Program-made: the position numbers and the translations under genes
DNA from: an uncultured Gammaproteobacteria bacterium
Lineage (GTDB): Bacteria; Patescibacteriota; Microgenomatia; Levybacterales; UBA12049
Assembly (NCBI GenBank): GCA_964540055.1
Contig: CAZILC010000005.1
Span: 5,597-69,596 of the forward strand
Reading direction: 5' to 3'
DNA length: 64,000 nucleotides
Shown here: positions 1 to 64,000 of the stretch, piece after piece
Layout of the letters: every line of letters starts with the position of its first letter
Numbering within the stretch: position 1 is the stretch's first letter
The notes under the pieces: generated by a model
Databases searched by the model: none
What the model was told of the DNA's origin: nothing
Seen by the model: the letters and a program-made list of their open reading frames with translations, nothing else

Positions 1-197
1 AATCAATAAATACCGGATCAGTATTCGGTTATTTCGACAAAAAATTAAGTGAATGCATTCTTCCTTATGAGAAAGTAAGAAAGGCAAAAAATTCAGATAA
101 AGAAATACTCACTTTTTTTGAAAAAACCTACAAAGGATATGCCAAACTTGTTAACTGGAATATAAATAAATTTAGAGGAAAAAATCCACTGACGTAA
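1..197 (+). CDS. 3' end of a CDS entering from the left window edge; hypothetical (DUF5996-like C-terminus?)
   Basis: The frame is open from the window edge to TAA at 195-197: ...GYFDKKLSECILPYEKVRKAKNSDKEILTFFEKTYKGYAKLVNWNINKFRGKNPLT*. The LPYExVR...TY...W tail recalls DUF5996 C-termini (from memory only). It is absent from the ORF track because it has no start codon. Confidence 0.45.
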   Translation, partial: SINTGSVFGYFDKKLSECILPYEKVRKAKNSDKEILTFFEKTYKGYAKLVNWNINKFRGKNPLT

Positions 198-229
198 AAT
201 TATAGTTTCAATTCATTATGTTAATATAA

Positions 230-493
230 TTATTTAAGTGCGTGATTGATATCCTCTTTAATTTTTCTTTTTGTTTGTTCTAGATGTTTTACAAAATCTT
301 GATGTGCCTGCAAATTAGCCATGTCTATATCAGCAACTTTGTCTTCCATTTTTCCTCCTGCTGTTGCCAAACCACCTTTAACATGTTCGCCTTCTGCTTC
401 CATAAGTTTTCCTCTTAACACTTCAAAATGTCCATCTACTTTTTTTAACAAATCATTCACTGCTCTTTGGTTATCTTCTCTTTGATTATCCAT
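230..493 (-). CDS. small charged hypothetical protein (87 aa)
   Basis: ORF track gives 230..502. I prefer the ATG at 493: a perfect AGGAGGTGA Shine-Dalgarno lies just upstream and overlaps the TAG stop of the epoxide hydrolase gene, suggesting an operon. Confidence 0.6.
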   Translation of the reverse strand: MDNQREDNQRAVNDLLKKVDGHFEVLRGKLMEAEGEHVKGGLATAGGKMEDKVADIDMANLQAHQDFVKHLEQTKRKIKEDINHALK

Positions 494-505
494 ATATATC
501 ACCTC

Positions 506-1705
506 CTACCGTAAAGACGTAAATGCTTTTCGGATTTCTGAGGTAAAAAGTTCAGGCTCTTCCCAGGCCGCGAAGTGACCTCCTTTTTCGACCTTATTGA
601 AATACGAAACGTTGGGATAAGCTTTCTCGACCCAACTACGTGGGGTCTGCCAAATTTCGCCGGGAAATGTCGTGAAACCAACTGGAAGAGAAACATCAGG
701 AGGAGTTTTGCCAACTGGCTGCCCATTTTCCCAATAGGACCTTGCTGATGCAGCTCCAGTACCTGTCACCCAGTAAAGGGTAATATTATCAAGAATATGA
801 TCCTTCGTGAGATTGCCAGAGGGTTCATTGTCGACAAAAGCTTTGGAAATTTTGTAGTACGCGTCGGTATCGTGGTCTATCATCCAAGCAGCAAGAGCTG
901 CAGGAGAATCCAGTAGAGCATAGCCGATTGTTTGTGGCCTTGTCGCCATCTCAATAAAGTAACCTTTACCGCTAGTGCTGAACGTCGCAATATCCGCTAC
1001 TGCTTGTTGTTCCTCTTTGGTGTTAGCAGGCAAAATTTTGACATTTCCTAGTCCAGCAACAAACAAATTCATATGAATTCCGATAAGACCTTTAGGAGCT
1101 TGACGTCCCATTGCGTCGGTGACCGATGCCCCTACATCTCCGCCCTGAGCGACATATCGAGTATAGCCAAGAAGATGCATTAATTCAGCCCAAGCTTTAG
1201 CAACTCGCTCCACATTCCATCCTAGCTCTTTCGGTGCGGATGAGAAACCATAACCAGGGATTGAGGGAATAACGACATCAAACGCGTCTTCAACTTTTCC
1301 GCCAAATTTTGTAGGATCAGTCAACGGACCGACAATATCAAGCATTTCTATGACAGAACCAGGCCATCCATGCGTTATGATAATTGGCAGTGCATTTTTA
1401 TGCGGCGAAAGAACATGGATAAAATGAATATTAATTCCATCAATTTCGGTCATAAATTGCGGTAAAGTATTTAATTTTTTTTCAACTTTTCGCCAATCAT
1501 ATTCGTTCTGCCAATAATCAACTAATATTTTCATTGTATCTAACTGCACACCCTGAGACCGATCTGTAACCAATTCACGATTAGGAAATCGAGTCATTGC
1601 TAATCGATCATTAAGGTCTTCCAATTTTCTTTCGGGAACATCAATATTAAAAGAATGAATATCTTGCTTACTAGGAGAAATGTTGGTTAGTCTTATTTTG
1701 TCCAT
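506..1705 (-). CDS. epoxide hydrolase (alpha/beta hydrolase with N-terminal EHN domain)
   Basis: 399 aa. Contains the HGWPGS oxyanion motif, a GGDVGA nucleophile region, and an N-terminal F.....P...L.DL..RL cap typical of microsomal-type epoxide hydrolases. Confidence 0.88.
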   Translation of the reverse strand: MDKIRLTNISPSKQDIHSFNIDVPERKLEDLNDRLAMTRFPNRELVTDRSQGVQLDTMKILVDYWQNEYDWRKVEKKLNTLPQFMTEIDGINIHFIHVLSPHKNALPIIITHGWPGSVIEMLDIVGPLTDPTKFGGKVEDAFDVVIPSIPGYGFSSAPKELGWNVERVAKAWAELMHLLGYTRYVAQGGDVGASVTDAMGRQAPKGLIGIHMNLFVAGLGNVKILPANTKEEQQAVADIATFSTSGKGYFIEMATRPQTIGYALLDSPAALAAWMIDHDTDAYYKISKAFVDNEPSGNLTKDHILDNITLYWVTGTGAASARSYWENGQPVGKTPPDVSLPVGFTTFPGEIWQTPRSWVEKAYPNVSYFNKVEKGGHFAAWEEPELFTSEIRKAFTSLR

Positions 1706-1845
1706 ATGTCACTACAATTGTAATAGGCAAATGTAATATCCGAATAATTAGAAGATAAAGAAACCATAATAATAGTAAAAATACTTAGCGGAATATAGAA
1801 TGCGTAAAGCAAAATAAAAAAATAATTTTTGAAACGCATTGGGTG

Positions 1846-2472
1846 CTAATTGGATAGAACTGAATAAATAACAGTTCTTTGGTTATACGTTTGAATACTG
1901 TTATCCCATTGACCGTGACACGTAATTAAGTTTAATCGAATAGCATCATTTGATGCAAAAATCTGTCGAAGTGGTAATGCATCAACCGGATATACTTCGT
2001 TTCCTGTGACTGTGTAAGTGAGTTTTTTACCATTTTGATCGGTAACAATTATCTGATCACCAATTTGAAGCGTATCAAGATAATAAAATACTGCTGGGTT
2101 CCCATGAAAATCATCACTATGACCATCCAAAACCGTACTTCCCAGTTGGCCTGGTTTGGATCCTAAATTGTACCAACCGACATCAACAAAATTATTCGGT
2201 ACATCCATTGCATTGGTATTATCAAGTCCTACGGAAACAATGTTTGCAGAAAGACTAATTTTGGGAATCGAAAGATGTATTGGTGGATAATACTGCTGCG
2301 GCGTGGGTGTAGCAGTTGGTTGGATAGTAATTAAAGGCTGAACTAGTTCACTTGGCGTAGGTGATACATGAATTTCTGCGGAGGCTTTTGGTGTTTCGTT
2401 TTTTTGCGGAAACACAAAACAAAAAATCAACAGCATTACACACAGACTGATAAAGGGCAGCTTTCTTCTCAT
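1846..2472 (-). CDS. class F-type sortase (transpeptidase)
   Basis: N-terminal TM anchor, VGWYNLGSKPG...VLDGHSD (catalytic His), LNLITCHG (TLxTC Cys) and a downstream Arg (QRTVIY). Start set at ATG 2472 (MRRKLPF...) rather than the track's TTG at 2490. Confidence 0.8.
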   Translation of the reverse strand: MRRKLPFISLCVMLLIFCFVFPQKNETPKASAEIHVSPTPSELVQPLITIQPTATPTPQQYYPPIHLSIPKISLSANIVSVGLDNTNAMDVPNNFVDVGWYNLGSKPGQLGSTVLDGHSDDFHGNPAVFYYLDTLQIGDQIIVTDQNGKKLTYTVTGNEVYPVDALPLRQIFASNDAIRLNLITCHGQWDNSIQTYNQRTVIYSVLSN

Positions 2473-2633
2473 GACACGCAAGCTTGCCAATTCTACATCA
2501 ATAAAAATAATATTTCAAACTCGTGAGTAGTAAGGCTAATAAGCAAAATCTTACTTACCCCTTACCGTTTAGTAACTGTTCTATTAGATTTGAACTATAA
2601 ACTACGTAACTATATATGAAAGGGGGTGAATAT

Positions 2634-2873
2634 ATGAGAAAAACAATATTTGGAATAGTTGCAGCTTTAGCAATATCATTTTTTGCGACAGTTGCTGTAT
2701 CAAATAGTGCTCACGCGCAAACTACGACTACAGTAACGCCTAATACAACAACGAACACAACAAATGATACAACTAATACAACTGCAAATGCTACGACGAA
2801 TTCAACGAGTAATTCGACGGACAATACAACGGTTCCATCAGGAGCGCCGAAAACCGGTTTCCAGCCTAAATAG
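2634..2873 (+). CDS. small secreted Thr/Asn-rich protein ending in an APKTG sortase-like motif
   Basis: Strong SD (GGGGGTGA) before ATG 2634. Signal peptide MRKTIFGIVAALAISFFATVAVSNSAHA, followed by eight N-x-S/T sequons within about 35 aa. The C-terminus is ...VPSGAPKTGFQPK*. Confidence 0.65.
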   Translation: MRKTIFGIVAALAISFFATVAVSNSAHAQTTTTVTPNTTTNTTNDTTNTTANATTNSTSNSTDNTTVPSGAPKTGFQPK

Positions 2874-2939
2874 TCGGCAACGAATTCTGGGAAATGCAAT
2901 GATGTGGTAAAAGCGTCATTGTATTTCTCTCAATTCACG

Positions 2940-3500
2940 ATGAACAATAAAAAAGTAATTCTTGCTATATTTCTAGCCTGTATCGTTGGTATTGTCGGTG
3001 GAGTTTTCTATAAAAATAGTGTTAGAAAAACTGCATCGCAAACAGTAGCAGATTCGCCAATACCTCAAATGCTCGATATTCCCTCAATCCAGGTACATGC
3101 TCACATTGAATCAGTAGGTCTTGATAAAGATAATCTTATGGATGTCCCCAAGAATACAAATGATGTAGCTTGGTACAATCTAGGGCCAAAACCCGGGGCA
3201 AGTGGCAATGCGGTAATTGATGGACATGTTGATACGCAAACCGGAGCTCCGGCTGTTTTTGCTCATTTGAGCAAAGTCAAAGTGGGGGATACGATTACAA
3301 TTACTGAAACGAAAACGAGTAAGCACACATTTCAAGTTACCTCAATTGAAAGTCTTCCAACTGAAACATTTCCAATAAGTCGAGTTTTTGGCAGTTCTCA
3401 AGAAACGCATTTAAACCTCATAACCTGTGATGGCACCTGGGACAGGAAAGCAAAAAATTATTCAAAGAGGTTGGTTGTATTTAGTAAAATGATACAATAA
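2940..3500 (+). CDS. class F-type sortase (second copy)
   Basis: Motifs VAWYNLGPKPG...VIDGHVD, LNLITCDG and KRLVVF, with an N-terminal TM anchor MNNKKVILAIFLACIVGIVGG. ATG 2940 is preferred over the track's GTG at 2904. Confidence 0.8.
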   Translation: MNNKKVILAIFLACIVGIVGGVFYKNSVRKTASQTVADSPIPQMLDIPSIQVHAHIESVGLDKDNLMDVPKNTNDVAWYNLGPKPGASGNAVIDGHVDTQTGAPAVFAHLSKVKVGDTITITETKTSKHTFQVTSIESLPTETFPISRVFGSSQETHLNLITCDGTWDRKAKNYSKRLVVFSKMIQ

Positions 3501-3507
3501 AAATAAG

Positions 3508-3912
3508 ATGACTGAAGAAAAAAATCCTACGCAGCAAATAGATGACATTATCAAAAACGCCGAAGAATGGAAAGGTAAAAAGTTATCATTACTGAGAAAC
3601 ATCATTACACAAGCTGACCCTGAAGTGATCGAAGAAGTGAAATGGAAAAAACCTTCAAAACCAGAAGGTGTTGCTGTTTGGTCACATTCTGGTATTATTT
3701 GTGTTGCAGATATTCTAAAAAACGCAGTCCGTCTTACATTTCCGAAAGGTGCGAAGCTTAAAGATCCCAAAAAACTTTTTAACACACGATTGGATAGTAA
3801 TTCAGTACGTGCAATAGATTTTTTTGATGTGAGCGCACTAGATGAAGAGGGGTTAAAACTTCTCATTATAGAAGGAGTAAGAATAAATCAACAAAAGGAA
3901 CAAAAAAAATAA
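3508..3912 (+). CDS. DUF1801 (YdhG-like) domain protein
   Basis: The pattern ...LRNIITQADPEVIEEVKWKKPSKPEGVAVWSHSG...VRLTFPKGAKLKDP... matches the DUF1801 pattern as I remember it. An extended -10 (TGaTACAAT) lies 9 nt upstream of the ATG. Confidence 0.65.
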   Translation: MTEEKNPTQQIDDIIKNAEEWKGKKLSLLRNIITQADPEVIEEVKWKKPSKPEGVAVWSHSGIICVADILKNAVRLTFPKGAKLKDPKKLFNTRLDSNSVRAIDFFDVSALDEEGLKLLIIEGVRINQQKEQKK

Positions 3913-3914
3913 AT

Positions 3915-4304
3915 TTAAGAAGCCGGTTCAAAGAGTTCAATACAATTGCCTTCTGGATCGAGAATATGGACGAATTTGCCATATTCAGAATCACTAATTT
4001 CATCAACTATTGTGACCTTTGCCTTTTTTAATTCTTTAACCAATTCTTCAATATTTTCTACACGATAGTTAATAATAAACTCTTTTTTTGATGAATTGAA
4101 TTGTTCGGTGTCACAAGTAGACACACTCCAAACAGTATATCCTTCCTTTTCAGGATTATCCTTCTCGCGCCATTCAAACATGACACCCCACTCAGTTACA
4201 GGCAAACCGAGATTTTTTTTATACCATTCATTCATTTTTTTAGGATCATCGGATTTAAAGAAAATACCGCCTATGCCTGTCACTTTTTTGGTCTTCTCTG
4301 CCAT
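3915..4304 (-). CDS. VOC / glyoxalase-bleomycin resistance family protein
   Basis: GIGGIFFKSDDPKKMNEWYKKNLGL...FVHILDPEGNCIELFEP. Start chosen at ATG 4304 (MAEKTKK...); the track's start at 4322 remains possible. Confidence 0.78.
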   Translation of the reverse strand: MAEKTKKVTGIGGIFFKSDDPKKMNEWYKKNLGLPVTEWGVMFEWREKDNPEKEGYTVWSVSTCDTEQFNSSKKEFIINYRVENIEELVKELKKAKVTIVDEISDSEYGKFVHILDPEGNCIELFEPAS

Positions 4305-4383
4305 ACATGTATTCTCCCACATGTATCACGAAATATCAATAATATGACCCATCAATGTTGCTATAGTGGCATAATATGTGTGG

Positions 4384-4412
4384 TTGACACATTTAAATGA
4401 TAAATTTATAAT
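4384..4412 (+). promoter_or_regulatory. consensus sigma70-type promoter (TTGACA-17-TATAAT)
   Basis: TTGACA at 4384-4389, a 17-nt spacer, and TATAAT at 4407-4412. A second -10-like TATATA at 4427-4432 lies 6 nt before ATG 4439. Confidence 0.6.
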
Positions 4413-4438
4413 ATAGGCTATATTTTTATATAAATTTT

Positions 4439-4951
4439 ATGGCTAAACTTGAAAATGTTGTAAATATTTCGCTTGCCACGGGTATTGTGCTTACTGCTGG
4501 TTCAATTCCTGCAGCCTTTGCATATAGAGGCGCCAAAGATACTTCATGGAGAGCGAGATTTGGTGTAGTATGTCCAGTACCTAAAAGGTTAATACCTGAT
4601 TTGGCCGGAGGAGTAAACCCTTTTCCTCCAACAGGTATACTATGGCATAATGCTAGTGGTAGAGTAGAATGTACAGATGCAATATTCGGCTTAGGTGCCA
4701 CTGTTAGAAGAGATCCAGTAACAATAGTTTCTCTTCCCCCCACAGGAAAACTACAAACTCCACCAGATGAATCAGTATTTACGCTTACCGGAAGGGGTCA
4801 GGATGTATCTATGCGTGTGGCAGGAAGTACAGTTACTTTTAGTGGTTTTGGCGTTAGTGTTACCTCCCAAAGCGGGGTATTTGCCCGGTCAGCAGAACCA
4901 AGTTACGAGCCGAAAATTAAAATTATACCTCAACCCCCTATAGCTGCGTAA
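4439..4951 (+). CDS. hypothetical protein (170 aa), Gly/Pro/Val/Thr/Arg-rich ORFan
   Basis: Clear codon periodicity: third positions are A/T-rich and first positions G-rich. The composition is unlike the Lys/Asn/Ile-rich neighbours. I recognise no domain. Confidence 0.5.
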   Translation: MAKLENVVNISLATGIVLTAGSIPAAFAYRGAKDTSWRARFGVVCPVPKRLIPDLAGGVNPFPPTGILWHNASGRVECTDAIFGLGATVRRDPVTIVSLPPTGKLQTPPDESVFTLTGRGQDVSMRVAGSTVTFSGFGVSVTSQSGVFARSAEPSYEPKIKIIPQPPIAA

Positions 4952-4958
4952 ATTTACA

Positions 4959-5564
4959 TTATACCTTTTTAAGAGTCGCAGAAGGTTCGTACGTTGCATA
5001 TACGATGCCTGTTGTCGTAATTTTTGTATCAACCACTTTGAACCTCTCTGGTTGTGTTCCCTCTGCGAATAATTTTTTGCCTATGCCGATGGTAATAGGG
5101 TAAGTCCAAATATGCATTCGATCGATAAGATCGTGTGTAAGGAGAGTCTGGATAAGATTCCCACTGCCCCAAACGCAAAGATCCGGACCATCGTTCTTTT
5201 TTAACTTTGTTAACGTTTCAACAACATCTCCAATGATAAGTTCAGATTTTTCCCACGTGAGTGTAAAAGTTTTATGCGAAACCACATACTTTGTTGCTTT
5301 ATCGAATCGTTTACCCCAGGTAGGTTCATCTGCGTGTTTTGGCCAAAAAGCTGCCCAAATATCATAGGTACGCCGTCCGAGAAGTAAATCATAGGGAGTA
5401 TCCATAAATTTGACCATTAATTTGTCAGCAATTTCATCTTTTTCGTCCCAAGCGAATTGCCATCCACCGTATTTAAATCCGCCTGTTGTATCTTCTTCCG
5501 GCCCGCCGGGTGCCTGCATTACGCCATCAAGGGTAACAAATGTAGTTGTAATTATTTTTCTCAT
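4959..5564 (-). CDS. dihydrofolate reductase family protein (RibD C-terminal domain type)
   Basis: MRKIITTTFVTLDGVMQAPGGPEEDTTGGFKYGGW...GRRTYD...VWGSGNL. Start at ATG 5564, with TGtTAAAAT 7 nt upstream (leaderless pattern). Confidence 0.85.
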   Translation of the reverse strand: MRKIITTTFVTLDGVMQAPGGPEEDTTGGFKYGGWQFAWDEKDEIADKLMVKFMDTPYDLLLGRRTYDIWAAFWPKHADEPTWGKRFDKATKYVVSHKTFTLTWEKSELIIGDVVETLTKLKKNDGPDLCVWGSGNLIQTLLTHDLIDRMHIWTYPITIGIGKKLFAEGTQPERFKVVDTKITTTGIVYATYEPSATLKKV

Positions 5565-5614
5565 CCAGATTATTTTAACACAACAAAAACAAAATGGCAT
5601 GATAAAATAAGGTT
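5565..5614. promoter_or_regulatory. back-to-back extended -10 promoters for two leaderless genes
   Basis: Minus strand: TGtTAAAAT (complement of 5572-5580), then 7 nt, then ATG 5564. Plus strand: TGaTAAAAT (5600-5608), then 6 nt, then ATG 5615. Confidence 0.6.
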
Positions 5615-6022
5615 ATGAAGACCGTAAAAGTTGGGCAAAAAGCAGTGAGAAAAAAGACTATGACCAAAAATGATATTAAACTTTTTACTGAACTGACTGG
5701 TGATCATCAGGCACTTCACTATGATGAAAAATTAGCTCATCGATTGGGTCTCGCCGCACCAATAGTTCAAGGAGGAGTTATTACCGGAATATTTAACGCA
5801 ATAGTAGCGCACGATTTACCGGGGGAGGGAAGTGTCTTTCTCAATGTTAACTGGAATTTTCGAAAAGTTATTTGTATAGGTGACACAGTGACAGCGGAAG
5901 TTGAAGTTATATCAGTAAGAGAGGACAAACCCATTGTCCAGTTAAAAACCACTATTATCAATCAAGACAAAGACCTCTGTCTTGATGGTACGGCACTGGT
6001 GTATATGAGAGACATCAGTTAA
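5615..6022 (+). CDS. MaoC-like (R)-specific enoyl-CoA hydratase / hot-dog fold dehydratase
   Basis: FTELTGDHQALHYDEKLAHRLGLAAPIVQGGVITGIF...; 135 aa, typical of single hot-dog proteins. Confidence 0.85.
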   Translation: MKTVKVGQKAVRKKTMTKNDIKLFTELTGDHQALHYDEKLAHRLGLAAPIVQGGVITGIFNAIVAHDLPGEGSVFLNVNWNFRKVICIGDTVTAEVEVISVREDKPIVQLKTTIINQDKDLCLDGTALVYMRDIS

Positions 6023-6087
6023 AAACTCTTCTTGAAAAGTTTCAATTCCCTGTTTGAGTGCATAGGAAACTAATAATTATTCTGAGG

Positions 6088-6393
6088 CTACTGAAATAAT
6101 ATGATAGCTACAACCATAAGAATATATACTCCCACCCACAATGCTCCTTCAATCACAAGAGGTCGGATACCTTTTGTTATTGCATATAGTAGGAAAATAA
6201 CTCCAAATAGTACATATAATAGCCACGTGGTAAGTGCTAGACTTTGGACATTGTGTGTCGTATATACTTTTATCAATTGGGGTATCGCTGTAGCAGGATA
6301 TGCCAAAGCGACAAAATAAATTAATTTATTGATAGGCTGATTCTGTTTTGATTTTTTAAAATTTCGAGAAGTATGTTGTTTGGTTAGAAGCAT
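6088..6393 (-). CDS. SemiSWEET / PQ-loop family small membrane transporter
   Basis: 101 aa with three predicted TM helices and a PQ motif (AIPQLIKVY) after TM1. ATG 6393 is preferred over the track's TTG at 6438. Confidence 0.65.
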   Translation of the reverse strand: MLLTKQHTSRNFKKSKQNQPINKLIYFVALAYPATAIPQLIKVYTTHNVQSLALTTWLLYVLFGVIFLLYAITKGIRPLVIEGALWVGVYILMVVAIILFQ

Positions 6394-6509
6394 ATACCAT
6401 AAAAAGTATATACTAATTTTACATTTGCAGTCGAGCAAAAGCTACTTTATATCCAGCGCAGAGCTTCGAATTAGTAGAAATTACCAGAAGCATGGAAACT
6501 AATTATCAT

Positions 6510-9500
6510 CTACGATTGACCAGCGGCTTTAAAAGCGGCAACTTGCATAACCTCGTCACCACTTTGGGCTGCGGTAGCGCTGTACGTGCCTGTGGCAGTA
6601 ACAACTTTATCTTCAATTATATCTGAATCTGGATTGGTAATAATTCTGAGGGTATAGCCACTTCCTGCTGCTGAGAAAACGCCTGACGTACTTCCTGAAG
6701 CGAAAAGTAATTCAGTTGGTTTTGAAGTCGTTATGTTTCCACTTGTTGCTGTTGCTGGGCTTCCTGTTGCAGAACTTTGTACATCAAAAGGACTTACTTG
6801 ATCAAGACCACTATATTCCTGAATTCGAATGTCTGGATAATGAACGGCTGTTGAGAATTTAACGGTAATAATATTGGCTCCAGCTGGTGCTTGTTTGATG
6901 TTGGGCGCATAATAAATTGCTTGATACATGCTTGCACTGAGCGTCAAAGGCGCAGCTACAGAATACGTATTCCCTTCGGTATCTGTTACTGACGTAATTG
7001 TTGCAGCAGTGTTATAAAATCCGATTGCAATTATATTGGTATTTCCACTTGTCTGCGCTTGGGAGTAGGGTATTGTTACAGTACTTTGAGCGCTCTGTGG
7101 TGTAGTACTGTTGAGTTGAACAAATGCCGGAGTTGTCGGTGGAGGGGAAGCAGTCGTTGTTGTCGCGTTAACGGGATCAGATTGAGGTGAAGAATTGCCA
7201 GCCAAATCATAAGATGAAACTGTATACGTGTATGATGTATTTTGTGCCAATCCACTGTCTGTATAAGATGTTGTTGAGCTGGTGCCAACCTGCGTTCCAT
7301 TTCGATATATTCTATATCCTGCCACATTGACATTGTCCGTACTCGCGGTCCATGACAAACCAACGGTTGATCCTGTTGTCGCTGTGACAGTAAGATTGGT
7401 TGGGATAGTTGGCGGCGTAGTATCTGCAACTGCATTCCCGTCGAGCACGAGTAACCAATCGCCATTGCCTTCGGAATTTAGACCAGGAGTTGTGAATTGT
7501 ACCGAACCGCTGTTTGCAGCAAACGGAGAACCATTTATTGCATGGAATGTATTATTACTTGGATCAAACCATTGCGCATTAATGGGTCCTGCCAACAAGT
7601 TAAGATTCACACTTATGGTACGAGAAGTGGGCACATAGACTGCACCGAAACCTCCATCCGGAGTTACTGCTGCCGTTGCATAATCATTTTGCAAAACATC
7701 ATCTTGTGCGGAATCATAGGTACCTGCACCTGCAGTGAGGAAGGTATGTGTCTGATCAGGCACAAGATTGTACCATTCGCGAGCTGTGAAGAGATTTTTC
7801 ATATATTGTAATTGTGTCGCTCCTGATGTATCCAGATGAGCTTGTTCATCTGCCCAACTCGTCGCACAATCCCATGAGTAACAGTTACCATATATTTGTC
7901 CAGCGTTACCACCAGAAGTCGCGGTCCAATACTCTTGTCTTCTAAGTGTTTCATCGGTTGTGGCCGGACCACCTGTATTGTTTTCAAATTCATAATTTGC
8001 TTCCTGCATATACGTTGGCATGGTGGGAGTTTGATTATATGCGTGCAGCACTTCGTCATAGGTTGGATAGTAGGTATAAGCACCGTTCATATTAATAATC
8101 GATGCCCAATTTTGGTCATCAAGTGATGAGCTAATAGTTCCATTAAGCTGAACTGTATGCATGTGATTGGAGTCGACTGATTTAATGCCATTTGCAATAG
8201 CAGTAACTTCAGCATCTTGAGTAGGATCTGTCCAGCCACCATAGTCATTTCCTGTAAACCATACTATATTAGGAAGATCTTTGAACGTATTGCCAAGAAA
8301 AACACCAAAATTGAAATCCTTGGTTACACCATTACTTTCATACTGACTCTGCCAACCGGCTGTTTCCATCGGATCGAGAAATACGGTAACACCATGCTGA
8401 GCCGCACTATTTACCATATTATGAAGTCGTTGGAAATACACAGGATTTGGTGTTGAGAAGTCATTAGGTGATGTAAAAGGTCCTATGCCATCATAGGTAG
8501 TACCATCGGCCCGTCCACCTGCATAGCTGTTAACCAATACTTGCATCCAGGCAGCATTAATACCAAAGGATTGACGGTCGGCAAAGTACTGATCTGCTTG
8601 TGCTTCTGTTAAATTGACGGCGAGAGAATGCGGTGAATCTCCCACAATCATATAAGGATTGCCATTTTGATCGAGCAGATAGCGATGATTCGCACTGACG
8701 CTCTTGGCAAAAGGAAAATTGGGTGTTCCTGTTGGTGTTGGCGTAGGAATTTGGGTAGGTGTTGGAGAAGCTGATGGAATCGTTGTAGGAGTTGGGGTTG
8801 GGGTGGCAGTTGGTAGAAGTGTAGGAGTCGGCGTATTTGTAGGAGTTGGTATTCCTGTTGGGGTTGGGGTAGGTGCAACAGTATTTGATGCTTTAAAGCT
8901 TGCCATTTGTATTACATATGCGCCGCTTTGTTTGGCTGTAACACTATATGATCCTATCGTTGTTACTATCTTGTCTTCGACGATATCAGAGTCTGGATTG
9001 GTAATAATTCGTTTGGTAAAACCGGTCCCCGCTGCAGAAAATGCTCCCGATGTATCTCCAGCTCCAAATATCAGTTCATTTGCAACAGCAGTTGAAACAG
9101 AAGCCGTGGTTGCTGTAGCGGAAGTACCTGACGCAGACGAAAATTTATCAAATGGATTTGTCGCATCCAAGCCACTATACTCACTTGCGCGTAAATCTAC
9201 AAAGGCAGCCGGCGCATTAAATGTAACAGTTACGGTATTTGCATTTACTGCCGCTCCTGCAATATTTTTGGCATAATAAATCGCCTGACTTTGTTGACTT
9301 CCATGCATTGTTGGCGCAGCAACGGCATAAGCATTTCCTTTGCTATCTGTCACACTTACGATATTTGAAGTAGTATCGCCCCAACCAATTGCAAGTATAT
9401 TGGTATTGCCAGCAGTTTGCGCTTTGGTAAACGTAACGGTTACCGCTGTCTGATTAGTTTGTGGCTGCGCTGCAACTACTTGTACAAATGCCGGACCTGC

Positions 9501-9608
9501 GGCATTCGCTTGTCCCGTAATAATAGGAGAAACAATGAGTGGAAGAGAAAGAAGGGTTGATAGAAAAAGTTTTTTTAAAAATGGAAAGAAACGCTGAGTT
9601 TGTCTCAT
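6510..9608 (-). CDS. secreted multidomain glycoside hydrolase (DUF4038/GH140-like TIM-barrel core, FN3, duplicated flanking domains, PT linker)
   Basis: Signal peptide, then the core block RYLLDQNGNPYMIVGDSPHSL...AQADQYFADRQSFGINAAW...VFLDP resembling DUF4038/GH140. An FN3 domain follows (LTVTATTGSTVGLSWTAS...YRIYRNG...YTYTVSSYDLAGN). A roughly 200-aa domain is present at both the N and C termini. Confidence 0.8.
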   Translation of the reverse strand: MRQTQRFFPFLKKLFLSTLLSLPLIVSPIITGQANAAGPAFVQVVAAQPQTNQTAVTVTFTKAQTAGNTNILAIGWGDTTSNIVSVTDSKGNAYAVAAPTMHGSQQSQAIYYAKNIAGAAVNANTVTVTFNAPAAFVDLRASEYSGLDATNPFDKFSSASGTSATATTASVSTAVANELIFGAGDTSGAFSAAGTGFTKRIITNPDSDIVEDKIVTTIGSYSVTAKQSGAYVIQMASFKASNTVAPTPTPTGIPTPTNTPTPTLLPTATPTPTPTTIPSASPTPTQIPTPTPTGTPNFPFAKSVSANHRYLLDQNGNPYMIVGDSPHSLAVNLTEAQADQYFADRQSFGINAAWMQVLVNSYAGGRADGTTYDGIGPFTSPNDFSTPNPVYFQRLHNMVNSAAQHGVTVFLDPMETAGWQSQYESNGVTKDFNFGVFLGNTFKDLPNIVWFTGNDYGGWTDPTQDAEVTAIANGIKSVDSNHMHTVQLNGTISSSLDDQNWASIINMNGAYTYYPTYDEVLHAYNQTPTMPTYMQEANYEFENNTGGPATTDETLRRQEYWTATSGGNAGQIYGNCYSWDCATSWADEQAHLDTSGATQLQYMKNLFTAREWYNLVPDQTHTFLTAGAGTYDSAQDDVLQNDYATAAVTPDGGFGAVYVPTSRTISVNLNLLAGPINAQWFDPSNNTFHAINGSPFAANSGSVQFTTPGLNSEGNGDWLLVLDGNAVADTTPPTIPTNLTVTATTGSTVGLSWTASTDNVNVAGYRIYRNGTQVGTSSTTSYTDSGLAQNTSYTYTVSSYDLAGNSSPQSDPVNATTTTASPPPTTPAFVQLNSTTPQSAQSTVTIPYSQAQTSGNTNIIAIGFYNTAATITSVTDTEGNTYSVAAPLTLSASMYQAIYYAPNIKQAPAGANIITVKFSTAVHYPDIRIQEYSGLDQVSPFDVQSSATGSPATATSGNITTSKPTELLFASGSTSGVFSAAGSGYTLRIITNPDSDIIEDKVVTATGTYSATAAQSGDEVMQVAAFKAAGQS
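6513..7130 (-). repeat. C-terminal copy of an internally duplicated ~200-aa domain of the hydrolase
   Basis: PAFVQLNS...GNTNIIAIGF...SVTDTEGNTYSVAAP...QAIYYAPNI...IQEYSGLDQVSPFD...RIITNPDSDIIEDKVV...AAFKAA aligns along its whole length with the N-terminal copy. Confidence 0.8.
8722..8880 (-). repeat. Pro/Thr-rich low-complexity linker coding region
   Basis: APTPTPTGIPTPTNTPTPTLLPTATPTPTPTTIPSASPTPTQIPTPTPTGTP. It generates the spurious antisense Gly/Val ORF at 8704..9276. Confidence 0.85.
8890..9497 (-). repeat. N-terminal copy of the duplicated ~200-aa domain
   Basis: PAFVQVVA...GNTNILAIGW...SVTDSKGNAYAVAAP...QAIYYAKNI...ASEYSGLDATNPFD...RIITNPDSDIVEDKIV...ASFKAS. Confidence 0.8.
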
Positions 9609-9720
9609 AATGCTAATTAAACACTACCGTTATTTTTTTGTCTAGTGGCAAAAACATGGTCTAGTGATGCAAGATGGGGGATTGTATCTGGCTGGCACGC
9701 CTTGATAATCTGGGAGCTTT

Positions 9721-10293
9721 TTAAGCTAATTTAAGTTTCTCGAGTAATACTTCTAAAAGTTCTGGGAATTGCTCATAGGGTTTGTCTACACCAAAATGAC
9801 CTCTATTATTAAATTCGTGGAGTTCGGTATGTAATTTATCATGAACTACATGTGCTTCTTCATTAGAAATCCAAGGATCATCAGTTGAATGGAATTGTAC
9901 AATCCATTGTTGATTCTTTCGTATATTTTCCCATTTCCATGGAGTACTAAAATAACCACTTTCCTGTTCTTCAGCATCTCCCAAGTCTGTATAATAACTA
10001 CCAACTAAAACAGAACCGAATAATTTATTATTTTCTGCAAACCTCATTGCAGCTATAGCTCCCGTAGAGTGACCAACTAATATCGTATTTTCATCTGCAC
10101 CAAGACTCTTAATAAAGGGAAGCCAATATTCTGCTTTGCAGATCCAAGCATCCGGATAATCTTCAGCGATGATGGTAACATCTAATTCTTCCAGTTCCTT
10201 CTTTAACCAACCAAACCATATTTTATGTTTAGGAGATAAGATATCCTTTCCTCCGTTGTGATAACCAGGAACAAAAATTATTTTTTTATTCAT
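9721..10293 (-). CDS. RBBP9/YdeN-family serine hydrolase
   Basis: Aligns block by block with RBBP9 as I remember it: ...VPG..GG...WFGWLKKELE...WLPF...ILVGHSTGAIAAMRFAE...SGYFSTPWKWENI...IVQFHSTDDPW...GHF. TGcTATAAT lies 6 nt before ATG 10293. Confidence 0.85.
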   Translation of the reverse strand: MNKKIIFVPGYHNGGKDILSPKHKIWFGWLKKELEELDVTIIAEDYPDAWICKAEYWLPFIKSLGADENTILVGHSTGAIAAMRFAENNKLFGSVLVGSYYTDLGDAEEQESGYFSTPWKWENIRKNQQWIVQFHSTDDPWISNEEAHVVHDKLHTELHEFNNRGHFGVDKPYEQFPELLEVLLEKLKLA

Positions 10294-10415
10294 GAAGAAA
10301 TTATAGCATGGGTAGAAAATAAGAATATAAGAGCTCAACTGGCAAGCCTGTTTGCATCTAATATAGCTCTAATTTAGGATCAGTTATATGGAAAAACTTA
10401 TGATATTATTTATAT

Positions 10416-11303
10416 ATGTTGCAAGAATCGATAAGTAACTTAAGCACTACTAAAAAATGGTTATTAGGAATTCTATGTTTATTTTCCGGTGTTGCACCTC
10501 TTACGGCAAGATGGATACATGATGACTCTACAAAGGTTATATATGGAGTTGTTCTTGTTGGATTTTTTCTTATAGCAACAATATTGATTAAAAAAAGTTT
10601 ACACCTCAGACAGTTCTGGGAGCTGTCTTTCGCTTTTTTTATTTTTGCTCTAATTCAAGTTCTTAACAATACTCTTCCTGGATACATTAGGAACAATTTC
10701 CTTCACCAAAATCCCGTTGCAGGAAATCCATTAGCTTCAACAGTTTCGGGTACCCTTGCAATCCAGTTTATTGAAACTTTGATAGCTATTATTCCAATAA
10801 TTTTGTTGACAAAATTATCTGGCAGAAAACTTAACACAATTTATTTGCAAAAAGGGAAGATTGGAAAATGGTTTGTTTTTTCAATTATTGCATTTTTCGT
10901 ATTTTATATTTTATCATTCAGAATATCATCGCATCATTTATTTCCAATTCATGGCACTATGACATTAAGTCGATACCTGATGTTAACTCCTGCTTTATTC
11001 TTAATGGTTCTTTCAAATGGTTTTCAAGAAGAATTACTATTTCGAGGATTATTTCTTCAAGAATACAAGCGATTTTTTAGATTTCGAAATGCGAATATAC
11101 TCCAAGCAGTAATTTTTACTGTCGCCCACATAGGCGTAACTTATACGCCTTTGTCATTAGTATTTCTTTTTGCATTTGTATTTCCGATTGGACTATTTAC
11201 TGGTTATCTTATGAACAAAACTAAAAGTGTAATCGCTCCTGTTATTTTCCACGCAGGTGCAGATATTCCTATTTACCTCGCATTTCTTACTTTTGTATCA
11301 TAG
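10416..11303 (+). CDS. CPBP family intramembrane glutamic endopeptidase (CAAX/Abi type)
   Basis: Polytopic membrane protein with EELLFRG, FTVAHI and FHAGAD motifs. TGaTATTAT lies 6 nt before the ATG. Confidence 0.85.
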   Translation: MLQESISNLSTTKKWLLGILCLFSGVAPLTARWIHDDSTKVIYGVVLVGFFLIATILIKKSLHLRQFWELSFAFFIFALIQVLNNTLPGYIRNNFLHQNPVAGNPLASTVSGTLAIQFIETLIAIIPIILLTKLSGRKLNTIYLQKGKIGKWFVFSIIAFFVFYILSFRISSHHLFPIHGTMTLSRYLMLTPALFLMVLSNGFQEELLFRGLFLQEYKRFFRFRNANILQAVIFTVAHIGVTYTPLSLVFLFAFVFPIGLFTGYLMNKTKSVIAPVIFHAGADIPIYLAFLTFVS

Positions 11304-11388
11304 TAAAAGTTGAAAATACTGACGTATGCTCGAATCCACGTTAGATATGACAGAGTTTGATATAGATATTTGAGGACAATTGAATGTG

Positions 11389-11459
11389 CTGTCGAGCCTG
11401 GATTCGAACCAGAATAAACGGATCCAAAGTCCGTTGTCCTACCGTTAGACGACTCGACA
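11389..11459 (-). tRNA. tRNA-Gln (anticodon UUG)
   Basis: Cloverleaf read by hand: UGUCGAG/CUCGACA acceptor with U1-A72 and G73, anticodon arm ACGGA-CUUUGGA-UCCGU, T arm UCUGG-UUCGAAU-CCAGG. CCA is not encoded. Confidence 0.9.
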
Positions 11460-11540
11460 AAGTTGAAAAAGCTCAACGCGTGCTACAATTTTACTAAAAT
11501 TCAGCCGAAATTGCCAATCACAATCTGATATACTAAACTT

Positions 11541-12074
11541 GTGAATAATTTCGGAACTGAAATTCTTTTGAATCAATTAAAAGCTGCTCATGGTGCACTT
11601 GAGGGGACCATGGATGGGGTAACTGAAAAAGAAGCTCATTTTATGCCGCCAGGCAATGCTAATCCAATTGCCGGAACATATGCACATCTCGTTTTTTCAG
11701 AAGACGCATTTCTCCATATCTTTCTTAAAAAAACAAAACCACTTTTTGAAACAAAATTTAAAGATAAAACAGGCGCAAGTGAAAATCAGCCCACCGATTG
11801 GGAAAATGCTTATCCAAAATGGTTAAAAGAAGTGCAATTGGATGTAAAGGTCTTTCAAAAATATGCTAAAGCTGTTTTTGCAGAAAGTGAACAATATATT
11901 GCTACGTTAACCGATGAGGATTTACAAAAGGACATTGATATGAGTATGTTTCACATGGGACAAAGAAAAGCATATGATTTTATTGCAAATTTGATAAGTG
12001 GTCATGCCTATCCAATAATGGGGGAAATCTCTGTACTGAAAGGCATTCAAGGTTTGAAAGGATATCCTTTTTAA
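11541..12074 (+). CDS. DinB-superfamily protein (DinB_2-like four-helix bundle)
   Basis: LKAAHGALEGTMDGVTEKEAHFMPPGNANPIAGTYAHLVFSEDAF... GTG start with TGaTATACT 6 nt upstream. Confidence 0.65.
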   Translation: MNNFGTEILLNQLKAAHGALEGTMDGVTEKEAHFMPPGNANPIAGTYAHLVFSEDAFLHIFLKKTKPLFETKFKDKTGASENQPTDWENAYPKWLKEVQLDVKVFQKYAKAVFAESEQYIATLTDEDLQKDIDMSMFHMGQRKAYDFIANLISGHAYPIMGEISVLKGIQGLKGYPF

Positions 12075-12254
12075 AAAAAATCGCAAACTTTTATTGTGGA
12101 CGATCAAACAGATAACCAATCAGCAGAATCAAACACACAAAAACCTGAAAGAATTGATGAACTCGATGTCTTTGGAGGATTTGTAATAAAACTTTCTAAA
12201 TACTTTGTACAACTTTTCCGTAACCTTTTCAAAAATCAAACGAACCAATAAAAC

Positions 12255-12770
12255 TCAGTGCTTTCTTTTTTTCTGAGATTTTCTATTAGCTTTTTTCGTT
12301 GTGTAATCTTTGTAGACCATCAAAAAATATCCAACAATTGCCAAAATTGCCCCATAAAAACTCCACGTCTGGGGATGAAGTGAAATTATCATGGGTATAC
12401 TACTTCCAACAATATAAAACATTACGACAAAAATAACATCATGATATATTTGACTGGGAAGAAATTCCATTTTTGGTTTATAAAATTTTTCTTCCACATG
12501 AAGATATTCCGTACCTATCATACAAGTTATTCCCAAAATTATTAAAATAAAACTCCATAAAGAACTTATACGGATTATTGCGTCATGTAAAATGATTGCA
12601 GCATTAAATCCATACAAAGGCAAAAAAAGACTATCTCCATACTTATATGTCCACCAGTGTCTTAAATAAAATTTTCTTTCAAACACCACACGGACCAAAA
12701 TCATTGCGACAAAATCAAAACAAAAAAACAGTAATGCAACTAGTAGTGGGGGAAGACTCCAAATATTCAT
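12255..12770 (-). CDS. hypothetical polytopic membrane protein
   Basis: 171 aa with about 5 hydrophobic helices and a basic C-terminal tail. I recognise no family. Confidence 0.55.
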   Translation of the reverse strand: MNIWSLPPLLVALLFFCFDFVAMILVRVVFERKFYLRHWWTYKYGDSLFLPLYGFNAAIILHDAIIRISSLWSFILIILGITCMIGTEYLHVEEKFYKPKMEFLPSQIYHDVIFVVMFYIVGSSIPMIISLHPQTWSFYGAILAIVGYFLMVYKDYTTKKANRKSQKKRKH

Positions 12771-12870
12771 ACAATTATTTTCCTAAAAGTGAATTGTTAA
12801 TTTTACCTGATTAATATATATTGTAATAGGTCCCTCAAAATATGAAAAGCGCTACTAAACAAAGAGGATT

Positions 12871-14616
12871 ATGAGCTTATACTCTTTATATCTAGGTTTA
12901 CTTAGTATAACAATTATCGCGAACTGGATACTCATTATTTTTCTCTACAAACGACGGCAGAAAAGTATCGCAAGTATCTCTCTCACAATTTTATTATTGC
13001 TCGTTACTATTTGGTTTACTCCAAAACTTATTACCAATGCCATTCATGCAAACGGATTAACCTTTGAATTATTAAGCCGGATCTCAGCCCTTGGTTATAT
13101 ATTTGTACCCACCGCTTTTGTGACTTTTTCTTTTGCAAATGGTGCGTACAAACATCATTTAGAAAAATACTATTATTGGGTACTATTAGTAATCCCGTCA
13201 TTATTTTTTCTCTTTCTTTCCTGGACTACAAATCTAGTGGGAATTCATGACTATCACAAAGCTCATCTTTATCCGTGGGGTTATGAAACGCCTACTGGGC
13301 AACTCTGGCCATATTATTTAGTCTGGTTCACAGGAATGATGTTTTTGGGCATCAGTACATTGATAAAAAACTATTTTCTACTCGAACAGGGGACTAAAAA
13401 AAGACAAGCTTTATATATAGTACTCATTGCTACAACTCCATTTATCATCGGTATGATTACACTTGGCATACTTCCGATATTTAATATTTTTGTCATGCCA
13501 GTTGGTGTGACGATTTTAAATATGTTGGTTATTGGAGGTATTGGTTTAATATATAAATTTGGCAGTTTTGTCGTTACACCATATACAGTACTTTCTAATC
13601 TAAACTACGCAATTATTACTGTTGATAGATCAGGAACAATTTTGCAGATGAATCCTTATACCGAAAAATTATTAAAAGCAAAAACCTCTCATGCTGTTGG
13701 GAAAAACGTTAATCAAGTTTTATCTGTATTTCGTACCAGTAGTAAAAAACCATATCAAGTAAATCAATTATTAAAACCGATATTGAATCATGGTCGCAGT
13801 AAAACGTTTGATAAATATACAATTATCAATCAACAAAAAAAAGGATTTCCGTCAACCATTTCAATAACTCCCATTTATGAAGAAAAAATGATAATTGGTG
13901 CCAATATTTTTATTCGGAACTCAAAAAAAGAACAGGAACGGGAAAGGAAAAAAGATGATTTTCTTAATATCTTGGCACATGAATTAAGAACTCCTATCAC
14001 AGGAATTAAATTATATAACCAATTGCTGTTGCGGCAACTTACTGATAATACAGATAAAAAACAACAACTCGCCCTCAAAATGTCCGTTGAAATTGATAGA
14101 CTTCATAAATTAATTCAGGACTCATTCGATCTTGCGCAGCTGCAATCTGGTAAATTACGTTTACATAGAGAATTTTTTGGTATCGATGATTTTATTTCGG
14201 AAAAAATACAAACCCTTAGTGTTACGTATCCGCTAAAAAAAGTATCAATCGAATCTCGGTCCAATGCTGTTGTTTTCGCCGATAAAAGTAAGATTGAACA
14301 GGTGGTTATAAATTTGATAAATAACGCTATCAGATTCTCTCCACAGACTAAACCGATTCTCGTTCATCTTACATCGATAGATAATTACGCAATAGTCGGT
14401 ATTCAAGATTTTGGAAAGGGTATCACCCCGAAATACGAAAAGAAAATATTTGAACGATTTTATCAAATTGAGAATGCCATACCGGGTAAATCAGGACTGG
14501 GTTTAGGACTGTACATTTCATCGTCCATCATAAAAGCACATGAGGGAAAAATGTGGGTTGAATCAATGACAGGAAAAGGGAGTACATTTTATTTTTCATT
14601 ACCAACAAGCACATGA
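12871..14616 (+). CDS. sensor histidine kinase with N-terminal 7TM-type membrane domain and PAS
   Basis: About 230 aa of TM helices, a PAS-like segment, the H-box LAHELRTPITGI, and HATPase boxes NLINNAIRFS, DFGKGI, GLGLGLY. Confidence 0.9.
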   Translation: MSLYSLYLGLLSITIIANWILIIFLYKRRQKSIASISLTILLLLVTIWFTPKLITNAIHANGLTFELLSRISALGYIFVPTAFVTFSFANGAYKHHLEKYYYWVLLVIPSLFFLFLSWTTNLVGIHDYHKAHLYPWGYETPTGQLWPYYLVWFTGMMFLGISTLIKNYFLLEQGTKKRQALYIVLIATTPFIIGMITLGILPIFNIFVMPVGVTILNMLVIGGIGLIYKFGSFVVTPYTVLSNLNYAIITVDRSGTILQMNPYTEKLLKAKTSHAVGKNVNQVLSVFRTSSKKPYQVNQLLKPILNHGRSKTFDKYTIINQQKKGFPSTISITPIYEEKMIIGANIFIRNSKKEQERERKKDDFLNILAHELRTPITGIKLYNQLLLRQLTDNTDKKQQLALKMSVEIDRLHKLIQDSFDLAQLQSGKLRLHREFFGIDDFISEKIQTLSVTYPLKKVSIESRSNAVVFADKSKIEQVVINLINNAIRFSPQTKPILVHLTSIDNYAIVGIQDFGKGITPKYEKKIFERFYQIENAIPGKSGLGLGLYISSSIIKAHEGKMWVESMTGKGSTFYFSLPTST

Positions 14617-15749
14617 ATATTGGTTTTTTTACAGAAAGTTATCTTCCATCGATGGATGGTGTTGCTACATCTGTGGCAATGACAGCTGAACAGTTGACAA
14701 AATTAGGGCATACGGTAAGTATCGTTGCACCCAATAGACCACACGGTCGGGAAAATAAAAATATTTATCGACTTGTATCGGTCAAAATATTGAAAAAACC
14801 CGAAATTTGGGAAGCAATTGAATTACCGCAAACTGCACTCATTGAATTATTTCAAAAGGATTTTGATATTATTCATATTCATTCGGGCGGCACCATATCA
14901 AATATCGGTTGGCAAATTGCCAAACTCCACAGGATTCCACTTATTATGACCTACCACACGCTTTGGAATTATTATTCCCACTATTTTCCTTTTTCATTTC
15001 TTGTGTTTCCTTGGATGTTCAAAAAATTTAATTTGTTGTTTAGTACTACGTTAAATGCTCTTATCGCTCCTACGAATAAAGTCGAACATATTCTAAAAAC
15101 GTATGGTATCAAAAAGCCTATTTATGTCATTCCAAACGGTATTCAAATTGCTAAATACCTGCATCAGGAAAAAGGCTATTTTAATAAAAAACTTCATATT
15201 CATTCTAATAAAACTATATTGCTTAGTGTAGGAAGATTGGAAAAAGAAAAATCTCCTGATTTTATTCTTACTGCCTTTTCGTATATCGCGAAAAAAAATC
15301 CTGATATTGTTTTAGTATATGTAGGAGAGGGAAGAGAAAAAAATAGTTTGCTAAAACTTGCTAAGAAACTTCAAATAGATCAACAAATTTTTTTTACCGG
15401 GGCAATTCCATTTTCTCATATGCCACAAATCTATGCGGATGCTGATGTATTTCTTTTTGCGTCAAAAACCGAAACTCAAGGAATGGTAGTGTATGAAGCG
15501 TTAGCGTCGGGTCTACCGGTTATTGCAGTTCAGGATTCAGCATTTACTTCAGTAATAACAGATGAATATAACGGCTTTTTAACTAACAAGGATCCAAAAG
15601 TGTTTTCAAAAAAAATACTGCATATTCTGAAACAAAAAAATCATTTGAAACAATTGGGTAATAATGCCCGAACTTCAGTTTTACCATTTGCGATTGAGAA
15701 TACCGTAAAACAATTGGAAAAATGTTATTTTATAATTGTAAATAAATAA
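14613..15749 (+). CDS. GT4 glycosyltransferase, glycolipid (glucosyl-diacylglycerol) synthase-like
   Basis: The N-terminus MNIGFFTESYLPSMDGVATSV...LGHTVSIVAP resembles MGS/DGS-type lipid glycosyltransferases. A C-terminal E..G..VYEALASGLPVI motif is present. The ATGA overlap with the kinase stop indicates translational coupling. Confidence 0.85.
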   Translation: MNIGFFTESYLPSMDGVATSVAMTAEQLTKLGHTVSIVAPNRPHGRENKNIYRLVSVKILKKPEIWEAIELPQTALIELFQKDFDIIHIHSGGTISNIGWQIAKLHRIPLIMTYHTLWNYYSHYFPFSFLVFPWMFKKFNLLFSTTLNALIAPTNKVEHILKTYGIKKPIYVIPNGIQIAKYLHQEKGYFNKKLHIHSNKTILLSVGRLEKEKSPDFILTAFSYIAKKNPDIVLVYVGEGREKNSLLKLAKKLQIDQQIFFTGAIPFSHMPQIYADADVFLFASKTETQGMVVYEALASGLPVIAVQDSAFTSVITDEYNGFLTNKDPKVFSKKILHILKQKNHLKQLGNNARTSVLPFAIENTVKQLEKCYFIIVNK

Positions 15750-15827
15750 TACTATCTTCTATTCTTACTGAACCTTTTCTTTACTATGCTACTGTAGAGC
15801 AGTATAATCTATTGAAAAGAAACTACT

Positions 15828-16547
15828 ATGAAAACTGAAAATAAGGCACATCATCACGAACCAACCCAACAAAAATCTACATCAAAGCTCAATTGGCTCC
15901 GAGCGTCAGTTCTTGGAGCAAATGACGGCATTGTTTCTATTGCTGGACTTGTTGTTGGAGTCGCTGGTGCTACAGCTTCTCATCAGGTTATTTTAACAGC
16001 CGGTCTTGCAGGAATAATTGCAGGTGCCATTTCTATGGCAGCTGGAGAATTTGTTTCAGTCAGCAGTTCACGGGATACAGAAAAAGCACTTCTTAAGAAA
16101 GAAGAATTCGAACTCAAACATTATCCTGAGGAAGAATTGGAAGAGCTTGTACATATCTATCAGGAAAAAGGACTAACACATAAAACTGCACGTCTTGTTG
16201 CTGAAGAATTGTCTAAAAAAGATCCCTATGCAGCACATATTGATGCAGAATTAGGAATTGATCCCAATGATCTAACAAATCCATGGCATGCCGCTTTTGC
16301 ATCAGCAGCTTCTTTTCTTGTTGGCGCCATCATTCCACTTATTGCGATCATTATTTTCCCACAATCAATACGAATTCCTATGACTTTTATTTCCGTACTT
16401 GTCGCACTTGCAATAACAGGAACAATTAGTGGTAAAGTGAGTAATGCAAACATACTTCGTGCGACAACACGGGTGATAATTGGAGGCGCGCTTGCAATGG
16501 TGGTAACGTTTTTTGTAGGGAGACTATTTAATGTCTCCGGAATTTAA
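15828..16547 (+). CDS. VIT1/CCC1 family iron/manganese transporter
   Basis: LRASVLGANDGIVSIAGLVVGVAGA..., a central acidic helical region, and C-terminal TM helices. Confidence 0.88.
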   Translation: MKTENKAHHHEPTQQKSTSKLNWLRASVLGANDGIVSIAGLVVGVAGATASHQVILTAGLAGIIAGAISMAAGEFVSVSSSRDTEKALLKKEEFELKHYPEEELEELVHIYQEKGLTHKTARLVAEELSKKDPYAAHIDAELGIDPNDLTNPWHAAFASAASFLVGAIIPLIAIIIFPQSIRIPMTFISVLVALAITGTISGKVSNANILRATTRVIIGGALAMVVTFFVGRLFNVSGI

Positions 16548-16560
16548 ATTCTTTATACTC

Positions 16561-17613
16561 CTACTTCTGTGGAATATAAAATGTTATGGTTGTCGATTTT
16601 CCTAATTTTGAAGCCAATAAAAAATCACCTTGATGCTGCTTGATAATGTTATGAGCAATATATAAACCCAACCCCAACCCTGCAGTCGATTTATTATTTT
16701 TCCCGGCCTGGTAAAATCGTTCAGTAATTTTTGAAATATCCTCTTTTGCTATGCCGGCACCATAATCTGTGACACTAACAAAAACATTTTTATCCTTTTT
16801 CCATATTTTAACGGCAATTTTATTAGCCTGAGGTGAAAATTTAATTGCGTTAATGATAATATTTAAAAGTACTTGCTGAATTCTCATTCTGTCTGCAATA
16901 ACATAACCATTAAATTTAGACAGTAATACAATTTTGTGACTTGTATAATTTCTTTCCAGATCATCAATTGTTTCCTTCAAGAGCAAACGCAGAGTAAACT
17001 TTTCCTTTTCAAGAGAAATTTTTCCCTCACGAATTTTAGTTGCTTCATAGATATCATTAACAAAACGCTCAAGTCTATCTATTTGTTGTGACATTTTTTT
17101 AAAAAATTCATCTTTTTTTGTAGCTGTAATTGTATCTTTTTTATTAGTTAGCAACTGTAAATACACTTTCAGAGAGGTAATGGGGGAGCGTAATTCATGA
17201 CTTGCAATCGAAATAAATTCATCCTTTAATTCATCAATTTTTTTGAGTGCTGTTATATCATGATAGTTAACAACGATTCCATTAACATCCTTATCTGCAA
17301 GCAAATTTGTCGCTATTGCTTCGATCCATACATAATGTCCATCTTTATGCTTTATTCTCATTTCCATTTGTATTGGATGTTGAGGTTTCAAAAGTATTTG
17401 GGATAATGCTTTAACTACCTTGGGAGCATCAAGAGGATGAAGAAACTTAAAACCATTTATACCCATGAAATCTTTATAGTCGCGGCCAAACATCCGGACA
17501 CTTGAGGGAGATGCATATAAGACTCTTGCTTTCTCATCGATTAAAATAGTTACATCCCAGCTATTTTCTATGAGGGCTTTAAAAAGTTTATCAGTATGTT
17601 TAAGCTGATTCAT
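16561..17613 (-). CDS. cytoplasmic PAS-domain sensor histidine kinase
   Basis: PAS region (ENSWDVTILIDEKARVLYASPS...), H-box SHELRSPITSL, and boxes NIIINAIKFS, DYGAGI, GLGLGLY. Confidence 0.9.
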   Translation of the reverse strand: MNQLKHTDKLFKALIENSWDVTILIDEKARVLYASPSSVRMFGRDYKDFMGINGFKFLHPLDAPKVVKALSQILLKPQHPIQMEMRIKHKDGHYVWIEAIATNLLADKDVNGIVVNYHDITALKKIDELKDEFISIASHELRSPITSLKVYLQLLTNKKDTITATKKDEFFKKMSQQIDRLERFVNDIYEATKIREGKISLEKEKFTLRLLLKETIDDLERNYTSHKIVLLSKFNGYVIADRMRIQQVLLNIIINAIKFSPQANKIAVKIWKKDKNVFVSVTDYGAGIAKEDISKITERFYQAGKNNKSTAGLGLGLYIAHNIIKQHQGDFLLASKLGKSTTITFYIPQK

Positions 17614-17689
17614 TTTAGTTAATTAGCAGCATTATACAATTTTCGAATTAGTATAACGTAATGAATAGTAATTGTAAATGTAATAAAAG

Positions 17690-18544
17690 CTAGGGCATTA
17701 TGGAGCTAAATATCAATAAAAGAGAGAAAATAGTAATAATTACTAATGAAAAGAAAAACATTTTTCTCGCCCATTTTTTATCATCAGAAACACGAAAACC
17801 TCGGAATGAAAGAATAAACCACATAACTCCCAAAGTAAACATTACAACTAAGTAAACATATCCGGTAAAATGAAAAATCGAAAGAGAATTAGCGGCAACA
17901 ATAAATGCAAGAATATAAAGTGACATTTGTTCTTTGGTTTTTGCAATTCCTTTTACAAGTGGCAAAACGGGGATGGATGCAGCATCGTAATCGTTTTCTC
18001 GAAAGATTGCGATTGCATAAAAATGCGGCATTTGCCAGAAAACGAGAATCAAAAATAATAACAATGCTGCCAAATCAAAATTATTTGTAACTGCACAATA
18101 ACCGGCAACAGGTGGTACTGCTCCTGAAATACTACCAATAAGTGTACCATGCACTGTCATCCGTTTTCCGAAGGTATAAAAAAATACATAAAAAATAAAT
18201 CCAACAAATCCGATAAAAGCTGCAAGATAATTTGTGTATAAAAGAAGCAAAGAAAATCCGATTATACCAAGAACCAAACCGTAAATAAGTGCATTCATCG
18301 AAGTTATACTATTGGTAACAAGTGCTCTTTTTTTTGTGCGGTCCATTTTTGCATCAATCTTCCGGTCAAAATAATTATTAAATACGCAAGCACTGGCGAT
18401 CACCAATCCTAAACCGAAAACTAATCCAAAAAGCATAGAAATGGAAATATTTCCTTTTGCGGCGAGAAAAAATCCGCCAATTGCGGTCAAAACATTACTA
18501 TAAATTATTCCCGGTTTGGTGAGATAATAATATGCTTTTATCAA
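17690..18544 (-). CDS. cyoE: protoheme IX farnesyltransferase (heme O synthase)
   Basis: UbiA-fold: YYYLTKPGIIYSNVLTAIGGF..., NNYFDRKIDAKMDRTKKR, and a second Asp-rich region. It lies at the distal end of the cyo operon. Apparent TTG start. Confidence 0.9.
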   Translation of the reverse strand: MIKAYYYLTKPGIIYSNVLTAIGGFFLAAKGNISISMLFGLVFGLGLVIASACVFNNYFDRKIDAKMDRTKKRALVTNSITSMNALIYGLVLGIIGFSLLLLYTNYLAAFIGFVGFIFYVFFYTFGKRMTVHGTLIGSISGAVPPVAGYCAVTNNFDLAALLLFLILVFWQMPHFYAIAIFRENDYDAASIPVLPLVKGIAKTKEQMSLYILAFIVAANSLSIFHFTGYVYLVVMFTLGVMWFILSFRGFRVSDDKKWARKMFFFSLVIITIFSLLLIFSSIMP

Positions 18545-18554
18545 TGCAAAAAAA

Positions 18555-18917
18555 TTAGAAACCCTCCCCGTATTTCATTAAATTATTAAATTGCACAAGA
18601 CTCATATTATAATTCAAATGTGTCATAATCCAAATAGACGAAACAACTACTATGAGAACTACACTGATAAATGAGACAAACATAAATGATTTCCAACGGG
18701 GTTTTGCCTCTTGTCCCAAGTGTAGGAAAAATAGAAGTTGCACAATCATCTGAGCAAAAGCGAGTAATATAATAAATATAATGATGGGCAAATGAGAATC
18801 AACTTTATGATCCGAATTAACCTGCATCTGCACTGGAAAATATGCAGCCAGTGTCAGAACTATTGAGAGGACAAAACCAATTATGTACGATTTTAATAAT
18901 CCTTTGTGATATTTCAT
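18555..18917 (-). CDS. cyoD: cytochrome o-type quinol oxidase subunit IV
   Basis: 120 aa with 3 TM helices, located between cyoC and cyoE. Confidence 0.8.
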   Translation of the reverse strand: MKYHKGLLKSYIIGFVLSIVLTLAAYFPVQMQVNSDHKVDSHLPIIIFIILLAFAQMIVQLLFFLHLGQEAKPRWKSFMFVSFISVVLIVVVSSIWIMTHLNYNMSLVQFNNLMKYGEGF

Positions 18918-18918
18918 A

Positions 18919-19524
18919 TTATAAAACTCCCATTAAATAAACGATCGTAAAAATGAAAATCCATACAATATCCAAAAAATGCCAGAAAAGACTGAGAAGT
19001 GTAAGCTTTCGGACAATATTTTTGGTCAGACCTTTTTTTGCAACAAAAACTAAACAAACAAACATCCATAATAAACCCGAGGTAATATGAATTCCATGCG
19101 TACCAACGAGGGTAAAAAATGACGAAAGAAAAGCGCTTCGAGTGAATCCGTTTCCTTCAGAGAATAATTTTGTAAACTCGCTTAATTCCAATCCTAAAAA
19201 GGCAAGTCCTAATAAAAAGGTAATACCAAACCATATGAGCACATGCTTTTTTGAGTTTTCATGAGCCGCTAGCATTCCTAATCCTGATGTAAAACTACTT
19301 ACAAGAAGTATCATTGTTTCGGTCAGAGCAAAGGGGAGATTAAAAAGTTCATGGGTACCTGGTCCGTTATACACATTGCCATGAAGAACAGAGTAAGTCG
19401 CAAAAAGTACAGCAAACATCAAAAGGTCAGTCATCAGATAGACCCAAAAACCAAAGACAGTCTTATCGAATGCTGTCTCTTCTATTTGTTCTTTTGTAGG
19501 ATGGGAATTTGTTGCTAATGACAT
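18919..19524 (-). CDS. cyoC: cytochrome o-type quinol oxidase subunit III
   Basis: 201 aa with 5 TM helices; ...FWVYLMTDLLMFAVLFATY..., GTHGIHITSGLLWM, FWHFLDIVWIF. Confidence 0.9.
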   Translation of the reverse strand: MSLATNSHPTKEQIEETAFDKTVFGFWVYLMTDLLMFAVLFATYSVLHGNVYNGPGTHELFNLPFALTETMILLVSSFTSGLGMLAAHENSKKHVLIWFGITFLLGLAFLGLELSEFTKLFSEGNGFTRSAFLSSFFTLVGTHGIHITSGLLWMFVCLVFVAKKGLTKNIVRKLTLLSLFWHFLDIVWIFIFTIVYLMGVL

Positions 19525-19549
19525 ATTTTTTAAACTTAAAACGGAAATC

Positions 19550-21553
19550 TCATCGGCTTCTCAACTTTTTTTCTATTTTTTCAACTTCTGCAGCCGGCAA
19601 AATATATTCACTATGATCATCAAAGCCACGAATAAATGCACAAGTTATGGCACCAAATAATCCAATCAATGCAAATAAAATTGCATGAAATGTCATAGCA
19701 ACTCCTAATAGAAAAATAAATCCGGATATATATATGCCCATCGGCGTATTTTTGGGCAATTCCAAATCATGATATTTTATTGGCTCATGTGTTTTACCTT
19801 TCTTTTTCGCTTCCCACCATGCATCACGACTGTCAACTTGTGGAATGACCGCGTAATTATAAAAAGGTGGAGGAGACGTTGTAGACCATTCAAGCGTATG
19901 TCCATTCCATGGATCGCCACCTGTCGTATCTCGAAGTTCTTTTTGTTTATAAATACTCCATACCAATTGGACAATCTGTAGAAAAACAGCCAGTGCGATA
20001 ATACAAATGCCAATTAATGAAACGATAAAAAGCGGTTGCCAGCCTGTTGAGGCATCGTAGTGATCAAGACGCCTGGTCGCGCCCATAAATCCCAGAATAT
20101 AAAGAGGAATAAATGCAAGCCAAAATCCGACAAGCCACGTCCAGAATGCATATTTGCCAAGCCGCTCATGGAGTTTGAAACCGGTAAATTTTGGGAACCA
20201 ATAGACAAATCCTGCGAAAATGCCAAAAAGCGCACCCCCGACAATCGTTGAATGAAAATGCGCAACGAGAAACAAACTATTATGCACTTGATAATCAATT
20301 GGAGGAATTCCCATTAAAATACCTGATAGTCCTCCAAATGTAAATGTTGCAACCATTCCATAAAACCAATAAATCGGTGAGGCGAAAATAATTTTACCTC
20401 TAAACATAGTTGTCAGCCAGTTAATTATTTGCAGTCCTGTTGGTATGGCGATAAATTCTGTCATAATACCAAAAAACGAATTGACATCGGCTCCTGCTCC
20501 CATGGTGAAAAAATGATGCAGCCAAACAGCAAAGGAAAGTAGTGTAATTCCTCCGGCAGCTATAACGAGCGAGGTATACCCAAAAATTTTCTTTTGCGAA
20601 AATACCGAGACAATCTCTGAATAAATACCAAATGCAGGAATAATTAAAACATATACTTCCGGGTGTCCCCACATCCAGATAAGATTCCAATACATCATTT
20701 GATTACCACCGCCATCAAGGGTAAAAAAATGCATTCCGAAAAAGCGATCAAGCGTGAGAAGCGCAATGGTCATTGCAAGAATTGGAAAAATAGTAATGAC
20801 GAGAATCATACTCATAAGTGAAGTCCAGGTAAACAATGGCATTTTCATAAGCGACATACCAGGAGCACGCATTTTAAGAATTGTCACAACAAAATTAATC
20901 CCGCCAATTAACGTGCCAAGACCTGAAACTTGCAGGCTCCACGCCCAATAATCCACACCGACACCTGGATGGAATGCGAGTTCAGAAAGCGGCGCTACGG
21001 ATAACCAACCAGTAGCAGCAAACTCACCACCCAAAACAAAAAACATATTGATTAACAACACTCCAGCAAAATAGAGCCAAAAACCTAAAGAATTTAAGAA
21101 AGGAAACGCAAGATCACGTGCGCCAATCTGTAACGGAACAACGAGATTTATCAAACCAAACAAGAAACCCATGGTAACAAAAAAGACCATGATATCTCCG
21201 TGAGCTGTAAAAATCTGCTGCAGATGATCTGCACTCAGATAGCCATGCTGAGCTCCTAGGAAGCCTGGCATATTGCTAGCACCAAGTGCCTGCTGCAACC
21301 AAATCATCAGCGCATCAAGACCGCCACGAAGGAACATAAAGAATGCGACTGCTATATACATAACACCGATTTTTTTAGGATCAGTTGTCGTAAGCCATGT
21401 GTTCCAAAGCCATTTCCAGCGTTTGATATAGGTAAGTAAAGCTGCAACAATAATAACTAAAACGACAAAAAAACCCGTTCCGCCGATAGTGAACCACTCG
21501 TGAGGTAAATCATTCCATGTAAGTTTTCCTAATATAAAATATTTCCAATCCAT
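19550..21553 (-). CDS. cyoB: heme-copper quinol oxidase subunit I
   Basis: 667 aa. Carries WGHPEVYVLIIPAFG (CuB His plus cross-linked Tyr), WLHHFFTMGAG (CuB His pair) and VAHFHSTIVGG (heme ligands). Confidence 0.95.
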   Translation of the reverse strand: MDWKYFILGKLTWNDLPHEWFTIGGTGFFVVLVIIVAALLTYIKRWKWLWNTWLTTTDPKKIGVMYIAVAFFMFLRGGLDALMIWLQQALGASNMPGFLGAQHGYLSADHLQQIFTAHGDIMVFFVTMGFLFGLINLVVPLQIGARDLAFPFLNSLGFWLYFAGVLLINMFFVLGGEFAATGWLSVAPLSELAFHPGVGVDYWAWSLQVSGLGTLIGGINFVVTILKMRAPGMSLMKMPLFTWTSLMSMILVITIFPILAMTIALLTLDRFFGMHFFTLDGGGNQMMYWNLIWMWGHPEVYVLIIPAFGIYSEIVSVFSQKKIFGYTSLVIAAGGITLLSFAVWLHHFFTMGAGADVNSFFGIMTEFIAIPTGLQIINWLTTMFRGKIIFASPIYWFYGMVATFTFGGLSGILMGIPPIDYQVHNSLFLVAHFHSTIVGGALFGIFAGFVYWFPKFTGFKLHERLGKYAFWTWLVGFWLAFIPLYILGFMGATRRLDHYDASTGWQPLFIVSLIGICIIALAVFLQIVQLVWSIYKQKELRDTTGGDPWNGHTLEWSTTSPPPFYNYAVIPQVDSRDAWWEAKKKGKTHEPIKYHDLELPKNTPMGIYISGFIFLLGVAMTFHAILFALIGLFGAITCAFIRGFDDHSEYILPAAEVEKIEKKLRSR

Positions 21554-21554
21554 C

Positions 21555-22469
21555 TTACATCCCCTCCATCTTCGACATAGAATCCGTGTCTGTTTGGCCC
21601 GTTTTCTTAGGTTTTGCCATATAATACATAACTATTGTAGAGAAGAGATGATCCGGTGTCGATGAGTATTCTGTACGTGTTTTGTTCACTTGCGGTTTGG
21701 CAAGTTGATTGAAAGCATCCATGGTAAGTTTATTGCGTGATTTTTGGGTATGTGAGACCCAAGTTGTAAAATCTGTTTGAGACACTGATTTTGCGTCAAA
21801 TATCATATCTGCATAGCCTTCACCATTAATTTCACTAGATGCACCTCGATATTCTCCGATACTGTCTGAGATAAGATGTGTTTGCGTGGCCATGCCGGAC
21901 ATCGCGTAAATCTGTCCACCAAGCTGTGGAATCCAAAAAGACGTCATTGGTGTATCAAAAGCAGTTATTTCAAACACAACAGGTGTCTTTTCAGGAAACT
22001 CTACATAATTCATCGAAGCAATTCCATACTGAGGATAAACAAATAACCATTTCCAACGAAGCGAAAATACCTGAACGATCAGTGGTTTTTTATTTGAATC
22101 TATCGGCACATGGGGATCCAATTTATGGGCACCTATCCAAACCAATCCGGATAAAAGTAACATGATAATTGTAAGAAATCCCCAATAGAAAATTTGTAAT
22201 CCTTTTTGCTCATTCCAATCGGGTTGATAGGAAGCATTTTTATTATTGGCATGGTATCTCGTTCCGACAAAAAACGCAAAGATAAAAACAGGTATTACCC
22301 CAAGCATCATTAAGGCAACTGATAATAAGATAAGATCAAGCTCCTGATGAGCGATCAATCCAGCAGGATTGAGGACTTGCACATTTTTTCCGCTGATGAG
22401 GATCTTAATCAGTAGAAAAATATCAAGAGAAACAAAAAGAACAACGATGAATCTGAACAGCTTTTTCAT
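21555..22469 (-). CDS. cyoA: quinol oxidase subunit II (no CuA site)
   Basis: Two N-terminal TM helices plus a cupredoxin domain. The protein contains no cysteine at all, so a CuA centre is impossible, which indicates the quinol-oxidising type. ATG 22469 is preferred over the GTG at 22472. Confidence 0.9.
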   Translation of the reverse strand: MKKLFRFIVVLFVSLDIFLLIKILISGKNVQVLNPAGLIAHQELDLILLSVALMMLGVIPVFIFAFFVGTRYHANNKNASYQPDWNEQKGLQIFYWGFLTIIMLLLSGLVWIGAHKLDPHVPIDSNKKPLIVQVFSLRWKWLFVYPQYGIASMNYVEFPEKTPVVFEITAFDTPMTSFWIPQLGGQIYAMSGMATQTHLISDSIGEYRGASSEINGEGYADMIFDAKSVSQTDFTTWVSHTQKSRNKLTMDAFNQLAKPQVNKTRTEYSSTPDHLFSTIVMYYMAKPKKTGQTDTDSMSKMEGM

Positions 22470-22551
22470 CACGCAACGCTACATAAATAGTATAGAGGTA
22501 AAATGATCAGATGGTCAAATGGTTTTATGCTTTATATATTATAATAAGTCA

Positions 22552-23610
22552 ATGAATACAGCTCAAACCGATTTTAAAAAGTATTTACAAAATTCAGCGA
22601 AGGAAATTGAAAAAGAATTACTACACATTGCCACATTGTGGAAGAGGGAAAATGAAACGGAACTTTTAGAAGTAAATGCATTAACGAAACGCCTTACCGA
22701 CAGCTGGATTGGTGGAAAAATGTTACGAGGAACACTTGTTAAAATGGGTTTTGAATTGGCAACTAATAAACCTTCTGTTTCAATAATAAAACCTGCTGCT
22801 GCTTTTGAAGTTCTTCACACATCCTTACTTATTCATGATGACATTATCGATAAAAGCCCGCAAAGACGCGGTAAACCCGCTATGCACGTGCATCAGAATG
22901 ACCATTATGGCATATCGCAGGCAATTTGTTTGGGAGATATTGGAATATCACTGAGCGGAAAGCTTATTTCAGAAAGTAATTTCCCGGAACAGAGAAAAAA
23001 CAAGGCACTTACTTATTTTTTCGAAGTCATTAATAACACGCTTCTGGGTGAAATGATGGATGTGGCTAGTGCACAAAAAATGCAACGAACTGAAAAAGAA
23101 GTTCTCACAATTCATATGATGAAAACAGCAAATTACACGTTTGTCGGCCCATTAACTTTTGGCGCGATACTTGCCGGTGCTACGGAGGATTTACTATCCA
23201 AACTCCAACGCTTTGCTGAACCGCTGGGTATCGCTTATCAAATTCGAGACGACATTTTGGGAATATTTGGAAATGAAAAAAAGATTGGTAAATCAACACT
23301 ATCTGACATAGAAGAAAACAAGAGTACATTACTAATCACATTTGCCCTCAAACATGCGAATCAACAACAAAAAAAACTTTTAACTCTTTACTATGGCAAA
23401 AAGGGGATTACAACCAAAGAGCATGAAATAGTTAAAAAAATATTTATGGAAACCGGTGCGTTACGTTATTCACAAAATCACTTAACAAAACTATCCCAAC
23501 AAGCAGAGGCAATAATCTCATCACTAACTGGTGAAGAGCAACTAAAAGAATTACTAAAGCAGCTTGCCAACTCAATTTCTATTCCCTATTCCCAAATCCC
23601 TATTCCCTAA
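22552..23610 (+). CDS. polyprenyl diphosphate synthase (trans-isoprenyl diphosphate synthase family)
   Basis: First Asp-rich motif LLIHDDIIDKS; second motif YQIRDDILGIFG. TATAAT at 22540-22545 lies 6 nt before ATG 22552, which favours this start over the track's 22519. Confidence 0.88.
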   Translation: MNTAQTDFKKYLQNSAKEIEKELLHIATLWKRENETELLEVNALTKRLTDSWIGGKMLRGTLVKMGFELATNKPSVSIIKPAAAFEVLHTSLLIHDDIIDKSPQRRGKPAMHVHQNDHYGISQAICLGDIGISLSGKLISESNFPEQRKNKALTYFFEVINNTLLGEMMDVASAQKMQRTEKEVLTIHMMKTANYTFVGPLTFGAILAGATEDLLSKLQRFAEPLGIAYQIRDDILGIFGNEKKIGKSTLSDIEENKSTLLITFALKHANQQQKKLLTLYYGKKGITTKEHEIVKKIFMETGALRYSQNHLTKLSQQAEAIISSLTGEEQLKELLKQLANSISIPYSQIPIP

Positions 23611-23624
23611 TATATACTATTTAT

Positions 23625-24944
23625 ATGGACAAAGTGCTGCCCGCTTTTTTTGCGCCCGTTAATATCCTTTTTTATGCTATCGTCATCTTTATTATTTATC
23701 ATCTTCTCGTAAAAAAATCTCCGCATCATCTGAGTCAGGAAGAAAAACATGTCGTAGTAGTCGGAGGAGGATTTGCAGGAATCGGTGCAATAATCAAATT
23801 ACGAAAAAAACTCTATGGAGTACCTCACAAAATTACGCTGATTGATAAAAATACCTATCATCTGTTTACCCCGTCATTATACGAACTTGCAACGTCTGAA
23901 GAACCTAAAAAAAATGTCGCGATTCCATTTTCTAAAATATTTTCAAATGGTATTTCGATGGTTCACGAAACCGTTAAAACTATTGATCCGACGACAAACA
24001 CACTCATTCTCAATGACAAATCTACCATTACATACGATTATTTGATTCTCACAGCAGGCAGTCAACCGGCCTTTATGGGTATCCCGGGACTTGAAAAATA
24101 TGGTACCGGATTCAAAACATTAACCGATGCAATGATCATCAAAGACAAAATTAAGAATTTATGCTGTAAAGACGGAAAGTGCAATAGAAAAGTACAAGTT
24201 GTCATCGGCGGTGGAGGATTTGCCGGCTCGGAATTAGCCGCAGAACTTTTAACATATAAAGATCGAATCGCACAACAGCATGGTTTGGATAAAAATTGCC
24301 TGGAAATGACAATCATACAAGGGAGTGATCATTTATTAAACGATCTGGATCCTCGCGTTTCGCACATCGCTGAACATCGGCTTGATGAACCGAATGTGCA
24401 CTTTGCCTTTGGGGGACATATCAAAGAAGTCACGAAAACTGAAGTACGCACAGACAATGGAAAATCTTTTCCCTATGAAATCCTTATTTGGACCGGAGGT
24501 GTTGAACCAAATAGTCTTGCAAAATCCAATAATTTGCCCGTGACACATAGAGGGGGACTGATTGTAAACAACTATCTTCAGGTGAAAGGATTTGATAATA
24601 TTTTTGCGGCCGGAGACATTGCTGCATATGTTAATCCCGAAACTCAAAGACCCGCGCCAAATGTCGCGCAAGTTGCTGAAGAACAGGGAGCAACGGCAGG
24701 TGAAAATGTTGCTGCCATGATTACAAATGAAACAATAAAACCATATCGCTTCCGTCATTGGGGCTACGTCGTTCCTCTCAAAGGCTATTTCGCAGCTGCA
24801 GAATTAATTTATAAAATCCGATTGACAGGTTTTGTAGGTTGGATACTGCAGCAACTCGTTCTGTTACGCTATCTCTTCGGTATTCTTCCTTGGTATAAAG
24901 CACTCAGCCGCTTTGACACGTTCGAAATGGATATGGAGAAATAA
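23625..24944 (+). CDS. ndh: type II NADH:quinone oxidoreductase (NDH-2)
   Basis: Two Rossmann GxGxxG motifs (VVVVGGGFAGIG; VVIGGGGFAGSE), GDIAAY, and N- and C-terminal hydrophobic segments. TATACT lies 6 nt before the ATG. Confidence 0.88.
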   Translation: MDKVLPAFFAPVNILFYAIVIFIIYHLLVKKSPHHLSQEEKHVVVVGGGFAGIGAIIKLRKKLYGVPHKITLIDKNTYHLFTPSLYELATSEEPKKNVAIPFSKIFSNGISMVHETVKTIDPTTNTLILNDKSTITYDYLILTAGSQPAFMGIPGLEKYGTGFKTLTDAMIIKDKIKNLCCKDGKCNRKVQVVIGGGGFAGSELAAELLTYKDRIAQQHGLDKNCLEMTIIQGSDHLLNDLDPRVSHIAEHRLDEPNVHFAFGGHIKEVTKTEVRTDNGKSFPYEILIWTGGVEPNSLAKSNNLPVTHRGGLIVNNYLQVKGFDNIFAAGDIAAYVNPETQRPAPNVAQVAEEQGATAGENVAAMITNETIKPYRFRHWGYVVPLKGYFAAAELIYKIRLTGFVGWILQQLVLLRYLFGILPWYKALSRFDTFEMDMEK

Positions 24945-25676
24945 TTAGTGGAAGCGAATTATGAGCGCCGCAATTGTTCCTAGTGTATAGGTTAAACCGG
25001 TATAGAAAATAACCGGATACTGCAAATAATTCTTCCTTACTCTAAACCACAACACATCAGCAATTAGCATAAGAATTACTGAATAGACAAGACCCACAAG
25101 CACTGGATCGTAAGCGGCATACGCAAAAATTGCAAAAGCATAGATAACTGCATTGATAACAGTTATCGCAACATCTTTTTTGCGATAGGTAAGATTTGGA
25201 TTAATTTTTTCGGCCAGTACATATGCCAGTACCATAAAAAGGCCACCAAGAAAATAAAATATATTGCCAGTATAATACGTATTAAAAAACTGACCATTAC
25301 AAAATGTGCCGGTGAGTGATTTGACATTGCAGTATTGATTGAGTGTAAAACTTGCCATTTCATGAAGTCCGTTTCCTGTTGCATAAAAATATACTCCACC
25401 TACAAAAAGAACCAGTATCCAGACAAATTTCTTGTTAACAAATAATTTCAGCATGTCACTTGTGTAATAAAGAATAAAAAAGGGAATAAGTACTGTAATT
25501 AAAATAATGGTGGTCATCTGAAATGCCTCATGAAGTCTGAGAAAATTATACGGTTGAAGAAGCACTTTTGTGGTAAAGGAAAACCGTTCAATCGTCACAA
25601 GAATGACCGAAAGAGAAGCCAAACTAAAAAGGATATTAAGCTTATGCATACTTAACCTATACAGCAAAAGAAACAC
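24945..25676 (-). CDS. hypothetical polytopic membrane protein
   Basis: 243 aa with about 7 TM helices. I recognise no family. Confidence 0.55.
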   Translation of the reverse strand: MFLLLYRLSMHKLNILFSLASLSVILVTIERFSFTTKVLLQPYNFLRLHEAFQMTTIILITVLIPFFILYYTSDMLKLFVNKKFVWILVLFVGGVYFYATGNGLHEMASFTLNQYCNVKSLTGTFCNGQFFNTYYTGNIFYFLGGLFMVLAYVLAEKINPNLTYRKKDVAITVINAVIYAFAIFAYAAYDPVLVGLVYSVILMLIADVLWFRVRKNYLQYPVIFYTGLTYTLGTIAALIIRFH

Positions 25677-25711
25677 TCCGTCAAGAGTTTAAGAATGGTA
25701 AAATAGAACCT

Positions 25712-26047
25712 ATGACTGATGAAGCATTTGAAGAAATAGTTAGACAAACAATTAACTCTCTTCCTGAACAATTCTTGTCCCAACTTGATAATCTAGAAAT
25801 TGTCATAGAAGAGCAACCGCCAAATCCTTCACTTTTAGGTTTATATCGAGGAATTCCAAAAACCGGCAGAGGAATTGGGTATTTTGCCCTTCCTGATAAA
25901 ATTATCATTTATAAAGAATCACTTTTACGGATATCACGAAATGAAGAAGAGGCGAAAAAGAATATCAGAAATACAGTACTTCATGAAATTGGCCATCATT
26001 TTGGCTTGTCCGATGAGGAATTGTATAAACTCAAAAATATTACTTGA
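25712..26047 (+). CDS. small zincin-like metallopeptidase family protein (DUF1025/Zincin_1 type)
   Basis: VLHEIGHHFGLSDEEL (HExxH) in a 111-aa protein. TGgTAAAAT lies 7 nt before the ATG. Confidence 0.78.
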   Translation: MTDEAFEEIVRQTINSLPEQFLSQLDNLEIVIEEQPPNPSLLGLYRGIPKTGRGIGYFALPDKIIIYKESLLRISRNEEEAKKNIRNTVLHEIGHHFGLSDEELYKLKNIT

Positions 26048-26420
26048 TCTTTGCATTTGCAAAAAATAATTTTATCTTTTCAACATCTTTTTGCATTTGA
26101 GCAACAAGTTCTTCTACTGAATCAAATTTCTTATTGCCACGAATTTTGCTGAATAATCGAACTGTCAGCCATTTCCCGTAAAGATTGCCGTCAAAGTCAA
26201 ATAGATAACTTTCTACCTGAATCTGTGTTTGCATAAATGTCTTAGCGGATCCGACAAATGTCGCTGCATTAAAAATCTTTCCGTTTATCGAAACTTGTGC
26301 CGCATAAATTCCTTCAGGAATTTTTTTATGCAAGCGCATATTTGCCGTCGGGAAGCCTAACGTTCTCCCGCGCTGGTCTCCTTGCACAACTCTTCCGCTA
26401 ACTTTAAATAATTCTTGCAT
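26040..26420 (-). CDS. stand-alone riboflavin kinase (RibF C-terminal-domain type, no FAD synthetase domain)
   Basis: GRVVQGDQRGRTLGFPTANM...EGIYAA...L.VESYLFDFDGNLYG...V.....IR...KF.S.EEL. ATG 26420 with TGcTATACT 11 nt upstream; the track's TTG at 26441 lies inside that promoter. Confidence 0.82.
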   Translation of the reverse strand: MQELFKVSGRVVQGDQRGRTLGFPTANMRLHKKIPEGIYAAQVSINGKIFNAATFVGSAKTFMQTQIQVESYLFDFDGNLYGKWLTVRLFSKIRGNKKFDSVEELVAQMQKDVEKIKLFFANAKIK

Positions 26421-26476
26421 TTGTTGTGTAAAGTATAGCAAATTAATTATTTGAATAGTGTTATAATAATCCTTAT

Positions 26477-27988
26477 ATGGCAGTTAAAAACCTCATAATC
26501 AAGAAACTCCTCGCAAAATACAAAGAAATCTCACAACTTAATAGAATCAGCGGACTACTCAATTGGGATCTCAATGCCAATCTTCCCAGTAAAGCCGCAC
26601 AGGATCGGGCTGAACAAAATGCTTATATTGCGACACTTATCACTGAAAAATGGCATGATCCGGATTTCAAAAAAATCGTTGCATCCGCTCAACAGGAAAA
26701 AGATCTGACTCCTGAAGAGCAGGCGATTGTCCGGAATATCATACACGCGACCAAATTTTTTTATAACGTCCCCAAAGAATTAATTATCAAACGGGAAAAA
26801 GTAACATCCATGGCATTTCCTGTTTGGAATATGGCCAGGGAAGAAAATGATTTCAAAAAATTCCTCCCGCATTTGAAAGAAATTTTTGAAATTAGTCAGC
26901 AAGTCGCCGGACATCTGGGATATAACACCAATCCATATGATGCGCTTTTGGATCAGTTTGAACCGGAATTAACAGCAAATGATTGCCAAGTATTATTTGA
27001 TGGACTAAAAGCGGAAATCGTTCCGCTGATTAAAAAAATAATGAAAAGCAAAGACTATTCCGACAAAGTACCGTTTGTAAATGATAGTCAGCATTATCCC
27101 AAAGATGATCAGCGAAAAATTATTGATTATGTTGTGCATAAAATGGGATTTGATTTCACATCGGGAAGAATTGATGTTTCACCACATCCTTTTACAACAA
27201 ATCTCGGCGCAAATGATATTCGCCTGACTACTCACTATAAAGATCAGGATTTTCGAGAATCCTTCAGCGCCACCATGCATGAAGCAGGTCATGGATTGTA
27301 TGAGCAGCGTGTTAATCCGAAATATGCATACACACCGCTTGAAGGCGGCGTCTCACTTGGGATTCATGAATCATTATCGCGTTTCTGGGAAAATATGGTT
27401 GGGAAAAATCCTGCATTTTTGCAAACAGTCACGCCAATAATCCAAACAATTTATAACCAGCAACTCGGACAAATCAATGAGCAAACACTCATCAAAGCAT
27501 TTAATATTGTCAAACCAAGCCTCATACGCATTTATGCTGATGAAGTGAGTTATTCATTGCACATTATTTTGCGGTTTGAAATGGAAAATGAATTAATCAA
27601 TAACAAAATTGCAATAAAAGATGCACCGGAGGCCTGGCGCGAGAAATCAAAAAAACTTTTTGGAATCTCGCCTGCGACTGATAAGGAAGGTATTTTGCAG
27701 GATGTTCATTGGACGTATGGTGCAATCGGTTACTTTCCATCGTACGCATTAGGAAACATTTACGGCGCACAATTTCTTCACAAGATGAAACAGGATTTTG
27801 ATTTTGATGGTGAGGTTGCACAAGGGAATTTGAAACCTGTTAAAGACTGGCTGGATGATCGTATTCATACACATGGAAGTTTGTATTATCCGAAAGAACT
27901 TTTGAAACGAGTGACAGGAGAAAAAATTAATCACAAATACTTTATCGATTATCTGACAAAGAAATATACGAAAATTTATAGTCTTTAA
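26477..27988 (+). CDS. M32 carboxypeptidase (Taq-type metallocarboxypeptidase)
   Basis: HEAGHGLYE (HExxH), GIHESLSRFWEN and DVHW motifs; 503 aa. Confidence 0.9.
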   Translation: MAVKNLIIKKLLAKYKEISQLNRISGLLNWDLNANLPSKAAQDRAEQNAYIATLITEKWHDPDFKKIVASAQQEKDLTPEEQAIVRNIIHATKFFYNVPKELIIKREKVTSMAFPVWNMAREENDFKKFLPHLKEIFEISQQVAGHLGYNTNPYDALLDQFEPELTANDCQVLFDGLKAEIVPLIKKIMKSKDYSDKVPFVNDSQHYPKDDQRKIIDYVVHKMGFDFTSGRIDVSPHPFTTNLGANDIRLTTHYKDQDFRESFSATMHEAGHGLYEQRVNPKYAYTPLEGGVSLGIHESLSRFWENMVGKNPAFLQTVTPIIQTIYNQQLGQINEQTLIKAFNIVKPSLIRIYADEVSYSLHIILRFEMENELINNKIAIKDAPEAWREKSKKLFGISPATDKEGILQDVHWTYGAIGYFPSYALGNIYGAQFLHKMKQDFDFDGEVAQGNLKPVKDWLDDRIHTHGSLYYPKELLKRVTGEKINHKYFIDYLTKKYTKIYSL

Positions 27989-28455
27989 ATCCTCTTTTTT
28001 ACCAAATTTTTCCGCTCATCTTCCCAAATTTCTGAGGATTTAGTTAAATATTCTTCGATAATCGCAAGTTCTTTTTGTGTGTATTTGGAAATTAATTTGT
28101 CCGTTTTCTCGCGAAGGGGTGTAAAAAAGGAGCCAACTTCTTTATTTCTTTTTTTAGATGCAGTAATCAAAACTCCCCGACGGTCTTTTGGATTGGGTTT
28201 TCTTTCAATAAGCTGCGCTTTTTCAAGTCTATCCAACATTGCAGTTGTTGCGCCTGTTGATAAACTAGTATGCTTTGAAATTTCTGATGGAGTAGCGAGT
28301 CCTTTAAAAAATATCAATGCCAAACATTCCATATCGGTGACATTAACTCCTAAACGTTCACCGACAGTATGACGGAAGAGCACCATGCTAATGCCAAACT
28401 CTCGACCGCTCATAATAACTTGTCTTTTTAATTCTTCTTTTATAATTTTTTTCAT
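27985..28455 (-). CDS. MarR family transcriptional regulator
   Basis: Winged helix: ...PSEISKHTSLSTGATTAMLDRLEKAQLIERKPNPKDRRGVLI... Divergent from a VOC gene. Confidence 0.85.
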   Translation of the reverse strand: MKKIIKEELKRQVIMSGREFGISMVLFRHTVGERLGVNVTDMECLALIFFKGLATPSEISKHTSLSTGATTAMLDRLEKAQLIERKPNPKDRRGVLITASKKRNKEVGSFFTPLREKTDKLISKYTQKELAIIEEYLTKSSEIWEDERKNLVKKRI

Positions 28456-28464
28456 TTTGCTCTC

Positions 28465-28503
28465 TTGACAATATCTCTAAAATAGAGTATCTTGATTTTA
28501 GAG
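28465..28503. promoter_or_regulatory. VOC-gene promoter overlapped by an inverted repeat (candidate MarR operator)
   Basis: TTGACA at 28465-28470, 17 nt, TATCTT at 28488-28493. CTCTAAAA (28475-28482) and TTTTAGAG (28496-28503) form an 8-bp inverted repeat, and TAGAG (28483-28487) pairs with CTCTA. Confidence 0.5.
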
Positions 28504-28524
28504 TAATTTTAATCAAAAAGCAAT

Positions 28525-28905
28525 ATGAAAGCAAAAAGTGTATCAGGATTTTCAATCTACGTTAAGGACATTGAAACAACAGCGAAATTTTATGACATGT
28601 TGGGTTTTCTAAAAAGCAAACAAGAATCAGGATACCTATCATTACGCATGAATTGGTATTTTGTCGATTTTCATCAGGAGGACAAAAAAGAAGTTCCAGA
28701 ATTTTATAAAGAAAAAGATCTCAACAATAAAGGCGAGGGAATTTTTATTTATTTAAGTGTTGATGATGTTGATGCGTATCATAAATTTCTTGTCGACCAA
28801 GGAATCAAACCCGCAAGTGAACCTGAAAATACTCCTTGGGGGAATAGGGAATTCATGGTCCTAGATCCGGATGGATATAAATTAGTTTTCTTCAAGAGGA
28901 TGTAA
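28525..28905 (+). CDS. VOC / glyoxalase family protein
   Basis: GFSIYVKDIETTAKFYDMLGF...PWGNREFMVLDPDGYKLVFF. Confidence 0.8.
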   Translation: MKAKSVSGFSIYVKDIETTAKFYDMLGFLKSKQESGYLSLRMNWYFVDFHQEDKKEVPEFYKEKDLNNKGEGIFIYLSVDDVDAYHKFLVDQGIKPASEPENTPWGNREFMVLDPDGYKLVFFKRM

Positions 28906-28933
28906 TTTTAAACTTCTAATTCTAATTAATATC

Positions 28934-29842
28934 TTAATAAAAGGCTTTGAATTTAATTCTATCTTTTTTTCCCACTTGCCGTAACATATTCATGTGTTGC
29001 TCAAATATTGCCAAACTCCCGGCATCTACTTCTGAATTTGCCAGGTCTATTCCATCTCTTTCTTCAGAATAGCGATGAAGTGGGATTCTCTTTTCACCTG
29101 GAGGTCTTGTCAGTTTTCCACTTGCAAGATTGATAGATACCTCTCCGGTATTATTTACATATGAGGTTATTTGCGTAAACGGAAAAAGTTCTTTACTATC
29201 TGCTACTTCTGGTACCAATGGTTGCACTGTCGAAGTAGCATATCTACCTCCATCATCGACAGATCCTATATATTCCGTTATTAAAACGCCATTAGATCCA
29301 TCAGGCATTCGTATACTATGCTTACGACCAAAATAAGTTGCAGTTACACCTGCTCTATTCTGCGTAATTGCATTATGGACTTGCATCTCGAGAGGATGAA
29401 CAGGTAGGAGTCTTTTTTCTACATCATCAGATGATTGCTGTGGCATTTCATATATAATATTGCTGGTAGGCTGTTTTCTCCCAGTTCGCAGTGCATCGGC
29501 AAGTGATCCCGGGTTTTCCAATACAAATGATTCTCCGGATTCCAAATCTATCAATCTTTTATCGACCCTTTTACGTTTTAGCATATCTGCTCCCAAGTTG
29601 CCTGAGATCACTACTAACCCCGCTGGAATAATTCCTAATATTACAGATGCAAAAGAAGGAACGCCACATACGTAAACCTCATAACCTGTCCCTGCTCCTG
29701 TCAGGACACCTGCAGTGTCAATAGCCAGACGGTTAATTAACTCTCGACTTGCAATTAGGGTTCCAGTGGTTGCTTTAAACCGATCACGTAATCTTACCGA
29801 TGGTTCTTTAACTGGCACGTTCCCTTTTATTCTTTCAGACAT
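28934..29842 (-). CDS. hypothetical membrane-associated ORFan (302 aa), Arg-rich, G+C-richer
   Basis: Two hydrophobic segments (AIDTAGVLTGAGTGYEVYVCGV; FASVILGIIPAGLVVISGNLGA) followed by a roughly 200-aa soluble part. TGcTATACT lies 7 nt before ATG 29842. I recognise no domain. Confidence 0.6.
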   Translation of the reverse strand: MSERIKGNVPVKEPSVRLRDRFKATTGTLIASRELINRLAIDTAGVLTGAGTGYEVYVCGVPSFASVILGIIPAGLVVISGNLGADMLKRKRVDKRLIDLESGESFVLENPGSLADALRTGRKQPTSNIIYEMPQQSSDDVEKRLLPVHPLEMQVHNAITQNRAGVTATYFGRKHSIRMPDGSNGVLITEYIGSVDDGGRYATSTVQPLVPEVADSKELFPFTQITSYVNNTGEVSINLASGKLTRPPGEKRIPLHRYSEERDGIDLANSEVDAGSLAIFEQHMNMLRQVGKKDRIKFKAFY

Positions 29843-29878
29843 GAGCAGAAGTATAGCATAACTTATGTTATAGGACTA

Positions 29879-30535
29879 TTAAATACTCAGTCGATTGCCG
29901 TTCCTTCTCAACCATGTCCGGTACTGCCGGTAGAGAGGATACATTTTACGAACCGTCTCCCAAAAATCCCTCGAGTGATTCATCTCCGTTAAATGCGCAA
30001 GTTCATGAGTGACCACATAATCTATTACCTCAAGAGGTGCCATCACCAATTTCCAGTTAAAATTTAATGTCTTGTTACTTGAACACGATCCCCAGCGGGT
30101 CTCAGCTGATGTGATTGCGACAGATTTAAAATCTAATCCTGCAATCTTTGCATAAAACTTTACCCGTGCTGCAATAATTCTTCGAGCTTCCTGCTTGTAC
30201 CAACTAGTAAGATAGGTTTTAACATATTTTTGATTTGGTGTCGCAACAGTAATCGCAGTATCTAAAACAGAAACTAATTCTTTTTGGCCGGGTTTTAATA
30301 CTAGTTGATATGCTTTTCCCAAGTATAAATAGTTTCCATCTGTCAAAACTGAAGCTTGCCTCGCAAGCATTCGTTGTTGTGCTGCTTTGATCCAGTCTTC
30401 TTTCTCTTTTAAAATGTGATTGACAAGAAATTTAGGATAGATCGTGGGAATAGATACTTTAACGTGAGCATTTGGGAGTACCTGAATACCGATGGATTTT
30501 CGTTTAGGCGAGCGAACGATCGTGACGTTTTCCAT
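29879..30535 (-). CDS. YgjP/DUF45 (M48-like, SprT-like fold) metal-dependent hydrolase
   Basis: WGSCSSNKTLNFNWKLVMAPLEVIDYVVTHELAHLTEMNHSRDFW. Start moved to ATG 30535 (MENVTIVRSPKRKSIGIQV), which has TGaTATAAT 10 nt upstream and removes the overlap with otsA. Confidence 0.85.
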   Translation of the reverse strand: MENVTIVRSPKRKSIGIQVLPNAHVKVSIPTIYPKFLVNHILKEKEDWIKAAQQRMLARQASVLTDGNYLYLGKAYQLVLKPGQKELVSVLDTAITVATPNQKYVKTYLTSWYKQEARRIIAARVKFYAKIAGLDFKSVAITSAETRWGSCSSNKTLNFNWKLVMAPLEVIDYVVTHELAHLTEMNHSRDFWETVRKMYPLYRQYRTWLRRNGNRLSI

Positions 30536-30647
30536 TTGGGAAATTATTATATCATGCAGTGCAAGAGTGGCAAAACTCTCTCCTGAACAAAATAAATACG
30601 AAAGATGAGCATGAAATAGCCTCAAGTTTATGGTAGAATAAGGCACT

Positions 30648-32888
30648 ATGAAACAAATTCTCGCGGCCGTTGGTCTTGTCGTTCTTATCATCACAATTAT
30701 CGCAGTTTATTTTACATGGACACATGTTGATGCCGAATCACAAAGACTCAAAGGAGATATTCAATACAGATCATATCTCGTAGCCGATAGTTTAAAAGGA
30801 ACAGTTGAACCGAATTTTACTAATAAATCGGATCAATATCTCCAGTCCGTTGTCGCAAATTTTGCTGATAAACAACGGCTCGCAGGCATTGCAATCGTTG
30901 ATAACACGGGAAAATATGTTGCCAAATCACCAAGTTTGAATAATGGCATTGCAAAATCCTCAACTTCAAATCAAATTATTACCGATGCGATGGATGGTGA
31001 TCAGGACAATGGAGATTTTGTGACGGTAAATAATAAAAGATATTATATTTATGCTTCCCCCCTTCATGATAAAAAAAGTGTTGTTGGCGGTCTTATCGTT
31101 ATTCAAAATGCAGGGTATATCTCAACGCAGCTGAATGATATCTGGAAAAGTGATTTGTTAAAACTCTTTCTGCAGGCATTTTTACTCTCCCTTGCAATCT
31201 TAATTATTCTCAGATGGATTATATTAATCCCACTTAAAAACCTTGTTGAATCTCTGCAAACCACTAGTCTGGGAACGAATAAAAAGAAATTGCCCAAAGT
31301 GTTTAATAATCCTTTTTTAAGCCCACTCATTAAAGAAGTAGGAACTATTCAGAAAAATTTAATTGAAGCCCGCATAGCGGCAAGTGAAGAAGCCAGGCTT
31401 CGATTGAAAAAATTTGATTCTCCCTGGACAACAGAACGACTGAAAGCCTTTGTCGCAGATATTCTCAAAGACAGAAAAATTTTTGTTGTGTCAAACCGTG
31501 AACCATACGTACATACCAAAGAGGGCAACACAATTGATTATCATTTTCCGGCAAGCGGCATGGTAACAGCAATCGAGCCGATCATGCAGGCAACGGGCGG
31601 CATGTGGATAGCACAAGGCAGTGGAAATGCAGACAAACTGGTTGTTGATGATAACGATACCATTGCTGTTCCACCAGGGGACCCATTATATACATTAAAA
31701 CGAGTCTGGCTTACACCTGAGGAAATCAAAGGTTTTTACGATGGTTTTTCCAATGAAGGAATTTGGCCACTTTGTCATATCGCGCATACGCGTCCGATAT
31801 TTAATAAAGATGATTGGCGGGAATATGTAAAAGTAAATGAAAAATTTGCGAGAACTGTTCTGAAGGAAATAAAAAACGAACAAAATCCGGTAGTCCTGGT
31901 GCAAGATTTTCATTTTGCACTGGTTCCACGACTCGTTAAAGACAAAAGACCTGATGCAACAATCGGCATGTTCTGGCATATCCCATGGCCCAATTCCGAA
32001 TCCTTCAGCATTTGTCCTTGGAAAAAAGAAATAATTGATGGGATGTTGGGTGCTGATATCATCGGGTTTCATACACAAACGCATTGCAATAATTTTATGA
32101 ATACAGTCGGTCGTGAACTCGAAGCACTTCGGGATATGGATACTTTCACCATCACAAAAAATAATCATACGACTGCAGTAAAACCATTTCCGATCAGCAT
32201 TGCATTTTCGAAACGTTCTACAGACCAGGAAAAATCGCAGGACACGCGAAGTAAAGATGCATTAAGAAAGATAGGAGTAAAAACAGATTATGTCGGCATT
32301 GGTGTAGACCGGCTTGATTATACGAAAGGAATAATTGAACGAATGCATGCGATAGAAATATTTCTTACGAAATATCCAGCATATATAGAAAAATTCACCT
32401 TTATCCAGATCTCAGCACCAAGCCGGACAGATATTCCCGAATATAAACAATTCGCAGAAAAAGTTGAGGAAGAAATAAACCGGATCAATAATAAATTTAA
32501 GAAAAATGACTGGAAACCGATACTTTTCCTGTATAAGCATCATTCACATGATGCAATTTATCCGTTGTACCGTGCAGCAAATGTGTGTCTGGTAACGTCA
32601 CTCCATGATGGGATGAATCTTGTTGCAAAGGAATTTGTCGCGGCACGTGATAATGAAAGGGGAGTATTGATCCTTAGCCAATTCACTGGCGCTTCACGCG
32701 AACTACGTGATGCACTTATTATAAACCCCTACAATGGTGAACAAACTGCCGAAGCGATCCATACAGCACTCACCATGAGAAGAGCCGAGCAAACGAGAAG
32801 AATGCGAAGAATGCGAGAAATCCTCCAAAGCTACAACATCTACCGCTGGTCCGCGGAACTTCTCAAAACAATGGTTGAATTGGGATAA
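30648..32888 (+). CDS. otsA: trehalose-6-phosphate synthase (GT20) fused to an N-terminal TM/extracytoplasmic sensor/TM/HAMP-like module
   Basis: The core starts at KIFVVSNREPYVH...GGMWIAQGSG...LKRVWL...FSNEGIWPLCH...VQDFHFALVP and ends ...LHDGMNLVAKEF. Residues 1 to about 265 contain two TM helices flanking about 150 aa, then an amphipathic linker. Confidence 0.9.
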   Translation: MKQILAAVGLVVLIITIIAVYFTWTHVDAESQRLKGDIQYRSYLVADSLKGTVEPNFTNKSDQYLQSVVANFADKQRLAGIAIVDNTGKYVAKSPSLNNGIAKSSTSNQIITDAMDGDQDNGDFVTVNNKRYYIYASPLHDKKSVVGGLIVIQNAGYISTQLNDIWKSDLLKLFLQAFLLSLAILIILRWIILIPLKNLVESLQTTSLGTNKKKLPKVFNNPFLSPLIKEVGTIQKNLIEARIAASEEARLRLKKFDSPWTTERLKAFVADILKDRKIFVVSNREPYVHTKEGNTIDYHFPASGMVTAIEPIMQATGGMWIAQGSGNADKLVVDDNDTIAVPPGDPLYTLKRVWLTPEEIKGFYDGFSNEGIWPLCHIAHTRPIFNKDDWREYVKVNEKFARTVLKEIKNEQNPVVLVQDFHFALVPRLVKDKRPDATIGMFWHIPWPNSESFSICPWKKEIIDGMLGADIIGFHTQTHCNNFMNTVGRELEALRDMDTFTITKNNHTTAVKPFPISIAFSKRSTDQEKSQDTRSKDALRKIGVKTDYVGIGVDRLDYTKGIIERMHAIEIFLTKYPAYIEKFTFIQISAPSRTDIPEYKQFAEKVEEEINRINNKFKKNDWKPILFLYKHHSHDAIYPLYRAANVCLVTSLHDGMNLVAKEFVAARDNERGVLILSQFTGASRELRDALIINPYNGEQTAEAIHTALTMRRAEQTRRMRRMREILQSYNIYRWSAELLKTMVELG

Positions 32889-32892
32889 TTTT

Positions 32893-33399
32893 ATGATAAA
32901 TTCACCTGAACGTATAATCGCAAATATGCTTATTGAACACTCGAGATTTGCTTGGCGTGCTGAAAGAGAAGCTGATACGAGGGATATTGCAAGGCTTGGT
33001 GAATTACTCACTGAAGACGCTAGTTTTGTAAGTGGAAAAATTTATAAAACCCGAAACGGTATGGCAGGTTATGCAATGAGAAATGTAACGTTACTTACTG
33101 ATGGTAGTCTACGAGCAGGTGAAGCCCCTAGTGACAATGCAGCTGTTAGCCTTGCCGGAATTACTTTATATAACTCAAACCAAGTAATACTTCCTAACCC
33201 GATATTTGGTGAAGAATTTGCATATAGAAGTTTTATGCATGTAGTTGACCTTCGAGAAGGAACACCAGCTTACGAAATACCTATGCTTCCAAATGTCGCA
33301 ATGAGAATCGATACGAATGCTGTCCGTCTGCTTCCAGGATGGAGAAGAAGACAAATGGCACATTTAGCAAGAGAACTCCTTGCGCCACCTCATCGATAA
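32893..33399 (+). CDS. hypothetical ORFan (168 aa), Arg-rich
   Basis: Starts 5 nt after the otsA stop (ATG 32893 preferred to the track's TTG at 32875). I recognise no motif. Confidence 0.55.
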   Translation: MINSPERIIANMLIEHSRFAWRAEREADTRDIARLGELLTEDASFVSGKIYKTRNGMAGYAMRNVTLLTDGSLRAGEAPSDNAAVSLAGITLYNSNQVILPNPIFGEEFAYRSFMHVVDLREGTPAYEIPMLPNVAMRIDTNAVRLLPGWRRRQMAHLARELLAPPHR

Positions 33400-33450
33400 A
33401 AAATCATTTTTGAATTTGCATTTTTAATATATTAATAGTATATTAGTCCC

Positions 33451-33621
33451 ATGAGTAAAAGTAAGCGTGGATTTGCCAGCATGTCGTTGGCAAAAAGAAC
33501 AGCCATTGCTAAATCCGGCGGTGTGAAAGCACACCAGCTCGGTAAAGCCCATCAATTTACCCGGGAAGAAGCAATTCAAGCCGGACGTAAAGGCGGAAAA
33601 GCAAGAAAAAATACTAAGTAG
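33451..33621 (+). CDS. KGG-repeat general stress protein (56 aa; below the ORF-track size cutoff)
   Basis: MSKSKRGFASMSLAKRTAIAKSGGVKAHQLGKAHQFTREEAIQAGRKGGKARKNTK*. The RGFASM...(K/S)GG...H.FT.EEA..AGRKGG pattern is characteristic of the stress-induced KGG motif family. TATATT lies 6 nt before the ATG. The antisense 68-aa track ORF (33424..33630) is the shadow of this gene. Confidence 0.75.
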   Translation: MSKSKRGFASMSLAKRTAIAKSGGVKAHQLGKAHQFTREEAIQAGRKGGKARKNTK

Positions 33622-34732
33622 ATTTTGCAATAGGTAAGCTGAAATAAAACGTTGCTCCTTTGCCTTTTTTGCTTTCTAGCCAAATTTTTCCTTCATGTAA
33701 TTTGATGATTTCTGATGCAATATATAACCCCAATCCAGTGCTTGTAGGTCTTGTGCGTACATCGTCAATCCTGAAAAATCTATCAAAAACAAATTTTTGT
33801 TTGTCTGCGGGAATCCCTTCACCAAAATCTTTAACAGAAGTCACTACAAATTTACCTTTTTTTTCAATAGCGATTTCAATCTGCGTTGAGCTGGGTGAAT
33901 GTTTAATAGAATTAGTTAATAAATTCATAAGCACTTGTGCAATTCTTGATTCATCTCCTTTTACAAAAGCTACTGTACTTTTTTTAAGAATAATCGTATG
34001 CTGATCGGACATATAGGTGAAATCTTCAATCAACTTTTTTACCAATGTTTTCATCTGAAACGAATCATACTGAACGGAAAATTTTCCTTCCTGCAATTTA
34101 CTTACATCTAATAAATCATCAATGAGACCAGTTAATTTATCAGTTTGCGAGACGATATTATTTAAAAACTTCAAATCTTGTTCTTTTTTCTCCTCAGCTC
34201 TATGGCGTTTTATGAGTAATTGTCCATAAGCACGGATTGATGTCAGTGGTGTCTTCAATTCGTGACTGGCAATACTCAAAAATTCGTTTTTTTGAAGTTC
34301 TAATAACTTACGTTCATTGATATCCTGCGAAATAACAACAACACCTCTTACATCAGGATTGTTGAGCTGATTATTATAAATCGTCTGCATCCAAAGCCAA
34401 GATCCATTTTTATGACGGACTCTGACTTCTTCTGTAAAATTTTGATTTGGATATTTAAACGTTTTTTTTAAAAGTTGATCTTTTATTATTGTGTCATCAG
34501 GATGAACTATACTTGAATGAATAAAATCGCCACCTATTCTAAATCCTGCTTCATAGCCGAGAATTTTTTTAATATTGGGACTCTGATAAATTATAAATCC
34601 TTTTTTATCTATAATTGTTACAATAATCGGTGCTTGATTGACGAGAAAAAGAAACCCGCCTTCAAGTTGCTGTAAACTTGATACGAGTGCAATATGTGAA
34701 GCATTTTTAGATGCTTTTTTTGTAGAGCTCAC
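33614..34732 (-). CDS. cytoplasmic PAS-domain sensor histidine kinase
   Basis: PAS region, H-box SHELKTPLTSI, and boxes NLLTNSIKHS, DFGEGI, GLGLY. GTG start. Confidence 0.9.
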   Translation of the reverse strand: MSSTKKASKNASHIALVSSLQQLEGGFLFLVNQAPIIVTIIDKKGFIIYQSPNIKKILGYEAGFRIGGDFIHSSIVHPDDTIIKDQLLKKTFKYPNQNFTEEVRVRHKNGSWLWMQTIYNNQLNNPDVRGVVVISQDINERKLLELQKNEFLSIASHELKTPLTSIRAYGQLLIKRHRAEEKKEQDLKFLNNIVSQTDKLTGLIDDLLDVSKLQEGKFSVQYDSFQMKTLVKKLIEDFTYMSDQHTIILKKSTVAFVKGDESRIAQVLMNLLTNSIKHSPSSTQIEIAIEKKGKFVVTSVKDFGEGIPADKQKFVFDRFFRIDDVRTRPTSTGLGLYIASEIIKLHEGKIWLESKKGKGATFYFSLPIAKST

Positions 34733-34801
34733 TCTTCTTGCATTTTACACCAAGATATACAAGATTTAAAGCTGAGCAGTTGTGAATCTACATATGAAAA
34801 T

Positions 34802-34830
34802 TTGACATATCTGTACAGGTTTTTTATAAT
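34802..34830 (+). promoter_or_regulatory. consensus promoter (TTGACA-17-TATAAT) upstream of the efflux operon
   Basis: TTGACA at 34802-34807 and TATAAT at 34825-34830. It would give a leader of about 78 nt containing the hairpin at 34857-34875. A second, proximal TGgTGTAAT (34900-34908) lies 6 nt before ATG 34915. Confidence 0.6.
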
Positions 34831-34914
34831 AGTCGAGCCTCTGAGAATTTTTAAAAAGGTCTTGTACTAAGACCTCATCTTGCCCTATTTCGTTCTTTCT
34901 GGTGTAATAGATAT

Positions 34915-36354
34915 ATGGCTATAAATCGTCGAATAAATCAAAATCTACCTACTTCAAATTTTCGAAAATGGTACAAAAACACGACATCTTTTATCAAACG
35001 CCGACCTCTGGGAAGTTTCTTTATTGCTTTAGGATTGTTATTTCTAGTAATTATAGTCGGCCATGTACTCAATCAACCAAAACCAGAGCAAGCGGCAAAA
35101 CCTGTCGTGAAATCAGTACAACTGTATAGTATCGGCTCGGTTCCGAAAGCAACATTCCAGGCAAAAATCGAAAAAGCTGGAGTTATAAAAATAGTCGCAC
35201 AAACATCCGGCATAGTGCAATCTGTATCGGTTAGCGAAGGTGATAAAGTAGCAAAAGGTAAAACACTTATCTCACTTGCAAGCAATTATCAGGGAGGCAA
35301 CGCTCCCGGTCTCTCAGCACAGATCGCACAAGCTCAATACCAAAATGTCGTAGATACCTATTCACAACAGCAGGACGTGATAAACAAACAAAAAGACATC
35401 GCCAATAGTACCTTTAACAATTACACTGAACAGCAAAATATCGCAAGCCAATCAGCAAATAACACAGGCTCACTTATTGCAGCAAATCAAACAATACTTG
35501 ATACCTTAAACAATCAACTGACAACTGACAGAAACAACGGCACACCGCAGCCTTCACTTACTGATGAAGAAGGAACTATCAACACCTTACAAGGTGCACA
35601 AAACACCCTTCGTTCAGCCTATGCGCAACTTCAGCAGCAAACCGATACGGGTAAACCACCAGGACAGCTTGCGACACAGTCGCGTGATTTGACATTGCAA
35701 CAACTTGCCATCCAGGAAAAAGCATTGTCACTAAATAAAGAAGTAACAGGACTGCAGGCGGAACTTGCACAGATTAACGCAGATACGATGCTACCGGCAA
35801 GTCCGGTTGATGGGGTAGTAGAGCGAGTTTTTGTTCATGTGGGACAATTAGTAAATCCTGGAACAGAGCTTGCGATCGTCACCGCGAAAGAAGATAGCGC
35901 ACAGACAATTGCTGTTGTAAATGTACCTCAAGAAATTGCTATGGATATTTCTAAATTAGTACCAAGTAATTTATATCTTAACGGTAAATCGTATGAGGTA
36001 AAACCATATTATATTTCAACAGATGCGACAGACGGGTTACTTTATTCGGTCTTTTATACGGTCCCAACAGATAAATCCAATCTCGTAACCGATGGACAAT
36101 TTGTCAATGTTGATATACCGGTCGGGACAATCAATTCGGGTGCGACAGTACCTTTTGTACCGATTGATTCTGTCTATCAAACGCAGGATTCTAATTATGT
36201 TCTCCTTTCGGTAAATGGTGTCGCCCAGACCAGAAAAGTTACTCTGGGAAATGTCTTTGGGAGTTTTGTAGAAATTACCAGCGGTATTTACGCAGGTGAT
36301 CAAGTAATTACGGATAGAAATGTCATCGCTGGAGATAAAGTAACGACACAATAG
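34915..36354 (+). CDS. efflux RND periplasmic adaptor (membrane fusion protein, HlyD family)
   Basis: N-terminal TM anchor, a lipoyl-like hairpin (GIVQSVSVSEGDKVAKGKTLISL ... PVDGVVERVFVHVGQLV), a long Gln/Asn-rich coiled coil, and C-terminal beta domains. Confidence 0.8.
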   Translation: MAINRRINQNLPTSNFRKWYKNTTSFIKRRPLGSFFIALGLLFLVIIVGHVLNQPKPEQAAKPVVKSVQLYSIGSVPKATFQAKIEKAGVIKIVAQTSGIVQSVSVSEGDKVAKGKTLISLASNYQGGNAPGLSAQIAQAQYQNVVDTYSQQQDVINKQKDIANSTFNNYTEQQNIASQSANNTGSLIAANQTILDTLNNQLTTDRNNGTPQPSLTDEEGTINTLQGAQNTLRSAYAQLQQQTDTGKPPGQLATQSRDLTLQQLAIQEKALSLNKEVTGLQAELAQINADTMLPASPVDGVVERVFVHVGQLVNPGTELAIVTAKEDSAQTIAVVNVPQEIAMDISKLVPSNLYLNGKSYEVKPYYISTDATDGLLYSVFYTVPTDKSNLVTDGQFVNVDIPVGTINSGATVPFVPIDSVYQTQDSNYVLLSVNGVAQTRKVTLGNVFGSFVEITSGIYAGDQVITDRNVIAGDKVTTQ

Positions 36355-36393
36355 AAGTATCAAAAGTAAAAAGTAAAAACTAAATAAAACCTC

Positions 36394-39300
36394 ATGGCAA
36401 TCTTAACAGACTATTTACGACAGCTCAAATTTGATCCAAAACTCAATGATTCGCTCATTGCAAAATATCTTCGCAATCCACGATTGGTAATTCTCATCGT
36501 TCTTCTTGCAGTTATTGCGGGTATTTTTAGTTTTGTAACGCTTCCTAGAGTACTTAATCCCAATATTAATATTGCAATCGTTACTATTTCAACTAGCCTT
36601 CCTGGTGCCGGGCCAAATGATGTTGAAACACTCTTAACCGTTCCGATTGAAGATGCGGTCAGTAATATTGCCAATATTGACACCATGACCTCAACATCGC
36701 AAAATTCCTCATCCATTGTTGAGCTTCAATTTCTCTCAGGGGTTGATCCGGATAAGGCAACTGAGGATGTGCAGACAGCTGTCCAAAGTGTTGGCGATTT
36801 GCCAAAAAATGCGACAACTCCTCATGTGCAAAAGCTGGATTTTCAGAATTCACCTGTGTGGATTTTCACCGTTTCAGGCAGTGATCCAGCCTCGCTAATC
36901 CGATTTGGCAGGGGACTGCGGGATACATTAAAAGATGTTGATACGCTGAATACCATTTCAGCAGATGGACTGGACAATCAGGAGATCCAAGTGACAATCA
37001 AACCAGACGCAATTGCAACGTATGGTGTAAATCCTCAAGCTTTATCACAAACAGTAACAACCGCAATTAATTCCCAACCTGCGGGGAACATTAATACGAC
37101 GCAATCATCATTCACCCTCACCATTGACCCGACAATTACGACAGTTGATGATCTGAGAAAAATCAGGATCAATCTCAACAACGGTACAACAGTTCTTCTC
37201 TCAGACATTGCAAATGTCGCAATCCGTCAGCAGCCCGGAGTCCCGAATTCCTATATTGCCGGGCCAAAGCGCAGCGCGACACAGGCAATAACGTTCAGCG
37301 TCTTTAAGAAAAAAACCGCTAATATCACAACTGCAGATCATGACGCACACATTGCTGTTGAAAAATATGCTAAAAAATATAACGGGCAATTCAAAGTTGA
37401 TGATGTCATCGATACGGGGACTATGATTGATAAACAATTTAGCGATCTGGTCCGTGACCTTGTTATCACATTTTGTCTGGTTTTTCTTGTTATTGTTGTC
37501 TTTCTTGGCACCCGTCAGGCGCTCGTTGCCGCATCGGCTATTCCAATGACGTTTCTTCTTACCTTTATTGTGATGAAGCAAACCGGTGTAGACCTGAGTT
37601 TCATCGCGTTTTTCTCATTGCTTCTTTCACTGGGTCTTCTTGTTGATGATACTATCGTTATTATTTCAGCACTTTCCGCGTATTACCGCACTGAGAAATT
37701 CACACCAATGCAGGCTGGACTTTTGGTCTGGCGGGATTTTAAAACCGCTATAACAACAACTACGCTTACAACAGTCTGGGCGTTTGTTCCGCTACTATTG
37801 GCAACAGGCATTATAGGTGAATTTATTAAAGCAATACCGATCGTCGTTTCATCATCGCTTCTTGCGTCATACGGTGTCGCGCTTTTTATCACATTACCAA
37901 TTGTCATTATTATTCTTAAACCACATGTTCCCTATCGTGTTACTTTTCTTCTAAGAACACTCATTCTTCTTATTATCATCATTATCTTTTTTGCAATTGC
38001 GCCAAAAGGAATATATCTTATCCCGGCGTTGTTGCTTTTTATTCTCAACATTTTTATCTACTTCCAGGTGCGACATGATTTAGTTCCGAGATTAAAACAG
38101 CGATTCTTTAAAAAACAGCGAAAGGTAGCAACACCCGCTATCAATTTCAGACAATATTTCGACCGGGGCATTATCAGTTTTGATATTATCGGCAATAAAT
38201 ATCGCTACATTATTACCAAAATTTTATCGAGTAAAGCCAACCGCCGAAAGATACTTGTGATGGTTGTTATTTTCTCCCTATTTTCATATATGCTTTTGCC
38301 TTTGGGTTTTGTAAGAAATGAATTTTTCCCGGCTAGCGCACAACAATCATTCCAGATTCAAATCGAATTACCTGCAGGAACCAATATTCAAAGAACCCAG
38401 GAGGAAGCAATCAAAGTGCTTAACGATATCAGAACAATGCCTGAAGTGCAGATTGCACAACTTAGTATAGGTTCAGGTGCCGAGACGGGATTTGGTGCAG
38501 GAAGCGGCGGAAGCAACATCGCAACTATCACAGTTTCTCTGCCTGATCCGAGTGAACAAAAAGTATCATCCCTTGACGTTGCACAAATGATCCGAGACAA
38601 ATATGCAAATTATCAACCGGGCAAATTATCAGTCATTGAAGAAAGTGGTGGGCCCCCAGCTGGTGCTGATTTGCAAATAAAACTTTTCGGAAATGATCTT
38701 GCACAACTTGATACATACGCGAACAAACTCGAAGCATTTCTTCAGAAACAACCCGGTATTACCAATGTTGATAAATCGATTAAAACCGGCACCAGTAAAA
38801 TTGTTTTTGTTCCGGATTATCAAAAGATGATTGATGCAGGTGTCACGCAGGATCAGGTCGGCTCCTGGCTTCGCAATTATGGCAGCGGCACGACGCTTGA
38901 TAGCAATGTCAAACTAGAGAAGGGGAATACGCAGGATCAAGATATAGTTTTCAGGACCGATGTAAATCCGCAAACAATCCAGGGACTCGGAACCGTAATG
39001 GTCCCAACACAAAATGGTACCGTCCCGCTTTTGTCATTGGGAACGTTGACAATCAAACCCAATCCGACTCTTATCACCCGAGAAAGTGGTAAAAGGACAA
39101 TATCCGTTACGGCCGGTGTAACAAAAGGATATTCGGTAAGTACTGCAAATGCCAAACTGGAAAAATTTGTCGACACGCTAAATTTACCTGATGGCTATTC
39201 CTGGTCAACTGGGGGAGTCAATCAACAAAATAATGATTCGGTTACCTCAATTCTTGAGGCAATGTTGTTATCGTTTATGTTAATTATTATAACGATGGTA

Positions 39301-39747
39301 CTGCAATTCCATTCCTTCAGAAAAGCACTCATTGTGATGCTTGTTATTCCTCTTTCAATTTCAGGAGTATTCATCGTCTTTTCTGTGACGCAAACGCCGC
39401 TTTCATTCCCGGCACTTATCGGAATTCTCGCACTTTTTGGGATTGTTGTTAAAAATTCGATTCTTATTGTTGATAAGATTAATCAAAACTTGAGGGCTGG
39501 ACTTGAATTCCAAAACGCAATTGTCGATGCAGCAGAATCTCGACTTGAACCTATCGCCCTCACCACATTTGCTGGCATTTTGGGTCTTATTCCGATTACC
39601 CTTTCAAATGCATTATGGCAAGGATTGGGAGGAGCTATCATTTCAGGACTCATTTTTTCAGGATCAATCATGCTTTTTCTTATTCCAACCGTCTATTATT
39701 TAATTTTTCAATCTTCGGAAGGAAAAATGGGAGCTAGTAAAAAGTAG
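36394..39747 (+). CDS. RND family efflux permease (AcrB/HAE type)
   Basis: 1117 aa with the 12-TM, two-large-loop architecture. Conserved TM4-type ...LSLGLLVDDTIVII.. and a C-terminal repeat half. It follows the adaptor gene by 39 nt. Confidence 0.9.
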   Translation: MAILTDYLRQLKFDPKLNDSLIAKYLRNPRLVILIVLLAVIAGIFSFVTLPRVLNPNINIAIVTISTSLPGAGPNDVETLLTVPIEDAVSNIANIDTMTSTSQNSSSIVELQFLSGVDPDKATEDVQTAVQSVGDLPKNATTPHVQKLDFQNSPVWIFTVSGSDPASLIRFGRGLRDTLKDVDTLNTISADGLDNQEIQVTIKPDAIATYGVNPQALSQTVTTAINSQPAGNINTTQSSFTLTIDPTITTVDDLRKIRINLNNGTTVLLSDIANVAIRQQPGVPNSYIAGPKRSATQAITFSVFKKKTANITTADHDAHIAVEKYAKKYNGQFKVDDVIDTGTMIDKQFSDLVRDLVITFCLVFLVIVVFLGTRQALVAASAIPMTFLLTFIVMKQTGVDLSFIAFFSLLLSLGLLVDDTIVIISALSAYYRTEKFTPMQAGLLVWRDFKTAITTTTLTTVWAFVPLLLATGIIGEFIKAIPIVVSSSLLASYGVALFITLPIVIIILKPHVPYRVTFLLRTLILLIIIIIFFAIAPKGIYLIPALLLFILNIFIYFQVRHDLVPRLKQRFFKKQRKVATPAINFRQYFDRGIISFDIIGNKYRYIITKILSSKANRRKILVMVVIFSLFSYMLLPLGFVRNEFFPASAQQSFQIQIELPAGTNIQRTQEEAIKVLNDIRTMPEVQIAQLSIGSGAETGFGAGSGGSNIATITVSLPDPSEQKVSSLDVAQMIRDKYANYQPGKLSVIEESGGPPAGADLQIKLFGNDLAQLDTYANKLEAFLQKQPGITNVDKSIKTGTSKIVFVPDYQKMIDAGVTQDQVGSWLRNYGSGTTLDSNVKLEKGNTQDQDIVFRTDVNPQTIQGLGTVMVPTQNGTVPLLSLGTLTIKPNPTLITRESGKRTISVTAGVTKGYSVSTANAKLEKFVDTLNLPDGYSWSTGGVNQQNNDSVTSILEAMLLSFMLIIITMVLQFHSFRKALIVMLVIPLSISGVFIVFSVTQTPLSFPALIGILALFGIVVKNSILIVDKINQNLRAGLEFQNAIVDAAESRLEPIALTTFAGILGLIPITLSNALWQGLGGAIISGLIFSGSIMLFLIPTVYYLIFQSSEGKMGASKK

Positions 39748-39799
39748 TTAGTAGCGAGTAAAACATATACTCTAACTACTAGTTACAAACTTCTAGCTA

Positions 39800-40216
39800 T
39801 TAATTAAGGAGATATTTATTTACTTTGGAGAGAAGATCATGTAGTTCAAAAGGTTTGGCGAGGTAATCATCTGCACCTGAATCTGTGGTAACTTCCTTTA
39901 TGTTATAACTTGCGGAAATCATAATTACAGGGATATCTTTTGTAGCCGCACTCATTTTAAGACTCTTACAGATATCGCCACCATCCACTCCAGACATGCA
40001 GATATCTAGGAATAATAATTTCGGTTGAATGGAAACTAATTTAGACATGAGATCTCCTTCGGCAATGGTCTCGACATCGTAGTTATACAATTCCAGAATC
40101 ATTTTCATGGCTTCCAAAATTGCTGGGTCATCATCAACAATAACAATTTTATTTTTCTTTTGGATCAAATGAGTCTGTTGAGATTGGACACTACCGACAA
40201 TACTTGTGTTTTTCAT
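39800..40216 (-). CDS. stand-alone response-regulator receiver domain (CheY-like)
   Basis: IVIVDDDP...LLFLDICMSGVDG...PVIMISA...YLAKPF. No output domain. Confidence 0.85.
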   Translation of the reverse strand: MKNTSIVGSVQSQQTHLIQKKNKIVIVDDDPAILEAMKMILELYNYDVETIAEGDLMSKLVSIQPKLLFLDICMSGVDGGDICKSLKMSAATKDIPVIMISASYNIKEVTTDSGADDYLAKPFELHDLLSKVNKYLLN

Positions 40217-40291
40217 AACTAATTAATGATAATTCATAAATATGAGATTTATGTAATAATGTCGTTCTTTTTGGACAACAAACGACGTTGT

Positions 40292-41206
40292 TCAGTGGAT
40301 TAGGGCGTGCTTTGACTTTAAATAGAAATAGGAGACAATGCCAATAGTTAAGATTGGGGTGAGCCAGGAAGGTATCGAAAAACCAAAACTATCAAGAAGC
40401 ATGACGCAAGAAAGAGCGAATATTGAATACATTGCCCCGTTTTTAAGATACTTATATTTTTGAATAGTATTGATGCTTCGTAGCGTAATCTCTCGAACTA
40501 CGAACGCGCCAATGCCATTACCAATTAAAATTAAAAGAACCGAAAGAGTAAAAGCAAAAGCTCCCAGAACACCGTCTATTGAAAATGTCGCATCAATTAC
40601 TTCAAGATAAATCAATTTACTGATATCCGATTTGACCTTACTTTCCAATAATCCTTTTTCAGCATCCTCTGCATTTGCTTTAAATCCATGTGTAATAAAA
40701 AATGCACTGGACCCGATAACGGCACTAAATGCCATCAATGGATTTGTGTGAAGCGCAAACCAGGTAATAGCAACTAAAATAATTGATGCCACAGCGTAGA
40801 ACCACACACCTTTAGAATAAATGAACCGTTCACCCCAAAGTCCGAAATTTTTGGGTTCCAAAAAAAGCCAATGAAAAAATAAGAAGAGAAGGAACGTGCC
40901 TCCACCGATGAGCAAAATAGGAGCGGATGCTTCGATTGATTCTTTAACATGTGGATCAGAGCTCATAATTTCATTCAATGCAGTAAGAGGACCGAGAGTC
41001 GGATTGGTTACCCAGATAATGATAAATGGGAGTAAACCCCGGATCAGAAAAACAGCGATAATTAAACCATAGGTGAGAAACCACTTTCTCGCGCGCATAC
41101 TCATTGTTGAGAGCACCTGCGCATTTATCACCGCGTTATCAAGACTGCTTACCGTCTCAAAAAGTGCCAGTCCAACAATGATAAGAATGATCGAAAAAAA
41201 ATCCAT
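40292..41206 (-). CDS. DUF475 / TerC-like integral membrane protein
   Basis: ALFETVSSLDNAVINAQVL at the N-terminus and a second ...EVIDATFSIDGVLGAFA repeat; about 8 TM helices. Confidence 0.65.
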   Translation of the reverse strand: MDFFSIILIIVGLALFETVSSLDNAVINAQVLSTMSMRARKWFLTYGLIIAVFLIRGLLPFIIIWVTNPTLGPLTALNEIMSSDPHVKESIEASAPILLIGGGTFLLFLFFHWLFLEPKNFGLWGERFIYSKGVWFYAVASIILVAITWFALHTNPLMAFSAVIGSSAFFITHGFKANAEDAEKGLLESKVKSDISKLIYLEVIDATFSIDGVLGAFAFTLSVLLILIGNGIGAFVVREITLRSINTIQKYKYLKNGAMYSIFALSCVMLLDSFGFSIPSWLTPILTIGIVSYFYLKSKHALIH

Positions 41207-41223
41207 AAGAATTAGGAGGGAAA

Positions 41224-41880
41224 TTATTTCTTTTTGTTTTGTTTAACTTTATGATAGATATAAAACGCAATTAAAAGAACAAAAACTGATACGATAATTA
41301 TCTGAAATTTGTGATAAATCGGACCAATCGAATCCCAGTGTGCTCCCAGATTGTATCCAACTGATGCGAGGATACCTATCCAAACGAGGGAACCAAGAAA
41401 GGTAAACACCATAAATTTCCAGATATTCATTTCAGCAAGTCCTGCAGGAACTGATACAAATGATCTGATACCCGGAAGCAATCTACAAAAAAATGTTATA
41501 ACACTACCATATTTTTTATACAGTGAAACTGCTTTTTGATATTCATGTTTGGATAACAAGATAAATTTGCCATATTTATCAATGAGCGAAAGTATTACCG
41601 TTTCTTCAAGGTAATAGCCAATTGCATACCCAATAAGAGCTCCGCAGAGATCACCAAGTGCGCCTATGAGAATGACAAGTGGAAGTGTAAGCGCGCCGGT
41701 TTGTGCGAGATATCCTGAAAAAGGCATTGTCACTTCGGAAGGAATAGGGATAAGCGCGCTATTAAGGAGCATAAAGAAAAACACACCGAAATATCCCGCA
41801 GATTGGACAAAATGAATTATCGATCCTGTTAAGCTTTCAAGCATACTCTCAAGTATAGCAAAAAATGGATGAAAGAGCAT
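41224..41880 (-). CDS. DedA family membrane protein
   Basis: AGYFGVFFFMLLNSALIPIPSEVTMPFSGY...FFCRLLPGIRSFVSVPAG. Confidence 0.85.
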   Translation of the reverse strand: MLFHPFFAILESMLESLTGSIIHFVQSAGYFGVFFFMLLNSALIPIPSEVTMPFSGYLAQTGALTLPLVILIGALGDLCGALIGYAIGYYLEETVILSLIDKYGKFILLSKHEYQKAVSLYKKYGSVITFFCRLLPGIRSFVSVPAGLAEMNIWKFMVFTFLGSLVWIGILASVGYNLGAHWDSIGPIYHKFQIIIVSVFVLLIAFYIYHKVKQNKKK

Positions 41881-42026
41881 TAGTTTTTGATATCATATGA
41901 TCTCTTGCTTTTGAATTCACAAACTCATCATAATTAAATTAAGCGACTGTGCTATACTTGAGCTGGTTTAATATTGACTTCCTGCTCAATTTAATTCTGA
42001 AAACAGAAGAAAGGAGGTGAAGGTCA

Positions 42027-42479
42027 ATGAGTACAACTACAAAATCAACAGATATTATTGCAACCTTAGGCGAGTGGTTTGATAAATTCCCACCACTACC
42101 TAAAAACTGGCGTGATAACCTTGCAAGAATTGCTCCCGTACTTTCCTTAGTACTTGGAATTATCTTAATTATCTTTACCGTTCTAGGAATCCTTTCTCTT
42201 AGCGCATTATCCCCACTGGCATATTTAGGAGGCGCACAAAGCGTAGGAGCAATCGGTTCAGGAATTCTTGCAGAAATTATTTTTCTTGTAAGTGGAATTT
42301 TACTTGCTGCAGCATATCCAGGTTTGAAAGCACAAAAATATAAGGGATGGACTTTAGTGTTCTGGAGTGTCGTTGCAAGAGTTGTCGGAATATTAGTCTC
42401 CTTCAATATAATAGGGGCTATTATAAGCGCACTTATCGGATTTTATCTGATTTTCCAAATCAGATCTTATTTCAAATAA
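42027..42479 (+). CDS. hypothetical membrane protein (150 aa)
   Basis: A perfect SD (AGGAGGTGA, 42012-42020) lies 6 nt before the ATG. Three to four TM helices. The antisense track ORF 41939..42406 is rejected. Confidence 0.65.
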   Translation: MSTTTKSTDIIATLGEWFDKFPPLPKNWRDNLARIAPVLSLVLGIILIIFTVLGILSLSALSPLAYLGGAQSVGAIGSGILAEIIFLVSGILLAAAYPGLKAQKYKGWTLVFWSVVARVVGILVSFNIIGAIISALIGFYLIFQIRSYFK

Positions 42480-42484
42480 GTTTC

Positions 42485-42531
42485 ACAACAAACATCAGCA
42501 TATATACATATAGGTATGCGATGTTTGTTGT
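42485..42531. terminator. 17-bp hairpin between convergent genes (terminator-like, no clear U-tract)
   Basis: ACAACAAACATC(A)GCATA - 12-nt loop - TATGCGATGTTTGTTGT. It lies between the stop at 42479 (+) and the stop at 42549 (-). Confidence 0.45.
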
Positions 42532-42548
42532 TGTTAAAAATCACATAG

Positions 42549-43412
42549 CTAAACAATATTTAAAGCAACAATTCCTCCAATTACCAGAAGAAATCCAACA
42601 ATCTGAAAAACAGTTAATTTCTCTTTAAGAAAGATAATTGCCAAAATTGTGGAGACAACAGGAGCCGCGGCATTGATAACTGCAACATAGGATATTTCAT
42701 ATTGTGTTAATGCATAATTAAACACTGAAAATGCAGCAACATCAAAAACTGCGGCAGGAATAATCCATCTCCAGTCTATTTTCCTAAAAAGAGAAAGTAT
42801 ATCTTTTCGCTGAATACAAAACAATACAAGTATTGTTACAGCAATCATTATTCTCATGCCAAGAGAAGTCGCATACCATCCATTAATGCGGGATGAAATA
42901 CCAATAAAATAAAAATATATACCCGTCCCAAACGCTGCCAACAATGTAGGTAATACACCTGCTGAAAATTTTACCTTCCCATTTTTTCTCAGATCTTTTA
43001 GATGAATTCCCAGAAGTATTACACCTATGAGAATTGCGGAAATCGCGATAAACTTAAGCAGATAAAAGGATTCATGCAAGAACACTACTGACAAAATAAC
43101 GGTAATAATCACATTTGTTTCAATTATTGTTCCCACAATTGCAAGCTGACCCACACGTAAAGCGTAAAAATAAAGAAGGAGAACAAAAGTCTGCCAAATC
43201 CCCAGTCCAAATAAAAGCCAAAGATTTCCGTGTGCTTCAGGTGCAATAAAAGGGAGCATACACAAGGTAATTGGTATTCCGACTACTTCAAACATGAAGA
43301 GTGCTTTTGTCCCGTCCATGGATCGATTGGCCTTTGTTAAACAAAATGTCATAAATGCCCATAAAAAAGGAGGAATTGAGGCAATGAGTACTTGCTGTAA
43401 TGAAAATTCCAT
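42549..43412 (-). CDS. EamA/DMT family transporter
   Basis: About 10 TM helices in two EamA-like halves. Start moved to ATG 43412 (MEFSLQQVLIASIPPF...), directly after the upstream gene's stop at 43414. Confidence 0.78.
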   Translation of the reverse strand: MEFSLQQVLIASIPPFLWAFMTFCLTKANRSMDGTKALFMFEVVGIPITLCMLPFIAPEAHGNLWLLFGLGIWQTFVLLLYFYALRVGQLAIVGTIIETNVIITVILSVVFLHESFYLLKFIAISAILIGVILLGIHLKDLRKNGKVKFSAGVLPTLLAAFGTGIYFYFIGISSRINGWYATSLGMRIMIAVTILVLFCIQRKDILSLFRKIDWRWIIPAAVFDVAAFSVFNYALTQYEISYVAVINAAAPVVSTILAIIFLKEKLTVFQIVGFLLVIGGIVALNIV

Positions 43413-43413
43413 A

Positions 43414-44313
43414 TCAGGATCGCGACCAGCGAGCAAAAATACCGGTTGAGAGAAGTCTGCCTGCGGATTTTTCGACAAGTGCCAGCTCACCGGATTCAAT
43501 TGTGCCATGCAAATCGGATACATAATCCGAAAGCACATTCTCAAGCATCAGTGCAGATGATGAAATGGCATATGCATTGACAAGGACGAACAAGGGTTGC
43601 GGAACTAATACTTGCCTGCATAGCGCTAGTAATTTCGGGAATGATTCATTAAAATCCCATTTCTCACCACTTGGACCATGACCATAAATTGGCGGATCCA
43701 TAATAATTCCATCGTATTTTACTCCGCGATTTACTTCTCTTTGGACAAACTTCACAGCATCATCAAGAATCCATCTGACAGGTTTACTTTCCAAACCCGA
43801 TGCTGCTTGATTTTCTCTTGCCCAGCCAATTGTTGGACGAGACGCATCAATATGAGCAACTGCTGCACCACCAGCGGCACAAACCAAGCTTGCAATTCCC
43901 GTATAACCAAAAAGATTTAGTATTTTAATTTCTCTATGCGTCGGAGAAACTTGTCCGTTTGGTTGTTTTTGCAATACTGCATGCATCATGGCACTGGATA
44001 TCCATTCCCACTGCAATGTTTGTTCAGGAAAAACACCAGTGTGCTTAAAAGGGGAAAGTTTTGCATAAAATGAAATATTTTTATATCGCATCAACCATTT
44101 TTCAGGAATCTTATTTTTAATGATCCATTTCTTTTCCTCTGCGTCAAAAGATGCATCAACAGATTTCCAAAAAGTCCCGTCCAATCGAGGTTTCCAGATA
44201 ATTTGCGGGTCAGGCCTGGTCAAACGAAATGGGCCAAATCGCTCAAGCCGCATGCCATTGCCTGAGTCAAGTAATTCATAATCTTCCCAGCCAGATGTCG
44301 AAAGCACAACCAT
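43414..44313 (-). CDS. class I SAM-dependent methyltransferase (RlmI/RlmK-like, Methyltrans_SAM type)
   Basis: WEDYELLDSGNGMRLERFG..., ILNLFGYTGIASLVCAAGGA (motif I), GIIMDPP (motif IV). TGtTATAAT lies 6 nt before the ATG. Confidence 0.78.
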   Translation of the reverse strand: MVVLSTSGWEDYELLDSGNGMRLERFGPFRLTRPDPQIIWKPRLDGTFWKSVDASFDAEEKKWIIKNKIPEKWLMRYKNISFYAKLSPFKHTGVFPEQTLQWEWISSAMMHAVLQKQPNGQVSPTHREIKILNLFGYTGIASLVCAAGGAAVAHIDASRPTIGWARENQAASGLESKPVRWILDDAVKFVQREVNRGVKYDGIIMDPPIYGHGPSGEKWDFNESFPKLLALCRQVLVPQPLFVLVNAYAISSSALMLENVLSDYVSDLHGTIESGELALVEKSAGRLLSTGIFARWSRS

Positions 44314-44415
44314 GTATGTATTATAACAAATATAAAACAGAGCTATAAAAATGTTTTAATTTAAGGGGAGGTTCTGGGATCTGGCAAATCAACTAGTGCT
44401 CAGTTTGTCAACAAA

Positions 44416-44895
44416 TTAGGAAGAAATTTTTTTTATGGAATACGAAATGATTCCCGATGGTGTATTCACTGCAACCACATCTCCAACTTTTTTTCCTTCA
44501 ACAGCTCTACCAATAGGGGAAAGGAGTGACAATTTTCCTTCGCCGGGGTTTGCTTCAACATCTCCTACAAACTGGAATGTCTTTTCCGTACCATTTATGG
44601 TGAACAAAACTGTACTCCCAATTCCGATTGCGCCGGATGTTTTTTCCTCAACAATTTGTGCGGTTTTCAACTGAAATGTCATCCGCATGAGTTGTGCATC
44701 AATCGTTCGCAATTTTCCCTTGGAAGCTTGATAATACCCATTCTCCTTCAGATCTCCTAAATCACGTGCTTTTTGAACGTCTTGAATGACTGCCGGTCTT
44801 TGTGCTTTTAATTCCTCATATTCTTTCTTAAGTTTTTCAAAACCCTCTTTGGTAAACCGGGTAATGGGAAGTGGTGTATGTGGTCTGTTTTGCAT
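44416..44895 (-). CDS. greA: transcription elongation factor GreA
   Basis: ITRFTKEGFEKLKKEYEELK...RPAVIQDVQKARDLGDLKENGYYQASK...G.....SPIG.A..GKKVGD. ATG 44895 with TATAAT 6 nt upstream; 159 aa. Confidence 0.9.
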   Translation of the reverse strand: MQNRPHTPLPITRFTKEGFEKLKKEYEELKAQRPAVIQDVQKARDLGDLKENGYYQASKGKLRTIDAQLMRMTFQLKTAQIVEEKTSGAIGIGSTVLFTINGTEKTFQFVGDVEANPGEGKLSLLSPIGRAVEGKKVGDVVAVNTPSGIISYSIKKISS

Positions 44896-44945
44896 GGCCT
44901 TATTATATAAAATCAAACTCGACAAAGCGAGGGGAGTTTTGAAAA

Positions 44946-45569
44946 TTACTTACTATTTTGAGGTCTATTATATTTTCCTATCAACTCTGCCTGTTCAATA
45001 ATATGCCCTTTCATTGCATCAAGTACTATTAGTTTGGTAACTTTTGCTTGTTTTGGAAAACCGAGCATTGTATCAAGCGCGTATAATTTGAAGAAATATC
45101 GATGTTCGCGGTCAGGTGGACATGGTCCTGTATACGAATCTTTCCCTGAACCATTTGCGCCTTGAGAAACACCCGATGGAACGTTATTCTCTTTTATTTC
45201 ATGAAGAGCGGGCGAGATATTGTATACAACCCAGTGGTCAAAAACGCCATCCGGTTTGATATTTTTTGGCACATCCGGATCATCCATAAGCATAACCAGA
45301 CTCTTCGCATTGTCGGGAACAGCTTCAAAACGCAATGGGGGATTGATACTTTTTCCGTCACAGGTATATTTCGTAGGAATTGTGCCATTCGTGGCAAATG
45401 CACTGCTTGTAATTTTCATCGTACCCGTCTTTGGAACAATTGTAGCAGACAATTTCTGAATCGATGCTATATTTTGTGTAATAGTTTTGTGTGATTTAAA
45501 AAGAGCTACAAAGATACTAACGAAGACAATAAAAGCTACAAAAAGAATTATCAAAATATTTCTTGTCAT
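44946..45569 (-). CDS. YbhB/YbcL (PEBP, Raf-kinase-inhibitor-like) family protein with N-terminal anchor
   Basis: DDPDVP...FDHWVVYNI...YTGPCPPDREHRYFFKLYALD. Its ATG overlaps the SDR stop (ATGA). Confidence 0.85.
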   Translation of the reverse strand: MTRNILIILFVAFIVFVSIFVALFKSHKTITQNIASIQKLSATIVPKTGTMKITSSAFATNGTIPTKYTCDGKSINPPLRFEAVPDNAKSLVMLMDDPDVPKNIKPDGVFDHWVVYNISPALHEIKENNVPSGVSQGANGSGKDSYTGPCPPDREHRYFFKLYALDTMLGFPKQAKVTKLIVLDAMKGHIIEQAELIGKYNRPQNSK

Positions 45570-46324
45570 TTTTTACGATTAAATGCCAAACCACCATAGG
45601 TTTCATCAACCGGCATAATCTCGACATTATCAATATTGACATGCTCAGGCTGCTCCATAACCCAGGCAATTGTCTTTGCGATATCCTCAGCAATAAGCGG
45701 TCGAATTCCCTCGTAAACTTCATCTGATTTTTTCTGATCTCCATTAAATCGCACTAGAGAGAAATGCGTTTCGGCAGCTCCCGGATCAATATTGGTTACT
45801 TTGATGTTGGTTCCCAACAAATCTGTACGCAAATTTCTGGCAAATTGCTTAATAAATGCTTTTGTCGAACCATACACATTGCCGCCTTTATACGGCGCAA
45901 TTCCCGCGACTGATCCGATTGTGATAATCATACCGCTATTTCTTTTTGTCATGGAGTCTAAAACAAAGCGGGTAAAATAAAGTGTTCCTTTGATATTGGT
46001 ATCAATCATCGTTTCCCAATCATCCATATCACCCTCCTGCACAGTATTTACGCCCTTTGCAAGACCGGCACAGTTAATGAGTACATCAATATCGGTAAAC
46101 TCTTTGGGAAGATTTTTGAAAAAACTTGCAACTTGTTTTTTGTCACTTACATCAACATTTGAAGCATAGGTATCAGTCTCAAGTTCTTGTTGCAGTTTTT
46201 TTAATTCGTCCTGATTGCGAGCTACCAAAATTAATTTATATTCATATTTCGCAAGGAGTTTGGCGGTAGCTTTTCCAAATCCCGAAGATGCGCCAGTTAT
46301 CAAAACAGTCTTCACTAAAAGCAT
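45566..46324 (-). CDS. short-chain dehydrogenase/reductase (YdfG-like NADP-dependent)
   Basis: TGASSGFG, NCAG, and a Ser...YGSTK catalytic triad. Start at ATG 46324 (MLLVKTVLITGASSG). Confidence 0.9.
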   Translation of the reverse strand: MLLVKTVLITGASSGFGKATAKLLAKYEYKLILVARNQDELKKLQQELETDTYASNVDVSDKKQVASFFKNLPKEFTDIDVLINCAGLAKGVNTVQEGDMDDWETMIDTNIKGTLYFTRFVLDSMTKRNSGMIITIGSVAGIAPYKGGNVYGSTKAFIKQFARNLRTDLLGTNIKVTNIDPGAAETHFSLVRFNGDQKKSDEVYEGIRPLIAEDIAKTIAWVMEQPEHVNIDNVEIMPVDETYGGLAFNRKK

Positions 46325-46432
46325 TGTAACAAAAGGATAATTGTCTGACAAGAAACTAAATTTATAGATTACCAATTATAGCTTATAGTACTATTGTCTA
46401 GAACGTAAATATATGGTATAGTACTCAAAATT

Positions 46433-49400
46433 ATGGCTGCAAGAACAATAGAAAGACCCACAGAAAAAGCGTATCTTAAGATACTGCTGCTTAATGGCGC
46501 ACCACTACCCGATAGTTTGATGCGCGACAGTAGAAGATCTGCACTGGCAGTCCTTACCAATATGGGCATGGTGCACTATGAACGTTCTAGAGAATTCCCA
46601 CAGATGCAAAGAGAAAATCTTGTGAGAGCAAACTTAGATGATCCAAGACAGTTAGTCACTACCACAAATTTTCTTCGTTCAAGCGCTTCCAGAATTTTTG
46701 GAGATCTTTTCAACCCTCGTGATTGGGATCAGACAATGATGCGCTCCTCAGGCGATATGAGACCTGAAACTCCCATTTCACCATCACTATCACCATATGC
46801 TCGACCTATGGTGTATGTAGCCCAGCGATTAAATGGTTCTGAAGAATATGAAACTGCTCTTGAATATATCGCTGCACGAACATATTTACATGCGATACAA
46901 GAAAGACAAAATGAGTCTACAGGCACTCATGGTAATCCAAGAATAAATGTACAAGAGATGGCCGACAGATTGGATATTTTTGGGAGAGTACAAAGGCTCG
47001 ATAAAATGCCTGTTCTTGATGAAATTTCACAGCGAATGCATGCAACAGTTATCAAACAGGAAAAAATAAACGCACAAAGAATACGTTCAGTCGTAGTTAA
47101 AAAGGAAGAAATACTTGAAAGGATAGAAATAGAAAATTCTGTAGATATGTTTGATAATTTAATTGCATATAGCAGAGCTCATCATGCACGACAAAAACAT
47201 GTCTTAAGAGGACGGCAAATGGAAGCATTCGACGACATTATTCAGACTGGAATACGAGGACATAAAGAAGGATATATTGAGGCTCCTACAGGATTTGGTA
47301 AAACTGTTCTGTTTGGTGAAGTAGCCGCTGCAGCAAATGTACCCACAGTTATTGTTGTCCCAAGAAAACGGCTCGTTGAGCAAACATATGAAAGATTAAA
47401 GGAATTTAATCCAGACCTTTCAGTCGGTCGCATGTATGGTGATGTAAAAGAATTTGGTCATCAAGTGACGGTAACAACATATCAAACAGTTACAGCAGAT
47501 TCGGCGGAAGGCTTTTATATCCCTTTTGATGAGTCAAAATTAGTAATTCTTGATGAGGTAGACGAGGCTACTGGAAGAGAACGGATAAAAGCAATTGAGA
47601 AAGTACCGGAAGATGCATTTTTAATGGGATTGTCAGCAACTCCCGTGAAAGTCACAGGAAAAGAATATGAGGGAAGTCGTGTCGCAAAAATGATGAACAA
47701 TGAAATTCATACCGTTACATTACGAGAAGGAGTTGAGGATGGATACCTTTCGTCTTTTTCAAATTATATTGTTAAAGTAGACTCGGATATCTCAAGAGTA
47801 GGAATATCAGAAGATGGAATATATAATGAAGCTGCTTTGGAAAGCATTATTAACACAGAGCCACATAATAAAGCTACAGTCCGTTTTTTCCTCAAGATGC
47901 GCTCAAATGATAGAAAGAAATACGGTAAGCGAGCGGGACCACTAACAACTTCCGTATACGCCTCCTCAGTTCAGCATTCAAAAGATCTTGCACTAGCGTT
48001 TCAAGATGCCGGTGTAAAAGCAGCTGCAGTATGGGGAAACCAGAATCCAAAGGAACAGGATGAAATTATGCGTAAATGGACATCAGGAGAAATTGAGATC
48101 GTTTGTAGTAAAGATTTACTAGTTCGGGGTAATGATATACCAAGACTTCGCTTAATTATGAATGTCGCCCCTACAGGATCTTATTCGGTTGAAAAACAGC
48201 GTAGTGGCAGGGGGCTACGTATTGATCCGGATAATCCGAACAAACATGCCATCATTGCCGATTTTATTTATCAAAACAGCAATAGAAAAAACCAGCAAGT
48301 AACCTTTGCTGAGGTCGCCGGTGGTGCAGAAATGTACAGATATGTATCCCCAGGTATGAAGCATTGGGTAGGAAATAAACGACGTACAGGCGAAGATAAC
48401 GATAGCAGTACTACAGGTAATGACGAATTCACTATTGATGGGCTCCAGGTTGTAACAGATGTCCGCGAGGTAATGCGTTTAGTGAAAGGAATTCAGGCGA
48501 CACGCATTGATGATGATATGACAATACTGGATACTGATTTCCCGAATACACAACTCGCACGAAGGGATGTTTTTGTGGGCAAAGACCAAGATTTACAAGC
48601 TATTGCTGAGACCGTAATCAGTGAAATTGAAGCGGAGTCTCCTGAGTTGGTTGTACAACGACAAAATTTGAATTGGCCCATTACCGTTGTCACAGATAGA
48701 CAGTTATTTATAGATAAAATGGTAGCAAAAGGGGCAAGATTAAAAGATAAAACAATCGAGCCTGTCCAAGAAGGAGATACGGTCATTAACACTCCTTTTC
48801 TATTCTCTCTTTTTGTCGGTGAACATCAGAAGGTGGCTAAGATAAAAGACGCAGTTCTAAGAGAGATGCGAGTAGAACAGCCTGCTCTTGTTGCACAGAG
48901 AAAAAACGTTAATAGAACAGCGACAGTCGTTCGGGATGTTGATGAATTTATAAGAAGGATGCTGGAAAAAGGCGCAGAAAGAAAAGGTACTCCGCAACCA
49001 ACAGCTGGAAAAGATGATCTTACCGTAACAAATAGATGGCTGAGTGATACTTTTGTTGGAGATGCAGGAAGACTTCGAGGAATTGCCTATGAAGTGATAG
49101 CACAAATTGAAGCTGCTCACCCTGATAAAGTTGCTTGGGTAAAAATAAATAAAGCAAGGGTTCCAATTGTAAGAGATAAAGCATTATTCATGCAGCGAAT
49201 GCAGGAACGAAAAGTCTCGCTTCCGGATGCCGCAGCAATTGGCGTTTTGGATTCAGATTTCCCGGTTACAAGTACCTATCTATTAAAGCGTTTTGCGGCA
49301 ACCTGGGAAAGATTACGAGCAGCTAAAGAGGCCGTCATGGAAGAAATAGAAGCAGAAAATTCTGATTTGATAGCAAAAAGGAAGAAAAATATTACCGTCG

Positions 49401-49459
49401 TGACAGATGCAGATATATTTGTTCGGAAAATGCAGGAGAAAGGAATTAAATTACGTTGA
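46433..49459 (+). CDS. SF2 (DEAD/DEAH, Res-subunit-like) helicase with unknown N-terminal region and four C-terminal tandem repeats
   Basis: Motif I APTGFGKT, motif II ILDEVDE, motif III SATP, motif VI QRSGRGLR. TGgTATAGT at 46414-46422 lies 10 nt before the ATG. The TGA stop shares a base with the tRNA-Gly 3' end. Confidence 0.85.
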   Translation: MAARTIERPTEKAYLKILLLNGAPLPDSLMRDSRRSALAVLTNMGMVHYERSREFPQMQRENLVRANLDDPRQLVTTTNFLRSSASRIFGDLFNPRDWDQTMMRSSGDMRPETPISPSLSPYARPMVYVAQRLNGSEEYETALEYIAARTYLHAIQERQNESTGTHGNPRINVQEMADRLDIFGRVQRLDKMPVLDEISQRMHATVIKQEKINAQRIRSVVVKKEEILERIEIENSVDMFDNLIAYSRAHHARQKHVLRGRQMEAFDDIIQTGIRGHKEGYIEAPTGFGKTVLFGEVAAAANVPTVIVVPRKRLVEQTYERLKEFNPDLSVGRMYGDVKEFGHQVTVTTYQTVTADSAEGFYIPFDESKLVILDEVDEATGRERIKAIEKVPEDAFLMGLSATPVKVTGKEYEGSRVAKMMNNEIHTVTLREGVEDGYLSSFSNYIVKVDSDISRVGISEDGIYNEAALESIINTEPHNKATVRFFLKMRSNDRKKYGKRAGPLTTSVYASSVQHSKDLALAFQDAGVKAAAVWGNQNPKEQDEIMRKWTSGEIEIVCSKDLLVRGNDIPRLRLIMNVAPTGSYSVEKQRSGRGLRIDPDNPNKHAIIADFIYQNSNRKNQQVTFAEVAGGAEMYRYVSPGMKHWVGNKRRTGEDNDSSTTGNDEFTIDGLQVVTDVREVMRLVKGIQATRIDDDMTILDTDFPNTQLARRDVFVGKDQDLQAIAETVISEIEAESPELVVQRQNLNWPITVVTDRQLFIDKMVAKGARLKDKTIEPVQEGDTVINTPFLFSLFVGEHQKVAKIKDAVLREMRVEQPALVAQRKNVNRTATVVRDVDEFIRRMLEKGAERKGTPQPTAGKDDLTVTNRWLSDTFVGDAGRLRGIAYEVIAQIEAAHPDKVAWVKINKARVPIVRDKALFMQRMQERKVSLPDAAAIGVLDSDFPVTSTYLLKRFAATWERLRAAKEAVMEEIEAENSDLIAKRKKNITVVTDADIFVRKMQEKGIKLR
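48530..49456 (+). repeat. four tandem ~75-90-aa protein repeats in the helicase C-terminus
   Basis: Each unit follows: ...F(V/A)G....L..I...V..EIEAE.P.LV..R.......VV.D...F...M.EKG..L. The units begin FVGKDQDLQAIAETVISEIEAESPELVVQR, FVGEHQKVAKIKDAVLREMRVEQPALVAQR, FVGDAGRLRGIAYEVIAQIEAAHPDKVAWV and FAATWERLRAAKEAVMEEIEAENSDLIAKR. Confidence 0.8.
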
Positions 49460-49530
49460 GCGGGTGATGGGAGTCGGACCCACTACATTCTCCTTGGCAA
49501 GGAGACATTCTACCGGTGAACTACACCCGC
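49459..49530 (-). tRNA. tRNA-Gly (anticodon GCC)
   Basis: GCGGGUG/CACCCGC acceptor, anticodon arm UCUCC-UUGCCAA-GGAGA, T arm GUGGG-UCCGACU-CCCAU (position 55 reads C, not U). TGgTAAAAT promoter 10 nt upstream. Confidence 0.85.
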
Positions 49531-49605
49531 AATAGACCTCATTTTACCAAAAAAGCGTTCTCTTGTCATCTATAGTATCAAATAAACCCAAATTCAAACA
49601 TCTGC

Positions 49606-49635
49606 TTGACAATTAGACTGATTTAGCAGTATAAA
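49606..49635 (+). promoter_or_regulatory. promoter TTGACA-18-TATAAA
   Basis: TTGACA at 49606-49611 and TATAAA at 49630-49635, 12 nt before ATG 49648. Confidence 0.5.
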
Positions 49636-49647
49636 TGTTCTACATTC

Positions 49648-49974
49648 ATGATAAAGGAATTACTGTCCAACTTCACAAGAATTCTCCTAGGTAGCTTTCT
49701 TCCCGAAAACTTTCAACCATATCTCCGAATAATGTTTGCAATTGTTTTTATAACGTTTTTTGTTTACGGGATACAGATAGGAATTGGTACTATTTATACG
49801 TACGCTAACAATCCATCGGCATATAAATCGAGTGAAAAAAACAAAATTTGCAGTGATCTTAACAATACTACAATAAAATATATTTGCAAAAACTCGAGGA
49901 TCTCAAAAGTCGAAGCTCATAAAGTAACTTCATTACTTTCCTTTGTGCAGGATTTACATAAATTAACAAATTGA
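49648..49974 (+). CDS. hypothetical small membrane protein (108 aa)
   Basis: One to two TM helices and its own strong promoter. Its last 58 nt overlap the 3' end of the convergent GT4 gene, so its reality is uncertain. Confidence 0.4.
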   Translation: MIKELLSNFTRILLGSFLPENFQPYLRIMFAIVFITFFVYGIQIGIGTIYTYANNPSAYKSSEKNKICSDLNNTTIKYICKNSRISKVEAHKVTSLLSFVQDLHKLTN

Positions 49975-51176
49975 TCAGCCGCATTATCCCAACTTAGATC
50001 CTGTACATCATGCGCGACGGATCTACTGACTTTTTTATACTCTTCACCATCACAAAGTAATAATTTTATCTTCTTTGCAAGCCCAATTGGATTGTTAGCA
50101 GACGTTATGAGAATCGAATGATCTTTGTCTATCAATCGCGAAACGCCGGTAACATCTGTGGTAATGACAGGCACACCACATGCCATAGCTTCAACAGCGG
50201 TAATACCAAAGGATTCATAGTGAGAGGGCATCACCATCAAATCCGCGGCATTATAATAATCAGGAAGTTCCTCCTGCGTTTTTCTTCCTACAAATTTAAC
50301 AGAGGTTCTGATACCTAATGCTTCCCGGATCTCTGAAAGTTTCTTTAACTCTTTAGGCCATTCCTCCTCGTTATTGGAAATATCTCCACCAACTATCCAC
50401 ACAGTAACTTTAAGCTCCGGTCTTGCTGTTAAAAGAATTTTAAGTGAGTAGAGCAAAACATCAATACCCTTAAGTGGTTCAATTCTTCCCACAAATAAAA
50501 TTAACTTTTCATCAACATTCGCGCCGATGCTTTTTTTGGCTTCAATTTTATCAGTAGGTTTAAAAAGATCAAGATTTACACCGGGCGTCAAAACAGCAAT
50601 TTTTTCAGGATCTCCATCATATAAGTATTCAATATATTGTGCATCAGTTTCACTTGTCGCAATAATCTGATCTGCTGTTTTGACAAGCTGCTGTTCGATT
50701 TGGATACGTTCTTTACTTTCCCGCTCCTCATCACTGCGAGCAACCAAATTTTTCATCAACCCCAATGTATGAAAAGTCATAACAAGTGGAATTCCGTACT
50801 TCTTTTTTATTTCAACTCCTGCAATTCCTGAAAGATAATAATGGCAATTAACAATACGGTAGGAAATATTTTCCTTTTCAACAAAGCTAAATATATAATC
50901 AGTAAACTCGGGAATATACTTTTCTATTTCTTTTTTTGAAAGCGGTTCTTCTGGCCCTGCTGGAACATGAATAACTCGGACATGTTCATTTACCTGAACA
51001 ATTCTCGGACTATCCGACGATTGCGAACGGGTAAAAATATCGAGAAAATATCCTTTTTTCGCAAGTGCCTTGGAGAGTTCGAGCACATAAATATTCATGC
51101 CACCAATTTCGGCATCTGTTTCATCCGAGATTGGACACGTATGATAAGAAATAACAGCAAAACGCTTTGAGTTCAT
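49917..51176 (-). CDS. GT4 glycosyltransferase, MshA-like (D-inositol-3-phosphate glycosyltransferase family)
   Basis: RFAVISYHTCP...EIGGMNIYVLELSKALAKKGYFLDIFTR, VRVIHVPAGP...LSK, CHYYLSG, TFHTLGLMKN, DPEKIAVLTPGVNLDLF, MPSHYESFGITAVEAMACGVPVI. TATAAT lies 6 nt before ATG 51176. Confidence 0.85.
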   Translation of the reverse strand: MNSKRFAVISYHTCPISDETDAEIGGMNIYVLELSKALAKKGYFLDIFTRSQSSDSPRIVQVNEHVRVIHVPAGPEEPLSKKEIEKYIPEFTDYIFSFVEKENISYRIVNCHYYLSGIAGVEIKKKYGIPLVMTFHTLGLMKNLVARSDEERESKERIQIEQQLVKTADQIIATSETDAQYIEYLYDGDPEKIAVLTPGVNLDLFKPTDKIEAKKSIGANVDEKLILFVGRIEPLKGIDVLLYSLKILLTARPELKVTVWIVGGDISNNEEEWPKELKKLSEIREALGIRTSVKFVGRKTQEELPDYYNAADLMVMPSHYESFGITAVEAMACGVPVITTDVTGVSRLIDKDHSILITSANNPIGLAKKIKLLLCDGEEYKKVSRSVAHDVQDLSWDNAADQFVNLCKSCTKESNEVTL

Positions 51177-51211
51177 GCATGTATTATACTATAATTAAGA
51201 AACTCGAAGTT

Positions 51212-51808
51212 ATGCAAACCATAATCTACCTCATTAGACACGGAGAAGTAAAAAATCCAGATGCAATACTTTACGGAAGACTACCGCATTTTGGTTTATC
51301 TGAAAATGGAAGAAAAGAAGTAGCACAATCTGCTGAATTTTTAGCAGACAAACATATCGATGCAATCTATTCCGGACCACTTGAGAGAGCCAAACAAACA
51401 GCTGAAATAATTCAAAAAAAACTCGGCATCCCAGAAATCTATTTCAACGACCAATTAACTGAAGTAAAAACTTCATATGAAGGAAAAAAATTCAAGACGT
51501 TAGACAAGCTTCAATCTGAAATTTATTTAAAACCACTTGATGCATCTGATGAAACACTTGAGGATATTGCCCAGCGTATGATCATTTTTCTCCATGGCGT
51601 AATCAACAAAAACCCGGGAAACCATGTAGTAATTGTCAGTCACGGAGATCCGATCATGGCTCTGAAAGCGAAAATCAAACATAAAACCAAGCCGCTTGAA
51701 TTTATGAGCTTTAAAACAGATGACTATATCCAACATGCAGAAGTGTATGAAGTTACCAGTGAAGATAATGAACTTTCAATAAAAGCCGTATTCAAACCGC
51801 TCGAGTAG
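51212..51808 (+). CDS. histidine phosphatase (phosphoglycerate mutase) family protein
   Basis: IIYLIRHGEV (RHG catalytic motif), ...SGPLERAKQTAEII..., ...VSHGDPI. Start at ATG 51212, 36 bp from the divergent GT4 start. Confidence 0.85.
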   Translation: MQTIIYLIRHGEVKNPDAILYGRLPHFGLSENGRKEVAQSAEFLADKHIDAIYSGPLERAKQTAEIIQKKLGIPEIYFNDQLTEVKTSYEGKKFKTLDKLQSEIYLKPLDASDETLEDIAQRMIIFLHGVINKNPGNHVVIVSHGDPIMALKAKIKHKTKPLEFMSFKTDDYIQHAEVYEVTSEDNELSIKAVFKPLE

Positions 51809-51837
51809 CTGTATTCTCAAATTCTAAATCTATACAT

Positions 51838-51866
51838 TTGACTCACAAATCTTATAGCATTATAAT
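51838..51866 (+). promoter_or_regulatory. near-consensus promoter TTGACT-17-TATAAT
   Basis: TTGACT at 51838-51843 and TATAAT at 51861-51866. ATG 51876 lies 9 nt downstream, so the transcript is essentially leaderless. Confidence 0.6.
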
Positions 51867-51875
51867 CCCAGCAGA

Positions 51876-54134
51876 ATGCCAGCTGAAAGACCAGCAAACC
51901 ATGACAGAGGAGAACAATCGAAAAGGGCCAGTTGCGCGCAATTTTCTGTTGACACCTTTGTGCCACGTATGATCCATCCTCTTCTTTCGCCAAATATAAT
52001 CCAAAATTATCTTCGAGATGATGTATATTTGAGGCCAGGTATAGCAGACATGAGTCTTCATACTGTAGACCGATCAGTTGCAAGTACCATAGCAGGAATT
52101 GGTAATCCAGTGACTTATTTCACGAGTGAAAGAAGTCGGCAATTACATCAAGCTGAGGATCAAGCAAGAAGAGGATTTGGTCCGGCTGTTCTGGATCGTG
52201 CAAGAGAGTTGGAGATAAGTTTTACCTTAAACTCAGCACAAGCAACTACACGACTTGCAACTCCTTCTGAAAATGTAGCGGGAGACCTGCATCGTGAACA
52301 TGGTTATTTTGGTACTCTTGGTTGGAACGTTTACTCAGCAATCGATGATGGCAGCCCTGTCCTACTACTACCGCAAACGAGCAGAAAAGGGTCTACCTTC
52401 TTTCAAGCTGTAGATCTCAATGAACTACATTCCCGTGATCCTGAATTTCTTCCACAACGGATCAGAGACCATGAAGAAAGATATGCACTCAGAACCCTTG
52501 CCGATACTGTTGCATATAATCATGGTCTCCATGAGGTCCCAGAAGATGCATTAATTCCCGATACAATTCTTGAGGTAGCCCGACTTTCCGATCCTGCAGA
52601 AGCAGGAAGAGAACTTGGCTCTATGGCAGGTTATCTTTATTTTCTGGCAATGGTTGGAGACTTTCCTAATACCATTAAAGAGTTTCAAGAGGATATCTAT
52701 CAAAGAAGCACACCGATGGAGGAAGGAAAAACTGCATATATTGAAAGTTATCTAAGCCACATGGGAGAATGCCCATCCACCTCTGAGGCCGCCCGACAAA
52801 GGAACTCAATGCTCACACAGGCATATATTACGCTGGGGCGTCTTGATGTACGAGGTGCAGAAAAAGAAGGACTTCCGCAAAAGGATAGTCCTGTAACCCA
52901 AGTATTACGCAACCCCAGTTCATATACCTATAATGTCGATGAAAGAGATCAGATTAATACAGCTAGAAAAGACTATGCACAACAAGTCAGTAGATTCTTA
53001 GATCAAACGCAAGATATTACCGATAGAGATGCATTAACCGAAGCACTTGCACGAGATTTGCCTGAAACACATGAGGCTCTTACAAGGTTTCAGGAATGGT
53101 TAGGAACAGGGTTTAGTAATTTTGATGCTTTTCTTGAAGGGACGGTTCGCCGTATGTCTTGGAGTCGTGAAGGGTTTACCTTAGAAAGTATAAATGCGGC
53201 ACTAAGAGAAGAATTACGACTGACCGGTCTTGGCGCCAGGGGAGACTTTGAAGGAGTTCATATTCCCTATACTCCCCGTGATGTTTCGATCCACAACCCA
53301 CATCTTGAGGTAGTTCTTCCGCTTTTAGTAATACAAGAACTCCAGACACAAAATAACAAACGCGCCCTGAGGGATGCTCATCTTACCGTATTGCAGCCAC
53401 ACAATGATGAGAGGGCTCAACAATTACAACAATCGCGTCATGAACTTGCACAGTCAGTCGAAGACGACATCCGTAATTATGACCGATTATTGCAGGTATC
53501 TGAGGAGCTTAAGGACACATATGCCGCTTTTAAAGATCTAACAGGTATCACTGATGATGATATTATTCATTTGATAGATCTAGCCAAATCTCACACTCGT
53601 GATGAAGCTCATTTTCCTTACGGGCTATATAAAGCACTGGTAAATACCCTCTACATGGAGAAAGCGGGATTAATAAACACAAAAACCGCACCATTTAGGA
53701 CATTTCTTGGATCGCTTTTTCCCAATTATCCGGCAGCAGTATGGGAAAATCTTCACTCTGAATCTTTACAACCGACGGATGAAGCATTTGGTACTCAATT
53801 TACGGATTCGTTACGCGAGGCACTTGTTTTAACATCCGAATCTGAAGGTCCGGTCACCTGGCACTCAGCTGCACAACCCGCTTCAGTCAATCTTACTTAT
53901 CATAGACTTACATCACTCCCCCCAGAAGGACTTGTGACAGCAGTGGATGCAGTTCTTCTGGCTTTTGCGCCACCTACACCAGAAACAAGTGCAGAAGTAA
54001 TGGATACCCGAACTATCCAGGAACGTGCAGCCTATGACTTTTTACATCGACTAATTACTCACGCTGCTCCAGGTGAATTAAATGATGCAGAAAGAGAACT
54101 GCGACAACAATACGACGAGCTTAAAAGTAATTGA
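51876..54134 (+). CDS. large hypothetical ORFan (752 aa), Arg/Glu/Leu-rich, G+C-richer
   Basis: Long uninterrupted frame with a strong promoter. No TM segment, signal peptide or recognisable catalytic motif. N-terminus MPAERPANHDRG. Confidence 0.65.
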   Translation: MPAERPANHDRGEQSKRASCAQFSVDTFVPRMIHPLLSPNIIQNYLRDDVYLRPGIADMSLHTVDRSVASTIAGIGNPVTYFTSERSRQLHQAEDQARRGFGPAVLDRARELEISFTLNSAQATTRLATPSENVAGDLHREHGYFGTLGWNVYSAIDDGSPVLLLPQTSRKGSTFFQAVDLNELHSRDPEFLPQRIRDHEERYALRTLADTVAYNHGLHEVPEDALIPDTILEVARLSDPAEAGRELGSMAGYLYFLAMVGDFPNTIKEFQEDIYQRSTPMEEGKTAYIESYLSHMGECPSTSEAARQRNSMLTQAYITLGRLDVRGAEKEGLPQKDSPVTQVLRNPSSYTYNVDERDQINTARKDYAQQVSRFLDQTQDITDRDALTEALARDLPETHEALTRFQEWLGTGFSNFDAFLEGTVRRMSWSREGFTLESINAALREELRLTGLGARGDFEGVHIPYTPRDVSIHNPHLEVVLPLLVIQELQTQNNKRALRDAHLTVLQPHNDERAQQLQQSRHELAQSVEDDIRNYDRLLQVSEELKDTYAAFKDLTGITDDDIIHLIDLAKSHTRDEAHFPYGLYKALVNTLYMEKAGLINTKTAPFRTFLGSLFPNYPAAVWENLHSESLQPTDEAFGTQFTDSLREALVLTSESEGPVTWHSAAQPASVNLTYHRLTSLPPEGLVTAVDAVLLAFAPPTPETSAEVMDTRTIQERAAYDFLHRLITHAAPGELNDAERELRQQYDELKSN

Positions 54135-54214
54135 TCCTAACTCCACTGTTGTATTTTCCAAATAATACTTGTATCATCGAGCTATACTCAACAATAGATT
54201 GGGGGTGAAAAATA

Positions 54215-54622
54215 ATGAATTTTCTTGCAATTATCGTTGCGGCAATTGTAAATGTCGTACTTGGTGCATTATGGTATTCACCCGCACTTTTTGCCAAACC
54301 ATGGGCAAAAGGAGTAGGGATGACAAAAGAACAAATGGCCAAAGGTGCTAAAATGACACCAAAAATGTTTGTTCCGCCACTCTTAGCAGCAATTGTAACA
54401 AGTTACGTTATGGCATGGTTTTTTCATGCTCTGAATGTCACATCGCTTGGCGATGGAATATGGATTGCGTTTTTGGCTTGGCTTGGATTTACAACTACTG
54501 CACAAGTACTTAATTCCTGGGTATTTTCAAATGGCTGGCCAAAAGAAGTATATTTTATTAATACAGGATACCACCTCGTTGTATTCTGTATCATGGGCGC
54601 CATTCTTGCGGTTTGGAGATAA
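54215..54622 (+). CDS. DUF1761 family membrane protein
   Basis: MNFLAIIVAAIVNVVLGALWYSPALFAKPW... with 4 TM helices. SD GGGGGTGA lies 6 nt before the ATG. Confidence 0.72.
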   Translation: MNFLAIIVAAIVNVVLGALWYSPALFAKPWAKGVGMTKEQMAKGAKMTPKMFVPPLLAAIVTSYVMAWFFHALNVTSLGDGIWIAFLAWLGFTTTAQVLNSWVFSNGWPKEVYFINTGYHLVVFCIMGAILAVWR

Positions 54623-54679
54623 AGAAACGATAGTATACAATACGAATCGAACCATCTTATGATGGGATGTTTTTGTTTT

Positions 54680-55828
54680 ATGAAACTCTATAACACGCTT
54701 ACGGATACAATACAAACATTTACATCCTTAGCTACTAAAGAAATCAAACTCTACGTCTGCGGTATCACTCCTTATGACACGACACATCTGGGACATGCTT
54801 TTACGTATACCATTTTTGATGTTCTCTACCGATTTTTGGAATTTCAGGGTTACAAAGTAAACTATACACAAAACGTCACGGATATTGATGACGATATTTT
54901 AAAACGGGCCAAAGAAGTAGAGGAGGATTGGCAAAAACTCGGTACATTTTGGACAAATAAATTTTTAAATGATATGAAATCGCTTCGAAACATCCCGCCA
55001 ACACATTATGTTAAGGCAACCGAAACTATATCGACGATTATTTCATTTATCGAAAAATTAGAAGCCGATGGATTCGCTTATGAAAAAAACGGCAATGTGT
55101 ATTTTTCGGTTCAAAAAGATCCCGAATACGGCAAACTTTCAAAATATACCCGAGATCAAATGATAAAGCTTTCTAAAGAACGAGGAGCAAATCCAGATGA
55201 CCCGAACAAACATGATCCGCTGGATTTTATCCTTTGGCAAAAAAGTAAAAATGACGAACCTTTTTGGAATTCCAAATGGGGAAAAGGTCGTCCGGGTTGG
55301 CATATCGAATGTTCCGCAATGGCTTACAAATACCTTGACAAAAAGATTGACATTCATGGCGGCGGAAGCGATCTGCGCTATCCCCATCATGAAAGTGAGA
55401 TTGCCCAGTCAGAACAATTTACCGGAGAAAAACCCTTTTCGCAATTTTGGATGCATATCGGCATGGTAGAGTATAAGGGAGAAAAAATGTCAAAATCACT
55501 CGGCAATCTCGTGATGGTTTCGGATTTGTTGAAAACCTACTCACCAAACACCATCCGCTATCTACTTTTATCCCATCACTACCGGGAACCCTGGGAATTT
55601 TTCCAGGATGAACTTGATAAAGCAGATCAAACAATGAAACAGCTTGAATCCAAAATCAAAACGAACAAATACACTCAGAAAGAAAAACCAAATTTAGAAG
55701 AGTTTACCAATGCATTATCAGAAGATCTAAACACGCCAAAGGCACTTGAAATAATTAAGAAAACTATAAAGAAGAGAAATATTACCGACGCGAAGAAGAT
55801 GCTCGGGATCCTTGGGATCGAGTTGTAG
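54680..55828 (+). CDS. cysteinyl-tRNA synthetase paralogue with MshC-like architecture (catalytic core only, no anticodon-binding domain)
   Basis: LYVCGITPYDTTHLGHAFTY, NVTDIDDDIL, GRPGWHIECS, HGGGSDLRYPHHESE and KMSKS are present. The protein ends about 35 aa after DLNTPKAL (382 aa). Start chosen at MKLYNTLTD (54680). Confidence 0.88.
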   Translation: MKLYNTLTDTIQTFTSLATKEIKLYVCGITPYDTTHLGHAFTYTIFDVLYRFLEFQGYKVNYTQNVTDIDDDILKRAKEVEEDWQKLGTFWTNKFLNDMKSLRNIPPTHYVKATETISTIISFIEKLEADGFAYEKNGNVYFSVQKDPEYGKLSKYTRDQMIKLSKERGANPDDPNKHDPLDFILWQKSKNDEPFWNSKWGKGRPGWHIECSAMAYKYLDKKIDIHGGGSDLRYPHHESEIAQSEQFTGEKPFSQFWMHIGMVEYKGEKMSKSLGNLVMVSDLLKTYSPNTIRYLLLSHHYREPWEFFQDELDKADQTMKQLESKIKTNKYTQKEKPNLEEFTNALSEDLNTPKALEIIKKTIKKRNITDAKKMLGILGIEL

Positions 55829-56786
55829 TAGAACGTGTCGCAAATGTATGCATTCTATCTGAAAGTTTGGTACTGACACTTATAAGACCCGCCTTGGATT
55901 GCACATCATGTAACGTTCCATTTTCTCTGGCAAGAAAAGCGACAACTGTTTCCAGGGTACTGTGCCCGTTAAATGAAAGATCCAACCCATTTCGGATAAA
56001 CATCCTCTTATCTGTATTCTCCGTTGTTGTCTTTGAACTTCTGGTAACTTGAATGAGTCCGCTCCTGTGACCTTGATCGGTAGTCACAGCTACAAGATCT
56101 GCCCGAAGATCCGGATCAACATTATGATCTTGCTGTATAGATGAGGAAAAAACAAGCACGCGACCTCTTGGATCAGAATTTGGAAGACCAATACCTAACA
56201 ATTCGTGTTGCAAGTTTATTATTCTCCGATCTAAAAATTCATATTTTCCAAAATCGGCATATACCTTGCCTAAAAGTTTTACTATTCCACTATTTGTTTG
56301 CTGTTGAGCTAAAGCAATTTCTCTTGCTGTCTGCTGCGTTCCACTGGACCAACGAGCCGCAACTGTCATAACAGGCAAACTTGCTAGTGCTTCCTCTGTT
56401 CGAAAACCAAGATCCATTAATCGTGCACTTCTATAATCTGTAGCTTTTTTACCGGCACTCTCAAATTGTCTCTTAGATCGTTCCCACATTTCTTGAGCAT
56501 GCTTCAAAGCTCGCATTCGTTCATGAATAGAAATCTTACCCGTATGCAGAGCTGCGCTTACTGCTGCCCAACCTGAAGCATAGCCATATAATGGATGCTC
56601 ATGTGCAACACTTGCCATATCGAAAGATTGGAAGAGAAGTTTTTGAGGTGGAACCACATTAGTATCCAGAATCAGCATGTAGTCTCTAAAACTCGGACTT
56701 TTTCTTCTAACTTGTAAGACTCGCTCTAAACCTTCAAAGGGAAGCTCAACCGTCCTTCCAGGCTGTTTGCCACGCTCCGCCGCCAT
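55782..56786 (-). CDS. hypothetical ORFan (334 aa), Arg/Ser/Thr-rich
   Basis: TATAGT lies 6 nt before ATG 56786 (leaderless pattern). N-terminus MAAERGKQPGR. The last 47 nt overlap the convergent CysRS-like gene. I recognise no domain. Confidence 0.6.
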   Translation of the reverse strand: MAAERGKQPGRTVELPFEGLERVLQVRRKSPSFRDYMLILDTNVVPPQKLLFQSFDMASVAHEHPLYGYASGWAAVSAALHTGKISIHERMRALKHAQEMWERSKRQFESAGKKATDYRSARLMDLGFRTEEALASLPVMTVAARWSSGTQQTAREIALAQQQTNSGIVKLLGKVYADFGKYEFLDRRIINLQHELLGIGLPNSDPRGRVLVFSSSIQQDHNVDPDLRADLVAVTTDQGHRSGLIQVTRSSKTTTENTDKRMFIRNGLDLSFNGHSTLETVVAFLARENGTLHDVQSKAGLISVSTKLSDRMHTFATRSTTTRSQGSRASSSRR

Positions 56787-56846
56787 AAAAGAACTATACT
56801 ACAAATTGAGTCATTAGGGGTATAAGTAAACTATAGAGATGTAATA

Positions 56847-57530
56847 TTATTTATACACACTAACCGTGAGGGTATCATTAGCATAGGTAAATACCAATTT
56901 CACAGGTTTATCAAAATTGTTTTCGACATATAAATTTTGCGCTTCATTAGCACCAGATTCACCGGCAGAATAATAAATAGCAGTGCCGTATTTCGGATCA
57001 ATATCAGGAATTTTCGCAAAGTCATGGCGCGTTGGGGCAACGACGTTCAAGCCAGCATCACGAGCAGCCCAGTTAATAAGTGTCGCGAAATGGCAGACTC
57101 CGTCTCCGTATAAATCACCATCATATTCAAATCCTTCAGTCGCACCAAAATGAGCATTCGTCGTAACAACATGCTTATCAGCATAGATAGGCAACACGTC
57201 GTCATGGAAAGCAAAAACTTCACCAGGCTGCAAAGTCAGCACATACTGGGTAGGTTTACGAACAGCATCCCAATTGATTTGCTGTGCGTTTTTAACACTT
57301 CCTGACATGTAGGCAAGTGTCAACAAAATGTTATCTTTAAACACCTTGTTAACTGAAGCAACAGGATATCGATCATCAAGTGACATACCACGTGTTGCAA
57401 GAAGCTGTCCATAAGACTGCTGCTCTTTCTGTATAACATAAGGAAGAGTCGCAGTAAAAGCCTCAGCCTGCATCGTCCCGATAGCAAGGGCAAAAGGAAT
57501 TAAAATAAGGAATTTTTTAAATAAATTCAT
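56847..57530 (-). CDS. VanW-like family secreted protein
   Basis: Signal peptide MNLFKKFLILIPFALAIGTMQAEA. GDGVCHFATLINWAARDAGLNVVAPTRHDF resembles the VanW core (GGGxCQxSTTLYNA...H). ATG 57530 is preferred to the track's TTG at 57548. Confidence 0.72.
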   Translation of the reverse strand: MNLFKKFLILIPFALAIGTMQAEAFTATLPYVIQKEQQSYGQLLATRGMSLDDRYPVASVNKVFKDNILLTLAYMSGSVKNAQQINWDAVRKPTQYVLTLQPGEVFAFHDDVLPIYADKHVVTTNAHFGATEGFEYDGDLYGDGVCHFATLINWAARDAGLNVVAPTRHDFAKIPDIDPKYGTAIYYSAGESGANEAQNLYVENNFDKPVKLVFTYANDTLTVSVYK

Positions 57531-57568
57531 AAATAAAAACAGGCCCAAATCTAGACCTATAGTTGTAT

Positions 57569-57598
57569 ATTATACAACACTATGGGCCCATTTGTCAA
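57569..57598 (-). promoter_or_regulatory. consensus promoter TTGACA-18-TATAAT for the VanW-like gene, with the palindrome ATGGGCCCAT in the spacer
   Basis: Minus strand reads CTTGACAAATGGGCCCATAGTGTTGTATAAT. It shares CTTGACAAATGG and the 9-mer ACTATGGGC (inverted) with the promoter at 59312-59349. Confidence 0.6.
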
Positions 57599-57684
57599 GT
57601 CCACGAGAATCAAAAATGCAAGAAAATGGAGGCTAAATTTATCATTTTAAATGTGAAATGAAACTTTTCCTTAAATCGACATTA

Positions 57685-57814
57685 CTGCGCGCAGCGTTAA
57701 AAAAATCTTTGGAGTGGAGCGTATAAAAAAACGAATGTTTTTTAGCGGAACGGAAAAGATTTTTAGCGAGCACAGCTCTGTCGAGAGCTTTGGTACTTTG
57801 GCGGCCCAAAGTAC
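57685..57814 (+). promoter_or_regulatory. candidate structured 5' leader / cis-regulatory RNA upstream of the L,D-transpeptidase gene
   Basis: Stacked hairpins: AAAAAAC-GAAU-GUUUUUU (57726-57743), AGCUCU-GUCG-AGAGCU (57774-57789) and GUACUUUGG-CGGC-CCAAAGUAC (57793-57814). There is also a long-range helix pairing 57695-57710 with 57755-57768. No ORF, and no match to a riboswitch class I can recognise. Confidence 0.35.
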
Positions 57815-57864
57815 AAAAATAAACTCAGCTTTACATTCGCTCATCAATAACTTACTCTAAATAC

Positions 57865-58608
57865 ATGAGCAAAAAGAAAAAAACGAATCCTCAATCTCCT
57901 GATCATTCGTTCCAAATAACCCTCATCACATTCAGCTCAATAATCTTACTTATTGGCTTAACGATAATTTTAAACTTGAAACCCCACACCTGTGCCAACT
58001 CCATAAGCTGCATAACCAATCTCACAGGACAAAAAACACCAGATACCACCGGCATATTCATGGGTAACCACGTGACCGCACCAAACCTCCCGGAAAATCC
58101 CGAACTTGCACTAGATAACGCCAGACAAGTTCTCGGCACCTCAACTGAAACAAAACATATCTATGTAAGCCTCAACACGCAACGCCTCTATGCCTACCAA
58201 GGAGCCAACCTGGTATATAGCTTCCCAATCTCTTCAGGCAAATATCACCCGACTCCAACAGGGGATTTCAGAATTTGGATATGGCTGAAATATACGAGAA
58301 TGGTAGGCGGCAGTGCTTCCAACGGGACCTATTACAATCTCCCTAATGTACCCTTTACGATGTATTTTGCAAATAATACTATCCCGCAAAATGACGGCTA
58401 CAGCCTCCATGGAGCCTATTGGCACAATAACTTCGGCCATCCCATGAGTCATGGATGCGTGAATATTCCTGTTGCGGATGCTGAAAAACTATATTATTGG
58501 ACCAATCCGAATGCAGGCTATATTTCCTATCCGACAAATGTCGTTCCGGGAACATTAATAACTATCTATGGAGATCCGCCGGCAAGTGAAACCGACTACG
58601 TGGACTAA
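57865..58608 (+). CDS. L,D-transpeptidase (YkuD domain) with N-terminal membrane anchor
   Basis: YVSLNTQRLYAYQG...FPISSGK...PTPTGDFRI...SLHGAYWHNNFGHPMSHGCVNIP (the catalytic H...SHGC motif). Confidence 0.9.
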   Translation: MSKKKKTNPQSPDHSFQITLITFSSIILLIGLTIILNLKPHTCANSISCITNLTGQKTPDTTGIFMGNHVTAPNLPENPELALDNARQVLGTSTETKHIYVSLNTQRLYAYQGANLVYSFPISSGKYHPTPTGDFRIWIWLKYTRMVGGSASNGTYYNLPNVPFTMYFANNTIPQNDGYSLHGAYWHNNFGHPMSHGCVNIPVADAEKLYYWTNPNAGYISYPTNVVPGTLITIYGDPPASETDYVD

Positions 58609-58617
58609 GATAAAACC

Positions 58618-59262
58618 TTAGATCAATCCTTGTCCATGCAACTTACGTGCACAGCCAGGGAACTGGTTGTAAATACTTGATCGATTCAACAACTGTCTCA
58701 CGGCAGCTTTTTGAACTTCCATAGGAGCTAGATCGGCTCGGTCATAGCCAGTATTCATACTTTTCCATGTTCCATAAGAGAACTGAAAGGCACCATAGTA
58801 ACCATTTCCAGAGTTTCTCGCAGGATTATTTCCAGCCTCACAACTTCCAAGAGCATCAAGTGCGGTATCAGAAATAGATCCATCACTGGTTGCAGCTGTA
58901 GGAGCCTGAGTCACAGGTTCCTCAACAATAGTAGGTATGACTGTCGGCTCAATAGTCGGCGTAACTGTCGGGACAACCGTTAAGGTTTCAGAAGATGTTG
59001 AAGCATCAGTTGTCGGCTGCAACAATGTCCCGTTTTTGACAATAGCTTTCTGAAGTCCTGGCAAAGGAAGTACATCCGTATTTCCAAGCTTTTTGAGCTT
59101 AAGAGTATACGTTTTATCATTTTGTTCCACAGAATAAGTAACGTAGTTCTTATCTGTCAGAACCCGTGAGTATACAATTTGAGGCGTCGGAGGGGTAGGA
59201 GATACGGTAGGTTTTAACGTAAGTTGGGCGGACAATGCTGTTAATAGAATTGTCTGTATCAT
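58618..59262 (-). CDS. secreted Rpf-like (transglycosylase-like domain) protein with Thr/Pro/Val-rich linker
   Basis: C-terminal CEAGNNPARNSGNGYYGAFQFSYGTWKS...QKAAVRQLL...QFPGC resembles the resuscitation-promoting-factor domain (CESGGNW..NTGNGYYGGLQFS..TW...WP.C). Confidence 0.8.
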   Translation of the reverse strand: MIQTILLTALSAQLTLKPTVSPTPPTPQIVYSRVLTDKNYVTYSVEQNDKTYTLKLKKLGNTDVLPLPGLQKAIVKNGTLLQPTTDASTSSETLTVVPTVTPTIEPTVIPTIVEEPVTQAPTAATSDGSISDTALDALGSCEAGNNPARNSGNGYYGAFQFSYGTWKSMNTGYDRADLAPMEVQKAAVRQLLNRSSIYNQFPGCARKLHGQGLI

Positions 59263-59311
59263 AATTTAAAAGTAAAAGCAGCCAAAAAGGCTGACTTAAA
59301 CTAATTTGCGT

Positions 59312-59340
59312 ATTATACACGAATATCATCCATTTGTCAA
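59312..59340 (-). promoter_or_regulatory. consensus promoter TTGACA-17-TATAAT for the Rpf-like gene
   Basis: Minus strand reads ACTATGGGCTTGACAAATGGATGATATTCGTGTATAAT. The roughly 50-nt leader contains CAGCC-UUUUU-GGCUG followed by a U-rich tract just before the ATG. Confidence 0.6.
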
Positions 59341-59399
59341 GCCCATAGTATTTATTTTTAGGTTCAATCTAGGCATTTTGTCAGATTAATGTTTGCTTC

Positions 59400-59428
59400 T
59401 TGACTTCCAATAATTGTAGGTTTAAAAT
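59400..59428 (+). promoter_or_regulatory. promoter TTGACT-17-TAAAAT for the PfkB-like gene
   Basis: TTGACT at 59400-59405 (this is the track's apparent TTG start) and TAAAAT at 59423-59428. Confidence 0.55.
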
Positions 59429-59465
59429 TCCATTGAGCTCTTTAATTATTACAGAATTCTTACAG

Positions 59466-60737
59466 ATGAAAGGAAGTATCGAAGCACCCGTACTTGTTGA
59501 AAGGTCTTTCGCTGGTTTGAGACCAGATAGAGTACGACACAATGGACCGGTACTTATACCATATACTGGACCACTACGAATTGCAGGCGTCGGCCCATCC
59601 AATGTTGATATTCACGTTAGAGGATTAGATCCCCAAAAAACCCCAGATGAAGTTTACAGAAGAGCAACCGTAGGCGGAGTACTTTTAAGTAAAATTGCAG
59701 TTCCAGAAGTACGTAAAATAGAAGAATTGGAAGAAATTGTTGTCGCAGAGGGTGCCGAAACATTTAAAACTCCAGCAGGAAATATAGGAACCATTTTAGG
59801 AGTTATGTCTTCGTTATTAGAAGAAGGAACTGTAAGAGTAGATACACCTGTAGGAAGAGATCCTGACGGCAAATTAATCAGAAGAGACCTTAGAACGAGA
59901 GATAATCTACAATCTGTTTTTCACAGAATTAAGGGAAGAACACCAGTGAGTATAGTAATTCCAGCATGGATAGACGAAAAACCAGACAGGCTTGCTTTCA
60001 CCCACAAGCCCCAAAATATACAATCAAAATTTAAGGAATATTTGCCACAAGATCTGGATTTTGCCGTTGTTAACTCGTTAGCAGGACCACATTGGGCGCA
60101 GGATTTACGAGAGGGAGTTGACGAATTAACTAACCGCATACCACCAGTACCATATATTTATACTCCGGGTTCCTTGCAACTTGGTGCAATTATTGATGCC
60201 TCAGATCCTGGAAAAAGAGACCAAACAAAAATTGATGCTGTCTATCATGCAGTGAGGAATGCACATATACTCAGCCTTGATGTGGGTGAACTCAAAACGC
60301 TCATGAAAGGACACGGTTATCAAAAGGAGTATCTTGATGGGCTTCATAAGGAACTACTGTTAAAACAAGCACATGATGTTCTCGGATCAAAAGTAATAAT
60401 GGTTACTGATGGCAAACATGGCTCCTGGGGTTATGACAGTATAAAAGATCCTCATAATGTTTGGCATATTGGAATGAAGCCTGATAAACCTGGTGCTGAA
60501 ATTAAAAGTACTATTGGCGCAGGAGACAGATTTATTGGTGCAGCTGGTTTACAGTACTTTATGTCAGGTGATATACGAGAAGCTCTTCGTTGGGGAACTG
60601 TCAGCGGTTCACAAGCTGTGTTGGTGTATGGTGCCCGAGATAAACTTCCTACAAGAGATGCGTTCACTAGTTTGCTTGCGGAGCGCGATACGCCAAGAGC
60701 CTACATTGACAAAGCAAGACTTATCTCAACTAAATAA
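59466..60737 (+). CDS. divergent, enlarged PfkB/ribokinase-family sugar or nucleoside kinase
   Basis: LRIAGVGPSNVDIHV (N-terminal beta strand), TPAGNIGTILG (GG-like lid motif), a C-terminal KSTIGAGDRFIGAAG (the PfkB GAGD catalytic motif), and VSGSQAV. 423 aa counted from ATG 59466. Confidence 0.6.
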   Translation: MKGSIEAPVLVERSFAGLRPDRVRHNGPVLIPYTGPLRIAGVGPSNVDIHVRGLDPQKTPDEVYRRATVGGVLLSKIAVPEVRKIEELEEIVVAEGAETFKTPAGNIGTILGVMSSLLEEGTVRVDTPVGRDPDGKLIRRDLRTRDNLQSVFHRIKGRTPVSIVIPAWIDEKPDRLAFTHKPQNIQSKFKEYLPQDLDFAVVNSLAGPHWAQDLREGVDELTNRIPPVPYIYTPGSLQLGAIIDASDPGKRDQTKIDAVYHAVRNAHILSLDVGELKTLMKGHGYQKEYLDGLHKELLLKQAHDVLGSKVIMVTDGKHGSWGYDSIKDPHNVWHIGMKPDKPGAEIKSTIGAGDRFIGAAGLQYFMSGDIREALRWGTVSGSQAVLVYGARDKLPTRDAFTSLLAERDTPRAYIDKARLISTK

Positions 60738-60740
60738 TTG

Positions 60741-60813
60741 TGGGAAGGCGCAGAGTTGAACTGCGATCTGATGTTCTTCAGACACCCGCCGTGACCACCT
60801 TGGCTACCTTCCC
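60741..60813 (-). tRNA. tRNA-Phe (anticodon GAA)
   Basis: GGGAAGG/CCUUCCC acceptor with A73, anticodon arm GGUGU-CUGAAGA-ACAUC (G at position 37), T arm CGCAG-UUCAACU-CUGCG. TGgTAGAAT promoter upstream. Confidence 0.8.
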
Positions 60814-60859
60814 GTACAATAAAGAAAACCTGTAACGTATTCTACCAAAAAAATCCCGA

Positions 60860-62395
60860 TTATTCTACAATTCTATACTTCTTGATGACCTCACTATTCA
60901 CCCCATTGTTTCTGACAAAAATAGTAACAGTTCCATCAGCAAACACAGGCACCCACTCCTTACTTTGAATAATACCCAAAAGAAACGGCCGGATCTTGGC
61001 AGGATCATCGTAGGCGACATTAAAGACAATTGCATTGATGTTGTATTTCTGTACTTGTTGATTAAAAAACTGCGGATCAGCCATCATACGCCAATAATCA
61101 TCAAAGAAGCCCGCCGGATATGCCTCAGGCCGGGCATCGACATACATCTGTTCCTGTGGATACAACCGGTAAATAAGATAATTGCCAATGATGTAATTAT
61201 TGAAAATTCTACCCTTCACGTGCGCTGCTTGGATAAAATCCGAGGCTTTTTCAGCTGAGGGAACAAATCCAAAACCCAAAATATTGTAGACAAACAGTCC
61301 ACTCACATGAATTCCAACTACTATCAGAACTCCAAGCACTACCATTCCTTTCACAATATTGGTAATCTGCTCGTCATAACTTTTCTTCAATTTCTCCTCA
61401 ATAAGGGTAAATGTCTGAACAAGCGGGATGAAACTAAGAAGACTAAACAGCCCAATACAGCGAGTGAATTTTATAGCCAAACCTGAAGCCACCAGTCCGC
61501 TTCCCATCGTAAAAATTTGCCTCCATTGTTTGCGAAGCAGGAAACCGACGAAGAACAAAACTAGCATAATATCAAAAAGAAATACCTGCAAAACCAGTGT
61601 GTAGGCGACGTTGGTGTTGGTGCTTGAGGGATTTAAGATGACAAACGGACTTTCATTTTCTTCAACGGGAAAACCGTAATTTGTCTGAAAGGTAAAAGGC
61701 AACAGTGCTCCACGGATAAAACTGGGGTTAAAAAGGGTTGCCAATACCATAAGTAATAAAACTAAACCCAAACGCTGAGGGAATTTCTTTTTTAGGATCC
61801 ATTCTTCGAGAAAGAGAAACCCTACCATAACAACTCCCACGATAAAATAGATATGCATATTGACCCACAGCACTTCCAAAACCGGCAACAGCCACAAAAA
61901 ATGCATTTTTTTGCTCTGTTTATACTTTTCGATGAGAAAGACGAACACCGCGATGAGTAAGTAGCTGTACAATTCAGGCAGAACAAAAAACCGCATAGAA
62001 AAAAGAGTAATTCCCAGGAATGAAAACACCGTAACCCAAAAAAGCGAACCTTTCTTAAGCGCTACTTTATACAGAAGCGTTACAGTGATGAGAACGAGAA
62101 GCATTTTGAAGACGAGTAATCCGCTAATTCCAAACACAACTGATACGAGATAGAAAATAACTTCCCCCAGCCATTCATGATTGACTATAGGGAAGTCGGG
62201 ATTTGTGTAAGAGAACAAATTCGTTTGCGGGATACAATGACAGTTGAGGATAACTTGCCCTAATTTAAGATGTCGCCCCAGATCTCCCATCATGGAAAGA
62301 TCTTTTTGAAATAAGAGAATTACGAGATAGAGTAAAGGCAAAAAGGCAATGAGCAAACTCCAACGAAATCGCATAAATATAGATAAGTCTATCAC
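60860..62395 (-). CDS. large polytopic membrane protein with C-terminal extracytoplasmic domain (GT-C-fold glycosyltransferase-like)
   Basis: 511 aa with about 11 TM helices. The first loop is MMGDLGRHLKLGQ. The architecture resembles PMT/ArnT-type enzymes, but I recognise no diagnostic motif. GTG start (alternative ATG at 62374). Confidence 0.55.
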   Translation of the reverse strand: MIDLSIFMRFRWSLLIAFLPLLYLVILLFQKDLSMMGDLGRHLKLGQVILNCHCIPQTNLFSYTNPDFPIVNHEWLGEVIFYLVSVVFGISGLLVFKMLLVLITVTLLYKVALKKGSLFWVTVFSFLGITLFSMRFFVLPELYSYLLIAVFVFLIEKYKQSKKMHFLWLLPVLEVLWVNMHIYFIVGVVMVGFLFLEEWILKKKFPQRLGLVLLLMVLATLFNPSFIRGALLPFTFQTNYGFPVEENESPFVILNPSSTNTNVAYTLVLQVFLFDIMLVLFFVGFLLRKQWRQIFTMGSGLVASGLAIKFTRCIGLFSLLSFIPLVQTFTLIEEKLKKSYDEQITNIVKGMVVLGVLIVVGIHVSGLFVYNILGFGFVPSAEKASDFIQAAHVKGRIFNNYIIGNYLIYRLYPQEQMYVDARPEAYPAGFFDDYWRMMADPQFFNQQVQKYNINAIVFNVAYDDPAKIRPFLLGIIQSKEWVPVFADGTVTIFVRNNGVNSEVIKKYRIVE

Positions 62396-62451
62396 ATCCT
62401 TGACAACTATATAATATTGCTCTACTGTTAAGAAGAATAGCTTAAATACTC

Positions 62452-63696
62452 ATGAAACGTTACTTTAAAAAGCATCGACTTACCTCCATCGGCATTCTGG
62501 TTCTGGCCATCTTAGTTATTCCCATCATGACGTATATAAGTAAACCTCATGATTCCCGAAGCAGAGCATCAGCAGCCTCAATTCTTTCATTTTCCCCGAC
62601 TTCATCTACATTCACACCAATTCAAAAAAAAGTTGGTGATCCGGTTGCTCTAGATGTCATGTTAAACCCTGGCACAAACGCGATTTCTATCCTCAAATTG
62701 GACGTTCAATATGATCCAAATTATTTTCTACCGGGATCCAATCCGATTGTAATTAATACTTCAGCATTTACCACTATAGTTGAAGGACCAGTAGTCAATG
62801 CGAATAATGGTGAAATCATTGTCACACTTTCCGTTGGCACAGATCCCACAAAAGCTATCAAAACATCCACAAAAATTGCGACCATTAACTTACTGGCAAA
62901 TGCAAAAACTAATGGCGGAACGGTATCGGTAACATTTGGTTCTCAATCACAAGCATTTTCTGTTGCACCAGGAGATCAAGCAACACAAAATGTCCTTGCA
63001 ACTGCAATGCCAGCTTATTTCAATATTGCAGCCTCCACAGGTGGCGGCGGCGGTGGAGGACCAACAACGAGCCCGAGTAACTCTCCTTCGGTTATTATAG
63101 ATAATCCAACTGATTTTCCGACTCAATCTGTGTCGCTCGCACCAGGCGATATTGCATTTAATTATTCAGTATTTTTACACGGCATAGGAAATAGTGGAGA
63201 CAGCACCAATCCCAACGGGAGTAGTTTTAGTAATAAAAATCCTAATACATACCAGAGAAATGTTGATATAACTGTGGTAAATAGTTCCGGCCAGGAGATC
63301 GTGAGTACGACAGGAACTATGTCATATGACTCGACGCATGGTGATTATACCGGTAGTGCAGATCTGGGGACAGGTCTTCCACCGGGCATTTATACAGTAA
63401 AATTGCAGTCGCAAAGTTATCTTCGCAAACTCGTTCCCGGAGTTATAACAGTAACTAGTTCTTCGACTTCATTTACTCTCCCTGCAGTTACCTTAACAGC
63501 AGGCGATATCAATGGAGACAATCAGCTAAATATCATCGACTACAACATCCTCTTGGGCTGCTACAGCGACATCCTAGCCGCCAGCTTCTGCCCCTCCCAA
63601 AACCAATCAGCCTCAGATCTGACAGACGACGGAGCAGTAAACCAATTCGACTACAACCTCTTCCTCAGAGAGATCCAAGTACAGGCTGGACAGTAA
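62452..63696 (+). CDS. secreted protein with cohesin-like N-terminal domain and C-terminal dockerin-like EF-hand repeats
   Basis: N-terminal anchor or signal, then a cohesin-like block (VGDPVALDVMLNPGTNAISILKLDVQYDPNYF...ATINLLA), a poly-Gly/Ser-Pro linker, and GDINGDNQLNIIDYNILL ... DLTDDGAVNQFDYNLFL (two dockerin-type Ca-binding segments). Confidence 0.72.
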   Translation: MKRYFKKHRLTSIGILVLAILVIPIMTYISKPHDSRSRASAASILSFSPTSSTFTPIQKKVGDPVALDVMLNPGTNAISILKLDVQYDPNYFLPGSNPIVINTSAFTTIVEGPVVNANNGEIIVTLSVGTDPTKAIKTSTKIATINLLANAKTNGGTVSVTFGSQSQAFSVAPGDQATQNVLATAMPAYFNIAASTGGGGGGGPTTSPSNSPSVIIDNPTDFPTQSVSLAPGDIAFNYSVFLHGIGNSGDSTNPNGSSFSNKNPNTYQRNVDITVVNSSGQEIVSTTGTMSYDSTHGDYTGSADLGTGLPPGIYTVKLQSQSYLRKLVPGVITVTSSSTSFTLPAVTLTAGDINGDNQLNIIDYNILLGCYSDILAASFCPSQNQSASDLTDDGAVNQFDYNLFLREIQVQAGQ

Positions 63697-63882
63697 AAAA
63701 TTAACACAGCAACTCCTACTCTTGTTGGTTTTGGGTTGTTACTCAATGGCATACTGACACTTTTCTTCCTTTCATTTCTTAGCTAGGGATTCCCCGACAT
63801 TTGATCTGTGATTGAGATCATATCGCTAGCTGTACCATTTCTCTATCATTATTTATAGAAATAAAGTATTCTTATAGAAGTT

Positions 63883-64000
63883 ATGAAAGCGTTTCAATTT
63901 TTTGGAAAAAATGACTTGCAGCTGGTTGAGCTTCCTGAGCCGGAAGTGGGGGATAACGATGTACTTCTTAAGATAAAAAAGATTGGGATTTGTGGGACTG
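63883..64000 (+). CDS. 5' end of a zinc-dependent alcohol dehydrogenase (MDR) family gene, truncated by the window edge
   Basis: MKAFQFFGKNDLQLVELPEPEVGDNDVLLKIKKIGICGT... (GroES-like N-terminal domain with the GICGTD zinc-ligand motif beginning). Confidence 0.7.
   Translation, partial: MKAFQFFGKNDLQLVELPEPEVGDNDVLLKIKKIGICGT

Follow-up and report, generated by a model that had tools for sequence, protein, structure and literature searches.

We studied a divergent gene pair, an MshA-like retaining glycosyltransferase of family GT4 and a histidine phosphatase, in the window, i.e., the whole stretch of 64,000 nucleotides analysed here, which comes from a tiny uncultured bacterium of the CPR/Levybacteria type. 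The best explanation of the results is that both genes form a conserved two-enzyme module, present in CPR bacteria of the Microgenomates type and in some Anaerolineae, and that this module opens a pathway of the mycothiol/bacillithiol type by catalysing its first and second steps. Judging from sequence, we regard it as somewhat more probable than not that the two enzymes perform these steps and that a PIG-L deacetylase and a ligase-like protein follow. The features considered are:

49917..51176, minus strand: MshA-like GT4 retaining glycosyltransferase of 419 aa (Pfam, NCBIfam and PDB alignment).
51177..51211, no strand: divergent intergenic region of 35 bp with -10-like hexamers for both genes.
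51212..51808, plus strand: histidine phosphatase superfamily protein of branch 1, "long form", 198 aa (PF00300).
54659..55828, plus strand: CysRS-like protein without anticodon-binding domain (ABD), 389 aa by mechanical ORF; candidate cysteine ligase or the cell's CysRS.

Comparison of 52 related loci showed that a His_Phos_1 gene directly abutted the glycosyltransferase gene in 33 of them, in two phyla and in three arrangements: divergent (10 loci, besides the window and locus L081), convergent (four loci, besides L082 and L083) and co-directional with overlapping stop and start codons (19 loci, five of them from high-GC Anaerolineae). The phosphatase gene lay 5-8 kb from the glycosyltransferase gene in six Gottesmanbacteria loci, and none was within reach in 13 of the 52; among more distant Chloroflexi glycosyltransferase loci it was found in 0 of 28. 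The long and short phosphatase subfamilies tracked the glycosyltransferase subclades. Such a conserved pairing fits the prediction for a synthase/phosphatase couple, and conservation of the pair among relatives, on which the sequence-only reading had staked its proposal, was borne out. The two genes might instead have no functional link, the phosphatase being a general enzyme (CobC/PspA/PGM-like), the glycosyltransferase an envelope or glycolipid enzyme, and both neighbours by inherited order in compact genomes. Consistent with this, L001-L010, L081 and the window share one long syntenic block, over-annotation of GT4 enzymes as MshA is routine, and the phosphatase reaches no specific equivalog, its top matches being CobC, dPGM and PspA (see below). 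The adjacency, however, survives three orientations, occurs in two phyla with unrelated flanking genes, and involves two phosphatase subfamilies that follow the glycosyltransferase tree; inherited order therefore cannot explain the pairing, and we consider an unlinked pair very improbable.

The mechanical plus-strand ORF of the phosphatase (51167..51808) opens at a TTG overlapping the GT4 start; since its homologues all begin with M-x-T-x-I-Y, the true start was placed at the ATG at 51212. The pair is divergent, as the sequence-only reading had it, with a gap of 35 bp (51177-51211) and not 36. The TATAAT that it had placed 6 nt ahead of the GT4 ATG was located on the minus strand at 51188..51183, a distance at which the mRNA would have no leader or almost none. 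On the plus strand, TTGAGT (51167-72) and TATAAT (51190-95), with a 17-nt spacer, precede the phosphatase ATG by 16 nt. These promoter-like elements carry little weight alone because they are mere consensus matches in AT-rich DNA. The phosphatase matched PF00300 with 109.1 bits (cut-off 21.7), which places it in branch 1, and presented the catalytic set R9 and H10 (R9-H10-G11-E12, the RHGE motif already noticed in the letters), R59, E84 and H144 (SHGD), aligned in 38 family members. All specific NCBIfam equivalogs (CobC, dPGM, PspA, SixA and GpmB) stayed below their cut-offs, with scores against cut-offs of 82.8/162.9 for CobC, 75.9/225 for dPGM_arch, 57/350 for PspA, 40.9/74.5 for SixA and 34.7/81.7 for pgm_1.

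The GT4 protein, for which a look-up of identical proteins gave no record, consists of Glyco_transf_4 (residues 24-203) and Glycos_transf_1 (210-385) Pfam domains, the MshA-type GT-B two-domain architecture. Its translation contains all the blocks that had been likened to MshA: ISYHTCP, GGMNIYVLELSKALAKKG, VRVIHVPAGP..LSK, HYYLSG, TFHTLGLMKN and DPEKIAVLTPGVNLDLF. By far the best NCBIfam family was MshA (TIGR03449), matched over the full length with 344 bits, followed by glgA_Coryne (124.5), SPS (TIGR02472, 123.7) and BshA (TIGR03999, 98.3). All three models of interest have curated equivalog cut-offs higher than these scores (462.5 bits for MshA, 273.7 for BshA and 576 for SPS); a true actinobacterial MshA scored 623 bits on TIGR03449. 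MshA was also the top family in all ten glycosyltransferase relatives tested (255-416 bits, the next family reaching about 100-160). The closest solved structure was Corynebacterium glutamicum MshA (CgMshA, 3c48/3c4q; 244 bits, 33.6% identity, full-length alignment), and the second was the SPS Tll1590 (187 bits, 29.6% identity). The description of the protein as MshA-like and not BshA-like holds, because family and structure scores both rank MshA first. In a neighbor-joining (NJ) tree of 228 sequences, the GT4 protein fell in a clade of 61 sequences from CPR and a few Chloroflexi (76% bootstrap), outside the clade of CgMshA and representatives at least 42% identical to it (94%); its position on the MshA side rather than the SPS side had 33% support, and SPS-like fusions were present among its relatives. 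With a sub-cut-off score and a clade apart from actinobacterial MshA, GT4 does not qualify as a bona fide MshA by the tests run.

In CgMshA, the UDP-GlcNAc site includes R231, K236, E316, F318 and E324 (PMC12182360). The GT4 residues R231, K236, E321 (E316 of CgMshA), F323 and E329 (E324) were invariant in the CPR alignment, and so were G26, N28, Y113, H136, T137 and R157 of the acceptor site, with K81 as the majority residue. The latter group matches the Ins-P-site residues G23, N25, K78, Y110, H133, T134 and R154 of CgMshA, among which K78, Y110, T134 and R154 are reportedly those of the MshA structure study (Vetting et al. 2008). The acceptor is not fixed by these residues, since phosphate-site residues are largely common to SPS-type enzymes, whose Y, H and R are also those of the window protein. 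At positions where MshA and SPS differ, GT4 has the MshA state (GGMN and not GGQN, HT and not HS).

One alternative is a compatible-solute couple, in which both enzymes would make a neutral glycoside osmolyte via a phosphorylated intermediate, e.g., hexosyl- or GlcNAc-glycerate from 3-phosphoglycerate, by the logic of SPS/SPP, GpgS/GpgP and MpgS/MpgP; no thiol would be formed, and the CysRS-like protein would be a housekeeping CysRS. We consider this unlikely, although several observations favour it. Synthase plus phosphatase is the classic osmolyte design, and SPS/SPP systems (Tll1590, PDB 6kih; Halothermothrix orenii SPS, 2r60) share with our pair a GT4 enzyme, a phosphorylated acceptor and a dedicated phosphatase, Tll1590 being the second-best structural relative of the window glycosyltransferase, among whose relatives SPS-like fusions occur. 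Mycobacteria offer a precedent in GpgS and GpgP (Rv2419c), where a glycoside phosphate, glucosyl-3-phosphoglycerate, is dephosphorylated by an enzyme of the histidine phosphatase superfamily formerly annotated as PGM. The OtsA-like gene of the window (see below) would be another osmolyte-type gene, and the CysRS-like protein scores above the cut-off for cysS. However, SPP, which often occurs as a fusion with SPS, belongs to the HAD phosphatases; GpgS belongs to GT81 and not GT4, and a PDB search at E<=1e-5 gave no relationship between the window phosphatase and Rv2419c. The SPS model also scored just 124 bits on the glycosyltransferase against 344 for MshA, and the gene context does not fit, as follows.

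PIG-L deacetylase genes adjoined the glycosyltransferase gene or the pair in four loci: as the last gene of a glycosyltransferase-phosphatase-PIG-L operon in L045, divergent from the glycosyltransferase gene in L035 and L040, and downstream in L036. Their best NCBIfam families were BshB1 and Mca/MshB, with BshB1 on top for L045 (124 bits) and L036 (103 bits), and PIG-L orthologues were also present in Levybacteria. A Gottesmanbacteria operon has the order GlmS, NagB-like, glycosyltransferase. These PIG-L and GlmS/NagB-like neighbours were counted in favour of GlcNAc as the donated sugar; neither would have a role if an osmolyte were built from UDP-Glc. The window itself yielded no PIG-L or Fem-like gene over its whole length by jackhmmer, and the combined searches (Pfam over 26-64 kb, jackhmmer for PIG-L and Fem-like proteins, and motif search) revealed neither an inositol-phosphate synthase nor a PIG-L or MshD-like gene in it. 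The myo-inositol-1-phosphate synthase (MIPS) motif had 0 matches in the window and related-locus DNA, a weak negative. A PfkB-family gene at 59400-60737 was tried as an inositol kinase and dropped, having just weak matches to Pfk-2 and ribokinase. The window also contains an OtsA-like GT20, an osmolyte-type gene.

The CysRS-like gene is located 2.9 kb downstream of the phosphatase gene. Its homologues start at M8, corresponding to the ATG at 54680, and PF01406 is its sole Pfam content. The protein retains C34 (CGITPY), HLGH (43-46), C218, PHHE (242-245) and KMSKS (276-280), and carries the MshC-type insertion ERGANPDDPNK (174-184), which reads ERGxxPxDPxK throughout the clade. Mycobacterium smegmatis MshC residues C43, T46, T83, C231 and H256 correspond to C34, T37, T74, C218 and a histidine within PHHE (242-245), a test of zinc and cysteine binding that does not discriminate because these residues are common to CysRS. 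The tail after the DLNTP motif measures 27-62 aa within the clade vs about 100-125 aa in canonical CysRS, and the ABD was missing in 120 of the 120 closest homologues. An NJ tree separated M. smegmatis MshC, a 601-bit MshC, high-GC ABD-less sequences and the CPR family from 65 canonical CysRS in 200 of 200 bootstraps, the CPR family lying outside the canonical clade; the references came from a metagenome scan with the CysRS-like alignment and were mostly ordinary CysRS, not members of the CPR family. Model scores point both ways: 406.4 bits for MshC (TIGR03447), under its cut-off of 485.1 (relatives, 349-367), and 427.7 for cysS (TIGR00435), over its cut-off of 340, in a match spanning model positions 1-381 of 466. 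At 25 signature columns where true MshC differs from canonical CysRS, the protein has the canonical residue in 14, and canonical-invariant residues are altered in its family in seven. Its role, as a candidate cysteine ligase or else as the CysRS of the cell, is our least certain assignment.

Gene order also bears on this protein. The CysRS-like gene follows the phosphatase gene in L001-L010, L081 and the window, but this Levybacteria adjacency lies inside the longer syntenic block and is broken by variable insertions. It was rejected as decisive alone, since L081 shows the whole block to be syntenic, with insertions between the phosphatase and CysRS-like genes. For this reason, the ligase argument is carried by four other lineages with differing flanking genes (L084/85, L088, L167 and L168), in which the CysRS-like gene is divergent from a PIG-L gene at 22-50 bp; the L088 pairing was an additional result of the metagenome scan described above. 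For an osmolyte pathway, this repeated pairing would need coincidence.

Another alternative keeps the first three steps of the thiol pathway (see below) and has the resulting GlcN-X amine acylated by a FemAB-like or GNAT enzyme, with an aminoacyl-tRNA or an acyl-CoA as donor. In this case, the ABD-less protein would be an unusual true CysRS supplying Cys-tRNA, or unrelated, and the end product perhaps no free thiol but an envelope glycoconjugate or antibiotic-like aminoglycoside. An Acetyltransf_6/FemAB-like gene is indeed directly upstream of the glycosyltransferase gene, on the same strand, in six Chloroflexi loci, and in the CPR locus L035 a Fem-like gene adjoins PIG-L, divergent from the glycosyltransferase-phosphatase pair; the CPR CysRS-like protein also keeps many canonical CysRS residues. 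GT4 and PIG-L couples also begin the GPI-anchor and 2-deoxystreptamine aminoglycoside pathways; in the latter, the GT4 GlcNAc transferase NeoM/BtrM is followed by the PIG-L-family de-N-acetylase NeoL/BtrD. In the GPI-anchor pathway, PIG-A, an MshA-related GT4 enzyme that transfers GlcNAc (PMC12182360), is followed by the PIG-L-family de-N-acetylase PIG-L. Both systems differ from ours in that they have no phosphatase or cysteine ligase and their acceptor is a lipid or an aminocyclitol. Against acylation, a Fem-like gene is missing from the window and most CPR loci, and the ABD-less protein, which has no domain for reading the anticodon of tRNA-Cys, belongs to the MshC clade in 200 of 200 bootstraps. 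We regard this alternative as improbable, less credible than the osmolyte couple.

The mycothiol-type reading was compared with the known thiol systems. [quoted passage not shown] They differ in that all components are under the curated equivalog cut-offs and form clades of their own, neither MshD nor an inositol-phosphate synthase was found, and the hosts are CPR and Chloroflexi rather than Actinobacteria. The genes also occur in pairs or triplets, with a dedicated histidine phosphatase beside the glycosyltransferase, whereas an actinobacterial mshA locus showed only YbjN and, 3.3 kb off, a true Gpm. The latter is a His_Phos_1 gene, but its score as a phosphoglyceromutase (416 bits) marks it as a genuine one, and orthology with the CPR phosphatase was therefore rejected. 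The bacillithiol pathway (BshA, BshB and BshC) shares the order GT4, PIG-L deacetylase and cysteine addition, and the L045 and L036 deacetylases are closest to BshB1. In contrast, the BshA model gave just 98 bits on the window glycosyltransferase, and BshA needs no phosphatase because its acceptor, L-malate, is unphosphorylated; BshC is unrelated to CysRS.

The pathway that we propose would run GlcNAc-X-P, GlcNAc-X, GlcN-X, Cys-GlcN-X, a reading that rests on homologies, residue conservation, the gene-neighbourhood network and clade memberships. By homology and context, the glycosyltransferase would use UDP-GlcNAc as donor and attach GlcNAc to an acceptor that bears a phosphate, most likely 1L-myo-inositol-1-phosphate (= D-Ins-3-P) given its relation to MshA, to form GlcNAc-acceptor-P. 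The histidine phosphatase, as its conserved adjacency suggests, would strip that phosphate, the MshA2 role of Actinobacteria. A PIG-L/LmbE deacetylase, predicted from related genomes and absent from the window, would free the sugar amine. In the least certain step, the ABD-less CysRS paralogue at 54659-55828 may ligate cysteine to this amine in an MshC-like manner, the product being a Cys-GlcN-X low-molecular-weight thiol. We offer only tentatively, at somewhat less than even confidence, the complete proposal that Microgenomates-type CPR bacteria and certain Anaerolineae make an undescribed Cys-GlcN-X thiol through these four genes and that the phosphatase is the first gene-assigned "MshA2" enzyme. 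Our literature search on mycothiol, low-molecular-weight thiols or MIPS in CPR/Patescibacteria/Microgenomates found nothing relevant.

To our knowledge, no gene has been assigned to MshA2 in Actinobacteria. The mycothiol literature names the step merely "the phosphatase MshA2", a step named yet gene-less for about two decades. The sequence-only reading had put forward the window phosphatase for this missing step; it stands as a candidate for the dephosphorylation in these bacteria and is at most a lead for actinobacterial MshA2. An MshA2-type step becomes directly testable in vitro, because a small, easily expressed phosphatase is welded genetically to an MshA-like glycosyltransferase, and, if the assignment is true, the search for actinobacterial MshA2 would be pointed towards histidine-phosphatase paralogues. 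The ABD-less CysRS clade is wider than actinobacterial MshC, which bears on "cysS" annotation in CPR and on genome-completeness markers. Thiols of the mycothiol type pass for a hallmark of Actinobacteria, and msh genes annotated elsewhere are discarded as a matter of routine; in one study, they are counted as zero for every phylum but Actinomycetota. The glycosyltransferase-phosphatase pair, with deacetylase and cysteine-ligase-like genes in dozens of relatives, points to an undescribed mycothiol-like pathway. If true, this coherent gene set, which is clustered repeatedly in CPR bacteria and Anaerolineae, would bring sugar-thiol redox chemistry to bacteria of very small size and reduced metabolism.

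The window carries a glycosyltransferase gene (GT) and a histidine phosphatase gene that diverge from a 35-bp spacer, in low-GC DNA (0.32-0.44) whose genes have their nearest relatives in metagenome-assembled genomes (MAGs) of Levybacteria/Microgenomates-type Patescibacteria (CPR bacteria):

49917-51176, negative strand: GT, a GT4 protein of 419 aa with the Pfam domains Glyco_transf_4 and Glycos_transf_1
51212-51808, positive strand: histidine phosphatase (His_Phos_1) of 198 aa, its start ATG at 51212 set by comparison with 37 homologues

A sequence-only reading had taken the GT for an MshA-type enzyme. Each of the peptide blocks it quoted was found in the translation, and -10-like hexamers do lie where it had placed them, merely as consensus matches in AT-rich DNA. 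Elsewhere in the window, 46433-49459 (positive strand) encodes a 1008-aa ResIII/DEAD-box helicase in whose C-terminal third a unit of ~75 aa (...VVQRQNLNWPITVVTDRQLFIDKMVAKGARLKD..., with variations) is, by eye, repeated in tandem about four times, with no family matches in this repeat part; the 414-aa product of 62452-63696 (positive strand) weakly matches the cohesin (58-164) and dockerin (350-404) domains, unusual for a CPR genome.

Among NCBIfam models the GT scored best, over its full length, on MshA (TIGR03449, 344 bits), ahead of glgA_Coryne (124.5), SPS (123.7) and BshA (98 bits), but below the curated MshA cut-off of 462.5, whereas the same model gave 623 bits for a genuine MshA from Actinobacteria. 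The closest solved structure was MshA of Corynebacterium glutamicum, CgMshA (244 bits, 33.6% identity, 3 gaps), followed by the SPS Tll1590 (187 bits, 29.6% identity). Residues N25, K78, Y110, T134 and R154 of CgMshA are reportedly part of its acceptor site. G23 and H133 also belong to that site, and R231, K236, E316, F318 and E324 to the UDP site (PMC12182360). All of these were retained in the GT and invariant in 13 CPR homologues, except that K81 (K78 of CgMshA) is found in the majority of them. At positions that tell MshA from SPS (GGMN vs GGQN, HT vs HS) the GT carries the MshA state; its phosphate-site residues are common to SPS.

Eighty related loci were taken from species-representative genomes: L001-L052, with 44-80% GT identity, of which five are from high-GC Anaerolineae and the others from CPR bacteria (Levy-, Davies-, Gottesman-, Woese- and Roizmanbacteria), and L053-L080 from Chloroflexi, with ~40%. 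A neighbour-joining tree was built from 228 sequences, namely the GTs of the loci, three structural references and the top 150 cluster representatives from a set of 1.84 billion proteins. The GTs of L001-L052 (47 CPR-type, 5 Anaerolineae) fell within a clade of their own (61 sequences, 76% bootstrap), and CgMshA with its close relatives formed a separate one (94%); SPS-like proteins and fusions of 620-780 aa branched outside both, a split supported by just 33%. The GT is, by sequence, MshA-like and neither SPS- nor BshA-like, but it lies outside the actinobacterial MshA clade.

A His_Phos_1 gene directly adjoins the GT in 33 of the 52 loci L001-L052, so the pairing that the sequence-only reading had offered for refutation held up. 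Three arrangements occur: divergent and upstream as in the window (L001-L010), convergent and downstream (L013, L015, L026 and L032; also L082 and L083), and co-directional and downstream with overlapping stop and start (19 loci; in L019, for example, the GT ends at 11230 and the phosphatase starts at 11227). The co-directional phosphatases form a shorter subfamily (~165 aa, RHGLAT...CTHG) with the catalytic residues retained and PF00300 confirmed, and the long and short forms track the two main GT subclades. A profile search placed a phosphatase 5-8 kb from the GT in six further Gottesmanbacteria loci. Since the flanking genes differ wholly among the three arrangements, inherited gene order fails as an explanation; the recurrent pairing argues that GT and phosphatase are functionally coupled, as expected where the product of a synthase needs dephosphorylation. 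Many records holding such a CPR-type cluster (low GC, Levybacteria-like genes; L006, L008, L021, L023, L031-L033, L036, L038, L040, L042, L043, L045, L047, L050 and L051) are titled "uncultured Gammaproteobacteria/Pseudomonadales bacterium" or, in other cases, Saccharimonadales, Acidiferrales or Sulfotelmatobacter, and these taxonomic labels look unreliable.

A PIG-L/LmbE de-N-acetylase gene stands beside the GT-phosphatase module in four CPR loci: in L045 as the last gene of an overlapping operon GT-phosphatase-PIG-L, in L035 and L040 divergent from the GT, and in L036 downstream. Among NCBIfam models these proteins scored best on deacetylases of thiol pathways (BshB1, Mca and MshB), in no case reaching the cut-off, and PIG-L orthologues are widespread in Patescibacteria, Levybacteria included. 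Gottesmanbacteria have an operon in which GlmS (632 bits) and then a NagB-like gene precede the GT. The PIG-L neighbours and this operon point to an N-acetylhexosamine donor whose acetyl group is removed later, which is the logic of MshA/MshB, BshA/BshB and PIG-A/PIG-L. A sucrose- or glucosylglycerate-type osmolyte would also be made by a synthase-phosphatase couple, but the same neighbours speak against it. Separately, the window encodes at 30648-32888 (positive strand) a protein of 746 aa in which a Cache-like sensor domain at the N-terminus is fused to a GT20 domain (OtsA/trehalose-6-phosphate-synthase type, 405 bits), its gene end overlapped by a 174-aa ORF of no family (32875-33399, positive strand); together they may form a further synthase(-phosphatase?) pair, in this case making a compatible solute.

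Downstream of the phosphatase gene lie three more genes:

51876-54134, positive strand: 752-aa ORF of no Pfam or NCBIfam family
54215-54622, positive strand: DUF1761 membrane protein
54659-55828, positive strand, 2.9 kb downstream: CysRS-like ORF lacking the anticodon-binding domain (ABD), with cysS and MshC matches

The CysRS-like ORF scored above the cut-off of 340 on cysS (427.7 bits, model positions 1-381 of 466) and below that of 485 on MshC (406.4 bits). Its 120 closest homologues have 300-400 aa, mis-called N-termini discounted, and all are without ABD. By eye, it shares with MshC of Mycobacterium smegmatis the motifs CGITPYD(A/T)THLGH, QNVTD and GNLV(L/M)VS, a five-residue insertion in ERG-x-x-PD-x-P-x-K and the end point of the protein. 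A neighbour-joining tree (107 sequences, 333 columns) resolved two groups across a long stem (200/200 bootstrap), one with M. smegmatis MshC, a metagenomic MshC (601 bits), 15 high-GC ABD-less proteins and 25 low-GC CPR proteins including that of the window, the other with 65 canonical CysRS. Of 25 positions at which true MshC has departed from canonical CysRS, 14 still carry the CysRS residue in the CPR proteins, and the HMM scores of these proteins are intermediate; both observations speak against a simple identification of the window protein as MshC. The high-GC members of the clade (metagenome contigs L087, L089, L103, L110, L132, L144 and others, GC 0.58-0.75) scored 392-413 bits, below the MshC cut-off, and 340-397 on cysS, at or just above cut-off; proteins annotated as MshC thus make up just part of the ABD-less clade, and such high-GC members will be named cysteine--tRNA ligase automatically.

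L001-L010 and L081 have the CysRS-like gene downstream of the phosphatase and in the same orientation, in a block syntenic over >10 kb that tolerates insertions. The interval is empty in L001-L010, holds a 155-aa gene in L081 and holds the 752-aa ORF and the DUF1761 gene in the window; these two look like a lineage-specific insertion, and the 752-aa ORF is higher in GC (0.436 vs ~0.38) and preceded by a strong promoter-like site of its own (TTGACT-17-TATAAT, 51838-51866). More telling than this syntenic adjacency, as evidence from gene order, is a pairing that recurs in four further lineages (Daviesbacteria L084/L085, L088, L167 and L168), where the same ABD-less gene diverges from a PIG-L gene 22-50 bp away amid unrelated flanking genes. 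Anecdotally, the ligase-like gene of one such pair (L168:303-2741) is overlapped by a convergent redox-repair gene (PMSR, peptide methionine sulfoxide reductase).

Across the loci, the pairings GT-phosphatase, GT/phosphatase-PIG-L, phosphatase-ligase and PIG-L-ligase join the four families in a neighbourhood network. In the pathway we propose, the GT would transfer GlcNAc from UDP-GlcNAc to a phosphorylated acceptor, the histidine phosphatase would remove the phosphate from the GlcNAc-acceptor-P (an MshA2-type step), a PIG-L protein, whose gene would lie outside the window if the genome has one, would de-N-acetylate the product, and the ABD-less CysRS paralogue would add cysteine with ATP, giving a Cys-GlcN-X thiol. 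The first two steps are well supported as a couple by gene order, and GlcNAc as donor reasonably so. Homology favours Ins-3-P as the candidate acceptor, a preference tempered by the phosphate-site residues common to SPS and by a motif search of the window and the fetched loci, weak as negative evidence, in which no inositol-phosphate synthase was seen. Cysteine ligation by the ABD-less protein is the least certain step. A FemAB-like/GNAT protein (Acetyltransf_6, two-domain, ~320-355 aa) may provide an alternative or additional acylation, as an MshD analogue or by aminoacyl-tRNA-dependent acylation; in Chloroflexi its gene immediately precedes the GT, in the same orientation, at six loci (L054, L056, L058, L067, L072 and L075), and a FemAB-like gene stands beside PIG-L in the CPR locus L035 (9023-9976, negative strand).

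The closest known system is actinobacterial mycothiol synthesis. To our knowledge no gene has been assigned to its phosphatase step, MshA2; mycothiol papers name "the phosphatase MshA2" and give no gene. We found no description of an msh-like pathway in CPR bacteria in the literature searched, and one study sets msh annotations to zero outside Actinomycetota. All three actinobacterial mshA loci examined read mshA-YbjN, and none has an orthologue of the CPR phosphatase. In the only long contig (L170:6001-12080) YbjN and an ABC-F gene come after the true mshA (623 bits), and a true phosphoglyceromutase (His_Phos_1, 416 bits) is encoded 3.3 kb downstream, overlapping an IMPase-family (HisN-like) gene; this agrees with the location of gpm1 near mshA in Mycobacterium and Corynebacterium. 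Histidine-phosphatase paralogues of M. tuberculosis include Rv3214, Rv2135c, Rv2419c, Rv3837c and Gpm1, the last encoded next to mshA. The proposal that the divergent phosphatase supplies the missing step is partly supported, and much strengthened by the PIG-L and CysRS-like context, all of the support coming from comparative genomics; the CPR phosphatase is a candidate for the MshA2-type step of its own pathway and, given the actinobacterial mshA loci, a lead only for the step in Actinobacteria.

What the first reader, a model, noticed from the sequence alone, without database searches (positions are those of the whole stretch)
54680..55828. CysRS paralogue with MshC-type architecture in a non-actinobacterial-looking genome
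The 382-aa product keeps the full class I CysRS catalytic core: YVCGITPYDTTHLGHAFTY, NVTDIDDDIL, GRPGWHIECS, HGGGSDLRYPHHESE and KMSKS. It stops about 35 residues after the DLNTPKAL helix. The C-terminal anticodon-binding domain of canonical bacterial CysRS (roughly 460 aa in E. coli) is therefore missing. The length, the local signatures (GITPYD-x-THLGHA) and the C-terminal ...LGILGIEL fit my recollection of mycobacterial MshC (...GITPYDATHLGHA..., ending ...LLGVDL). MshC is the CysRS-derived ligase that joins Cys to GlcN-Ins in mycothiol synthesis. An MshA-like GT4 lies 3.5 kb upstream and a DinB-superfamily protein (a fold used by thiol S-transferases) is at 11541. Either this AT-rich, sortase- and Rpf-bearing organism makes a mycothiol-like thiol, or it charges tRNA-Cys with an anticodon-domain-less enzyme. 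Both possibilities are unusual.
Basis: partly seen in the sequence, partly recalled or inferred. Interest (0 to 1): 0.7.

Follow-up and report, generated by a model that had tools for sequence, protein, structure and literature searches.

The report
MshC-like cysteine ligase cluster in CPR
A shortened relative of cysteinyl-tRNA synthetase in a candidate-phyla-radiation-type bacterium groups with the mycothiol enzyme MshC and sits beside mycothiol-type sugar-pathway genes, which suggests these tiny bacteria make a cysteine-sugar protective thiol, although the gene could still be their tRNA-charging enzyme.

Summary
Window 54680-55828 (+) encodes a 382-aa class I CysRS-type protein with an intact catalytic core and no C-terminal anticodon-binding domain. 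The short length is conserved in hundreds of homologues named as Patescibacteria or Microgenomates.

In NJ trees it falls in a clade (97% bootstrap) with Chloroflexota short forms and true actinobacterial MshC, apart from canonical CysRS. MshC is nested inside this clade. All members lack the anticodon domain, the canonical CP1 'GAR' motif and four basic residues that are near-invariant in canonical CysRS. The window protein still keeps CysRS-type zinc-site residues that MshC lost.

Gene context points to a thiol pathway:
- An MshA-like GT4 and a sugar-phosphate-type phosphatase are adjacent in all seven distinct relatives with upstream sequence intact.
- In other Microgenomates an LmbE/PIG-L deacetylase is its divergent neighbour.
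- Two proteins fuse the ligase to a PIG-L domain.
- Canonical CysRS control loci show none of this.

Best reading (about 0.5, or 0.7 including a dual-function version): an MshC-type cysteine ligase making a Cys-GlcN-X thiol. Main rival (0.25): it is the housekeeping, anticodon-domain-less CysRS. I could not test whether a second cysS exists. I found no publication on this.

The parts
54680..55828 (+). 382-aa CysRS-derived, anticodon-domain-less cysteine ligase of the MshC clade. It has HIGH and KMSKS motifs and zinc ligands C27, C211, H236 and E240 (window numbering).
   Evidence: families, PDB alignments; conservation, AF2 model, fold match; signatures, phylogeny; no separate anticodon-domain ORF
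49917..51176 (-). MshA-like GT4 glycosyltransferase, transcribed divergently from the phosphatase-ligase unit. It probably acts on a phosphorylated acceptor.
   Evidence: GT4 Pfam domains; TIGR03449 MshA 344 bits, next family 124; C. glutamicum MshA 3c48/3c4q, E 2e-71. N25, K78, Y110, H133, T134, R154, R231, K236, E316 and E324 are invariant in six CPR copies (residue roles are from my memory of the MshA structure paper). Adjacent to the ligase in L001, L002, L003, L013, L016/17 and L105.
51212..51808 (+). Histidine-phosphatase-superfamily phosphatase. The likely start is the ATG at 51212 (the listed ORF begins at TTG 51167). It is a candidate for dephosphorylating the GT4 product, the MshA2-like step.
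   Evidence: His_Phos_1, E 4e-31; best PDB match PhoE phosphatase 1ebb/1h2e; translation. Directly upstream of and co-directional with the ligase in L001 and L105. Replaced by a Cof-type HAD sugar-phosphatase in L016/L017.
59400..60737 (+). PfkB-family kinase in the conserved neighbourhood. Tentative only: it could supply a phosphorylated acceptor.
   Evidence: PfkB domain. Syntenic in L001 and L013. Specificity could not be assigned.
11541..12074 (+). DinB_2 superfamily protein. Tentative: a possible thiol S-transferase.
   Evidence: DinB_2 E 1e-11; Pfam MST E 2e-4; MST_Rv0443 29.9 bits, cut-off 170. Weak and not linked by synteny.

Best explanation
The gene encodes a cysteine-activating ligase of the MshC lineage, not a standard tRNA synthetase.

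Shown: the core needed to bind zinc, cysteine and ATP and to form Cys-AMP is intact.

Inferred: it transfers cysteine to the free amine of a glucosamine-containing acceptor (GlcN-X), as MshC does with GlcN-inositol. The proposed acceptor pathway is:
1. The adjacent MshA-like GT4 adds GlcNAc to a phosphorylated acceptor.
2. The adjacent His_Phos phosphatase removes the phosphate.
3. An LmbE/PIG-L deacetylase exposes the amine. This gene lies outside the window. It is adjacent to or fused with the ligase in relatives.

The product would be a Cys-GlcN-X low-molecular-weight thiol of the mycothiol/bacillithiol type. X is unknown. Inositol phosphate is suggested only by the MshA-like acceptor-site residues. 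This reading predicts a separate canonical CysRS elsewhere in the genome.
For: 1. Phylogeny. A split holding all 37 sequences with the ER..P insertion (CPR, Chloroflexota, fusion proteins, true MshC) and none of 42 canonical CysRS appears in 97% of 200 NJ bootstraps. The insertion columns were excluded from that analysis. MshC is nested inside the clade.

2. Shared losses of tRNA-recognition features with MshC:
- the anticodon domain;
- the canonical CP1 'xGAR' motif, which Mukai et al. (PMC5389517) place at the site that recognises the 1:72 base pair, replaced here by ..ERG.xPDDPxK;
- R42, K73, R168 and K185, which are 88-100% conserved in 108 canonical CysRS.

3. Gene context:
- GT4-phosphatase-ligase is conserved in the window and in L001, L002, L003, L013/14, L016/17 and L105, at 61-73% protein identity.
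- In L016/17 the His_Phos is replaced non-orthologously by a HAD sugar-phosphatase.
- A divergent PIG-L/ligase pair occurs in Daviesbacteria L022, L023 and L024 with different flanking genes, and in L031.
- Two ligase-PIG-L fusion proteins, 56% identical to each other, exist (P0128, P0283).
- About 50 canonical CysRS loci have no PIG-L or MshA-like GT4 within 8 kb.

4. Partner enzymes. The only NCBIfam matches of the PIG-L partners are BshB2, MshB, Mca and BshB1. The GT4's best matches are MshA.

5. The genome encodes a haem-copper quinol oxidase, so it is exposed to oxygen.
Against: - The protein passes the curated cysS cut-off (427.8 > 340) and fails the MshC cut-off (405.4 < 485.1). NCBI names its homologues cysteine--tRNA ligase.
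- It keeps 18 of 25 positions that are conserved in canonical CysRS but lost in true MshC, including H224, zinc ligand E238, Q241, S242 and W254.
- No second cysS, LmbE, GNAT or Ino1 gene lies in the 64-kb window. Whole genomes could not be fetched, so the predicted canonical CysRS is unverified.
- Part of the synteny could be inherited gene order, since the cell-wall genes VanW, YkuD and the transglycosylase are just as syntenic.
- Chloroflexota members have no GT4 or PIG-L within 10 kb.
- Natural anticodon-domain-less CysRS that charge tRNA do exist (CysRS*).
Confidence: 0.5

Rival explanations
1. It is the organism's only, housekeeping cysteinyl-tRNA synthetase. A minimal form lacking the anticodon domain charges tRNA-Cys through the acceptor end and tertiary core. 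The neighbouring GT4, phosphatase and PIG-L genes are functionally unrelated.
For: It scores above the curated TIGR00435 cut-off. It keeps the canonical zinc site and the HHExEIAQSE motif that MshC lost. The family is highly conserved and abundant in small-genome Patescibacteria. No other CysRS homologue lies in the window. Anticodon-domain-less CysRS* and an engineered deletion variant support translation (PMC5389517).
Against: It does not explain the recurrent adjacency and fusion with LmbE deacetylases, or the MshA-like GT4 plus interchangeable phosphatases, none of which occur at canonical CysRS loci. It lost four invariant basic residues and the CP1 motif together with MshC. It branches with MshC.
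Confidence: 0.25
2. It is bifunctional. It is the sole CysRS-family enzyme, it charges tRNA-Cys, and it also ligates cysteine to a GlcN-X acceptor. That would represent the ancestral state from which actinobacterial MshC specialised after duplication.
For: Its character is mixed. It has a CysRS-type zinc site and cysS-level HMM score, yet it belongs to the MshC clade, carries the CP1 insertion and has pathway neighbours. NCBIfam MshC and cysS scores vary continuously across the short clade. The genomes are small.
Against: There is no direct evidence. One active site would need two very different acceptors. The four basic residues conserved in canonical CysRS are lost. It is less parsimonious than a single function.
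Confidence: 0.2
3. The ligase aminoacylates a GlcN-bearing envelope glycoconjugate rather than making a soluble thiol. The model would be a GlcN-inositol-phospholipid or wall polymer made by a GT4 and a PIG-L, as in the first steps of GPI-anchor synthesis.
For: The cluster is embedded among cell-wall genes: VanW, YkuD L,D-transpeptidase and an Rpf-like transglycosylase. GT4 plus PIG-L is also the logic of GlcN-PI synthesis (established knowledge).
Against: The GT4 resembles soluble MshA and sucrose-phosphate synthase, not PIG-A, and it is paired with soluble sugar-phosphate phosphatases. The PIG-L partners match thiol-pathway deacetylases best.
Confidence: 0.05

Closest known systems
MshC (L-cysteine:GlcN-Ins ligase, EC 6.3.1.13; TIGR03447; PDB 3c8z, 8hfm)
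   Same: Same clade (97% bootstrap). Same truncated architecture and near-identical fold (rmsd 1.9 A). It has the GITPYD-THLGHA and QNVTD motifs, the same CP1 insertion with conserved M..ER..P..K, and the same loss of R42, K73, R168 and K185. It has a linked MshA-like GT4, and in relatives an MshB-family deacetylase.
   Different: It falls below the curated MshC cut-off and outside the true-MshC subclade (100% bootstrap). It keeps H224, the fourth zinc ligand E238, Q241, S242 and W254, where MshC has Q and HHE[YM]xAA. The host is Patescibacteria, not Actinobacteria. The pathway genes are clustered or fused, whereas msh genes are dispersed. The acceptor is unknown, and mshD and ino1 were not seen.
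Canonical bacterial/archaeal CysRS (TIGR00435; PDB 1li5, 1u0b, 8qhp)
   Same: 40-50% identity over the catalytic core. The HIGH and KMSKS motifs, zinc ligands C28, C209, H234 and E238, and the HHExEIAQSE motif are present. It scores above the cysS cut-off.
   Different: It has no anticodon-binding domain and no CP1 'GAR' motif. Four basic residues that are near-invariant in canonical CysRS are replaced. It branches apart from 42 canonical sequences.
CysRS* of Desulfobacterales (Mukai et al. 2017, PMC5389517)
   Same: A natural CysRS-family protein without the anticodon domain and with an altered CP1 motif.
   Different: CysRS* is tied to selC*/selB* genes and a dedicated tRNA. No tRNA or selB-like gene accompanies this ligase. 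It is an independent lineage.
Bacillithiol pathway (BshA GT4, BshB LmbE deacetylase, BshC)
   Same: The same three-step logic: GT4 glycosylation, LmbE deacetylation and cysteine addition. The CPR PIG-L partner scores best against BshB2.
   Different: BshC is unrelated to CysRS. The GT4 here is far closer to MshA (244 bits) than to BshA (52 bits), and an extra phosphatase step is implied.

Membership tests
MshC (TIGR03447) | Class I CysRS-type catalytic core with HIGH and KMSKS motifs and Cys/Cys/His zinc ligands | tested here: met
MshC (TIGR03447) | [quoted passage not shown] | tested here: met
MshC (TIGR03447) | Score at or above the curated equivalog cut-off (485.1 bits) | tested here: not met
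   405.4 bits. True MshC P0223 scores 517.7.
MshC (TIGR03447) | Branches with MshC rather than with canonical CysRS | tested here: met
   97% NJ bootstrap for the joint clade, but the protein lies outside the true-MshC subclade. NJ only; no ML tree was made.
MshC (TIGR03447) | MshC-specific active-site substitutions (H224Q; loss of zinc ligand E238; HHE[YM]xAA) | tested here: not met
MshC (TIGR03447) | Co-occurrence with mshA, mshB, mshD and ino1 | tested here: inconclusive
   An MshA-like GT4 is adjacent. An LmbE gene is adjacent or fused only in relatives. No LmbE, GNAT or Ino1 lies in the window. The rest of the genome was not seen.
MshC (TIGR03447) | [quoted passage not shown] | not testable with these tools
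   Needs an enzyme assay.
Canonical CysRS (TIGR00435) | Score at or above the curated cut-off (340 bits) | tested here: met
   427.8 bits, covering model positions 1-381 of 466
Canonical CysRS (TIGR00435) | Anticodon-binding helical bundle plus C-terminal alpha/beta domain | tested here: not met
Canonical CysRS (TIGR00435) | CP1 'GAR' motif and conserved basic residues R42, K73, R168, K185 | tested here: not met
   Their role in tRNA contact is inferred, apart from the CP1 motif (PMC5389517).
Canonical CysRS (TIGR00435) | Only CysRS-family gene in the genome; charges tRNA-Cys | not testable with these tools
   It is the only homologue in the 64-kb window. Whole genomes could not be fetched.
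CysRS* (selC*-dedicated) | Genetic linkage to selB* and a selC*-type tRNA-Cys | tested here: not met
   The nearest tRNA genes are about 5 kb away and are tRNA-Gly and tRNA-Phe. No selB-like neighbour is present.

The most novel reading that the evidence does not exclude
This is the only CysRS-family enzyme of these Patescibacteria and it does both jobs. It would charge tRNA-Cys without an anticodon domain or CP1 motif, and it would ligate cysteine to a GlcN-X acceptor made by the neighbouring MshA-like GT4, phosphatase and LmbE enzymes. That would make it a living intermediate in the birth of MshC, and it would show that CPR bacteria make their own mycothiol/bacillithiol-type thiol.
Probability: 0.2. 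Interest if true: 0.9.

Novelty: new variant of a known kind. Interest (0 to 1): 0.72.

Why it matters
1. Patescibacteria are regarded as biosynthetically minimal, and one groundwater study in the searched library calls their oxidative-stress mechanisms 'largely unknown' (PMC8672522 abstract). A dedicated low-molecular-weight thiol pathway would be a new physiological trait. Mycothiol is regarded as actinobacterial (e.g. PMC9437257).

2. A large non-actinobacterial sister and ancestor group of MshC, in CPR and Chloroflexota, makes it possible to test how a tRNA synthetase became a small-molecule ligase, including which residues switch the acceptor.

3. The conserved phosphatase between the MshA-like and MshC-like genes, either His_Phos or a Cof-type HAD, gives a concrete candidate type for MshA2, the mycothiol phosphatase. 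To my knowledge its gene has not been identified.

4. Practical point: NCBI calls these proteins cysteine--tRNA ligase and JGI calls them MshC. cysS (TIGR00435) is, to my recollection, a GTDB single-copy marker, so misassignment could affect completeness estimates and metabolic calls for CPR genomes.

Tried and rejected
- Exact look-up of the window protein's contig found nothing on record. Cluster look-ups gave almost no organism names.
- The single genome-contig scan returned 12 loci and not the source genome. Whole genomes cannot be fetched, so I could not test for a second cysS. Matching 'longest_contig' values across hit lists recovered only PIG-L/ligase pairs, not a canonical CysRS.
- Ten literature searches found nothing on short CysRS, mycothiol or bacillithiol in CPR. 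The MshC structure paper PMC2628295 is not held.
- Anticodon domain as a separate ORF: rejected.
- CysRS*-type system: rejected, because no linked tRNA or selB is present.
- PfkB as a myo-inositol kinase: no support.
- Pyr_redox_2 (23625-24944) as a thiol-disulfide reductase: only generic matches, and it lies beside the oxidase operon, so I did not use it as evidence.
- The metagenome scan used very general peptide patterns and returned mostly canonical CysRS, which I used as controls.
- A first bootstrap test used a badly defined 'short' set containing canonical sequences with unrelated insertions and gave 0%. I redefined the set by the ER..P motif.
- Fold comparison cannot separate CysRS from MshC, since the TM-scores are equal.

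Full report
**1. The observation**

Window 54680-55828 (+) is an intact ORF of 382 aa (389 aa from an upstream ATG). Homologues begin at MKLYN, so 54680 is the likely start.

- Pfam finds the CysRS catalytic domain at residues 14-315 (E 1e-112) and only a sub-threshold piece of DALR_2.
- NCBIfam TIGR00435 (cysS) aligns to model positions 1-381 of 466, so the last ~85 positions are missing.
- An AlphaFold2 model built on 56 homologues is confident (pLDDT 93.7, pTM 0.92).
- The model superposes on M. smegmatis MshC over nearly the whole target (3c8z: TMt 0.87, rmsd 1.9 A). It covers only 0.77 of tRNA-bound E. coli CysRS (1u0b).
- The short length is a family property. The best 120 database homologues are almost all 368-403 aa at 58-86% identity.
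- No ORF in any frame of the 64-kb window matches a profile of canonical CysRS C-termini, apart from the first helix inside the gene itself.

Where sources name the homologues, the names are Levybacteria, Daviesbacteria, 'Patescibacteria group' and Saccharimonadales. NCBI calls them cysteine--tRNA ligase and JGI calls them MshC. I infer the organism is a Patescibacteria (CPR) bacterium of the Microgenomates type.

**2. Family scores do not settle the function**

| Protein | cysS model (cut-off 340) | MshC model (cut-off 485.1) |
|---|---|---|
| Window protein | 427.8 | 405.4 |
| True MshC (P0223) | 280 | 518 |
| Actinobacterial-side short forms | 335-362 | 391-428 |
| Chloroflexota short forms | 368-387 | 378-401 |
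| CPR member (P0105) | 441 | 367 |

The scores form a continuum across related short proteins.

**3. Phylogeny and signatures**

An exhaustive search of 1.84 billion cluster representatives returned a set of diverse 375-435-aa proteins first, followed by canonical 450-500-aa CysRS.

In the alignment, all short forms and MshC share these features:
- G[IV]TPYD-TH[LI]GHA;
- QNVTD;
- a 4-5-residue insertion in the CP1 domain (..M..L..ERG.xPDDPxK; MshC has FAERGGDPDRPGK), where canonical enzymes have a conserved xGAR-V[DE] motif.

NJ trees group all of them. I repeated the analysis with the insertion columns removed. A split holding all 37 ER..P sequences (CPR, Chloroflexota, two fusion proteins, eight true MshC) and none of 42 canonical CysRS occurs in 97% of 200 bootstraps. 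The non-MshC members are never monophyletic without MshC. True MshC is a 100%-supported long-branch subclade. So MshC appears to have arisen within this short clade, and the window protein does not branch inside canonical CysRS.

Column signatures are mixed:
- 25 columns are at least 85% conserved in 108 canonical CysRS but not kept in true MshC. The CPR group retains the canonical residue at 18 of them, including H224, zinc ligand E238, Q241, S242 and W254 (E. coli numbering).
- Four basic residues that are 88-100% conserved in canonical CysRS (R42, K73, R168, K185) are replaced in the whole clade. CPR has F, D, N/D and Q at these positions. MshC has A, P and D at the first three and a variable residue at K185.
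- Eight other conserved basic positions, including those of the KMSKS motif, are kept in all groups.

Both families make Cys-AMP and differ only in the acceptor. I therefore infer that the four lost basic residues, the CP1 motif and the anticodon domain are tRNA-binding elements that were shed together at the base of the clade. Mukai et al. assign the CP1 motif to recognition of the first acceptor base pair (PMC5389517). This inference has not been checked on a structure.

**4. Gene context**

The GT4 at 49917-51176 (-) is specifically MshA-like:
- TIGR03449 gives 344 bits over its full length, against 124 bits for the next family.
- C. glutamicum MshA is the best PDB match (E 2e-71), followed by a sucrose-phosphate-synthase-like protein. 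BshA is far behind.
- The residues I recall as binding inositol phosphate and UDP-GlcNAc in MshA are invariant in six CPR copies.

A histidine-phosphatase gene (about 51212-51808) starts 35 bp away on the other strand. Its best PDB match is the PhoE phosphatase.

In relatives the order is GT4 (-), His_Phos (+), ligase (+), VanW (-), YkuD, transglycosylase:
- The phosphatase and ligase are separated by only 12-38 bp in L105 and L001.
- This order holds in L001, L002, L003, L013/14 (a 1.32-Mb contig) and L105, at 65-73% ligase identity.
- In L016/17 the His_Phos is missing and a Cof-type HAD sugar-phosphatase follows the ligase. This is a non-orthologous replacement, which argues that selection favours keeping a phosphatase in the cluster.

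In the window itself the cluster is interrupted by two ORFs with no family match and a DUF1761 gene.

A second kind of link appears in other Microgenomates:
- In Daviesbacteria GCA_001776905.1 (L022, ligase 60% identical), an LmbE/PIG-L deacetylase gene lies 22 bp away, transcribed divergently.
- The same pair occurs in L023 and L024 with unrelated flanking genes, and in L031.
- This PIG-L family is conserved across Microgenomates (712 hits).
- Its only NCBIfam matches are BshB2, MshB, Mca and BshB1.

A third link is gene fusion. Two proteins, 56% identical to each other (P0128 of 634 aa and P0283 of 648 aa), carry the short ligase fused to a C-terminal PIG-L domain.

As a control, about 50 canonical CysRS loci from metagenomes have neither a PIG-L nor an MshA-like GT4 within 8 kb.

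Together the partners are an MshA-like GT4, a phosphatase, an LmbE deacetylase and a CysRS-derived ligase. These match the MshA, MshA2, MshB and MshC steps of mycothiol synthesis (pathway as described in PMC9736012).

**5. What is missing**

- The window has no LmbE, GNAT (MshD) or Ino1 gene and only one CysRS homologue.
- The DinB_2 protein is only weakly MST-like.
- The PfkB kinase in the conserved neighbourhood cannot be assigned a substrate.
- Chloroflexota members of the clade show no GT4 or PIG-L nearby.
- I could not fetch whole genomes, so I could not check whether a canonical CysRS coexists with this gene.
- Anticodon-domain-less CysRS that charge tRNA are known (CysRS*), so a housekeeping role is not excluded.

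**6. Verdict**

| Reading | Probability |
|---|---|
| Dedicated MshC-type cysteine ligase making a Cys-GlcN-X thiol | 0.5 |
| Same ligase activity plus tRNA charging (bifunctional) | 0.2 |
| Sole housekeeping CysRS, neighbours unrelated | 0.25 |
| Aminoacylation of an envelope glycoconjugate | 0.05 |

The acceptor is unknown, so 'mycothiol' itself is not shown.

It is not a member of curated MshC. It fails the cut-off and lacks the MshC-specific active-site changes. It also lacks features conserved in canonical CysRS. I class it as a new variant: a CPR/Chloroflexota sister and ancestor group of MshC. Ten full-text searches found no description of it.

The genome also carries a quinol oxidase operon, so it probably sees oxygen, which gives a protective thiol a plausible use.

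Noticed in passing
window 51876-54134 (+) and 55782-56786 (-): Two ORFs (752 aa and 334 aa) with no Pfam match interrupt the otherwise conserved GT4-phosphatase-ligase-VanW order. Their GC is 0.43-0.44 against 0.38 for the window. They are not similar to each other and are absent from all related loci. The 334-aa ORF overlaps the ligase 3' end by 47 bp on the opposite strand. They may be recent insertions.
   Followed up: partly
window 17690-22472 (-), 22519-24944 (+): A haem-copper quinol-oxidase-type operon (COX2-like 21555-22472, COX1 19550-21553, COX3 18919-19524), a UbiA-family (haem O synthase-like) gene at 17690-18544, a polyprenyl synthase and a Pyr_redox_2 flavoprotein. A complete-genome paper on a Microgenomates member states that CPR bacteria studied to date lack cytochrome oxidases (PMC7143001), so this is notable for the lineage.
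   Followed up: no
window 30648-32888 (+): A trehalose-6-phosphate-synthase-type GT20 domain (residues 277-741) is fused to an N-terminal Cache_WalK-like sensor region. This is an unusual architecture.
   Followed up: no
L016/L017 11275-12117 (+): In this relative the His_Phos gene between the GT4 and the ligase is absent. A Cof-type HAD-IIB sugar-phosphatase follows the ligase instead, a non-orthologous phosphatase replacement.
   Followed up: yes
L019 94-1998; L020 3255-5201: Single ORFs fuse the short CysRS-like ligase to a C-terminal PIG-L/LmbE deacetylase domain (P0128, P0283; 56% identical to each other). L020's neighbours include an archaeal-type helicase domain, so the host lineage is unclear.
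   Followed up: partly
L018 10001-11200: A short-clade member (P0135, 399 aa, HHECEVAQSE motif) lies in a 4.59-Mb genome next to thrS-HIT-pgsA-acyltransferase-pimA-like genes. This is an actinobacterial-type arrangement (from my knowledge of M. tuberculosis Rv2610c-2614c). It may be an early-branching MshC or that organism's CysRS.
   Followed up: partly
L001, L002, L003 (record titles): Species-representative MAGs carrying the CPR-type cluster are titled Candidatus Sulfotelmatobacter, Gammaproteobacteria and Acidiferrales. These names do not fit the gene content and the Patescibacteria-named homologues. Likely causes are mislabelling or bin contamination.
   Followed up: no
window 54215-54622 (+); L016 3345-3770 (-): A DUF1761 membrane protein lies immediately upstream of the ligase in the window and about 6 kb upstream in L016/L017. 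Its function is unknown.
   Followed up: no
window 1846-2490 (-), 2904-3500 (+), 6510-9608 (-): Two sortase genes lie close to a 1032-aa apiosidase-like/GH5-type protein with collagen-binding-like and fn3 domains. This suggests a sortase-anchored surface glycosidase.
   Followed up: no
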